A stretch of DNA of 62,080 nt, filler included, from Squatina squatina (Eukaryota), in assembly GCA_031763465.1 (NCBI GenBank). It is 3 parts of 3 records of this genome, joined end to end, with 100 filler letters (N's around TTAATTAATTAA, not from the genome) between each part and the next. Parts side by side here need not be neighbours in the genome. Positions count along the whole stretch, not along the records: positions 28,995 to 47,926 come from JARFOE010000233.1; 2 more parts are not named here. One strand, written 5' to 3'. The position numbers and the translations under genes were made by a program. The notes beneath the pieces were generated by a model. The model did not search any database. It worked only from the letters and a program-made list of their open reading frames with translations, and had not been told where the DNA came from. Position 1 is the first letter of the stretch. Each line of letters opens with the position of its first letter. Shown piece after piece: positions 1 through 62,080 of this stretch.

Positions 1-110
1 GGCTTTTCTGATTTAAATAACTACTAGGCTTTATTAGTACCAATATTAATTATGGGCATATAAATTCTAATCAGTTTGGTATTTTTAATTTGCAGGGGAC
101 AAACGCACCA

Positions 111-366
111 ATGTCCTCGGGAGCATCTTCAGTTCAGAGATCAAGAGGATCTCATGAGACTCGTAGGAATCAAGAAAGAGTGACCCAATATGACGAGGTC
201 CCTCAAGAAGACCAGCATTTGCATCCATCTGTTCAGGAGAACTTTCTCTCTTCATCAGGTTCCAAATCTCTCAAAGACTGTGATTTAGCAGTCAGTGCAG
301 ATCCACTGCCGCCGCCTCCTCTGCCTCTACAGCCACCAATTGGTCCTGAATTTTATTTGGCTGAAG
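111..366 (+). CDS. MARVELD2: MARVELD2 (tricellulin)-like first coding exon
   Basis: Acceptor ttttaatttgcag ends at 95 and ATG is at 111. Translation MSSGASSVQRSR...QYDEVPQ...AVSADPLPPPPLPLQPPIGPEFY matches the tricellulin N-terminus as recalled (RYDEVP...AVSADPLPPPPLPLQPPFGPDFY). Candidate donor G|GTGACT at 366/367; otherwise stop at 392. May be a paralogue. Confidence 0.8.
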
Positions 367-599
367 GTGACTGGAATTTCCATTTAACTTAAATAAGACA
401 ATTAGGATTAATCTGTAGCATTATTTTGAATATGTAAACGCTCACAATAATGATTAAAAAGAGGAAGAAGATAATTAAAATTTTATGCCACTTTAAGTCC
501 ATGTTTGTTATGAACCTATGTCTGAATTACCTATACAGATTGTTTTCTTCATTTTTTGTCTACTGGTAGATTTGATTTCAGCACCCTAAACAATATTGT

Positions 600-1010
600 A
601 TCTCCCTCTCCACAGGAAAATTCTTTTACTATTCTACAATTGCCTTGGTAGGTAAGGTCAACCTCAGACTCCTTTTCTTCTGCAACCTTCCTCTTTCACC
701 CACCCCAATTGACCTATAATGATGAGAAAGTTGAATTTATTGATTTCTTCATCTTCAAAATTGAGTCGATCTGCCCGGCTGCCTTAGATTGCAACACAAC
801 CTTTTCAGCATGCCTACATCTGCCTTGACCCCAATCACAAAATACTATGTGACTTCTGCCCCATCTCACCATTCTCCCTCATCAAATTCATCTCCGTGAT
901 ATCCACCACCTGCTCCTTCAACCTCCTCTTGACCCAATTCTTGACCCTTAACATAAGTCCATTGCCAACATTAACTACTTCCTTTCCAAAGTATTGTTCT
1001 CCCATCAAAA
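600..1010 (+). mobile_element. Degraded L2-like LINE fragment
   Basis: Pyrimidine-rich decayed sequence resembling L2 ORF2 (FF..KI..I, TTCS..P.. motifs). Boundaries approximate. Confidence 0.4.
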
Positions 1011-1209
1011 CTGCTGGGCTTAATTTTAATCAGGCAGGGCAGCAGTTAAAATGGAACAGGTGAATGTTGTATTCCTTCCCGCCCCATGGCGCTTGACTGC
1101 TTATGTTTTNNNNNNNNNNNNNNNNNNNNNNNNNNNNNNNNNNNNNNNNNNNNNNNNNNNNNNNNNNNNNNNNNNNNNNNNNNNNNNNNNNNNNNNNNNN
1201 NNNNNNNNN

Positions 1210-1520
1210 AACTGTATCCCAGCAAGGAATTACTGTGGAACTGTATGCCAGCAAGGTCCCAATTTGGAACTGCACGCCAGCAAGGTCCCAATTTGGAATA
1301 TAATCCAGCAGGGACTCAGTGCGGAACTGTACCCCAGCAATTACTCAGTGAGGAACTGTACCACAGCAATCACTCAATATGGAACTGTACCCCAGCAAGG
1401 ACTCAGTGAGGAATTGTTCCCCAGCACAGAGTCAATGTGGAACTGTATCCCAGCAAGGACACAATGTGGATCTGTATCCCATCAAGGAGGCAATGTGGAA
1501 CTGTACATCAGCAAGGAATC
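1210..1520 (+). repeat. Minisatellite, ~29-bp unit (GTGGAACTGTAYCCCAGCAAGGACTCAGT)n
   Basis: About 10 direct copies of ggaactgta..ccagcaagga are visible. Confidence 0.9.
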
Positions 1521-2299
1521 AATCCGTTCAGGAGAGGAAGGAACGAGATTGACAGATTATTAATTTATTTTTAAAAGAATGGACATCGTTGTGTAGATTT
1601 GAAGAAATGCATAGCATACATTTAAGGTGTTCTGAATAGATGGCTTTCCTTAAACTGCAAGATGCCAAGTGTAATTCTAACTCAGTCTGGTAAGATAGCT
1701 ATTGACCTGCTGAGCATTTATGTCAGCCCTGGATTTCCGAGTGACAAATGTATTTTTCACAATGATGAATACAAGTACCAAATGGAAAGACTTAAAGTTG
1801 GTTGTATCAGTAAAATAACATCCACTAAGAACTTTCGGTGAATCAAGATGAATCATTTTTAATCAAGATTAAAAAAAATAAATAGGCTCTGGGACCAGGA
1901 CGATGTTCTCTGAAGGTATTATGCAGAAGCAGAACTGTGTATATAAAATGATAATGCAAAATATGTTTCAAAATGAAAAAATAAGATGCCATCATATGAG
2001 CTGCCTTTTTGAGTAATGGGCTGCAGAAAGAATCCAATTATAGAGTATTGAGAAATGAGCAAATTGCACAGGTGAAAAACTTCAAGCGAAAATAGACTTG
2101 TTGATGCAACACGGAGATCTCAAAAACAAACAGAACTAGCCAGTCAACACTATAGAAAAGATTAATTACTTTGTTCAGAACGTCCTCTGAGGAAGTAAAT
2201 TATATTTAGAAAATATTTAAAATAAATTGCAAGTCATAAAAAGTAACAAATACATATTGCTTTCATAAGACAAATGTTTATGGAGAAACTGGTAACATA

Positions 2300-2941
2300 G
2301 GGCAGGCAATTAGGCCTGGGCGCCTACGGGCCAGTGTGGGTGGGAGCCGGAATTTTTCGCGCCGGCTCCGCATAATCGTCGCTGGGTATTGACGTGAGAC
2401 ACAGCGCGCTGATGTCAGGAGCATGGCCAGGCGTCCCTTAAAGGGGAAGGCTGCTGGCCATCCTGACAGCACCCCATGGCACGCCACAGGGCCACCAGCG
2501 ACCGGGACACCAGCCTGGCATGCTAGATGGTGTGCCAGGTGAGGGATGGTTGCCCGATTGGGCCGTGGGCCGCCATCAGTCGGCCGACATGAGAGTTGGC
2601 TGACAAATAAAGAGGCCCTCCCCTTTAAGAGAACTGTCACAGTGACAGGTTTCACTGTTGCTGCAACCGACCAGTGCTGCGGCCACGTCCCATGGGTGAA
2701 TTCTGCCCGCGAGACGCAAAGGGAGCGCTAAGGAGGTCGCGGTCATGCAGTGCGGGTTGGTGCGCATCTTCAGGACGTCACATGCCGAACCACCATGGAA
2801 TCCGGTGGGCCAGGCATAAAGGCTCAGCTGAAATTCCTGGGAGGTGAGATGGCCGCCTCCCGGCACCATTTTGTCCAATATCGCCCCATTAGTGCCCCTC
2901 GAAGGAACGAATGGGGTGCAACAAGAGCTGAATTTCTCCCC
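2300..2941. mobile_element. GC-rich non-autonomous DNA transposon (Harbinger/MITE-like)
   Basis: Ends in ...gctgaatttctcccc. An inverted homologous copy lies at 50530-51123; both translate to CCGHVPWVNSAR. Confidence 0.7.
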
Positions 2942-3199
2942 ATAGAATCTACAGCGCAGAAACAGGCCATTCGACCCAACTAATCTATACCAGTGTTTAT
3001 ACACCACAAGAGCCTTCTTTAACTCTAATTACCTCTTCTTACCCTGCCCGCATAACCTTCTATTCCTTTCTCCTTCATGTATGCATCAAACCTCTCCTTA
3101 AATGTATCACTTTCTCGGCACTCTTTATTTAAAAAATTCCTCCTAAATTCTTTGCAAGATTTGTTGCTGCCTATCTTATATTTATACATTATATTTGAT

Positions 3200-3418
3200 G
3201 AATAGACCTCTACCTTGCGGAGGCTGAATGACAACCCTCCAATATATCCTCCTACGTCCCCCGGATCACGACCTCACCACAAAAATTAAGCCATTGTTTC
3301 CCAGATCATCACTGGCCTGTTTCTCAAATTGTCACTGATCTCATCTCCTCTGTAAATTTTTAATCTCAGAGGCCTCCAACCCCGTACAGCCCGCTTCTAC
3401 CTCGTTCCGAAGATCCAC
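3200..3418 (+). mobile_element. Penelope-like element RT fragment (degraded)
   Basis: Decayed DLYLAEA... and PRTARFYLVPKIH, matching the FYxLPKIHK motif of Penelope-type RT. Confidence 0.7.
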
Positions 3419-3689
3419 NNNNNNNNNNNNNNNNNNNNNNNNNNNNNNNNNNNNNNNNNNNNNNNNNNNNNNNNNNNNNNNNNNNNNNNNNNNNNNNNNN
3501 NNNNNNNNNNNNNNNNNNATTATAATCTTAAGGATTACACAGTGACTAAAAGACTAATGAAGCAAGCAAACAGACAGTATGTTATGCACATTTAGTAATT
3601 GCTTCCCAATGTGGCATCAGTGGAACTGCAGAGCCAGGCTTCTATCTAAGCTCTGAATCCTAACAATCCTGTAGTCTACTTAAACACTT

Positions 3690-4264
3690 GGGGCGCCCAA
3701 TTGGCACTCCAGCGCTAGCGCTAATTGGGCGCAGAATGGGCGTTAGACCCCTAACACCNNNNNNNNNNCGAAATTGGCATCAGAAACGGGCACTAACGGG
3801 GCAGCGCTAGAAATGTGGCGCGAGACGCTAAACTGCCTCCATGATGTCATCAGAGGGTGCACCCCAAAATGGCCACCCAACAAAGAATTGGACTCAATTC
3901 TTTGGGCGCTAAATGGATGGTGACACCACCTGGTTTTTTGGGTGGTAGCACCCGTGCTGACCTTTCTATTAGAGTGCAAAGTCATTGAGAACAAGTGCAG
4001 ACCTTTTTTGCTGCATAAATCCCTGTCTAGAGAGCATTAAAAATGTTTAAATCAGTGTGCGCGACTTAGAACAGCCATTTTTATGAGTCTCGGTGATTTT
4101 GGATGGCCTCTTGAAAAATGCAAAAATCGGACTATTCGGCCATCAATTATGGTGAGGTGGGGATGCAGGTGCAGGGCTGGCTTCCTTTTGGAGCAGAGAG
4201 CCAACTCCAAATGATAGTGACCTTTGCCGAACCCTTCGATCTGTTACCATTCTGACTTTTCATG
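3690..4264 (+). mobile_element. PIF/Harbinger-type element, 5' end
   Basis: Terminus GGGGCGCCCAATTGGCACTC; clearly homologous to 11767-12100. Confidence 0.65.
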
Positions 4265-6540
4265 NNNNNNNNNNNNNNNNNNNNNNNNNNNNNNNNNNNN
4301 NNNNNNNNNNNNNNNNNNNNNNNNNNNNNNNNNNNNNNNNNNNNNNNNNNNNNNNNNNNNNNNNTTACATAGATTACAGTATTAATTAAACAACTTGCTT
4401 AAAACTGCTTCAAGACATTTTACTTTTGTGAAATTTGCAAACAGTAATAAGCAATGTAATCAAAACTCCTGAAAATTGTACAAATTTGTATCATTTTCCA
4501 AAGACTAATTTTGTTACAAGTCACTCATCAAACATGAATGTATTCCCATTTACTGTGCTGTACCCAGTGATTATGAAGGCATTTTAATAAGCATTCTGCA
4601 TGTTCTTTAATTTTCTTGAATCATAAGGGCCTCATAACTCTATGATAATGCAAACACTTTGTAGTTATGAAATGGCCATTTATTATAATTTTGCCTTTCT
4701 TTTCCTCCGATGCATCATTACACTGTTATAAGCAGTTTGCTTCTTAAAAAAAAACCCAAACTGTACAATTGTGTTTATTACCTTAATATCTCTCCACTGT
4801 GAAGAGAAAAGTACATAAGATTGTTTTATNNNNNNNNNNGGACCAAAAGCTGGGTACCTGCCAATAATTAACAAAAAGCATGATTAGACCATCATTAGTA
4901 AGGTCTTTCGGGATATGAAGCACTGCTTACAGTTCATTAAGTAAGGTGATTAGTAAATAGAGGTACAACACAAATCAAGCAGTATGTCAGGTAATTTTTG
5001 TGTCATGTTGCACGAAACCACCTGTCAGGATGTTTTTCAGCCGTAAACTCAATCTGCTATAGTTTCTCCAGCTCTCTCCATTCCTAATTAGTTAGCTTGT
5101 GATAAAAACTGGATTTTTGAGTCCAAAATGGAATTTGAAGTTGCAGCTCAAATTCATTCTATTATACAAATGATTGTAACTCTTGTATCCAATGAGCTTC
5201 CATTCACTTTCTACCAAATCTTTAAATGGTTTGCTATTAATGATGGCCCTGCATTTGCGATGGGAGGCTTCCCGCAGGGAAATGCCTCCAATCCACATTA
5301 AAAAGGCCACTTCCTTGGTGGTCCGGGAGGTACAGAAATTCGCAGTCCTGGGCCTCTCGGGGTATCCACGATTACAGGTCCACGTATCCCAGGGGTGCGC
5401 ATGGATCACGTGGGAGCACATGGGCCAGCCCAACCAATAAAAAAAGGGAATCTCCATTCATGCTGATGGAATATATATGGAAACGTGGATGGAANNNNNN
5501 NNNNNNNNNNNNNNNNNNNNNNNNNNNNNNNNNNNNNNNNNNNNNNNNNNNNNNNNNNNNNNNNNNNNNNNNNNNNNNNNNNNNNNNNNNNNNNTCACTG
5601 AAATGATCAGTCCTTGCTCTGGGTTGACCTCTCTGATCCATTTATAAATCTGAGCAAAATGATTCCCAACAAATATTCCCATCCTTCTCCTTAAGTGATC
5701 TAAGCAGTGCCACTGTGATGCAAGTGCCCCCTTTAAGTAATGACATGGGCTGATAGATTAATGGAAGCACTTAACCCAATTGACATGCTGAACACCTGAA
5801 AAAAACTAAGAAAAACAGGGCTAAGTATATGCCCATTAGCCCTGAAAGTAGCACATGTTTTTAGACAATTTTACACATTTTTTCAAAGTGCTGAAAAGGC
5901 TGGCTTTAGTCTAAAGTTCTAAGCCCAAAACTTAACGCCCAAATATTCATCCATTAGCGCCCAAAACTTCAGGCAATTGAATTTGGTGCCCAAAGACATT
6001 AAGAGAGAAAATATTCCATTGCCAGGAAACAACCTAGAAAATAAGTACAGCCGAACTAAAATTAAAATAAATCAAATCCCCTGAAGGTAATGACCCAGTT
6101 ACATTTCTAAGTGCTTCCATTAGGATTATTCTGAACTGACTAAATCTACTGTTTTCTGAGAAACTGCAGTCAAGAGGAAGTATATTAGTCTCCTTAGGTT
6201 GGTTCAGACTCAAACAAACTGCCAAGAAGGCCCCGCCCCACCTGGTAAAAAGAAAACTACTTTGACTTTTCAATGATTGTGTAAAGAAAAAGGACTTGCT
6301 CAAAATCATGGTTAGATATGCCCCAAAGGAATTCAGTGCTCAATAATTTCCTTGCGCATTTGTGGCAGTACCACTATATTCTTCTCTGCCCTGTGAAGAA
6401 CTCAACTTCATTTAGGAGCAATTTTTCTAATATGAGATCANNNNNNNNNNNNNNNNNNNNNNNNNNNNNNNNNNNNNNNNNNNNNNNNNNNNNNNNNNNN
6501 NNNNNNNNNNNNNNNNNNNNNNNNNNNNNNNNNNNNNNNN

Positions 6541-7560
6541 TGTTACATAACAACAGAACACTTTCTCAAACACTCACATGCATACCCTTGTGCAACTACA
6601 AAGCTTTACTCTTCCTTTTCCTACTGCTCCTACATGGTGCAAATCTTGTAGCTTGAACAGAGGCAGGCTGCTCAGTTTCCTGCTCTGACTGCTGAGATGC
6701 TCTTAGTCGATGACCTCTGGGTTTTGGAGCCTGTGAGAGCCCTGCCAAAGACTGCAACATCTGCACCCCATTGGAAGATGAGGCAGCATGTTGGGTATTG
6801 ACTGGGCTGGGGGTGGGGGGGGGAGGAGCAGGGCAACAGGTGAGAAGTGGGACCATTATGAGTGGAGTCTCCATTTCCATGTCCCCTTTCACCATCATCC
6901 CACTCAGGGGCCAGCCCCACTTCACTGCTTCCACTCTGCTGGAAAGCAGCTTGACACAGATCAGTGATGCAATGCAAGGCTAAGGCATCTGTCATCCTAT
7001 TTAAGGCACCAGACATGTTGCCATCCAGAGTCTGCATAACCGTGGTCAAGGCCTGCATGGACTCATTTGATTGCCGCGATTGATGTTCCATTGAGTTGTC
7101 CAATCTATCTATGCTCTGTGACATAAATCCATTCATGCTTGAGTGGGACTCCTCCATTCTGCTCTGCAATCGTGGACAGTGTGCATGGAAGGTCTGCCAG
7201 TATGGCACAGATTTTCCACTGCATCTCAATGATTTTTTTTTTATGGATGCATCTCAATGATTATTCTTTTCATCGACGGTCCCAGGGGTACAGCTCTGTG
7301 TCCAGCTAAGCAGAGCTTGGAGAGGGCTGCTCCCTCTGACATGGATTCTCTACTGCTGTTCCTGCCAACACCATTTGCTATTGCTCACTTGTGAAGCATG
7401 AGGCACCAGGTGAAAACCCAACTATGTCTAAGTGATCCCACTGAAGTGCGAGTATCTGAGCTGGTGCATGGTATGCATAAATCCTAGGATGGTGCACCCT
7501 CAGAAGGATACAGCTCCTCTAAGGAATCATCCGGGAACTCCACCGTGAAGGCCCTGGTGG
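6541..7560 (-). mobile_element. Probable Harbinger Myb-like accessory ORF, C-terminal remnant
   Basis: Frameshifted minus-strand ORFs (6672-7229, 6596-6934) with Met/Ser/Gln-rich coiled-coil-like character. Assignment is an inference. Confidence 0.4.
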
Positions 7561-10500
7561 AGATAAAAGACATGAATTAGTACTGGCAAGGTTAAGAATG
7601 TTTCAAGTTGTAATTATGAAGATGATCGTATTTCACTCGCTGTTGAAATCAAGTCAACAGGACTGAGTGCCATATGAATCTGTGGTTAATACAATGTATG
7701 ATGCATTTGGAGAAAAAAAAGCAGCATTCTGCTCAAGGCCCATTTTGTCAAGTACGATAAATGAAATATATGGGCCCACAGTGGTAACTCACTTCTCCTA
7801 TCACCTCCTCTATTGAACTCGGCAGATCTGGCATCTATGGTTCTATGTCGTTTTGTATTCAGCAGTAAACGTTCAAGAACAACTAATAATAGTCTGTGAA
7901 CATTAGTGACTCAATGTTGAAAACTATATCGCAGTGGGGAGTTTATCAGATTAAGTTTTTATCAGAGTATTTGGCTTTTGTGAACTGCTCACCAATATTA
8001 GTGAAAGATATTCTACTTCATCGTGTCATTGGTTGATTAAAGCATTCCTTCCGAATGAAAATCGTTTATAGCTATAAATTAATTCTGTCATATAAATGCA
8101 TTTGTAACCCCATTGCTATTTCCTGTCTGCCCATATTAAGAAATATTTTCCTGGAATTCATTCACTCTGAACAATGTGGGCAATAGACAGCTAAAGACAT
8201 GTATTGCACACTGGCTGGCTCAATTTTTGAGGGGGTCTTGATGTAGACACCGGCACANNNNNNNNNNNNNNNNNNNNNNNNNNNNNNNNNNNNNNNNNNN
8301 NNNNNNNNNNNNNNNNNNNNNNNNNNNNNNNNNNNNNNNNNNNNNNNNNNNNNNNNNGGACGCCGTGGAGAACTGCCCTGCTCTTCTTTGAAATAATGCC
8401 ATGGGATCTTTTACGTTCACCTGAGAGAGCAGACAGGGCCTCATTTTAACATTTCCATCGAACATATCCTGTGGATCAAACCATACAGTATCTTGTGTAG
8501 TGAAATCTTCTGATAACCCTTAAAAAGATCATGGAAAATAAAATACGAATACTGTATGACTGTATGTCTGTATTCAGCACTCGGTTTTCTACTGGCTGGA
8601 ATAAAACATTTATTTATAAATTAACACCAACATTAAACGACTGAAGCTGTAGGAATCATCAAAAGCTCCTTAATTTGGGGGCATTTTTGCTTTGTATGGC
8701 ATTCAATATTTTGATACCTATAAGAAAGCTGCGTTCTAAGAAGGACTAAAAGTCTGTTATTGACACTACTCCAGGCTGAACTGCAGGGGGAGTGGATTAG
8801 TACCGAGTGCAAGGACATTCACTTCTGATTATTATCCAGAATGCCTTAGGCAAAGCCAAAAAATCTGTGACATCCCCTGAGCTGGCCTAGAGAGTATGGG
8901 AATTAATGAAGTTGATAGTCTGGAATGTTAAATTGTTTCATCATTCATGTCATCAAAGTAAATCCTTGAGCTAATAGCATGCTTTTAAAATTCTGACAGC
9001 TAATGGTCCCTATTAAAATCCATTGCTGAAAAGTTCACCTTGTATTTCATTGTCAAAGTTATGTTTCTCTCTTCCTTTCATATAACGGCACCACTGAATA
9101 ATTTCAACAGTTGAACAGATAATATGAAAATCATGATTGAGAACCAACCTACGACATATTCATTAAAAACAATGAGAAGTGAACAGGGAAAAGCATATAT
9201 TTAGGTATAATATTGAAGGTGTATGTGCATACAATCATATAGGCTTTCAGAACTTCAAACCTTTAAATATAGATGATTTTCTACAGTGTTGCACCTGGAC
9301 CAAATGATGCACCAAAGAGTAAGGAGTGAGTTAACATAAAAGAAGGATTAGACCCAGTAGCCTGGACTTGCCATCAGATCTGCCCAATTTATGGGCGTGA
9401 AGCTGGTGAACCCAACTGGATTATAGGACAGAGTTCTTTGATGCCGGATCTCCACCCACTTGTACATCACTCATTTTAGGTCATAATTTCTAGTACTCCC
9501 AGGAAGCATTTTTGAGAATTTGCATGTAAATAAGGTGAAAATTACATGGCTTAGAGTTTCTGCTTGGTTGCGCTGGTTTTTCTAGTGCTATTCGCCTGAA
9601 ATTGACCAAACCAGTTCAAAAGATTGAGGATTTTTAAGCACAAGTTACGTCCAGTGCAAATGGAGGTTCCTCTATCAATTGCCCTGGTTTTAAAAACATT
9701 GTGCTAGAAGCCGGCCCTGCCCTCCAAACTGGCCACGCCACCAATTAATCGAGTTTCTGCTANNNNNNNNNNNNNNNNNNNNNNNNNNNNNNNNNNNNNN
9801 NNNNNNNNNNNNNNNNNNNNNNNNNNNNNNNNNNNNNNNNNNNNNNNNNNNNNNNNNNNNNNTTCCACATTGAAGTAGAATGAATTTTCCTTGAAACATA
9901 CCTGCACAGAACTGTGAGATACAAGTACCCCATAAGAAGTGAAACAACTTCTATTCTGTAGCATGGTCATTCTTTGTATTGATGTGTACACGTGGATTTA
10001 TGAAATTAATTGAAACTGTAACTATTTGGAAATATTAGTACCCATAAATACACAAATTTCAGTATAGAGCATCAATATCTAGACTATTGAATCAAATTTG
10101 TAATAAAGAATGAAGACAATGAATACAGTCTGCAGACAGTGCTAGAATTGCTATACCTAATCAAAGAAAGGAAAGCAAAAAAACAACCTTACATAAAAGT
10201 CCAGTTGCTACCTATGTTTAGGTTTAGTCATGAGAAAAGATGAAAAGCTCTTTCAGTGCAATGACAGGAGAAAAGTAGGTCTCCCACTCAGTGCCAACTC
10301 ATCAGTACCCCACCCCCACATCAAATATAACATCTCAGCACAGAAGCAAATTGTAATTAGGGCTATGATGTGTTCCAATTTCCAGGATTTAAACTTTAAA
10401 GCTATGTTATTAAATTGTCAGTGAAATATGGCTATCATTTTTCTACATAGCTCCACAGAAAGAATGCCTACTATGCTGTAACATGCTAAAGTAATATTTA

Positions 10501-11766
10501 ATTCTTAAAGCGATAGTCACGTTTTTGCTGATTCATTGTCCAGCAGGCACCTCAAAGCACTGGAGAAATACCACCAACGCTGCCTCCCTGCAAATCCACT
10601 GGCAGGACAAATGCACCAACGTCAGCGTTNNNNNNNNNNNNNNNNNNNNNNNNNNNNNNNNNNNNNNNNNNNNNNNNNNNNNNNNNNNNNNNNNNNNNNN
10701 NNNNNNNNNNNNNNNNNNNNNNNNNNNNNAACATTTGTCAACAGAAAGCCCAATAGAGCGGGGCAAATCAACTGATTACAATGCAAAGCATGTTTTTTTT
10801 TAATTTATAGCTCCAACCATGCCATCTCTTTGCTTCAAATTTAATTTTTGTATAAGAGTAAGAGATTAATTTTCCACACAATACAACTATATGGTTGAAA
10901 CGGCAATCTCCTGAGTATTATTTATTTCAAAATAGTTAATCAGGTCACGTTCTCAGTGCTTGGCCAGATCTGATTCTTTTAATAATGAGCTGTTAAGCAG
11001 GGCCAAGATATTAATCAAATCATTCCCTGCTACATCTGAAACCAGCAACAGGTTCTTGATCAATAACAAAGAGTCTAACTGAGGCTGACGAGAATGAGCA
11101 CTCTCTGTCATTTGGGTGAAATATCCACCAAATATGCACAAACACTAACTCTTCCCTCATTGCCCTCAGAACAGCAGAGTCAGGCCCATGTAAATTTGTG
11201 TCATCATCTCTGATGTATCTCATCAGGAATTGTGTTCTACTTCTCTGCTTCCAGATTAATAAATCAGTATTCAGCCACTAGAAGTGGGAGGCCAGTGCAG
11301 CCAATAAATTTAACAGCCCGGATTGGGTCAATAAACGTTTTCTACCAGAGGATTTAATTTGTTTTGTCGGTTTTAATTCCATGTTGCGTTTTTGAGTATG
11401 TACAGAACACAGCAGACAAAATTTTCCACTAATGTATTTATGTACCAATTCAGCAAAACAGCAATTGGACCATTAACTTGATCCACCCACGAATAGTTGT
11501 GATCTGCCATTTTGTAATACTTTGAATGCCTTTTGGCAACAGTACTACAACTCACAATGTCAATACCAGGTGTCTTAATTCAGTACATTCAAAGGGAAGT
11601 TCACCGGTGTCATCATCAAAGGAAATGGTGGCTGGAGGTAAGACTACATGCTGTAGGACGAATTCTCTGGCCCACACACTTGAATATAGCATCAAGCTGA
11701 GGTTCATGCTACTTTAATTTATTTGTCCATAGTTAATGTTGTTTTCTTTCTTGTGTAATAAAGCTA

Positions 11767-12594
11767 GGGTGCCCAATTGGCACTCTGGTGCTAGTGTTAA
11801 TTGGGCGTAAAATGGGCGTTAGTGGTCTAAAGCCCATTTTTGCCGCTAAATTAAAATTTGCAAAATTGGCCTAAGTTTAACACCGGCGCTAAATGGGTGC
11901 TAATGTGGGGAGCACTGGAAACGTGGCACTAGGCGCAAAATGGCCTCCATGACATCATCAGAGGGTGCAACACCCAAAATGGCCGCCTGACAAAGAATTG
12001 GCCTCAATTCCCTTGGCGTTAAACTGGCAGGGACACCGCCTGCTTCTTTTGGGGCGGTGACACCCAGGACGACTAAAAATTTGAGTGCTATTGAAGCTGC
12101 TGTGAGCAGCATCCATTTTGATGCGAGAAGTCGATGCCTTCTTGCTGCAACCTCTTTCTTGCCATCTCCAGAGCTTCAGACACTTTCATTTCACCTGTAT
12201 CACATGATTCTGCAAGTTAAGTCTTTCATTTCCCTTTTGCAGTCATCGATAATGGGGGCTGTACTAGCTGTTGACTGGGAACTGCACCGTCACTACATGT
12301 TATACCTGAGGTATAGGGATCAACTGCTGCTTCAACAGAGAGAGCGAAGGGGAAAAATAAATGAAGGAAGGGACCAGCCTGCACCAGCTGTCCCTGATGA
12401 CCATGCCCATTAGGCCGCTGACTTGGCTCAGCCACCTTAACCAGCTGATGAAGTTGCAGGACCTCCACCTGTACCTGCAAGAGGGCATAGAGGAAGGGGA
12501 CATAGAAGGAGGTATGCCTACCAAGTCTTCAGACTTCAGTTCAGCAACCTCCAAATGACAGATGATCAATGCCTTTAAAGACTCTGCTTTAAGA
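11767..12594 (+). mobile_element. PIF/Harbinger transposon 5' part with degenerate transposase N-terminus
   Basis: Terminus GGGTGCCCAATTGGCAC. About 12480-12594 reads RRRYAYQVFRLQFSNLQMTDDQCL*RLCFK, like the N-terminus of HARBI1-type transposases, with an in-frame stop. Confidence 0.65.
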
Positions 12595-12694
12595 NNNNNN
12601 NNNNNNNNNNNNNNNNNNNNNNNNNNNNNNNNNNNNNNNNNNNNNNNNNNNNNNNNNNNNNNNNNNNNNNNNNNNNNNNNNNNNNNNNNNNNNN

Positions 12695-12826
12695 GAGAAG
12701 CCCTTTGAGTGCCCTTTATGCAAGAAGCGCTTTTACAGATCCAGTAACCTGACTCGGCACCAGCGAGGAGAAGGACACGATGAGAAAGGTAAAGCGTGCC
12801 AAGCTCATTCGACAGTGATGATGTGA
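12695..12826 (+). CDS. C2H2 zinc-finger protein, last finger and stop (5' part lost in gap)
   Basis: EKPFECPLCKKRFYRSSNLTRHQRGEGH...MM*: (TG)EKPF linker, CxxC, F, L, HX5H. Confidence 0.8.
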   Translation, partial: EKPFECPLCKKRFYRSSNLTRHQRGEGHDEKGKACQAHSTVMM

Positions 12827-15800
12827 TTGGGATAGTTCAAAGGATTCAGATTCATCTCCACAATTTTATCACAGCAGCTTATTTTATTTCGGATCGTTAC
12901 CAATTGCTATAACATGCTGAAGGAGAATTTCAGTAACTAAAATGTCAAACGCACTAACAGATGAGGGAATATCTCATTCCCCGTTCCCCACTTTAGCTTC
13001 TCGTTCCCCTTCTTTGAGTCGAGACACATTGGAACCAAACCAATTCGCATCATTCCTAATTGTTTGAATACATTGTCATTTTATCCAATTTATATTAAGT
13101 ATATAAAAGTTAGGATCAAATTCAGACTGTGATTCATGTCTGTTTGAATTAATGCCCATGACTTTCATTAACTAGAAAATATATTTTGGTGAAATATGTT
13201 TGTAAAGATACTGTTAATTAAAGTCACTGACCCACTGAAATTGTGCGCTTTGTGTTCGATCTTGTGTGTAATTGAGTGCTGTGATTGTGCTCTCATAGCA
13301 AGAATGATGCTACCAACAAAAAATTGATAGAATAAATATGTAATGGCACTTTTTAATCAGCATTCCATAAAGGCCATTAAAAAGTTGCTTCTGTTGCTAA
13401 AATAATAGCTTCTGAATTAAAATAAATTCTTCTTAATTTTATCAAACATTTATGGAGGTAATTTTTCTGTACAACAGTAACTGAATTTTGGTTCATTTTT
13501 TTTCTGTTTTGTGTACTTTCAATTAAATCAGTGAGTGTACAGTAAGTGTCATTTAATCAGTGTGTGTACAGNNNNNNNNNNNNNNNNNNNNNNNNNNNNN
13601 NNNNNNNNNNNNNNNNNNNNNNNNNNNNNNNNNNNNNNNNNNNNNNNNNNNNNNNNNNNNNNNNNNNNNNNCTCCTGATTGAGATCAGCGAACACAGCAC
13701 TGACTAGATATAAATATTAGAGTTTGCAGAGGCGTATAAAAACTATCTTTTTGTCTATTGAAAAAAAAATTCTTAAGCTTTCAGACCAGTTAACATAACT
13801 CACGTAGATTTGTGCTATGCATTTTTGAATACTGTACGTTAATTAACAAATGAAACCAGCCACTTTGGAAATTATCTGCAACTAAAAAGATGATATAGAA
13901 TTAAATAATGTGAAAAGTAAACAAATTTAAAGAGGTTGTTAACTTTAAGCAATTTAGTAATCACCTCTTAACCTCTCGAATTGCCAAACACACCATAGAT
14001 ACAAATAATTTGTACCACAAAATCTGGCTTCACCAACATTAGACATCAGGTTAGGGTCAGTGTGACACTGAATCTAGAGTAAACATTAGAATCAATGCCA
14101 AAGAACCTTACTGTATTTCCTAGTAGACCCAGAAAAGGAGAAACAGCAATTATAAATAAAAGCAGTATTAATAAAAAGCTTCAGGGATAAAAGATGGTAA
14201 TTGTTATCAATCCATAATAAAGAGCACCTTTAGTTGTATAGAATGTTTAATGCAATTATATGAAAGCTCTGAATTAGCCAGTGAACCAGGGTAAACAGAA
14301 AATAATTTCTCCTCAGTGATATGCTGCAATACATGCAAGTTCAACAAAATTTACATCTTCTGTAAGAGGATTTTTGTGAGTAAGAATACCAATTAAAAAG
14401 CATTAGCAATCTTCCCTGGAATAATTTAATATAGTGATTTTGAGTAGAATAAAATCTTGGGGTCTCAAACTAAAGGATCCTCATTTTACCAACAATATAA
14501 ATGTTGTTTGTGGGAGCATTTTACCTCAGGATTTAGTCTGATTGAACATGGGATCCAGAGTGGACATGGCATAATTCTTTTGCAGCAATAATTCATTTCC
14601 CAGATGAGTTTTGTACAGTGCACAAATAAATCGATCAGTTTGATACTATTAATCTTTTAAATTTCTAATCAACACTTTTATTTAGCCCATTTTAGAAAGA
14701 AATAGGCATCTAACCAGTAATACATGAATCTTCAATTTAATATCAATTTCTTTGTCCTTCATTTACTTTATCCTTTCCATACTTATCGAAAGAATTTGGC
14801 GGAGGACATGTTTCATTTGGCTTAAGTGTAGCAGAATGATTAATAAAGTCTTCAGCTGTTTTATCTGCGATTAATCTGATTTGTCATGACTCTAGTATAA
14901 TTAATCCCCTGGGATTATACTTGTATAATGAAGATTAATCCCCAGCACAGAGAAAACTCATTTCAAACCTGCTACGGCTGCTCTAAATGTGATAGAGTAA
15001 CTCCTTGAACTTTGCAGAGTGAATCTGTAATGCTTTCACAGATATTTAAATGTGGGAACATTTCAAGCAAGTTCTTAACGTAAATCACAATCTGAAAAGC
15101 AACAAGAAAATCAAAATTATCAATACACTAGCTTCATGAACTGGAAAATTAACAATTGATTTGCAAACTAAAATAACTAGCTGTAGACCGCTTTTGCCAA
15201 AGACATTTAGATAGAGACTAGATGGTTTAAACTTTCATACTGGCTTGCAATACTATTGTCTTGATTCTGTTTAACAAAAAATAACTTTAAATTGGTTTAG
15301 TTGAGAAAAGATGAAGTCTATCTGAAAAGAAAGTTTGAGAGATATTAAAATAATTTATAAATTAAAGTAAATAGTCAAATAATAAATGTTAAAATTCAAT
15401 ATATTGCAAAAAGATAAATCACTAAATGAAAATATATTGGTCCATCCTTAAGGTTCGAATGTTAGATCATGAAGTAATTTCAAGTTGCTTTGATTTTACA
15501 AATAAATTTACCTCATCGCACTTTCAAATCTCTAAAATCAACCAGTTACTCTCATTGGCATGAATAGAGACTCGGCCCCCACCACACCCACCCCCCCTTG
15601 CACCCTGATGTCNNNNNNNNNNNNNNNNNNNNNNNNNNNNNNNNNNNNNNNNNNNNNNNNNNNNNNNNNNNNNNNNNNNNNNNNNNNNNNNNNNNNNNNN
15701 NNNNNNNNNNNNTAGGTTTTGTTTTGTGATGCCAAGAAATTTTCTAAGAGGCCAATTCTGTGTCTTAAGATAATGGTCCAAAACGGGCGCTAAATTTACA

Positions 15801-16339
15801 CCTATTGGTCCAATATAGCCACTGACTATAAAAATGACAATTGGGTGCCCTATATATTGCATTTGCATTAGAATATGAACGATAAATTCATTTAAATAAC
15901 ACAGTGAAAGAACTCCATGTTTTGAAGCATTAAAAGATATTTGCTTCATATCTTCTTCAGCAACACAGTTACTTTCCTCAATCATGTATCCAATATTTAA
16001 ATTCTATTAGATGCCACTAGTCATATTGTAAATAGTTCACCATTGCTTGATCAGATCTCATCACTGATAGCTAGAAAAGCACTCTCCTGAAGATACCAAA
16101 TCATAATTTCACTGGATTAAGTAACCTTATTTATCCAGTGTAGTTGTAACTTGGATAATAATGCTCAAGATACAGATTAAAGTTAGAATGAATGGATTGA
16201 CAGGGTCAAGGTTATTCTTTTGCTTGACAATGCTAACTGAAAAAGATGAAGAACTAAAGAGATTGATGTTGATTGGAAAGGACAGAAATAGATAGAAAGG
16301 AGGTGCTAAACAAGATGCAACAGAAGGCAACACTCTAAT

Positions 16340-16647
16340 TTAACACCCGGCCCAGATGGGATGCATCCTGGGTTGCTGAGGGTGGCAATAACATCCCTAT
16401 TCAAAAAAGGAGGGAGGCAAATAGCAAGTAATTATAGGCCAGTTAGCCTAACATCTGTCTTTGGGAAAATGTTAGAATCCATAATTAAGGAAGTAATAGC
16501 AGGACACTTAGAAGTTCATAATACAATCAAGCAGAGTCAGCACGGCTTTATGAAGGGGAAATCATGTCTGACAAACTTATTAGAGTTCTTTGAGGAAAGT
16601 AATGAGCAGGGTGGATAAAGGGGAAACAGTAGATGTAGTGTATTTGG
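16340..16647 (+). mobile_element. CR1 LINE RT fragment
   Basis: LFKKGGR..SNYRPVSLTSV.GKMLESII...SQHGFMKGKSCLTNLLEFFE. Confidence 0.92.
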
Positions 16648-17017
16648 NNNNNNNNNNNNNNNNNNNNNNNNNNNNNNNNNNNNNNNNNNNNNNNNNNNNN
16701 NNNNNNNNNNNNNNNNNNNNNNNNNNNNNNNNNNNNNNNNNNNNNNNAGCACAAAATTGCAATAAAGAAAACCAAGTAAATGCCATATTGTCACGGACTT
16801 TATTGGTTTCATGAACTAATATCATTTACTCCGTACAATGTCAAGTTTATTTAAAACAAAAATCAACAAAATTAAGTTCACTTTTTATGATTATTTCAAA
16901 TATTGGCTATTTCATTTATTGACCCAGCAAAAGACTAGCTCTAAAACCAACAATACATTCAAAAGGAGCTCCAGGATGGTTACAAAATGACAGAATTGTA
17001 TATATATTTTAAAAAGT

Positions 17018-17272
17018 CTAATCTGGATACAAAAGAAACCCTGTAAATGTACTATCATCATCAGTGCTGGAAAAAATCCCATTCCAGTCTCGAGTTATCA
17101 TCAACCAGATTTCATCATTGGGGTTTAATTTAAGAATAACCATGCCAGATGCCTGATCTATATCTTGGCCGAAAATTGCATCTCTGGTCTTCAGGGTCCG
17201 AGTACCATTTTTTACCAGGCTAACTCTTAAAGGTCTACTTCTCACAGTCAAATGGTATGAAAACAAATAAAC
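17018..17272 (-). CDS. Otolin-1-like gC1q domain, C-terminal half (partial duplicate copy) with stop
   Basis: [49 protein letters not shown]...[23 protein letters not shown]. Minus-strand AATAAA at 16915-16920. Confidence 0.8.
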
Positions 17273-18059
17273 AGCGTGTACTAGAGCTAAGCTATAATAA
17301 ACTGTGGATAGAGTAATCCCAGCAAAATTTCGGAGGCCTGAAATTTAAAATATGGTTTCTGTACCATTTGAAGTTTGTTCCTGGTGTGTGATTAAGTAGA
17401 AATTGTGTAATCACATGAAGCCCTTAAATAACTGCAGCTCAGATTTAAAGAGTACTAAGAGAGACAAAGGGTGGATTTTTGAGGCATTTGCAATCATATG
17501 AGGGAGTCATTGAACAGTGGGAAGGTATTAACAGATTGGAAACAGAATAACAAGATGCAGGCATTAATCTTACTTCAATACTGTGTAAAATAACATTACA
17601 ATTTATTTGGGGCAAATTTTATTCTGTTCAAGTTCAGTAACATGACCCACTGAATTGAATTTGGCATTGAATGACCTTTATAGTTGTCTTATTATGCAAA
17701 TATTAGTTGTACTAATTGAACGAAGCAAATCTGATTCTACCTATTGTTTTGCACATATCACTTTCCTGTGAGATAAAGCAGTGTATGATTCAAACCAAAT
17801 TAATGTTAACTCAGACAACTTTTGGAGAGATTGAAGACAGACACATGCAAAGGACACCAGTACTCAGTCCAGATTGCAAGACAATTCTACTGTTACAGCC
17901 CTGGGTTATGCTATTGTTCAGGTGGATCTAGGGCAGTGTGAGACAACTCCCAGCAAAGTAAAATATGCAGATTACTAACGGGAGTGACTGAAACCATTGA
18001 ACCCTCAACAGTATCTATGGCAAACCTTAATTTGTTATAACAATAAGTTAGTAAACATT

Positions 18060-18195
18060 AGTCAACAGGATCTCAGAAGGGAAAGATCCTGCCTGACTAA
18101 CCTGCTTGGCTTTTTTGAGGAATCAACACCCTAGGTGGACTATGGAAAGTTCTACAACATGGTGTACCTAGATTTTCAAAAAGCATTTGACAAAG
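18060..18195 (+). mobile_element. CR1 LINE RT fragment
   Basis: GRSCLTNLLGFFE...VYLDFQKAFDK. Confidence 0.85.
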
Positions 18196-18295
18196 NNNNN
18201 NNNNNNNNNNNNNNNNNNNNNNNNNNNNNNNNNNNNNNNNNNNNNNNNNNNNNNNNNNNNNNNNNNNNNNNNNNNNNNNNNNNNNNNNNNNNNNN

Positions 18296-19012
<717 letters not shown>

Positions 19013-20419
19013 TTAAGCATATTTTCTGACTATTCACAGTTTATTAGCATATGATATGATAATGATCATTCAGAAACACACTTCAAGAAGAAGAATTTTA
19101 CCTCAAATATAAACAAAAATGTAGTTCATTTATTGTTAGACTTAACACATAATTTAAGCTGAAGTAAAGGAGTAGTAGGATGCTATTTAATTACATGTCT
19201 TGTTTTGTATATTTATTCACATTAATTTGCTGTAATTTTATTTTTCTTATTTATTTTATATGTATGTGATACAAAAAGGATGATCAATGCTGTGCATTTG
19301 TATACATGTCAAAAATTGCATTTGAGGTCTGTAAAATTTAGATAAGTGAAAAAAATTCCAAACAGAAAATACAGCAATCAAACTATCGATACTATCCGGA
19401 AGTAATAATAGGCAGGAAGCAGCAATTAAATGAAAATTAGCAATATAAAATAAGCTTACACTGAACCAAATGTTGTTGTTAAAATGTTCTCTATTACAAT
19501 AGTGCTTGAACAATATTAAACAAGTTAGTCTCCTTTACTTTGCTTAAGGTAAAGGTAATAAACTTTGCAGCATTTTTTTGGCTATTGTTTAGTCTCCAGT
19601 TTCTTGAGTTTTGAGTTTTCCTAAAAAAGTCTCTAGAATGTATGGAAAGTCCAACCTCAGTTTGCATCTCACAAAGTGCCTACCACAGCTTTGTTTCTGG
19701 TTGATATGCAATCTGAAATTATCTTCACCTACCTCACTTTTTGTGTTGTCACCAATATCACTGAATACCAAGACCTAGTGACTAGAACACAGATTATGTT
19801 TCGGCAGGGATTCAGACAGGAAGTTCTCTTTTCTGATGACCTTTTCTGAAAGATGCTTTGACTTGATGAATGCTCATCTGATAGCTTGTAGCTTATGCAA
19901 TTTAGATGCAGAAAATTCACATTTTACTCTCTTCAGTTGTCCTTGCAAACTTTAACAGTCATTTAAACTGAGTCATCATCTTTGAGATTTAAACCCAAGA
20001 TTTGTGGTCTAAACTGTACACAACATGGCACATCCATGGCCTTGAACTATAAATGTGATTGGCTGTACAGTACTTCAATGAGACATTAATCTCTCAGCAC
20101 TATAGTTATATATTTGCAAAAGAAATAGACAGGAGCCCCTTGTGCAAAAACAGAGTATAATTTTGTCATTCATATTGTCATAATCTAGCAGTGACATTAC
20201 AAAACATTACAGTGGATGAGCTGAACAGAAACTAAGTACACAGTCGTGAGTAGAATTTCCACGTTGAGCCACTCCATGTGATATTCAACAGGATTGGGTA
20301 TACTTAGGTAGTTTTTTGATTTCCTGGAAAGAATATGAAAATACAAAACTAGCAGACAAGACCAGCTGATCCATATAGCCTGTCTTGTACAGTCGTGTTG
20401 CATTGAGCATTATTGGAAA

Positions 20420-20763
20420 AAATTCTAAGCGACAGGATAAATCTTCATTTAGAAAGACTCAGATTAATCAAGAACAGTCCACATGAATTTGTTATGGAAG
20501 GCCATGTCTGACTAACTTGATTAAATTTTTTGAGCAGGTAACAAGGCGGGTGGATGAGGGTAGTGTGTTTGATGTAGTCTACGCAGATTTAGCAAGGCTT
20601 TTGATAAGGTCTCACATGACAGACTGGTCATAAAAGTAAAAGCTCATGGGATCCAAGACAAAGTGGCAAGTTGGATCCAAAATTGGCTCAGAGGCAGGAT
20701 GTAAAGGATAATAGTTGATGGGTGTTTTTGTGACTGGAAGGCTGTTTCCAGTGTGGTTCTGCT
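20420..20763 (+). mobile_element. CR1 LINE RT fragment (frameshifted)
   Basis: CLTNLIKFFE...VFDVVY.DF.KAFDKV.H.RL..K.KAHGI. Confidence 0.85.
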
Positions 20764-23023
20764 NNNNNNNNNNNNNNNNNNNNNNNNNNNNNNNNNNNNN
20801 NNNNNNNNNNNNNNNNNNNNNNNNNNNNNNNNNNNNNNNNNNNNNNNNNNNNNNNNNNNNNNNAAACAAAGAATAATGATAAGATTAACTACAATGAGTT
20901 AAGGTTTTACAGATTTAAACTTGGTCAACCTTATTTGCTGATGGTTGCTTCATTCAAATTACAATTTAGATCATTAACAATGGTATCAGTTTTATGTGGG
21001 AACAGTACAGAAAAAGCACAGCGTAACAATATAATCAACCATTTCAAAAAGCAAGTAATGACCATTAACTTTCATTGGTCCTCCTATTCACAAGTGAAAA
21101 GGGAGAAACTAAATCTTTGCCATTTTCCTTTGATCATTGGATTTTTTTGGTCATGGTTCTTGCGATAGAAAACTTTTAGGGGCATTTCAAAGCAATAGTC
21201 TAACTCGAGTATCACTGAGCAGTTCTCGGTTCCATTTGTATAAATTGCATTAACAAGGCATAAACAGAGTCACTGTTGTTTGAGCACTTGGGTACTGTAT
21301 ATCCATGCTAATGCAATATTTTAATGACAAAGGGTTATTTTTCCGTCCATCAGGGTAACCAAAAACCAACAGTTATCCAATAACAACTCAAGTCTTTGTT
21401 ACAAGATGTAACCGAAGTATGTTGTAACTCTGCTCTGTTGGTTGTGTAAAGCCACTGAAACTGAACGTCTGTTGCCTCTTTTACACACAGCAACAGAGTT
21501 TAGTGATTCTGATCACTTCCGAGTACTGTTTAATGTTGGTAAATGTTAAAAGCCTGAGGTTTATTAATGTTAACTGTAATACTACAGCGGTATTCATAAG
21601 ATAACAAGTGGAAACGTTTATAATTCGTAAAAGTCCCAAATTTGTGAACATTACCGCTGATTTTCTACTTTTGAAAGGGAGGTCAACTGAGCAACGCAGG
21701 AAAACTATATCAAAAAGTAAAAGGGAAATAACATTACAGGAGACTTTACAGCCCCGTCAATGGTTGATCGATAACATCGACAATTCCCTATTTGTCTCTG
21801 GAGTTATACCAGGTTTCCCATATTCACAAGTACCGAATGAAAACTAGCAATACTATACCTCAACGTTGTGTCTGCGCAAAATGCGTACATATTTTTAAGA
21901 TTTAAGATTATTTTTAACATAAACTCCTCCCAGTGATAACGTTAAAAGTAAATTACGTAATAGCAGTTGCAAATACTATTCTGGATGCTTTCTGAATGTA
22001 TGTACAATCTCAGAAGCCAAAGGTTGTTTGGCCATTACCATTTAAAAAATAAACCTTAGTGCTAAAGTATATTCAATTTTGAACCAATGCACGTGACCGT
22101 TTTTGTTCCAGTGGGGGAAACACCAATGCTAGCAGTAATGATTGGTGACATACCTTTTTGTTGTGTTTTCTTTACCGTTTATTCCAATCTTTCAGGACCA
22201 GTTCAACTAAAGGAAATTTATGCTCCCCATTCTCAGATTTATTATTTCCTTTAGGCCACAACCAGTGATAATGCATGTAGTAATGTGGGCACATTATAGC
22301 AATCTGGTGTGTATGTTTCCTATGTTGGAAAGATCGATTACAGCTCCAGACTTAACGTCTATTTGCATGCATGCAAAATTATCTAAATAGGAAAATGTTA
22401 TTAAATTTGTCATTTATCTCATTATGAATTTGTTTTGGTAGCTGCATAAGTTTTTTAATATTTTTGTGAAATATACTGCACCACATGAAGTATAAAACTT
22501 GGCTTGAAGTCATGGTGCAAACAACAAAATGAACCATCCAGAGCCTGCGTATACATAAATAATGTATTTGTCTGTTATTGTTTATGGTTACATGCAGTAT
22601 AAGTGAAATAAGTTCAATAGAATGTCCCTTTAATCGCATTTATATTGTGAAAGCTGAAANNNNNNNNNNCAGGATGCTGTGTAGTGCCCTGCAGATTCAC
22701 TGTGGATCTTGGTTCTCCCCTCTGAATGAAGACATGTCAAATCCAAACTAATCAGGCATTTGCATTTTTGGGCTCCCATGGTGGCAGCTTCATTTTTTAA
22801 CAAGGAGACCCTCTACTCTCTAAAATAGATACAAACCCCTGACACCAAAGTGCATGTGGTGAGGAATGCTTGTCTCCCTATCCCTGCACATATAAATCAA
22901 TAGAAACATGGAAAAATAGGTGCNNNNNNNNNNNNNNNNNNNNNNNNNNNNNNNNNNNNNNNNNNNNNNNNNNNNNNNNNNNNNNNNNNNNNNNNNNNNN
23001 NNNNNNNNNNNNNNNNNNNNNNN

Positions 23024-23536
23024 GTTTCCAGTCCACTTTGCCTAAATCACATCTCAGCTTAGTAAAAATAGCTTTTCCCCAATGAGAACTTTTATCCCCA
23101 GTCTGTCTTTGTCCTTTTCCATAACTACCCTAAATCTAACTGAATTACCACCAAAATGCTCTCCCACTGATGGCCCTTCCACTTGCTCAGCTTCATTCCC
23201 TAAAACAAAGTCCAGAACCGCCCCTCTCTTGTTGGGCTCGCTATATACTGGCTAAAAAAGTTCTCCTGAATGCATGTTAAAAAGGTATTGAGGGAGCAAC
23301 ATACCATCCTGGAATTATGCATGCGGTCGCAGAAGCGCCTATCTGTCCCCCTAACTATTGAAGTCCCTATCACTATTGCTCTTCCATTCTTCTTCATCCG
23401 CTCCCCTACCCCCCGGGTGCAGTTGAGCCATCCATGGTGCCGTGGACTTGGCTCTGGCTGCACTTCCTAGAGGAACGCTCGCCTTCACCAGTATCCCAAT
23501 CTGAAAACTGGCTAGCGAGTGAGATGGACTCGGGAG
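23024..23536 (-). mobile_element. CR1 LINE fragments (endonuclease region plus ORF1 esterase-like part)
   Basis: RAIVIGTSIVRGTDRRFC..SRMVCC (CR1 ORF1 SGNH-like) joined by deletion to FL.CIQENFFSQYI.SPTRE. Confidence 0.8.
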
Positions 23537-26500
23537 NNNNNNNNNNNNNNNNNNNNNNNNNNNNNNNNNNNNNNNNNNNNNNNNNNNNNNNNNNNNNNNN
23601 NNNNNNNNNNNNNNNNNNNNNNNNNNNNNNNNNNNNCAGGTCCTCAAGACAGAGCATGGGCATTGCCAACAGAGCTGTCTTCCTGAGGGTGCATGGTGCC
23701 ATCGGTTATGTCTGCCAAGCACAGCAGTTGACAAGACAAACCCAGCTCACTCACCAACGATCTATCATTTGACCGACTTAAGCATTGCTTGTCTCCGAAA
23801 CGTACCCCTCATCCCACTTCCGTTAATACTGGTGTCGGGATTCAGCTTTTTAACTCTTCAACTTCCCACCCGACCCTAACACCCATTTTTGGGAGTTAAA
23901 ATTCCCCTAATGACTCAAAGATCAATCTGCCCAAAAGTGAGTTTATCATAGAATTAAAATCATTTACTCATTCAGTACATCACATATATCTTATTAAAGC
24001 TAGTAAGATACATATTCATAATGATGTCTCTGATACATCATGTCATACTATAATACTTAACCAATAGCATTGAATCGCATTGAATCAATAAATGAAATAA
24101 ATCTCAACTCTACAACAAGATTTAACTATTTCTGGCTAAAACTGACAGTGTAGTTGGAGGTATCTCAGGCTACAATGTGTTTACTCAGTACATGCAGGCA
24201 GAAATAAACATTTTTCTCTCCATTCCAATCATAAACCATCTACTTCTGTATGCAGACTCACAGGCACAAATGCAAAAAACTGATAAGGTTCTACTAACCT
24301 TCCCACGCCCCCACCCCAGAATATTAGTGCTAATTTGATCTTGTGAAAGACATTTATGGCAGGTATCTAAACTATTCTCATATTGAACTATATTACTGTC
24401 ATATTTTTCTATTGTTTCAGCAAGAAATCACTGGTATATATCTTTTATAGGCCTACTGCAGTATGGTGGTACTATTGGTGCTCAAGGGGGAAAATCTGAA
24501 GAATATTAGGATGCCATCTGTGGTTACCACTAATACAAGAACATCTAGGTACCATACCTTATTGCTAGCAAATATATGGATACGATTACCACAAATATAC
24601 TGGTTTTGTTCTGGGCAGAGGGTATTTTGATGGTCTAATTGAGGAGGTTTTAATTGAGTTTGTGAACTTTGTACTGCCTTAAAACAAGACAGATGCACCA
24701 AAATATTGTATTTGTGTCTTGGTGTAAAATGAATGTTGCAGCAAATTTCTTATTTGTAAGCATTTCAAAATTTGGACATGTCTATAATTCCTCCACCCAA
24801 AATTTACCAAAACAAAGTCAGGGTTTGAGATATAAAAATAATCTCCCTGCAAGAGAATGAGGTGCAGTGAGTTAGACTATGATAGGATGCATCTCTTCCT
24901 GCATATGAGTTTCTGTAGTAGCAACCCAATTAGTATGTATGTTAACTCACAACATAAAANNNNNNNNNNNNNNNNNNNNNNNNNNNNNNNNNNNNNNNNN
25001 NNNNNNNNNNNNNNNNNNNNNNNNNNNNNNNNNNNNNNNNNNNNNNNNNNNNNNNNNNNCACCCAACCATTAACCTGTCTTTTCTTCTTTCAGATATTGA
25101 TCAACTTGTTACACATTTCACGTACTTGATGCTTTTAAAGACTTGAAACACATGAGGCTAGAAATTATGGCTGGCAGTAATAGTGAACACTTAAACCTAT
25201 TCCTATGACATTCCTCTTCCTGCTATTTTAACGGAGGAGAGAATCTAATTAGAATAAGTGATTAATCTGATAGGTTGACAGCCACCAATTCTGCCCTTGA
25301 ACTGATCTAATTGATTGACAACTCAGTTAAAACTCAGTGAAAAAGAGCAGGCTTTTTCTCGTGAAATGCTGACACATGGGTTGTAATGCCAACTGTCAGT
25401 TTAAAACACTGGATTGGGAGGTTGATTTTAGCACAAGTATCTTTTTGTGGTTTTGAGGAAGATCTTGAAAAACTTATCCATGAACCTAACGGTGTTGCTA
25501 TGAAGAGAATGTTCTTTTTTATTTTCATAGACGTTTGTGACATTTTACTTATCAGACATCTTGTCGGTTCAGCTATGCAATGTATTGTTTTGGGGTTAAC
25601 AGCATTTGGTGCTAGTCCCTGAAAAATGTTTTATGTATTTGGTTTTAAGTCTTCACATGCAACTGTAAATTGTTCTTTCAATGGCGGTTCTTTGTGTGAT
25701 TGTGTGGACTTTTTACACACTCAGAAATGTGAACAGTAATTAAGGGAAGTACTCAGAAATATTGCTCAGATGTAACTAATCCAAAAAAATAATATTTTAC
25801 TGCTATAGTTGTGAGCAGCAGAAGAAATTAAAAGCCAGTGATCCATATAGTTTGCTAGCTGCTTTGCTGAGGCATGTCTCATGCATTTATATGGTACTAT
25901 TTATCAGGGTGCCCCTGTTGCAGCGAGATTAAACATAGCCATAAGGTAAATGAATATTTGAATTTATGGGGCTAGCTCTGTAGTCTGAGCACAAATTTTT
26001 TCTGGCTTGGTTTTGATGCTCTCTAAATATCCAGCATCATTGACTTCACTCAACATCTAACTGACAATTATTTGACTTTTTGTAGTGCACAAATAGCATT
26101 TTTTTCTTATCAAAATGACAAATTTTGGATAGGTAAATATCTATGGAGCACTAAAGCACGCTGGCTCAGTTATGGCAGAAATTCACACACTTGTGCTGTT
26201 AATAATTTTAATTTCTTGGAAATCCTTACCAAAGGAAAGCAAAATGCATTATGTTTATAGAACAAGTTAATTTATTATTACCATAATAATTAAGAACCAA
26301 ATATATTTTTTCTCATTACTTAATCTCATATTGAACTTTTTATTTAGTACTTCACTTAAAAAGTGTGTAAGAAAATATACTGATGTGATTAAAATTGTTC
26401 TGCAAATTTGTACAAATCGGGTAACCTCAAAATGTCATTTTATTGGGATAAGTGGCTTACTGTTATTACTATTACAAAGTTCGGCTCACTTGACAATAAT

Positions 26501-27082
26501 GGTTTGCAGATTTGATGATGTCTCATCAAAAGAGAGAATATTTTAAAATGCAGAATAGTGTAACTTTAATAACTTTCTCTCTGACAAAACATTTCAAACC
26601 AGAACACGTGCAGCCATCAGAGACAATTTTGCAAAAGAAAAAAAAACAAGCACCTCTTCTCAGCCAGCCCCCTTGTGTTGTTTATTCTTTTGCTCATTAC
26701 TGTCGCAGCGTGACTCTGCGCTGAAACCCCAGGCCTGCGAAGGTGTCCGACAGGGAAAAATGGGAGTTTAGGGAATGTCGACTGTGAGCCAGATTGAAAG
26801 GCTGCTGAGATCAGGTATCTAGGTCAGTGCGGAGAGCTGCAATATCTGCAGAGCTCTCTGGGATAAACCAGATTGAAATTGCTTTTGTTAGAGGTATTAA
26901 AATTTATGAAGGGATGGGACAGAGCGGAGACTGTTTCCAGTGGTTGAGGGGTCTAGATTGAGGGGACATAGATAAAGATCAAATATAATAGATCCAGGAA
27001 AGAGAGGAAACAGTTGCACACACGCTGTGGAATGTTAGTGGTTGGAAAAAGAAAAAAAAACCCTCCCTTGCTCTTCTTTGTG

Positions 27083-27161
27083 CCAGCTGTGTCTCAGTGG
27101 GTAGTACCCTCGCCTCGGAGTCCGAAGGACTTGAGCACATAAATCTAGGCTGACACTCCAG
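27083..27161 (+). mobile_element. tRNA-derived Deu-type SINE 5' part (related pieces at ~8358-8460, ~27683-27790, ~51310-51380)
   Basis: A-box-like gtctcagtgggtag followed by gacttgagcacataaatctaggctgacactccag. Confidence 0.6.
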
Positions 27162-28067
27162 NNNNNNNNNNNNNNNNNNNNNNNNNNNNNNNNNNNNNNN
27201 NNNNNNNNNNNNNNNNNNNNNNNNNNNNNNNNNNNNNNNNNNNNNNNNNNNNNNNNNNNNNTGAACTTGTAATTAGATCATAGGACTGGTAAAAGAAAGT
27301 TCTGCTCAAGCACTTCAACACACAATGGCCCGTGATTTGTCATTTTTAGAAATGAACTGAATAACTACTACAATTTAAAATGTTAGTGTTTTCTGCAAGA
27401 AACTAAAGTATGGTGCCGAATAGCTATGTGAACTATCAGCATCAAGGTTAATAGCTGTTAAACCAGGCAGTGTGATGAATTACTGCAAGGAGTGAGGATG
27501 CCATATCAATTCAGCGTGAAAAACCAGAATATTACGATGAGTTAGTGTCAGAAGTGTAGAGCTGCATATCATGACTTTCTACATCAAAGTGGAATGTCAA
27601 AGTGAATCACGGTTTCTGTGTAAGAAACAGCTTGAATCATTTTAGAAGGAATGGAAAATGGACACCCATCCATGTGTGAGATGTCAGCTTTGCTCAGTCG
27701 GTAGCACTCTTGCTTCCGAATCATAAGGACATGGGTCAAAGCCCATTTCAGCACATAATCTAGTCTGATGCTTCAGTGCAGTAGTGCTGTGTTATACATA
27801 GAAATACAAAGTGGTTACAACATGGAAATGGGCCATTCGATCCAACCAATCAGTGTCAACATTTACCTTCCATGCGAGCAAATAGTCCTTTACCTGCCTT
27901 GTTCCCTTATTTTTTTATCTCCATTTCCACCTCCTTTCCAATATAATCTGGATTGTTCACATAGTTTCTACCTCAATCATTAACCCTGCAAATTAATTTC
28001 ACAGCCTCACAACTTTCTGGGTAAAAATGTTCCTCTTGTTCTCTGTTCTGAATCTCACTTTATCATG

Positions 28068-28226
28068 CAAAAGCAAAATACTGTGGATGCTGGAAATCTA
28101 AATTCAAAACAGAAAAGGCTAGAAATCCTCAGTAGGTCAGGCAGCATCGGTGGAGAGAGAAACAGAGTTAACGTTTCAGGTCGATGACCCTTCGTCAGAA
28201 CTGGAAAAAGTTAGAGATGTAACAGG
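28068..28226. mobile_element. Penelope-type terminal repeat fragment (second copy 37926-38012)
   Basis: Shared ctcag.aggtcaggcagcatc.gtggagaga.aaacagagt.aacgtttc.ggtcgatgaccctt between the two sites. Confidence 0.65.
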
Positions 28227-28894
28227 NNNNNNNNNNNNNNNNNNNNNNNNNNNNNNNNNNNNNNNNNNNNNNNNNNNNNNNNNNNNNNNNNNNNNNNNNN
28301 NNNNNNNNNNNNNNNNNNNNNNNNNNTTAACACATGCAACAAGTGAAATTTTGATTCTATGTTGTCATTTGCAAGTGATATTTAGTTTATGAAATTTCAA
28401 AGAAAGAACAATGTCTGAAGATAAGAGTAAGTCATTATTTTGAGGGGTTTTTGCATCAAGAAACAGTTTTCTGTCCAATATTTCACAGTCTCTTAGATAG
28501 ACCATATAAATACTGTAGTAGTATAGTCAAATAAAGGTTATTAGAAGTTTACTCACTTTTAATGGGTAATTTTCACAATAGGTATCCAATAACCTTCATC
28601 AGCTTTGTATAATGAGTGTGAAGTTATTGTTCAGGAAAACAATATCACAGCTGTTTTTTCTTGTCTTTGTTTTATCTGTCAGCAGCCTTACAAAGATTTT
28701 AAGCGAGTAGAAACTGTAATGACTTATATGAATACACAAAAAAAAACTGCGGAGAAAAACATCAGCAGAAACATGGAAAGCTTTCATGGGCACTGCCTAT
28801 TCTTCTGCCAATGTCCTAACCACTATCATGACGTAGCCCCTGTAAGCCTGGGTAAATTGTAAAAATCCTGTTTGCAAAGCAAGATTCAAACCCC

Positions 28895-28994
28895 NNNNNN
28901 NNNNNNNNNNNNNNNNNNNNNNNNNNNNNNNNNNNNNNTTAATTAATTAANNNNNNNNNNNNNNNNNNNNNNNNNNNNNNNNNNNNNNNNNNNN
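28895..28994. other. Artificial scaffold-joining linker (44N-TTAATTAATTAA-44N)
   Basis: TTAATTAATTAA at 28939-28950 gives stops in all six frames and is centred in N runs. Confidence 0.97.
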
Positions 28995-29195
28995 TACCTT
29001 CTTATTTAACAGTCAGAATGTTTCTCATCATGTTTCACGCATAGCAATGTTCTTTACAGTGTCATCAGTAATTGCATTCCAGTAAGGAAATAAATAAAAT
29101 GTTTGGCGGGGTTGACCATGAAATGCTTGCCAACCACTATGGTAATTGTATGAACAGCAAATCCTAAAAAGTCCTTTGTAACCTCTTTTGTTTAG

Positions 29196-29293
29196 GTCCA
29201 ACAACACGCTGTATAATATTATTTCCCTTCGGCCGCTTCCTGCTGATTATCAACCTTCTGTAATAATGCTTCCTGGAATGTGCCAACAACAAG
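29196..29293 (+). CDS. WDR36: WDR36 (UTP21) internal exon
   Basis: tttag|G...G|gt; SNNTLYNIISLRPLPADYQPSVIMLPGMCQQQ. Phase joins the next exon. Confidence 0.9.
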
Positions 29294-29571
29294 GTTTTTT
29301 TTAAACAAACTTTCCAGAAATTGTTTTAAATTTTAGTTTTCAAGCTGCTTAATATTGTATAAATGATTAAAACCAGATATATATAACAAATCATAATGTT
29401 GATTATTTGGCTTTCTTGGGTTCTCTTTAAACTGAATATGCAATGTATGTGCAAGTTTAATTACAAGCCCAATTTTTCATAACCTAAATGCTTTCTGTTA
29501 AGTTTTTTACAACTTGTTGGCATTTACCTTTTAAACATTTTTAAGTAATGTGGAAACCACTTTTGTTTTAG

Positions 29572-29717
29572 AGCTGGAGACTTCGGACAATGAAGAGGAT
29601 GTAGAAGGTCAGATGATAGAATATGATTCATCTGAACAGCTCGGAGAGCAGTTGGTGACACTCTCTTTGCTTCCAGAATCACGCTGGAAAAACCTTCTCA
29701 ACCTCGATGTTATCAAG
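29572..29717 (+). CDS. WDR36: WDR36 internal exon
   Basis: ...IEYDSSEQLGEQLVTLSLLPESRWKNLLNLDVIK|gta (Utp21 domain). Confidence 0.95.
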
Positions 29718-30195
29718 GTAGAAAATAGCTAATGTGCTTTTTAATCTAAATTTTCTTGAATGAGTATTTTTATACTGTTATTTATAGTGGTAGATGAAAA
29801 TAACGTGCNNNNNNNNNNNNNNNNNNNNNNNNNNNNNNNNNNNNTCAAATCAGTTGTCATTACTCTGCCTTCTGTGCACATATATTGCTTTGTACACGTA
29901 TTCCACTGATGGTTTACAATATATGGCCGTGTTCATTTATTCATAGTTTAAATGTTGGAAATTGCTTACTTACCTAAATTTCAGTCAAATGTTTATTTTT
30001 GAATGTTTGTCTAACTTTATCATAAGCCATACTTTCATTATCCATAAGTTATTTGAGAACTCGGGGATAATTTTAATTGGTTAAAATGATGTTAACTAAA
30101 GGTGCTGTCATATATTTTAGTAAAACTTCTCAACCACTTTTAAATCGGACTCTTGTGTTCTGATCATTCATCTGTTTTGTTTGGCTGATCTACAG

Positions 30196-30315
30196 AAAAG
30201 GAACAAACCCAAGGAACCACCTAAAGTGCCCAAATCTGTTCCCTTCTTTATTCCAACTGTTCCTGGCCTTGTGCCTCACTTTGCTGCTACAGAACAACAA
30301 ACTGCTGAGGACCAG
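30196..30315 (+). CDS. WDR36: WDR36 internal exon
   Basis: cag|KRNKPKEPPKVPKSVPFFIPTVPGLVPHFAATEQQTAEDQ|gtag. Confidence 0.95.
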
Positions 30316-30493
30316 GTAGGAGGGAAAACCAATAGTGTTTGATTTATGCCTATGGTGATACTAACTTTATTCAAGACAGGCCAAAAGCTTGTNNNNNNNN
30401 NNNNNNNNNNNNNNNNNNNNNNNNNNNNNNNNNNNNNNNNNNNNNNNNNNNNNNNNNNNNNNNNNNNNNNNNNNNNNNNNNNNNNNNNNNNNC

Positions 30494-30915
30494 GAAAACA
30501 CTCACCGTCTCCCCCCCCCCGACACACTCACCACCCACCGACACACTAGCCACCCCCGACACAGTCACCAACACCCGGCACACTCACCACACCCTGACTC
30601 ACTCAACACCCCACAACACACTCACACCCCTCCGGCACACTCACTACCCTACGGCACACTCACCACACTCCGACACACTCGCCACCTTACGATACACTCA
30701 CCACCCTCCAACACAGTCATCACTCCCTGACACACTCGCCCTCCGGTTTACTCACCACCCTCCGACACACTCTCCCCCTTGACACACTCGCCCCCCGGCA
30801 CACTCACCGCCACCCCAACACAATCATCACCCTCCGACGCACTCGCCACCTCCCGACACATTTTCCACCCCCCGACACACTCGCACTCGGGCACCCTCGC
30901 CCCCCGCCGCCCCTC
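30494..30915 (+). repeat. C-rich minisatellite (~19-20 bp, CACACTCACCACCCTCCGA) upstream of CAMK4 exon 1
   Basis: Many degenerate direct repeats of acactc(a/g)cca. Confidence 0.85.
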
Positions 30916-31056
30916 TCCATATTAATGAGATTATTGTGCACTGGAGGTTGCTGTGGATCATTGACGTGGGGCAGAGTGGCCGGTGGCCGGTCAACGTGTT
31001 GGTAGCTTCTCGGCTCCACCGTTGAGTAAGACAGTGTGTTACGGCCGACGGCCAGG

Positions 31057-31175
31057 ATGTTGGGAGTCACCGTGCCCTTTGCCAGTGAGGCATCGGAGTG
31101 TGATTACTGGATCGACGGCTCCAACAAAGAGAGCGCCGTGGAAGATTATTATGAGGTCGGATTGGAACTGGGACG
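31057..31175 (+). CDS. CAMK4: CAMK4 coding exon 1
   Basis: ATG in a CpG-rich context; MLGVTVPFASEASECDYWIDGSNKESAVEDYYEVGLELGR|gtacg (human MLKVTVP...DYWIDGSN..EVESELGR). Confidence 0.92.
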
Positions 31176-33777
31176 GTACGTCTGCAGCTAATTCCACTTT
31201 CTGTCAGCACATGTCAATCTGATCAATCGCTCAAAGCAACACTTGCCAACCCCGACTGTTTGCAGGGCTGGCACAGGGCAACGTTAGCAGTGCTGGAAGA
31301 TATCAACCTTCCAACAGCGAGAAACACTGGTATTGGTTTATCTATTTGGCAGATAGTTTCTGTATCTTCCTGAAAGGCAAAACGAATGAACAGGCGAGGG
31401 TTATACAGAGGCTATTACAGATTAATATTTAAAGAGCGGTTTTGACATGAAAATGTTATCTGTTTGCCAATGGAGCACTCGAGACTTCGGCGGTCTAAAG
31501 AACTGAATTGTTACTTTATTGGTTCTTTGTCATTTTAAATTCATATCGCAGTGGCGTCCAATCCATATATAAATACTACAATACCTTTCAATGGAATAAC
31601 GATTTTGAAAGATTCAGTTAGTAGTGTAGATTCCCGAATTAAAAACAATGAACATCTTTTTGCAGAAAGAAGCGAGAGAGGTTTTAGTTTCGTGAGTCTC
31701 AGTATAATAATGTGAAAACCACTTGCAGGACTTCGTTATTTTCTTGTTTTCCTATTTATAACATTGATAGACTTAAGAATCCAACTTGAACCAGTTTACC
31801 TTTAAAAAGATGAACTTTTCAAATCAGGACAGTGGTTTCATAAGGTTAATTTCTCTTCCTTAATTGCTGGTCGCTATCCATGTCCCTCGTTATCTGTTGC
31901 AGAACATTATAGTAGGTGCATTTATGTAAATGACAATCAACTTTTTTCTGTGTTTTGGCCTGTTTGGTTCTTGATTTAATCCCTTATTCTGATAGTTTTG
32001 GAATCGGGATGCTCAGGTGCTCATTTCTGGTCGCTGGAAATGGCGCAGATGGTGAAAGTGTCGTACAGAACCATGCAAAACCGAAGTTTAAGGTTTGATT
32101 CTCAGTTTGTGCAATTGGCTAGTCTTAGCTGATGCAGCAATTCGGCAAGGTTTCCTACTCTTGATCATTATCTAGAGACACCTGATAAATAGTGCACATG
32201 TGGAGATTGGGTGAGGACCCTCCACGGTTGAATAGCCTGCAGAAACTCACTATCTCGGCTCAGATATGAAGAAAGATTACAAGGTAACAGAGGACTAACA
32301 ATGTTTGTGTACATATATTGTCATCAAAATTCAAGAGGGAGGGAAGAAATTTGCGGTAGAGGAATGGGAGAACATTCATTTTTGAACAGATAGTACTGGG
32401 TTTATGTCCTTAGGCCACTGTCACTCATATCCCCTGCCAAGAATAATATGATTGTTGTTGGTTTTCAGCCAACCTCATACGTGATACTTGCAAAAGCTGT
32501 GAATTTAGTGGGCTGGGGTTCAGGGAAGATGACTGCAGTTGGAGAAGTCAGCTGAAGGAAAATCTATGGGAAATAAATATGGAGCTAAAAATAAAGTACA
32601 AAAAAGCCCAAAATAATGCTAGATGAGTTGTGCAAATTAGTAGTATGATCCTGCTCTAGCCAGTACTGAAATTGACTACTGTACTAGATATTGGTTCAGT
32701 TCCTCCTTAGTGGCATTCCTGACTACTACATGTGAATAAGGGTTCTACTTCTGTCTATAAAATAAAATTGTGTGACATTCAAGGGCAAAGGTTTAGTTCA
32801 GATGTCCACTGACATTATTTACTGCAGGCTGTTGCACATTCTGTCAATTAGCAGGAAACAGTAAAAGTGTATTTCCATGCAACTCCTAGTCAGCCAGTCA
32901 CATTCAAGGGTTTTGTCTGAGAATGTAAAAATACATCTCATTAACTCTGAAGAGCTTTACATTCAAGCTTGACACTGTAACCACACTGCCTACACCAAAT
33001 GCTACCCACACACTCATTCTTTTTCTAGTTACTGGAAGGCTACCATTACACGCATCCATTTTGAACTGTTTTTTAAATGTTAGATCATATGTAAAGTAGA
33101 TTCAGGCAGCACACAATCAGTAGAAAATCCTTCATTTATGTTCTGCAATATAACAGTGTGTGCTCTAGGTAATTAAATTTGGTTTGTGAAAATTGTTTAT
33201 TAATTGTTAAGGCAAGTATTTAGCTCTGAAAGTAATTTTATCAATAACTAATTTTTTAGAAGCTTTTTATTAAAATATATAAATGTGAGATTTCTACAGC
33301 TCATTCCTAAACTGCAATTTAAATTTTTAACCCTTAAGCTGCTGGGATCTGCACCTGATTTTGCTACAACTTAAGTCCTTACATCCCATCTATGTTTTAG
33401 CAAGGTTGTAATATGGCTATATATGGTACCCATGTCCCCAATAGAGAGCTTTTCTTGAAGGGAGCATGAGTTGGAAATAGGCCAACAAGACTCTAGCTCA
33501 AATTCTCAACCCTTGGTCCGTCTGAGTATGGCACTCTGCTAGGAACNNNNNNNNNNNNNNNNNNNNNNNNNNNNNNNNNNNNNNNNNNNNNNNNNNNNNN
33601 NNNNNNNNNNNNNNNNNNNNNNNNNNNNNNNNNNNNNNNNNNNNNNAGAAGCTGCAGACAAGAGCAGGTGTGCAATAAATCTGGGGCACTACCTAGGATA
33701 ACAAACCTCAAACTTTTAATTTCATTTATACATTTATAATGTAGTGAAATGTATTTATATTTTCTATTGTTTCACAG

Positions 33778-33840
33778 GTAGATAAAAAAATAGTTCGAAC
33801 TGAAATAGGAGTTCTACTTCGACTCTCCCACCCCAATATT
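33778..33840 (+). CDS. CAMK4: CAMK4 exon (exon 3 by human numbering)
   Basis: cag|VDKKIVRTEIGVLLRLSHPNI|gtaagt. Confidence 0.95.
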
Positions 33841-34932
33841 GTAAGTATGAATTGCTATATTCATCATAATACCTAACTTGTCCATTTATTAATATATCAT
33901 CAAAGATATAAGACCCTAGTAATTTTCCCTCATTTTTGTGTAAGGTACGTAATGATTTATAACTTGCAGGCTCAGTTATAAATATGCTACATTTTGAACT
34001 GTTTTATCAATGTTTTGACTGCTCACTATCTGATATAGCACAAATATATTTAACTATTTTTGTGACATTATGGTACAAGCCTGAACTTACACATTAACAT
34101 TAGCACTTGGGTGCCGCTACACCATTTCAAGTAGATGAACATGGGAGGAACAGTTTTCCATTTTATTGCTATGTTTGAAGCCTCATTTTTTATTCGTTCA
34201 TGGGATGTGGGCATCACTGGTAAGGCCAGGATTTATTNNNNNNNNNNNNNNNNNNNNNNNNNNNNNNNNNNNNNNNNNNNNNNNNNNNNNNNNNNNNNNN
34301 NNNNNNNNNNNNNNNNNNNNNNNNNNNNNNNNNNNNNTGCCCATCATTGTGATGACAAGAGCGTGTGTTCTACACCATTATCAGGCTATCAGTTCAGCAT
34401 TATAATGCTGTCACCTGACAGGTGAAAAGGCCTTCACTAAGAAATAATACATTCCTTTATCGAGGTTCTGTTGTGCATAACCATTTTCATTTTAATGTTC
34501 TTCTCTGTCTCCACTCCACCCCAAAAAGGAAATCACGAAACCTGCATAAACTGTGAAGCAAACAATCTGGTCAAAGCACAGTTCAGACATCAACATTTTA
34601 CAGTATTATAATTATCTTACATGTGTTGCAAAACCTGTTTACATCATAGAAATATAGAGGAAATTCAGCACTCAAAGTATTCCAATAATTCCATTAAAAT
34701 AGAAGGATTCATTATAATAANNNNNNNNNNTATAATAAGATGGTCCTATGATCATCCTTATTTACCTCTGGCAAAGGTGTGTTACACGTGAATGATTCTA
34801 CACAATGTCATTTAGTGGATTAAATATAAAACAACTTCATTATAGCACTCATAGGTATTAGCTGAGTGCCATGTGTCAACTACTAGTAACTGCGTTCATT
34901 TCTTACTCTGCATTCTGTTGTTTCTTGTCTAG

Positions 34933-35070
<138 letters not shown>

Positions 35071-36483
35071 TAATAGACAGATGACATTTTTATGTAAAAN
35101 NNNNNNNNNNNNNNNNNNNNNNNNNNNNNNNNNNNNNNNNNNNNNNNNNNNNNNNNNNNNNNNNNNNNNNNNNNNNNNNNNNNNNNNNNNNNNNNNNNNT
35201 GAGAGGCACAGCAGGATGATGTGAGTGTGGCGTTGCACTCACCTTTCCCGGTCTAATGATATCATCAAAGTATTTCTGGTACTGAGCCCAGGATGCTCCA
35301 GACAACATCCCTGCTGTTCACCTCCTCTGCTAAATGGGGCCAGGCTCAATTGGTCTTCTGGGAAGCTCTCTTCCGGTCTTCTGTAGGGAAGAGGACCTCC
35401 CTGCGTGCTCTCACTCTCTCCACAGGCATATGGAGGGAATCATCTGAGAACCTGGGTGCAGCCCTCTGCCTCAGTGCAGTCATGTTTGCAAGTATTTGGA
35501 ACACTCCAATGCCTGCACACTCCGAGATGGACCTTCAAATGCAATGTGGCCATAGCTCCTTTAAGTATCCCGGCTGAAAACGGGTCATCGATGATGTCAT
35601 CAGACCTGCATCATTTAATCGGGCCGGGAAATGCGCAGGGCGGCCTTAATAGGCCCCATTAACGCAAAGTTAGATCTGAGGAGCAGAATGGAATGAGCAG
35701 TGGGGTCGCGACCCTCCACGGCGACCGTCCGCACCCGATTCCGCTCAGGTACAGGAAATTCCGGCCTGTGCAGTTTATTTTTCATTGCCTTTGCACTTTG
35801 CACTAGTTATAGAAAATTTGGAGGTGGGGGAAAAAAGAACTGTTTGACTGGATGGGGCGCTTGGAGGTGGAAGGTCATTTGTTGAATCCTCTGGGAATAC
35901 GCCAACCAGTGTCGGTGACCCAAGTCCCGGTGATCGAGCTTTGGCAAAGTAAAGATTTTAATCATTGCCACTTCCTCCATTGTTCATGATGATTACCAAT
36001 GAGACAACGGGGGCCGGGAGTGGCGGGAGGGGGGGAAGTTGCCAAGAAGGACAAAAGCAGGTGAATGTAAACTAATTTCAACACAGTGATCTGCTCATCG
36101 GGTATTTTAGCTGCACATGTTTCCTCCTTCAACTACAAAGAAACCACTAATTATGTCATTAGATACAATTAGCAGTTTTTATGTAAAACATCACACTTAA
36201 CACCTCATCTAAGAGATTCTTTTTTCCCGGCAACTTTACTCTCAGCATGCCTTGTCCAGAATTGGATTTTTTAAAATATATCTAAATATTTATAATCTAT
36301 CCAGAGTTTAAACATATGCTTCAAGAAAGAAGAGAGAAATTCAAAGTAAGGAATGTCTTTCTTACATGTGTTTTTAGGAGGAATTTGCTCTTTGCCCAGT
36401 GACTGTGCACAAAAGGAGTACTAATTTCTCTCCTGTTTGCTAAAGTATTGCTCTACGTAGTAATGTCACACCGGATGAATTCT

Positions 36484-37000
36484 TAGGCAGTCCCTCGGGG
36501 TCGAGGATGACTTGTTTCCACGCCGGAGTTGTGGGTTCTGAGGTGACTAAATAGCCCTATACGGGATCCACAAACTCTACCACAGGTGATATTTGATGGG
36601 GCGAGTGGATGGGATGCTCGGGTTTCTGCGCGCTCCTTCTGCTGCCTGTGCTTGGCCTCCACGTGTTCCCGCTGGAGAAGCTCAAAGTGGTTGGCGCCTT
36701 CGCAGATGCTTCTCCTTCAGTTCGGGCAGTCTTGGGCCAGAGATTCCCATGAGTCGGTGGGGATGTTATATTTCTTCAGGATGTCCTTGAAGCGCTTCCT
36801 CTGCCCTCCTGTTGTGCGGCTGGGGCAGGCTGGTGTAGGACCTTTGTCTTGTGGATGTTTAGTGTGAGGCCCATTCTCTCGTACGCCTCAGTGAATAAGT
36901 CGACGATGGATTGGAGCTCAGCCTCCGAGTGTGCGCACACGCAAGCTCGATGAGAGAAGTTGGGGTGGTCTTGGTTCCAGTGATGCAGCCTTCACTGGCA
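36484..37000 (-). mobile_element. RTE-clade LINE, internally deleted 3' fragment
   Basis: CAHSEAELQSIVDLFTEAYERMGLTLNIHKTKVL on the minus strand (the YADD motif just upstream is deleted), plus an RTE-like 3' end. Confidence 0.75.
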
Positions 37001-37305
37001 GGGACCTTCATCAGACCTATGTTCAGGGCATAGCAGCTGACTCCTGTGCCGTCAGCATTTTGAGCCAGGACTGAAAGAGTCATATCAAAGTTCATCTGCT
37101 GCTGAAACCTGCATCCATGCCTGTGTTACCTCCACACTTGACTATTTCAATGCTTTCCAGGCTGGCCTCCCACCTTGCACCCTCTGTAAATGTGAGCTCC
37201 TCCAAAACTCTGCTGCCTGTATCCTATCTCGCACCAAGTCCGGTTCAGCGTTCACAATTTCTGCATTGGCTCCCGTTCCGGCAAAGCCTCAGTTTAAAAT
37301 TCTTT

Positions 37306-37790
37306 GGGGCCGAAGTTGCCCTGTGCCCCGTGCCCCGTGCCCCATGCCCCGTGCCCCGTTTGGAGGCGGTAACTCTCCAGGGCTGGGTCCTTCAGTGCCT
37401 GGCCCAGGAGTACGGCCCCCGATTTGGAACTGGGCTTACTGCGCGGGAAATTCCGGCACTCCGCTTCGTTTCCAGGGCAGTGGTGCGGCGCTGAGTCCAG
37501 CGTCGCTCGGAGGAGGCCAGCCCTACGCGGAGCTCCGCGCAGTGCTGACGCGCTTCAACGCCCCTGCCTTTCAGTTAAAGGGGGAGGGCCGCAGCGCACT
37601 CTGCACTGGCCACCGATGACCGCCGCTGGGCCGCCAGGGGACAGTGCGACTGGGTTAGCAGCCGGGCTAGCGGTCGGCGTGCCGGGCTAAAGGATGGTGG
37701 CCCGGGGAGCAAAAGGCCTTCCCTTAAAGGGCGCCCCGGGTGCCGATGAGCGCCAGTTTCACGCCTCACGAAGTTGGCGTTGCCGTCACC
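37306..37790. mobile_element. GC-rich MITE/Harbinger-like insertion following an L2 fragment (~37120-37300)
   Basis: Terminus GGGGCCGAAGTTGCC, CpG-rich body, same style as other GGG..AATT-ended elements in the window. Confidence 0.55.
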
Positions 37791-38442
37791 TCCCTCCGAC
37801 CTTGCATCCCACAGGGTGGTGAAGGNNNNNNNNNNNNNNNNNNNNNNNNNNNNNNNNNNNNNNNNNNNNNNNNNNNNNNNNNNNNNNNNNNNNNNNNNNN
37901 NNNNNNNNNNNNNNNNNNNNNNNNNCTCAGCAGGTCAGGCAGCATCTGTGGAGAGAAAAACAGAGTCAACGTTTCGGGTCGATGACCCTTCCTGCTGAGT
38001 TTTTCCAGCATTTATTGACAATATTATATGTACTGACAGAATTTCTGTTCAGAGAATTATTTGCAATTCTGCATATTCCTTTTTTGTCAATTTTGTATTT
38101 ATTCTTGAGATGTGGGCAATGCTGGCAAAACACATTTATTGCCCAACCCAAGATGCCTTTAGAAGGTGTTGGTGAGCCTTCTCTTTGAACTGCTGCAGTC
38201 CTTGTACTGCTGGTGCTGTCGTAATGGTGTTAGGTAAAGAACCCAATGACAAAGAAGTAATAGCTGTTCATGTCCAAGTCAGGGTAGTGTGAGACTTGGA
38301 TGGGAACTTGGAGATGATAATGTTCCCACAATCTTGAATTACCCTTTTAAACAGTTTTAACTGAAATTGGTTTGTTAAGATGTTAAGATGTACTTGCTTA
38401 TTTTGTTTAAACTCCAACCTTAATTTGTTCTTTCCATCCCAG

Positions 38443-38518
38443 CTCCTGAAATCTTACGAGGCTGTGCCTATGGACCAGAGGTTGACATGTGGTCAGTGGG
38501 CGTCATCACCTACATACT
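38443..38518 (+). CDS. CAMK4: CAMK4 exon (exon 8)
   Basis: cag|(A)PEILRGCAYGPEVDMWSVGVITYIL|gtaag. Confidence 0.95.
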
Positions 38519-39087
38519 GTAAGATTCTGAAAATGTAGCATCAGGCCTTTTGTTATTCCAAACTTTCTTATGTTCTCTTAATTAAGGATAGTAATAATCT
38601 GAATGAGAAACTCATCCAAGTACTTCAGTAGTAAAAATAACCCTTCCNNNNNNNNNNNNNNNNNNNNNNNNNNNNNNNNNNNNNNNNNNNNNNNNNNNNN
38701 NNNNNNNNNNNNNNNNNNNNNNNNNNNNNNNNNNNNNNNNNNNNNNNGCTGTGGGACAGCTCTCCCAATGTTGGCACAAGTCCCCAGATGTTAGTGGGGA
38801 GGACTTTGCAGGGTTGACTGGGCTGGGTGTGCCATTGTCGTGTCAGTAGTAAGTACTAAGCCAGTACTAAGGTTGATGCCGGGTGATCTATCTGGTATTA
38901 TTCTTATTATTTTTTCTCATAGCGATTTGTTACAACGGAGTGGCTTGCTAGGCCATTTTAGAGGGCAGTTCTGAGTCAACCACATTGCTGTGCGCCTCAN
39001 NNNNNNNNNGATTTGGACTCGTGTCTCCGGATCATTTGTCCAGGCCTCTGTTTTACTCGTCCAGTAACATAACCACTATGCTACCGT

Positions 39088-39560
39088 TTATGAGGATGTT
39101 GCCAGGACTGGAGAATTTTAGCTATGAGGAGAGATTGGATAGGCTGGGGTTGTTTTCTTTGGAACAGTAGAGACTGAGGGGAGACTTGATTGAGGTGTAT
39201 AAAACTATGAGGGGCTGAGATAGGGTGGATAGGAAGGACCTCTTCCCCTTAGCAGAGGGGTCAATAACCAGGGAGCATAGATTTAAAGCAACTGATAGAA
39301 GAATTAGAGGGGAGTTGTGGGTAACTTTTTCACCCAGAGAGTGGTGGGGGTCTGGAACTCACTGCCTGCAAGGGTGCTAAAGGCAGAAACAGTCAGCAGA
39401 TTTAAAAAGTACTTGGATATGCACTTGAAGTGCTATAACCTACAAGGCTACGGACCAAGAGCTGGAAAGTGGGATAAGGCTGAATGGCTATTTTCCAGCT
39501 GGCACAGACACGATGGGCTGAACGGCCTCCTTCTGTGTCGTAAACTTCTTTGATTCTACA
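39088..39560 (+). mobile_element. CR1 LINE 3' end
   Basis: [24 protein letters not shown]..., FFTQRVVGVWNSLP, typical 3' UTR. Confidence 0.9.
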
Positions 39561-39817
39561 CAACAGATTATGGGATTAAAATGTACACCAAGATCAGAAC
39601 TGAAGTCCATTAGTTGCATTATATTGAAATTGTAATATTGCTTTTATACACATAAATAGATCAAATGAAGAAACCCACCAAGCCTGGCCACTGCCAACCA
39701 ATATTGTACTTATTAGCTACCCGAGCTCTGTAGCACAGTAGGAAGGAACTTATATCAAGGAATTGCAGGAAAAATATTCTTCTAAACATTGTCTATAGTT
39801 ACTGTTTCAGCTTAGAC

Positions 39818-40044
39818 CTAAGTTTTCAAAGCATTCCGGAGTTCATTATAGAAGTTGACTAATGAATTTGCCACTGCAGAGTCCACTACAGCCTGTGGCA
39901 GCATTCCTCGTAAATCGGTCTGAATAAAGCCAGTCAAGAGGCTGTGGTCAGGGTCACTCTTCAAAGGAATGCAAAACCATCCACATGGGTGATTAAATCC
40001 ACGAACAAAATTAGGTTGTTTCTCCCCATATTCAACACTGACTC
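39818..40044 (-). CDS. STARD4: STARD4 last coding exon
   Basis: cag|(G)[74 protein letters not shown]. Not in the ORF track; position next to CAMK4 fits synteny. Confidence 0.93.
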
Positions 40045-41265
40045 CTGTATTGGGTTAACAAGAAGATTGTCCTTTAATACAACGAGACATTTCAAAGAAT
40101 TACTCCCCAAAATAACTGAACCCTTCTNNNNNNNNNNNNNNNNNNNNNNNNNNNNNNNNNNNNNNNNNNNNNNNNNNNNNNNNNNNNNNNNNNNNNNNNN
40201 NNNNNNNNNNNNNNNNNNNNNNNNNNNCGTCAACACAAAGACAATAGTGGCAGGCAATGGAGGGTTGTGTTCTTCAACTTGCCATATGCAACGCCACAGG
40301 AGATCAAACTAATATGTACATGAATAAATAACAAATTATCCGGACTCAGACAAAGTTTGCTGATAATATCAAACAGGGAGGAGTACCTGGGCTAAGAGAG
40401 CTGGCAGATTATGAACATGTACTGTACACATACTGATTATTCCTGTTCCTTGAACAGAAAAAGATATACTTCACAAACGCTTGTGTACTAGCTTCATTGT
40501 CATCCTTCTTGGTGGTAGAAAGCAGAAAAAATGTACGGCAATATATTACAAAAACAAGAATAAAGAATTAAAGTATACCACAAATGCTAAAGTTTTCGAT
40601 GCAGTGAAGGAAAGGAGGGATCTAAGTGTGCTTGATCCTTAAAAATGGGTGGACAGGTAAAAAAAGCACTTAAAAGGATATTAGCTCGGATGATGTGGAA
40701 TCTGTATGGGTTGAGCTGAGAAATACCAAGGGGCAGAAAACGTTAGTGGGAGTTGTATACATACAGTAGTGGTGAGGTTGGGGATGGCATTAAACAGNNN
40801 NNNNNNNNNNNNNNNNNNNNNNNNNNNNNNNNNNNNNNNNNNNNNNNNNNNNNNNNNNNNNNNNNNNNNNNNNNNNNNNNNNNNNNNNNNNNNNNNNCCC
40901 ATGGAATGCAGGAAACTGGGGTGGGGACATTCTGGACAACAGTGAATAGACAATCTATCAGGAGCAGGCCAGAAAACTGTTGGCAAGTCACTCTGCTTTG
41001 GCTGTGGGAGATAGTGAGATCGGTGGGATGATGCTAGTGGGCACAGACCAAGACAACATCCATGGCATCCCTGTAAAGCAGCAGTTTCCACAAATGTTTC
41101 TGTTTCCTTAATCCCAAGGGGGTTTTACCACCCATTCTTAGTTTACACCCTTCCTTTCCTGCACATCAATCACTGCAATGGCAGGGGCAGAGGACAAGGA
41201 GGAACAGGAGGGAAGAAAGTTCTTCCTTGTGTGCTATTGTGATGACGACTGGGATGATGATGTGG

Positions 41266-42046
41266 AACATAGGAACATAGGAACAGGAGTAGGCAATTTA
41301 GAACCTCGAGCCTGTTCCACCATTCAATGAGATCATGGCTAATCTGCAACCTAACTCCATATACCCGCCTTTGCTCCTTATCCTTTGATATCTTTAGTGA
41401 ACAAAAATCTATCAATCTCAGATTTAAAATTAACAATTGACCTCTCATCAATTGCCATTTGCGAAAGAGTGTTCCAAACTTCTACCATCCTTTACATGTA
41501 GAAGTGTTTCATAACTTCACTCCTGAAATGTCTGGCTCTCATTTTTAGACTATGTCCCGTCCCTAGTCCTAGATTCCCCAACCAGCAGAAATAGTTTCTC
41601 ATTATCTACACTATCAATTCCTCTTAATATTTTGAAAACTTTGATCAAATCACCACTTAACCTTCTAAATTCCAAGGACTACAACCCTAGTTTGTGTAAT
41701 CTCTCCTCATAATTTAACTCTTTGAGTCCAGATATTATTTTGGTAAATCTATGCTGCACTCCCTCCAAGGCCAATATATCCTTCCTAAGTTGTGGTGCTC
41801 AGAACTGAACACAGTACTCCAGGTGTGGTCCAACCGGGGCTTTGTATAGTTCTAACGTAACTTCTACCCCTTTGTATTTTAGTCTTCAAGATATAAAGGC
41901 AAGCATTCCATTAGCCTTTTTGATTATTTTCTGTACCTATCCATGACATTTTAATGATCTATGTACATGGACCCCCAAGTCTCTTTGGACCTCCCCTGTT
42001 TCTAGCTTTTCATCATTTAGAAAGTACTCTGATCTATCCTTTTTGG
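41266..42046 (-). mobile_element. CR1 LINE 3' end with (CTATGTTC)n tail
   Basis: The ggaacata repeats on the plus strand are the tail, followed by CR1 ORF2 C-terminal sequence. Confidence 0.88.
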
Positions 42047-42599
42047 AGAAAGAGGATGTTGAAGACAAGGCTGGACAGGAGTCCCAGGAACAAGATCTTG
42101 TCCCATGTTCCTCTGCCTTGACTCACTCAATCTCACGAATGATCTAATTGAATGGCTTAAGTAGCTGAATGGCCTACTCCTGTTCATATGTTCACCTGTT
42201 ATGGCACTCGCTTTGTTACTTCCAAACACTTGCTCAGATACATTCACCCAGTGACAATATGGCACCAGGAGGTCATGATCACTGATCATGAGAGAGCTGG
42301 AGAAGTAGGGTGGCAAATTGAAGATGAATGTAATGATGACAGCTGCACATGCCAGATTTGTTTCTCCCCCTCTCAAAGCACTACACTAGTGGCACGTAGG
42401 AAGTGATACCAAGCTGCCCAGGCATATGCTCAGAAATGCAGCCAGCAGTAGCAACCTCCAAGGAGCAAGCTGCCATGAGAGCAGGCTAATTTCAGTCTCA
42501 TGAACTTTTCATATAACAGGAGAAGCCAACCAACCTCGCTATACTGGTTGTCTGGTTGCACTTAGGAGAAGCATCAGAATAGGAAAAAGAAAGGGACAT

Positions 42600-43505
42600 T
42601 TAGACATCCAGCCTTCTCAACTTGTCCTGCCACCTTCAAAGATTTGTGTATGTACACCTCCAGATCTCTCTGTTCCAGCACCCACCTTAAAATTGTATCA
42701 TTTAGTTTATATTGCCTCTCCTCATTCTTCCTACCAAAATGTATCCCTTCATACTTTTCTGTGCTAAATTTCATCTGCCATGTGTCTGCCCATTTCACCA
42801 ATCTGTTTATGCCCTCCTGAAGTTTGTTACTATCCTCCTCATTGTTTCCTACATTTCCAAGTTTCATGTCATCTGCAAACTTTGAAATTATGCCCTGTAT
42901 ACCCAAGCCCAGGTAATTTATATATGTCAAAAGGAGCAGTGGTCCCAACAACAACCCCTGGGGTGGAACAACACAGCACACTTCTGGGTGGGCGTGTGTG
43001 CTGTGAGGAGGATGCAGAGAAACTCCAGTATGATTTGGACAGGTTGGGTGAGTGGGCAAANNNNNNNNNNNNNNNNNNNNNNNNNNNNNNNNNNNNNNNN
43101 NNNNNNNNNNNNNNNNNNNNNNNNNNNNNNNNNNNNNNNNNNNNNNNNNNNNNNNNNNNNTTATTTCCTTTTTCAGTTCTCCTCTGTACTTTCTGTATTC
43201 ACCTTAGTTCTCGACTATTATGAGCCTGACATTTATCATAAGCCTCCTTTTTCTGTTTCATTTTAATCTCTGGATCTTTAGTCATCCAGAGAGCTCTAGC
43301 TTTGGATGCTCTTCCTTTCCCTCTCGTGGGAATGTGTCTAGTCTGTACCTGAACTATGTATTGTTTGAAAGCCTCGCATTGCTCATTTACTGTTTTACCC
43401 ATCAATCTTTGATTCCAATCCACCTGGGCCAGATCCCCTTGCAGCTCACTGAAATGAGCCCTCCTCCAGTTGAGTATTTTCACGTTTGGCTGTTCCTTGT
43501 CCTTT
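42600..43505 (-). mobile_element. CR1 LINE fragments
   Basis: PQG.LLGPLL...ISKFADDMKLG and LNWRRA.F..L..DLA.VDW. Confidence 0.88.
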
Positions 43506-44505
43506 TNNNNNNNNNNCTATAAAACTATAATATTTTGACTTGGCATATGTCATTCCCGCAGTAACCTTGATCTATTCCTCACACAGCAGTAATCCCTAAA
43601 CAGTAAACAAACTTAAAAGTGTGAAACACACCAAGACATCTACATACACTTTCCAATGTGGTGTTAACCTAAAATGTCACACTAACATGGGAATTGACAT
43701 AAAAACTGACACTTTCACGTCAAAAGTATATTTCTTGGAGCAGTGGAAGAGTCACATGAGGTGAAAAGTATCAGAGCTCCCTTTTGTAATTTCTTGTATT
43801 CTCTTTGAGGGAGAATGATCATCCAGCTGAGTGAGACTAAAATGTTCTTTTATATAGTGCTCCACATGGAGGCCCCCAATTCTCTTTCTCTGGTCTTGCG
43901 TCAGTTATAATCATTCTGTACCAAGCAATGTCTGGAATCTCTTCCCTCCTTCGGGCAACTACTTTTGGCATGTGATCTCCGCATTCCTTTACTGCAGAAT
44001 TTTTCAAGCTCGGACTTGGTATCTTTTCATAAATCCAGGATTTGGCATTGGAACGCCAAGTGGTTTTCCTGCAACAGATTATTTCAGCTGACTTTGTATC
44101 ATGCACACTCTGCCACAGGCTAGAGAGGCATCCACAAGGAAGGCCAAAAAGCTCAAACTGTTCAAATTCCTTAATGCCAAGTTAGAAGTCGTCTTTCCTA
44201 ATCTAGTGACTGAAAACTAGTTAAGTAGGATGGAGAAGTGACAGCACCATAGTTCTGTGTTTATGCTTGGGCTTCGTGCTCTAACTGAATCAATATTTAC
44301 TTCAGCAAAGACGTTTTCATGTACTAAACCAGATTCCATTTTTTAAAAAGAGACAAGACAACTGTCCAGATCACGTTTCACTTGCCTAACAAGTGGAACA
44401 GTAGCNNNNNNNNNNNNNNNNNNNNNNNNNNNNNNNNNNNNNNNNNNNNNNNNNNNNNNNNNNNNNNNNNNNNNNNNNNNNNNNNNNNNNNNNNNNNNNN
44501 NNNNN

Positions 44506-45070
44506 TGGGACAGATCCCTTTTAAACTCACTGAATTTAGCCCTCCTCCAGTTAAGTATTTTTTTCCTTGATTGTTCCTTGTCCTTTTCCATAACTATTCT
44601 AAACCTGATGTTATGATCACTGTTCCCCAAATGCTCTCCCATTGAAACATGCTCCACTTGCCCCACTTCATTCCCCAGAACTCGATCCAGATCTGCTTCC
44701 TTCCTCGTTGGGCTGGAAACACACTAATCAAGAAAATTCTCCTGTACACATTTCAGGAATTTCTCCCCCTCTTTGCCTTTTACACTGTTACTATCTTAGT
44801 CTATATTAGTATGATTGAAGTCTCCCATTATCATTATTCTGTAGTTCTAGCATATTTATGTAATTGTCCTGCAAATCTGCTCCTCTATCTCCTTCCCACT
44901 ATTTAGTGGCCTATATTATAAATCAAGTAGCGTAATCGCTCCTCTATTGTTCCTTAATTCTAACCCAATAGATTCTGTCATTGACCCCTCACATACATCA
45001 TCTCAGCCCAGTGCTATAATAGTTTATTTGATCAGTACTGCTAAATCCCTCCTTTTTTCATTCCTTATAT
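44506..45070 (-). mobile_element. CR1 LINE endonuclease-region fragment
   Basis: GEHLGNSDHNIRF (the SDH motif of AP endonuclease). Confidence 0.85.
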
Positions 45071-45170
45071 NNNNNNNNNNNNNNNNNNNNNNNNNNNNNN
45101 NNNNNNNNNNNNNNNNNNNNNNNNNNNNNNNNNNNNNNNNNNNNNNNNNNNNNNNNNNNNNNNNNNNNNN

Positions 45171-46270
45171 CTTTTATAGTCATGTTTAGTGCATTTTATC
45201 ATTCAAGGATATTACTCAAAACAACAAAATGCCTGTCTCAACCGACAGCTGAGTATTTTAAAAATTATTTTTAAAGGTTTCTTAAATCTATGAAAGAAGT
45301 ACTTAAAAGGGAGAAAGTAATTTAGAAAGATACGGTTGCAATGCTGCAATTGTCCCTTTTTCTCTCAGGCACAGTCATGCACCCAGTTTGCTGCAACTCA
45401 ACTCTCCCAGCCTAATAGATCCAATGTGAAAGCCACCGAACTTTCAGAAACAAGTCACTCCAGTCCAAAAATGAAAGCAATCAGAAAAGCATCAATACCC
45501 TCACAGAACAGGGAAAATAAAAATCCATCAGAGCTACCTTGCCAAGGAGCATGTTTAAAATCCAAAATAGCACCATTCATCAGTGTCTCAAATCCCGTGG
45601 CAGCACCTCAATCACGTACCACAAGGAAACAATGCATTACATACTATTACAGTATTTCTATACATAAAATTTACATGGTTAAAATATGAGGTTACATAGG
45701 CAATTGAAGATTTCAGAGATACGTTATAAACTAACAAGCTTAATACATTAAAATAAAATGTAAGGGACTCTCAGCCTTTGTATTCTATTAGTTGACAATG
45801 AGAAAATGACATGTAAAAGAGGAAACTCTTTGGTTGTACACTTCCAATGGAATAATGGAAGACAATGTGTTGCATGGTATGATCAGGCCTAGAGGCCCAC
45901 CTGTATTGGTTGTAAACATTTTGTTCACAGTGTGTATATTTTAGTGTTTCCAGTTTAGTAAAACTGCTATTTGTTGTTTTGTGGTAATATTGTCCATGGT
46001 ACAAATCAGCCAGGTTCAGAGTCCCCTCAATTTGTTTTATCTAAGTATAAAAAAAACACAAACAAACTCTGAAACTGTGCCACTTCATCAAAACCAATAC
46101 ACCAAGTCAATACACATGGAAGAATAATGATTGAATATAGAGGGACTCCATTTTCTTTCGGCAAAACATGAATCTGCCTCCATTGAAGGAGTCAGGACCA
46201 AGGCTTTGGTCTTATTTTCCCCTTCTTGAAGCCAGTTTTTTTTCTTCTGGTGGGAGATATGAAGCATTCC
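45171..46270 (-). other. NREP: NREP (P311)/libra-like terminal exon and 3' UTR
   Basis: Minus strand, distal to STARD4, as at human 5q22. Contains the diagnostic miR-29 site. Candidate acceptor ttttcattaaag| at 46271. Several blocks (e.g. GTTTACAACC..TACAGGTGGGCCT) resemble my recollection of the mammalian NREP 3' UTR. Confidence 0.75.
45568..45587 (-). promoter_or_regulatory. Extensive miR-29b complementary site (candidate TDMD trigger)
   Basis: RNA 5'-GACACUGAUGAAUGGUGCUA-3' pairs with miR-29b-3p UAGCACCAUUUGAAAUCAGUGUU at nt 1-11 (G:U at 11), leaves a 3-nt bulge, then pairs nt 15-23 (terminal G:U). Confidence 0.88.
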
Positions 46271-47926
46271 CTTTAATGAAAACAATATTAAATTAAGCTC
46301 AAACTGTTTANNNNNNNNNNNNNNNNNNNNNNNNNNNNNNNNNNNNNNNNNNNNNNNNNNNNNNNNNNNNNNNNNNNNNNNNNNNNNNNNNNNNNNNNNN
46401 NNNNNNNNNNAGCCATCACTAGGGTATGAATACTTGATGTGACAGTTAAAGCAAGGAGTAAAACGACGCTTCAAAAGGATGCCTTGAATGTGCCAGTAGA
46501 GGTTGCATCTATAGTAGGTTCTCCTTGTTTGAACTATGCTGAGAAGAGGTAGGTCCCATGGCTTGGGGAATTGTCACAGAAAGAGGGAGAAGTGAATTAT
46601 CTTTTTACTTTTTATTTTCCACAGAATTTTTAAAATTTCAATGATAGCGTTCTGACAGCAACTGCATAGGTCTCTCTTCTCTTCATGGTCCTAGGGCCTC
46701 TGCTGGACACTGGGGTCTAACAGCATTCCTGCAGCATTTTGCTCATTTTTATATGGGTGGGTGTATTGTTCTCTGACAGAACCAGCTCCCGGTAAACAGA
46801 GAGGAGGCACATCCCCAAGTAGCTGTCTGCCTCCAACTGCCCCAGAACAGCTGAAAAATCATTGTAGGGATGTGAGGTGGAAAGCCTCGGCCAGTAATTT
46901 CATTTTGGAGTTTCTGGGAAGGTCAGAAACTGCTCAAACTTCACTCTCAGTTTCAAGTAATCTGAATTTCCTAGGTGAATTACTGCCTTATCGTACTCTT
47001 CCTAACACCCAATATTATACAACTTTTTACATTTTTTTGGTTACTTCTTTACCCAAAGAACTTTGAGATATGGGTTTAAACTATGCCAAAAGTGGAAAAT
47101 CTTGGCTCTAGTCTCTGGTAATGTTGATTTAATAAAGACAGTGAAATATGTTGGGAGGGAGAGAAACAAGCTGTATATAAAATGGGAAACAATTTCCTGG
47201 AACTGGTTTCCAAATATTTCATGCTTTTCTAAAAATGCACTTGAAAACATTCATACACCAGAACTGTTCCATTCCTTTTCAACCTCTGTCCTTTGACCAT
47301 CTCATGAGAACACCTGAATGAAAAGTAACGCCTGCATGCAAAGTAACAAAGAGCACAGTGAAAATGTGCCTAATTCGATAATCATCTGATTCTACGAAAA
47401 AGGTGGCTCAGGTTTGAAGCTAATTTATGACTCTGAATAATCAATTGATGTTGTGAGGGGCAGGCTAAAATCTGGGCTAACATCCAAAAAGGCATTGTAC
47501 TGTGCAGTTCCTTCCAGCTGCAAAAACATTTTTTTCTTGGACGCTTTCCATCGTAAAAAAGGGTTTAAAATCCCACATGGTCAGAGATTGATTCCTCTGA
47601 AGGAGAGGAAGTACAGCTTGTTAGTGGTACAGTGCTACTTTTCAGTACTAGAAAGACAAAGATCAGTTTGTTTAGGGAGGAGCATTGCCCTCAACAGCAG
47701 ACATGTCACATATGGAACAGTCAGAGTTTTATTGAATTTACTGTGACCCTTTGCGTCATAGCACAGCACATGAAGAACACAAGTGTGTCACATTATACAG
47801 GTTCTAAATAGCTGTACGAATGAGTTTTTAATAATCTTAGTTTTATTTTTGGTGAACAGTATGCTAATTAAAGGTCACTGAACAGATGCAAAATAAAATT
47901 CCCTCTACTCTGCCCCAAAAAGTGAG

Positions 47927-48026
47927 NNNNNNNNNNNNNNNNNNNNNNNNNNNNNNNNNNNNNNNNNNNNTTAATTAATTAANNNNNNNNNNNNNNNNNN
48001 NNNNNNNNNNNNNNNNNNNNNNNNNN
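47927..48026. other. Artificial scaffold-joining linker (44N-TTAATTAATTAA-44N)
   Basis: Motif at 47971-47982, same design as the first linker. Confidence 0.97.
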
Positions 48027-48625
48027 TGTGACCATTTGAAAGGCTCCTGGTTCACCTCATCTTCAGCAGCCTGTCACATGAGGTTTGACGAAAGATTCAA
48101 GCTTCTCTCACACACCTCACCTTGAATGGCCTCTCACCTCAGTCGGCCTGCTGTTGTTTCAGAAGCTTCTGAGGGACTTCTCCCCAGGCCTCGGCTGAAC
48201 AATCACCCACAGACGACAATGGAACACTCAACACTGGTGATCAGTTTCACTTCTGACAATGTGTCAGAGATCTCTGGACTGGTTGGATTACTGGAGACGG
48301 TTTCACTGTGGAGTTGTCCCTTGTCTGTAGATCTGTGTTGTCTATTCTCTCTCTGTGCTCTGGTTTAATATGGTGCGATACTCCTGTAAAACAATAAAGT
48401 CATTTGTGATTTTTCCTCCAATATTCTCCTGTCTCTGAAGGTGCTGCCCCCTCACTGGGAGACTGGTCCACAGGGAGGGTCAGCAGGCTATTGAACTCAG
48501 AGACCAGTGCAGTGTTGCCTTCACCAGACTGGTNNNNNNNNNNTCCAGCACCAATCAATCGATAGTGATCAGAAGCTAATAGTGATCAGGAGGTGATAGT
48601 GATCAATAACAATTTCTTGCATTAT

Positions 48626-49255
48626 TATAGCGCCTTTAACATACTAAAACGTCCCAAGGTGCTTCGCGGCGTAATCAGACAAAAATTGACAACGAGCTGC
48701 GTAAGAAGATATTCGGACAGGTGACCAAAAGCTTGGACAAAGAGGTAGGTTTTAAGGAGCATCCTAAAGGAGGAGAGAGGTAGAGAGGCGGAGAGGTTTA
48801 GGGAGAGTATTCCAGAGCCTAGGCTCCAGGCAACAGAAGGCACGGCCGCCAAGGGTGGAGCGATTAAAATCGAGGGTGCTCAAGAGGCCAGAATTCGAGA
48901 AGTGCAGAGATCTCGAAGGGTTGTAGGGTCGGATGGGGTTACAGAGATAGGGAGGGGCGAGGCCATGGAGGGATTTGAAGACAAAGATGAGAATTTTTAA
49001 ATCGAGGCGTTGACGGACCGGGAGCCGATGTAGGTCAGCGAGAACAGGGGTGACGGGTGAGCGGGATTTAGTGCGAGTTAGGATACGGGCAGCAGAGTGT
49101 TGGTTGAGCTCAAGTTTACAGAGGGCGCAAGGTGGGAGACCGGCCAGGAGAGCAGTGGAGTAGTCGAGTCTGGAGGTAATAAAGGCTTGGATGAGTGTTT
49201 CAGCAGCAGATAAGCAGAGGCGGGGCAGAGACGTGTGATGTTATGGAGGTGTAAG
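48626..49255 (-). mobile_element. L2 LINE 3' part, well preserved
   Basis: Starts with the reverse of the L2 3' end (tatagcgcctttaac..taaaacgtcccaagg); LLKTYLF.QAF on the minus strand. Confidence 0.85.
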
Positions 49256-49344
49256 TATTATTATTATTCGGATTCAGATCTGAAAACCACAACTTTTTGC
49301 AAGCATGTGGAATCATTAATATACTTTTCTAGATTGGTATTTAC

Positions 49345-49488
49345 CTGAATCCCCAGTTCAAGGGAATATCATCATTGAACAGAACATCAGTCAGACTCCC
49401 TTTAGGGCAGTACTCAATAACTATGGTAACGTTTGGCACCTCAATGGATCCACCAATAAACTTGCATAGATTTGGGTGATCGAGTTCC
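49345..49488 (-). CDS. Kinase-homology-domain exon of a receptor guanylyl cyclase-like protein
   Basis: cag|G ELDHPNLCKFIGGSIEVPNVTIVIEYCPKGSLTDVLFNDDIPLNWGF(R)|gtaaat; compare NPR1 [39 protein letters not shown]. Confidence 0.88.
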
Positions 49489-49605
49489 CTGGAATGAGCA
49501 GAGAAGCAATCGGCAAATAAAACCCCGTAAATAGCATTAACTCACACGACAAAGTAGAGCTATGCATGAAATATAGCATGAAACATCTATACATCAGTGA
49601 TTTAC

Positions 49606-49701
49606 AGTGACTGAATAAGATCAATTTCATCTTTATTGTATACGGTTCTGGGATTTTTGCCAGTGTTTTGGAAATCACATTCCACGATTCCATCCTTTTT
49701 C
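49606..49701 (-). CDS. Possible preceding exon of the same receptor
   Basis: ttttcatag|G KKDGIVECDFQNTGKNPRTVYNKDEIDLIQS CT|gtaaat. Phase 2-2 is compatible with the next exon, but there is no recognisable VAxK motif. Confidence 0.3.
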
Positions 49702-50086
49702 CTATGAAAACTGAAAACCGAAAACCAGCGACCTTGAATGTAACTCTTTTTATATTCTCCTCACTAATATATCTTTTTCCTGGGTGATGGATAAATGGAA
49801 CTATTAATTATTTGTCATGCAGACAAAGACTGAATATGCGACCAATTGTGCCTTATGCTTAAATGCATAACCCATCACCCTAACAATATTTAAAAAGAGA
49901 ACATCTGNNNNNNNNNNNNNNNNNNNNNNNNNNNNNNNNNNNNNNNNNNNNNNNNNNNNNNNNNNNNNNNNNNNNNNNNNNNNNNNNNNNNNNNNNNNNN
50001 NNNNNNNCTGAAGATTTGGTCCTCGTCGCCAAGGTCCATTCGATTAAAGAGATAAACTGAAATGGATCAGGATTATCACTACATAC

Positions 50087-50232
50087 CACCAGAGTGAGTA
50101 TAAAGCCACTACAGAACAGGGCAATTGGAAGTCCAATTGAAACTTTGATCCCAAAAGACATGGGACATGCTCCACAGTCGGCAGGGCAGGTATCACATCG
50201 CTCGTCCCCATCACAGACACCATCATCACAAA
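50087..50232 (-). CDS. Cys-rich juxtamembrane plus transmembrane exon of an orphan receptor
   Basis: tag|TT CDDGVCDGDERCDTCPADCGACPMSFGIKVSIGLPIALFCSGFILTLV|gtatgt. Confidence 0.82.
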
Positions 50233-50529
50233 CTAAGACAACACAAGTTTAAAAGAAAACATGTCTTATTGTACAGTATAGCATTTGGAAGAATTCACCT
50301 TCTATTTAATGCTCTTAGTAGGTAGCGACAATGTAGCAACGTGAAGGTGCCACTGAAAGCAGGAGCTGAATTAACATTTTTATTTTCTATATATAATATA
50401 TTCAACATAATATTAAAATACTAGCACATCTCCGATGGCGTTGCTTACAGTGAGTCAGAAGTTCTGCCAAAGTGTGACAGGAAGGAAGTGTGAGGCTTAC
50501 AGGAAGTGTATGCTACAGGTAAGACTTTA

Positions 50530-51123
50530 GGGCGCAAACTTCAGCTCCTGTTGTGCCCCATTAGTGCCTCCGAAATGGCGGCGGGAGGCGGCCACCTCGC
50601 CTCCCGGGGAATTCAGCTGGGGCGCAACGGTGTTTGCGCCTGGCCTGGCAAATTCCATAGCGGGTCGGCGCGTGATGTCATAAAGACGCGCACCAACCCG
50701 CACTGCGCAGCCGCAACCCCCTTTACACTCCGCTTGCGTCCAGCGGGCGGAATTCACCCAAGGGACGTGGCCGCAGCACCGGGCAGTTGCATCATCGGTA
50801 AAACCTGTTGCTGCAACGCCCCTCTTAAAGGAGAGGCCCTGCGCGCCAGCAGCCGCCATCTTTATGTGTTGGCCGACTCTCACGTCGGTCGACAATACTG
50901 TTATATTTAATGATGGCGGCCCATGGCCCCGGTCACTGGTGGCCCGGTGGAGTGCCGCGTGGCGCCATCAGGGTGGCTGGCGGTTCTCCCCTTGACGGGA
51001 GGACTGGCCGCGCTCCTGACGGCAGCGCGCTGCATCTGAGGTCAGGACGCAACGGCGCTGACGCGGCGCACTGACGCCAGGCCAGCGATGTTCCCGGCCG
51101 GCCACCCCAGTTTCACCCATCAG
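50530..51123. mobile_element. GC-rich non-autonomous DNA transposon, same family as 2300-2941
   Basis: TTA then GGGCGCAAACTTCAGC terminus; reverse-complement similarity to 2300-2941. Confidence 0.72.
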
Positions 51124-52760
51124 NNNNNNNNNNNNNNNNNNNNNNNNNNNNNNNNNNNNNNNNNNNNNNNNNNNNNNNNNNNNNNNNNNNNNNNNNNNNN
51201 NNNNNNNNNNNNNNNNNNNNNNNGGAGAAATTTCTTCACCCAGAGAGTGGTGAACTTGTGGAATTCTCTACCACAGAAGGCAGTTGAGGCCAAATCATTA
51301 CATATATTCGTCTTAAATATATGTCGTCTTTTGGATGAGACATTAAACTGAGGCCCCATCTGCCTGCTCAGATGGACATAAAAGGCGTATGGGGAGACCC
51401 CCGGGGTGGGATTAGTTTGGGATTGATGCAGGGCAATGGGGAGAGAGTGGGGTGGGATTAGTTTGGGATTGATACAGTGCTATGGGGAGAGAGCGGGACA
51501 GTGGGATTAGTTTGGGATTGATACAGTGCTATGGAGAGAGAGCAGGGCAGTGGGATCATTTTCGGATTGCTCCAACAAGGAGCCAGCACAGACACAATGG
51601 GCCAAATGGTCTACTTCTGTCTTATAAACCTCCTTGGCTCCATTCCATATATTATTTTTTGTTGACAACAGAATAATGTCTTTTTTTTTTGAATGGAGTA
51701 GAATTGTGTTTGGTAATGAGTGAAAAAATACGTCAGGTTCAAGCCTGAACTGACTGCAAAAAGATTAAAAATACAACAATTAATTTTGTACAAGGGAATA
51801 AGATAAAAATGATTAATTACATACACATTGCCATATGCAGTATATAAAAAAAAAACAAAGCCTGCAATTTTTGCTTTTGCATAAAAGAGCTTATCTGCTT
51901 TTTGTGTGATTAAGCATGGTAGAACATCCCATAAATGTTTGCACTCGATATGTGTGGCCCCGTTTGTTGCTTGGAAACCACCATTTTGCACAGAGTTCCA
52001 GCGGCGGCACACAATTTTTTTCTTTAATTTGTTCTTGGGGTGTGGGCATCGCTGGTCGGCCAGCATCTACTGTAAATCCCTGGTTGCCCTTGAGAAGGTG
52101 GTGCTGGGCCGTCTTCTTGAATCGCTGCAGTCCGTGCGGCGATGTTGCTCCCTCAGTTAGGTAGGGAAATGCAGGATTTTGAGCCAGAAAGGGGCTCTGC
52201 GTAGATCTCAGTGATAACTTTACAACACCTTCCTTGTCCCGTGTCCCACACACTTACGTTGGAGACCGAGGATGCATAAGATCAGTTTCAAGTGTAGTCA
52301 AATGCAGTGTACATCTGAGAAGCTTTACAGGCCGAATCCAGGTCAAGACTAGTAAGATGTAACCTCTTCACAACAGTACTTCTGACCACATGATACCCAT
52401 GTGATAAAAGCCACAACCATGTGTGCAATTTGTACCACACTAGTGCTAAGAAATGTTCAACACCATACTTTAAAAAAAAAAAAATTCCTTTTTAGAAAAA
52501 AAGTGGGCTCACTTCTGAAGAAGCAGAACAGGCCCCTAATGCTATCAGCAACATGATCAATTCCCCACCCTTAGCTATGGTATCACTACGATTGCAAACC
52601 AGTGTATTACACCAGTCAGTGAAAATCTTGTGGAATTTTATCCGTCCTTTGTGTGAATCAAGAAACTCAAGGACCTTGGTGGTGCTCTCCAAGGCACGAG
52701 AAGCTCCGTGACAGTCTTACAAACCTTGCCGTGAATTGGTTTGTCAACTCACTGGGTTCT

Positions 52761-53077
52761 TCAGGATACTGTTTGCGTCCGATAGTGATCAGTGCTCAAG
52801 GTGCCATTTTCAGAGACGACACTTTGCCGGTGTGAGGTGGATTTCAGAACGTCATGCTCCATTTCAATCCTGTGCCTAAAGCTGTGGCAGAACGTATGCT
52901 TTATACTCTGCCATATTTCACGATCCTTGTAGGAGTAAATGATGGGATTCATCAGAGAATTGGTCAAAGCCAGCAGAAGGACCCATATTTTTACGGACCG
53001 CACATTACAGCTGGTACAGTGAATGCCATCCAGAAGGACCACCACCAGCCCTGGAGTCCAGCAAAAAATAAAAGCAC
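52761..53077 (-). CDS. LPAR3-like lysophosphatidic acid receptor, last coding exon (TM6-TM7 and tail)
   Basis: cag|(G)AFIFCWTPGLVVVLLDGIHCTSCNVRSVKIWVLLLALTNSLMNPIIYSYKD...; the mid-TM6 intron is typical of LPAR1-3. Confidence 0.9.

Positions 53078-62080: not shown

What the first reader, a model, noticed from the sequence alone, without database searches (positions are those of the whole stretch)
45568..45587. miR-29b degradation-trigger (libra/Nrep TDMD) site in a probable shark
Seen: the plus strand reads TAGCACCATTCATCAGTGTC, so a minus-strand RNA carries GACACUGAUGAAUGGUGCUA. This pairs with miR-29b over 11 nt at the 5' end, leaves a 3-nt central bulge, and pairs 9 nt at the 3' end. Established: mouse Nrep and the zebrafish lncRNA libra carry such a site and drive target-directed degradation of miR-29b in brain; NREP lies next to STARD4/CAMK4 in this orientation. 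Inference: the TDMD circuit dates to the common ancestor of jawed vertebrates. The site is invisible to ORF-based annotation.
Basis: partly seen in the sequence, partly recalled or inferred. Interest (0 to 1): 0.85.

Follow-up and report, generated by a model that had tools for sequence, protein, structure and literature searches.

The report
Shark libra/NREP miR-29b degradation site
A shark gene's last exon carries the same 20-letter docking site that lets the mammalian NREP and zebrafish libra RNAs destroy microRNA miR-29b, so this known brain circuit likely dates back to the first jawed vertebrates; degradation in sharks is inferred, not shown.

Summary
Observation confirmed. The 20-mer at 45568-45587 is identical to the human NREP miR-29 site, inside a gapless block 101/111 identical to human (by eye). 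It pairs with miR-29b as described (10 Watson-Crick + G:U, 3-nt bulge, 8 + G:U) and is the best duplex in the window. The window is from a shark. WDR36, CAMK4 and STARD4 pieces lie alongside, though across assembly gaps. Contigs from related organisms span the site and leave the genome at an AG at 46272-46271, while a DNA-like run continues. So this is a spliced minus-strand last exon, with the same acceptor as human NREP. The stretch homologous to NREP's coding part shows frame-shifting indels between sharks and no synonymous bias, so the RNA is likely non-coding, like libra. Degradation of miR-29b, brain expression and the last 3 nt of shark miR-29b are untested. Verdict: a real new member of a known trigger. 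Its ancient origin is probably already implied by Bitetti 2018, which I could not read.

The parts
45568..45587 (-). miR-29b site (8mer seed, 3-nt central miRNA bulge, 3' pairing), identical to the human NREP site
45524..45634 (-). Ultraconserved block around the site: 101/111 identical to human without gaps, with a 30-nt identical run at 45590-45561
   Evidence: by-eye comparison (human sequence in PMC7798263 Fig. S1)
45171..46270 (-). Last exon of the shark libra/NREP orthologue. It is cut at the N gap 45071-45170; relatives' contigs carry about 900 more letters that are not seen in the window
   Evidence: single contig pieces 45173-46271 in 3 of 4 runs
46271..46310 (-). End of the last intron: AT-rich tract and AG acceptor at 46272-46271
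   Evidence: X9, X18 and X12 leave the genome here with loose ends, and X16 continues into the intron
46088..46270 (-). 60-codon open frame homologous to the NREP coding part of the last exon; frame not kept across sharks; likely not a constrained ORF
39821..40045 (-). Neighbour: last coding exon of STARD4 (the only STARD4 exon found in the window)
31057..38519 (+). Neighbour: CAMK4 exon pieces (31057-31173 named from recall; 33748-33873, 34933-35070 and 38424-38519 match Pkinase)
   Evidence: 34933-35070 best hit is CaMKIV
29535..30315 (+). Neighbour: two WDR36/UTP21 exons
   Evidence: Pfam Utp21

Best explanation
This is the last exon of the shark orthologue of libra/NREP, spliced on the minus strand in related organisms and likely non-coding, whose 20-nt site is predicted to trigger degradation of miR-29b as it does in mouse and zebrafish. 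Inferred mechanism: AGO-miR-29b binds the 8mer seed and pairing extends to nt 11. Nucleotides 12-14 bulge out, and nt 15-23 pair, which pulls the miRNA 3' end out of AGO. ZSWIM8 then ubiquitinates AGO and miR-29b decays, while miR-29a/c, which differ at the 3' end, would be largely spared. Shown here: site, homology, exon anatomy, splicing in relatives, loss of frame conservation. Inferred: binding, decay, tissue, selectivity.
For: The site is 20/20 and the flank 101/111 identical to human NREP, with further co-linear blocks along the exon (by eye). It is the best miR-29b duplex in the window. It has the trigger features listed in PMC10899785 section 11: an 8mer seed, at least 6 bp of 3' pairing and a 3-nt loop. 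Contigs of 3 of 4 runs span 45173-46271 in one piece. In one search, 3 of 4 runs leave at the AG and the fourth, DNA-like run continues into the intron. A bamboo-shark miR-29b read is identical to the vertebrate one over its 20 nt, and six mir-29 family loci are listed for elephant shark. For non-coding status: X12 has -2 and +1 indels in the first 55 nt of the exon, and the S. torazame gene model P0001 switches frame relative to the window at the same place. The 19 substitutions give 4, 6 and 5 synonymous changes in the three frames, against a neutral 19-22% (P 0.22-0.49). No Pfam family and no usable Atlas hit were found.
Against: No decay, tissue or small-RNA data exist here. 'RNA' is the tool's guess for these runs, and they come from relatives, not this organism. 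X11 showed no cover of the exon. The only shark miR-29b sequence seen is 20 nt long; with it the duplex is -21.3, hardly better than miR-29c (-20.9) or the next tile (-20.4), so selectivity depends on the unseen nt 21-23. Whether relatives keep the site letter for letter was not shown, because the table was cut. The site is not especially accessible (41st-60th percentile; fold z -0.09). Against 'non-coding': the human-equivalent frame is open for 60 codons (1.4% of shuffles), and 19 sites give low power. Synteny crosses six N runs, and EPB41L4A was not seen on the far side (by eye).
Confidence: 0.66

Rival explanations
1. The same miR-29b trigger, but in the 3' UTR of a short-ORF mRNA: an NREP/P311-like peptide is ancestral to jawed vertebrates, kept in this shark lineage and shifted or lost in catsharks and zebrafish.
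For: The acceptor and first codon match the human coding last exon. In the human-equivalent frame, G and L follow the junction and L-T-P lies in frame. The frame is open for 60 codons (1.4% by chance). There is no indel in it in X9, X18 or X16, and all 27 gap letters of X1 lie elsewhere.
Against: X12 and P0001 have another frame. There is no synonymous or third-position excess. The human stop position is read through out of register (by eye). No Pfam or Atlas hit was found, and only one database protein, a hypothetical one, matched. The taxa that share the frame are close relatives (90-99% alike). The upstream exon and any ATG are missing from the window.
Confidence: 0.18
2. The gene is the orthologue, but in sharks the site works only as a strong ordinary miR-29 target or sponge, or is conserved as part of a wider constrained block; degradation of the miRNA was perfected later in bony vertebrates.
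For: Conservation covers 111 nt, not just the site. Pairing architecture alone does not prove TDMD, which needs validation at physiological levels. The shark miR-29b 3' end is not fully seen.
Against: The letters that pair with the miRNA 3' end are identical to human while flanking positions vary (10 differences in the block, none in the 30-nt core). The same site is reported to degrade miR-29b in both zebrafish and mouse.
Confidence: 0.14
3. Chance match, contamination or misassembly.
For: The window is a chain of short contigs joined by N runs (51 runs).
Against: The chance expectation is 1e-7. The exon differs from human in many places yet is laid at 44 or fewer differences in about 1100 letters on contigs of three other organisms. 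The site and the acceptor lie on one unbroken contig (45171-46310).
Confidence: 0.02

Closest known systems
Human/mouse NREP (P311, C5orf13) 3' UTR miR-29b TDMD site (Bitetti et al. 2018, not held; seen through PMC7798263, PMC10899785, PMC6175985, PMC13631368)
   Same: Identical 20-nt site, 101/111 flank, same last-exon acceptor, co-linear exon; STARD4/CAMK4/WDR36 neighbourhood (the human gene order is recalled).
   Different: The NREP reading frame is not conserved across sharks; EPB41L4A was not seen next door; no functional data.
Zebrafish lncRNA libra (linc-epb41l4a)
   Same: Reported to carry the same site and to be a lncRNA, as the shark RNA likely is.
   Different: LncLOOM's libra set stops at gar and zebrafish and has no shark. 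The shark exon seems alignable to human over most of its length, whereas zebrafish aligns over about 250 nt.
Cyrano (OIP5-AS1) miR-7 trigger
   Same: A conserved vertebrate lncRNA trigger, already traced to elephant shark.
   Different: Different miRNA, locus and pairing (14 nt of 3' pairing).

Membership tests
libra/NREP orthologue | Perfectly conserved 20-nt miR-29 site | tested here: met
   20/20 against human; mouse and zebrafish sequences not seen
libra/NREP orthologue | Homologous flanks / last exon | tested here: met
   101/111 gapless, plus further co-linear blocks; by eye
libra/NREP orthologue | Spliced transcript on this strand covering the site | tested here: met
   in related organisms, runs labelled RNA by guess, strand inferred from the AG acceptor
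libra/NREP orthologue | Synteny on the STARD4/CAMK4/WDR36 side | tested here: met
   joined across N gaps, so possibly set by scaffolding; human order recalled
libra/NREP orthologue | Synteny with EPB41L4A on the other side | tested here: inconclusive
   none seen by eye among ORFs of 28 aa or more; other genes stand there; gappy assembly
libra/NREP orthologue | Brain/cerebellar expression | not testable with these tools
   runs are coded, tissue not given, contigs give no level
TDMD trigger | Strong seed site (8mer, A/U flank) | tested here: met
   nt 1-10 Watson-Crick, U run 3' of the site
TDMD trigger | At least 6 bp of contiguous 3' pairing | tested here: met
   9 with the 23-nt miRNA, 6 with the 20-nt shark read
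TDMD trigger | Central unpaired stretch of 3-11 nt | tested here: met
   3-nt miRNA bulge at nt 12-14; nt 9-11 are paired, as in NREP
TDMD trigger | Site in an untranslated part of the RNA | tested here: met
   all three frames from the acceptor stop by 46088, 500 nt before the site
TDMD trigger | Preference for miR-29b over miR-29a/c | tested here: inconclusive
   -26.9 vs -20.9 with the 23-nt form; -21.3 vs -20.9 with the 20-nt shark read
TDMD trigger | Site- and ZSWIM8-dependent loss of the miRNA at physiological level | not testable with these tools
   needs experiment (criteria)
Protein-coding NREP/P311 gene | Reading frame conserved across species | tested here: not met
   -2/+1 indels in X12; frame switch against P0001; kept in X9, X18 and X16
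Protein-coding NREP/P311 gene | Synonymous-biased substitutions | tested here: not met
   4, 6, 5 of 19 in the three frames; low power
Protein-coding NREP/P311 gene | Match to a protein family profile | tested here: not met
   0 Pfam families; that Pfam holds a P311 model is recalled, and only part of the peptide was scanned
Protein-coding NREP/P311 gene | ATG and upstream coding exon in frame | not testable with these tools
   upstream exons are not in the window; only 30 letters seen as loose ends

The most novel reading that the evidence does not exclude
The NREP/P311 micropeptide is not a tetrapod or mammalian gain from a lncRNA but an ancestral jawed-vertebrate ORF. This shark keeps the human splice junction and an open, human-phased frame through the last exon, while catsharks and zebrafish shifted or lost it. 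The textbook lncRNA-to-mRNA case would then run the other way, with the miR-29b trigger as the constant function.
Probability: 0.18. Interest if true: 0.6.

Novelty: new member of a known kind. Interest (0 to 1): 0.33.

Why it matters
It brackets the libra/NREP-miR-29b degradation site at the common ancestor of jawed vertebrates and gives an outgroup to bony vertebrates. That outgroup helps polarise one of the few cited cases of a lncRNA turning into a protein-coding gene. The exon junction and the sequence that codes in mammals already exist in sharks, but without a frame shared among sharks. This favours the published direction without closing the question. It is an extension of a known system, not a new mechanism.

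Tried and rejected
No whole genome is held, so this organism's mir-29 loci, its ZSWIM8 gene and the upstream exons could not be searched. Bitetti 2018, Ulitsky 2011 and Hezroni 2015 are not held. Rfam found nothing at gathering score in the window and one sub-threshold chance hit near the locus. No special fold around the site and no meaningful repeats in the exon. No AAUAAA or AUUAAA signal in the exon part held; the 3' end likely lies in the gap. A scan for a phase-0 upstream exon of 57-111 nt in 46312-62080 gave 12 candidates, none NREP-like by eye, and tblastn with P0001 found no significant upstream match. Other STARD4 exons were not found. No run was on record as RNA; run X11 showed no cover of the exon, which proves nothing. 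Protein searches returned only P0001 (near lengths only), the Atlas gave no usable hit, and the profile search over cluster representatives was not available. PMC11662681 and PMC5855958 gave no sequence. Rejected: chance, human contamination, a miRNA hairpin at the site.

Full report
1. Observation. The + strand holds TAGCACCATTCATCAGTGTC at 45568-45587, on an unbroken contig 45171-46310 between two 100-N gaps. Its first nine letters occur once in the window, and about 1e-7 copies of the 20-mer are expected by chance. With the 23-nt miR-29b printed in PMC9392259, the minus-strand RNA pairs over nt 1-10 (Watson-Crick) and nt 11 (G:U), leaves nt 12-14 bulged, and pairs nt 15-22 plus a terminal G:U, at -26.9 kcal/mol. 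This is the best of 18,808 tiles; the next unrelated tile is -21.0.

2. Organism and neighbourhood. The START-domain exon at 39821-40045 (-) is the last exon of STARD4. Of 40 hits listed, the best three are sharks at 96, 93 and 91%. Upstream on + lie two WDR36/Utp21 exons and CAMK4 pieces (Pkinase; best solved structure CaMKIV). The order WDR36(+), CAMK4(+), STARD4(-), site(-) is the human one as I recall it; no call shows the human order. The window has 51 N runs, six of them between STARD4 and the site, and most exons of these genes are missing, so adjacency may partly reflect scaffolding. Beyond 49 kb, where EPB41L4A would be expected, lie pieces of other genes.

3. Homology. The human NREP mRNA is printed in Fig. 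S1 of PMC7798263, and I compared it by eye with the window's minus strand. At 45634-45524, 101 of 111 letters are identical without gaps. The ten differences all lie outside a 30-nt identical core (45590-45561) that contains the site. Further co-linear blocks run through the exon, up to the start of the human last exon, which matches the letters after the AG at 46272-46271.

4. Transcript. Twenty coded runs hold part of the stretch; none is on record as RNA and 14 are guessed to be. Of four laid on 29845-47926, three (X1, X5, X9) have one contig piece spanning 45173-46271, with 42-44 other letters; X11 shows no cover. Of four laid on 45990-46310, X9 and X18 stop at 46271 with loose ends, and X12's loose end rejoins the exon and leaves at the same place. 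X16, a 2.1-gigabase DNA-like run, continues into intron-like sequence. This shows a spliced last exon with a minus-strand acceptor in relatives. About 900 further letters of these contigs are not seen on adjacent window sequence and likely fall in the gap. Tissue and level cannot be read from contigs. The difference table was cut (878 rows not shown), so invariance of the site in relatives was not shown.

5. The miRNA. A bamboo-shark liver table lists a miR-29b read identical to the vertebrate sequence over its 20 nt, and a miR-29c read (PMC3789328 supplement). The elephant-shark table lists six mir-29 family loci, without sequences, among the first 30 of 41 places shown. With the 20-nt read the duplex is -21.3, against -20.9 for miR-29c. 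So the preference for miR-29b rests on nt 21-23, which I did not see for a shark.

6. Coding or not. From the acceptor, the human-equivalent frame is open for 60 codons (1.4% of shuffles). It has G, L and L-T-P where human has them, and the 30 upstream letters in X9 and X18 show K, D, G and P in that frame (by hand). Against this, X12 has a 2-letter loss and a 1-letter gain in the first 55 nt. The only database relative, a hypothetical S. torazame protein (P0001), matches two different window frames on either side of that place. The 19 substituted positions within 46091-46270 (of 28 rows; the other 9 lie past the stop) give 4, 6 and 5 synonymous changes in the three frames, as expected without constraint. 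Pfam and the Atlas recognise nothing. I read this as a non-coding RNA that already has the junction and raw material of the mammalian ORF; an ancestral, fast-decaying peptide is not excluded. Either way the site lies 500 nt past the last stop.

7. Mechanism. By the criteria of PMC10899785 the site has trigger architecture, and the same site is reported to degrade miR-29b in mouse and zebrafish and in human breast cancer cells; NREP-triggered decay needs ZSWIM8. I infer the same for sharks. Nothing here measures it. The local fold is unremarkable.

8. Novelty. In the held library, only PMC7798263 holds libra+nrep+shark or nrep+shark+mir-29, and its libra set has eight species and no shark. Searches added nothing. 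The primary paper (Bitetti 2018) is not held. From memory, its abstract calls the site deeply conserved and says the transcript arose in basal vertebrates as a lncRNA, so a shark may already be in its figures or supplements.

9. What I saw of each paper. PMC7798263: passages, supplement 1 part 1, supplement 6, and a search of the supplements (file 5 not searchable). PMC10899785: passages, abstract, sections 11 and 20. PMC6175985, PMC13631368, PMC11662681, PMC5855958, PMC9392259, PMC10912600, bioRxiv 2022.07.21.501032 and PMC10188112: passages only. PMC3789328: a main-text search with no hit and two supplement rows. PMC3964593: supplement rows. Bitetti 2018, Ulitsky 2011, Hezroni 2015: nothing, recalled only.

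10. Verdict. A real feature, correctly identified: a new member of a known kind. Orthology is near certain, trigger function about 0.8, non-coding status about 0.8. Interest 0.33.

Noticed in passing
window 1-62080: The window is a chain of short contigs joined by 51 N runs, mostly 100 long; genes appear only as scattered exons packed close together, as in a reference-guided scaffold.
   Followed up: partly
window 49344-60466 (-): Pieces of a receptor guanylyl-cyclase-like gene (49344-49541), an LPA-receptor-like gene (52764-53108), a mucolipin-3-like gene (56411-56889) and an ABCC transporter (59654-60466) stand where EPB41L4A would be expected. This could be a retained paralogous block, a rearrangement or a scaffolding artefact.
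   Followed up: partly
window 17021-19012 (-): Collagen-repeat plus C1q-domain gene (otolin/C1qTNF type by recall). Profile positions 1-68 and 43-127 of C1q lie in two pieces that overlap in the profile, so there may be two copies or a gap artefact.
   Followed up: no
window 12695-12823 (+): A single C2H2 zinc-finger piece next to an N gap.
   Followed up: no
protein P0001: The S. torazame hypothetical protein scyTo_0006153 appears to be a gene model laid over the catshark libra/NREP transcript, in a frame that this window does not keep.
   Followed up: yes
protein P0036: A bichir record named E41LA also carries the START domain, which suggests EPB41L4A and STARD4 were merged in one model across the NREP locus.
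   Followed up: no
PMC3789328 supplement: The bamboo-shark liver miR-29b read is 20 nt, three short of the 23-nt form; this may be 3' trimming or a mapping artefact.
   Followed up: no

Follow-up and report, generated by a model that had tools for sequence, protein, structure and literature searches.

Two exons in Squatina squatina probably belong to an OlGC8-type receptor guanylyl cyclase gene

The analysed DNA is a stretch of 62,080 nucleotides from Squatina squatina (GenBank assembly GCA_031763465.1), hereafter called the window. Two exons in the window are very probably part of a functional gene for a cGMP-making receptor guanylyl cyclase (GC) that belongs to a separate, old subfamily, probably that of the medaka protein OlGC8, and within it to one of two vertebrate paralogues, here called paralogue A. 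The features of the locus are as follows.

50232-50087, minus strand: exon A, encoding the end of the ectodomain and the transmembrane helix; 146 nt, starts in phase 1 and ends in phase 0
50165..50230, minus strand: six-cysteine juxtamembrane module in exon A, from the translation
50087..50143, minus strand: transmembrane helix in exon A, approximately 19 residues, a hydrophobic run aligned with orthologues
49908..50007, no strand: gap of 100 N between the exons, hiding approximately 103 codons
49488-49345, minus strand: exon B, encoding a kinase-homology segment; 144 nt, phase 2 to phase 2

The initial annotation described two ordered exons on the same strand with clean splice sites, and this description holds: both exons have canonical AG/GT ends and lie on the minus strand, with outer coordinates 49345..50232. 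As it also stated, exon A on translation shows the six-Cys motif and, right after it, a hydrophobic helix. This helix runs on into the next, missing exon. The segment that it had read as kinase-homology, exon B, matches Pfam PK_Tyr_Ser-Thr (E=6e-5) and covers the end of the N-lobe, the hinge and the start of the C-lobe of the pseudokinase domain. Searching the window with orthologues by tblastn gave 93-105 bits per exon, and the best scores obtained with 20 shuffles of one orthologue were 20.8-28.5 bits; the exon matches are thus not due to chance. Exon A is 98% identical to proteins of Heptranchias, Mustelus and Heterodontus, and exon B is 98% identical to the proteins P0004 and P0006. Eight of the nine orthologue queries matched both exons with one and the same protein (98% for each exon in Heptranchias and Heterodontus). 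The ninth, the Pristiophorus gene model P0008, skips exactly the exon B segment, which is consistent with the exon B boundaries. With 98% identity to one and the same set of shark proteins, the two exons belong to one shark gene, in agreement with the earlier proposal of a single transcript.

The hinge ("gatekeeper") residue of exon B is encoded by codon 49416-49418 on the minus strand and is Ile, a residue found in none of 181 relatives, 177 of which have Thr. This is either a change in the species or a sequencing error.

Exons A and B cannot be spliced directly to each other, since exon A ends in phase 0 and exon B starts in phase 2, and approximately 103 residues lie between them (residues 253-355 of the orthologue P0006, sitting between its exon A and exon B matches). 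The 100-N gap mentioned in the initial annotation is present, but its size is a placeholder, because the approximately 309 nt needed for these residues exceed what 100 N can hold. We infer that some three exons are hidden in the gap, coding for the juxtamembrane linker and the first part of the kinase-homology domain. The window contains 51 runs of N, of which 39 are exactly 100 long, and the median unbroken stretch is 920 nt. It had been noted that no cyclase domain is visible, and searches of the window with nine and then ten family proteins revealed no more exons of this gene; the window does not include the ectodomain core, the gene start or the exons for the cyclase. The Squatina copy could hence be broken elsewhere. 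Two linkers bear on the missing sequence.

47927..48026, no strand: stop-rich linker N44-TTAATTAATTAA-N44, 1.3 kb past exon B
28895-28994, no strand: second copy of the N44-TTAATTAATTAA-N44 linker, 100 nt

The genes beyond 47927-48026 are unrelated to this one. Both linkers are probably joins between separate, unrelated scaffolds, and gene order across them should therefore not be read as synteny. A scaffold end at 47927-48026 would account for the absence of the downstream cyclase exons from the window.

A search with exon A gave 15 matches among 17 candidates. Fourteen of these come from fishes, are 674-870 aa long and have Pfam domains for kinase and cyclase; most bear the automatic name "ANP receptor 2-like". 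The remaining one is an unnamed repeat protein. Judged from Pfam and alignment, the orthologues consist of a signal peptide, an ectodomain of approximately 210 aa, one helix, a kinase-homology domain, a coiled coil and a cyclase. The single transmembrane helix is encoded in exon A, and the rest of the ectodomain is found in the orthologues. The kinase-homology domain of the orthologues keeps the VAIK lysine, has HGRL in place of HRD and thus no catalytic Asp; this motif falls outside the window. So do the coiled coil and the class III cyclase with GTP-type motifs, both present in the 98% identical orthologues. In class III cyclases Glu/Cys specify GTP and Asp residues bind metal. The three cyclase motifs are kept in 228, 227 and 226 of the 246 ectodomain-bearing proteins longer than 700 aa, and are invariant in a 20-row alignment. 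The initial annotation had proposed either a receptor GC or a pseudokinase family. The former is retained, whereas a pseudokinase receptor lacking a cyclase is ruled out, as 14 of the 15 exon A matches carry the cyclase domain.

The six-Cys module was found in 231 of 233 collected proteins in which the ectodomain core and the GC-type motif occur together. This juxtamembrane module, pointed out in the initial annotation, is present, but the distinctive part is the whole His-rich Ig-like domain of approximately 180 aa upstream of it, outside the window. In the AlphaFold model (pLDDT 86.5) the ectodomain is a beta-sandwich into which a helical, Cys-rich segment is inserted, together with a small Cys module, and on this model we regard the ectodomain as an Ig-like sandwich of no named family plus the six-Cys module. 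Fold searches with the shark ectodomain model gave Ig-like neighbours with a best Z of 8.2, the matches being generic; neither a periplasmic-binding protein nor a specific family was among the matches listed. No meaningful Pfam or NCBIfam family was found for the ectodomain and Cys module, and a sequence search of solved structures gave no ectodomain match among the matches listed. In the ESM Atlas the shark ectodomain gave no usable match, and a protist-like copy gave scores of only 0.77-0.78. Pfam and the beta-rich model of approximately 210 aa agree with the earlier suggestion of an ectodomain that is not of the periplasmic-binding type and carries a juxtamembrane Cys module.

The core of the ectodomain resembles SoxZ, macroglobulin domains and superoxide reductase (neelaredoxin) in fold, with Z of approximately 8. 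For superoxide reductase 4brv the comparison gave Z 8.0 and rmsd 3.2 over 111 of 124 residues, with 14% identity. It should be noted that a Z of approximately 8 is the level of a common arrangement, and the likeness is one of fold. Copper, zinc and iron proteins returned by Foldseek (PmoD, LPMO, CrdA, superoxide reductase and Zcp) had TM-scores of approximately 0.3 or below when normalised by query length, and they were not counted as evidence.

Without the Cys module, the ectodomain core matched 238 representatives at E<=0.001, of which we examined the best 150. The matches fetched include unnamed receptor GCs that share this layout but lie outside the two vertebrate paralogues; they look like invertebrate proteins. 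P0238 is a cyclase that bears the ectodomain and has adenylyl-type residues. In seven unnamed proteins (P0211, P0213, P0221, P0236, P0242, P0247 and P0265) the His-rich domain precedes repeats rich in Cys and a membrane region with several helices; we suggest from their sequences that they are a second, undescribed type of receptor using the His-rich sensor. The His-rich domain occurs as tandem repeats in P0153 and P0258 and together with Sushi repeats in P0154, and the unnamed protein P0003 has the six-Cys module alone, in 15 tandem copies. Both the His-rich domain and the six-Cys module are mobile modules. The model of P0258, which is weaker (pLDDT 67), has two domains with the same top fold neighbours and a best Z of 9.3.

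Residues of the His-rich domain were counted in 409 domain matches in the collected proteins, using the 275 that cover at least 120 columns; many of the proteins counted were also in the alignment behind the conservation profile. His104, Asn106 and His108 (model numbering) are kept in all of 247 close and 12 intermediate copies, and in 12, 14 and 14 of 16 distant copies, respectively. His134 is kept in 245 of 247 close, 12 of 12 intermediate and 9 of 16 distant copies, and His164 in 244, 12 and 11 of these. Several or all of the His residues are lost from the distant copies P0206, P0228, P0260 and P0261. In the model the five residues alternate with hydrophobic residues on predicted adjacent strands, and for this reason they probably share one polar face. 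Between shark paralogue A and platypus paralogue B, the ectodomain core is 73% identical and the kinase-homology domain 65%.

An ectodomain search with a teleost query gave 411 proteins among 482 candidates, and the 120 listed are all from fishes. With a lizard query, 408 proteins were found among 689 candidates. The 120 listed come from sharks, ray-finned fishes, coelacanth, lungfish, amphibians, reptiles, birds, platypus, koala and two opossums, with no placental mammal among these 120 of 408. The full matches from platypus and marsupials rank at 81-82% in a listing that extends down to approximately 66-69%. A tree of 64 whole proteins resolved two clades, paralogues A and B, with SH-aLRT support of 99 and 91, and a tree of 28 intracellular parts, from which P0206 was left out, resolved the same two with support of 100/100 and 98/96. 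Both trees were built without NPR1/2 or GUCY2 sequences. Judged from these sequences, jawed vertebrates carry two paralogues. Paralogue A was found in cartilaginous fishes, ray-finned fishes and coelacanth, and in no tetrapod among the matches listed. Paralogue B was found in all vertebrate groups covered, up to birds, platypus and marsupials. The earlier view that the family is absent from mammals is thus incorrect, since the sister paralogue B is present in platypus, koala and two opossums. Exon A is 85-98% identical to seven paralogue A proteins of cartilaginous fishes and 46-60% to 13 paralogue B proteins; the corresponding figures for exon B are 89-98% and 74-85%. By these identities we assign the gene in the window to paralogue A.

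The abstract of PMC10061024, a paper from 2023, counts seven characterised membrane guanylyl cyclase subtypes. The family was not described in the accessible parts of this paper or of PMC1435932, PMC8215749, PMC6787079, PMC7674705 and PMC7144826, and no description of it was found in the literature searched, with most subscription journals and supplements outside the search. Nor did the literature searchable here contain the two-paralogue history, the retention in monotremes and marsupials or an ancient His-faced Ig-like sensor. The name OlGC8 was absent from the literature searched and from the protein matches listed.

The family that we describe is, going by reported lengths, probably that of medaka OlGC8, reportedly an orphan membrane GC outside the known subfamilies (Yamagami et al., 2003, in Zoological Science). 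OlGC8 is said to have a 214-residue ectodomain, a 19-residue helix and a 24-exon gene, to show basal activity only, and to be expressed in kidney and testis. It was reportedly insensitive to natriuretic peptides, STa and extracts of medaka tissues. In P0377, a protein of Oryzias melastigma, the ectodomain cut at W22-K235 has exactly 214 residues and the helix cut at M236-V254 exactly 19, and P0004 also fits these numbers. Paralogues A and B cannot be separated by length alone, since the Heptranchias A protein has the same spacing. P0377 is a paralogue B protein and fits both numbers reported for OlGC8. The family was thus probably encountered once before, in the form of paralogue B, and the paralogue A gene in the window is probably the ancient sister of OlGC8. 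Calling the family poorly characterised, as was done initially, is right in that it is little studied, with the qualification that it was probably cloned once, as OlGC8.

The database names would make the gene a divergent natriuretic peptide receptor of the NPR1/NPR2 lineage, and we consider this highly improbable. Besides the automatic names "ANP receptor 1-like" and "2-like", the reading has in its favour that, among solved structures, human GC-A gives the highest score (487 bits, vs 339 for GC-C), and the family resembles GC-A/NPR1 and GC-B/NPR2 in intracellular layout and sequence, with kinase-homology domain, coiled coil and GTP-type cyclase. The GC-A match is, however, restricted to residues 295-819. 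No ANF_receptor Pfam domain was found in P0006, P0017, P0377, P0327, P0329 or P0381, and the ectodomain, approximately 210 aa and predicted to be beta-rich, is about half as long as the periplasmic-binding-type ectodomain of approximately 450 aa in NPR1/NPR2, unrelated to it in sequence, and carries the six-Cys stalk. We reject a true NPR1/NPR2 identity on the strength of this ectodomain, and the label "ANP receptor 2-like" is accordingly wrong: the family would work like GC-A inside the cell but departs from the natriuretic receptors in its ectodomain. The receptor-GC architecture is also shared by the sensory GCs (GC-D to GC-G) and by GC-C/GUCY2C (residues 325-818 match at 339 bits), but GC-C is more distant than GC-A and gave no ectodomain match; the solved-structure comparison covered GC-A and GC-C, and GC-D to GC-G were not among its matches. 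On the intracellular part, four of seven unnamed outsiders exceed GC-A with 545-733 bits, and P0206 (433), P0151 (376) and P0238 (229) score lower. These bit scores argue against nesting within NPR1/NPR2. The proposal of a receptor-GC family apart from GC-A to GC-G is supported. Improbable too, if not to the same degree, is that the gene is decaying in Squatina or that a scaffolder joined exons from different loci. The assembly is fragmented, a gap separates the exons, and the Thr-to-Ile change in exon B is unusual; against this, the exons are open with intact splice sites, in the right order and on the right strand, both are of paralogue A, and each has one difference from its closest orthologue. 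A paralogue A gene of the separate subfamily is the reading that we adopt.

Receptor GCs are dimers with an inhibitory kinase-homology domain and cGMP as output, according to the accessible part of PMC1435932. By analogy with the wider family, we expect the receptor to work as a homodimer in which the kinase-homology domain would restrain the cyclase until an extracellular signal lifts the restraint and GTP is converted to cGMP. The Ig-like domain may read the signal through its His/Asn face, and the six-Cys module may be a rigid, disulphide-bonded stalk that passes the movement to the helix. As the initial annotation stated, this is an orphan receptor. We tentatively suggest a small, chemically unchanging ligand, such as a metal ion, a metal-bridged molecule or protons, rather than a natriuretic peptide. 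Such a fixed cue would best explain why the His/Asn set is conserved even in protist-like receptors of other layouts. The generic fold matches and the four distant copies that have lost His residues count against a metal. About as likely, though still short of an even chance, is that the same receptor binds a conserved peptide or protein (a hormone, gamete or matrix ligand) on the face of the sheet or on the helical insertion, with the His residues serving in contacts or at the dimer interface. Most characterised receptor GCs have peptide ligands, Ig-like sandwiches commonly bind proteins, and high conservation of the ectodomain fits any slowly evolving ligand. A shared peptide is, however, unlikely for protist-like receptors of different architecture and tandem-repeat proteins that have the same His/Asn set, and OlGC8 is reported to be unresponsive to natriuretic peptides, STa and tissue extracts.

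Extending the small-cue reading, we speculate that the family is an eighth class of vertebrate receptor GC, built on an ancient eukaryotic Ig-like sensor that would detect Zn, Cu or pH via a His-x-Asn-x-His/His/His face. The same domain would sit on seven-helix receptors and on an adenylyl-type cyclase in protist-like proteins, and an early duplication in jawed vertebrates would have been followed by loss of one copy in tetrapods and of the other in placentals. As a whole this scenario is doubtful.

Other features of the window are the following.

52764-53108, minus strand: final coding exon of a GPCR resembling lysophosphatidic acid receptors; among solved structures closest to LPAR2 and LPAR1, Pfam 7tm_1
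56411-56608, minus strand: mucolipin exon, closest to mucolipin-3, on the same strand as the adjoining LPAR-like gene
59654-59830 and 60314-60466, minus strand: last exons of an ABCC transporter, by sequence match
39821-40054, minus strand: last exon of STARD4
17021-17344 and 18296-19012, minus strand: collagen and C1q segments (Pfam Collagen, C1q)
48767-49240, minus strand: retrotransposon fragment, no Pfam match
42577-43059, minus strand: retrotransposon fragment, reverse-transcriptase match
33767-34003, minus strand: exon-like open stretch, no Pfam match

Humans have an LPAR3-MCOLN2-MCOLN3 cluster, and the mucolipin and LPAR-like neighbours recall it, which suggests that the local gene order is real. 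We take the ABCC transporter (59654-60466) to be ABCC10-like, the fragment at 48767-49240 to be L2-like and the collagen/C1q segments (17021-19012) to be otolin-1-like. The start of C1q is present in both collagen/C1q pieces, which may reflect either two copies or a duplication made in the assembly.

The gene in the window is most likely a member, as sister paralogue, of a neglected and mislabelled family. This family is an additional, widespread receptor GC beyond the seven characterised subtypes, hidden under a wrong database name; because of the mislabelling, the "ANP receptor-like" annotations of fish, frog, bird and marsupial genomes mix it with true natriuretic receptors. That the ectodomain has changed less than the kinase-homology domain points to a ligand that has stayed the same. 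Mutating the five conserved polar residues offers a direct way to search for this ligand, with the cyclase itself as read-out, and among the model species that have the family are Xenopus, quail, opossum and teleosts. If it is true that placentals lost the family, a signalling pathway was dropped at the base of the placental lineage.
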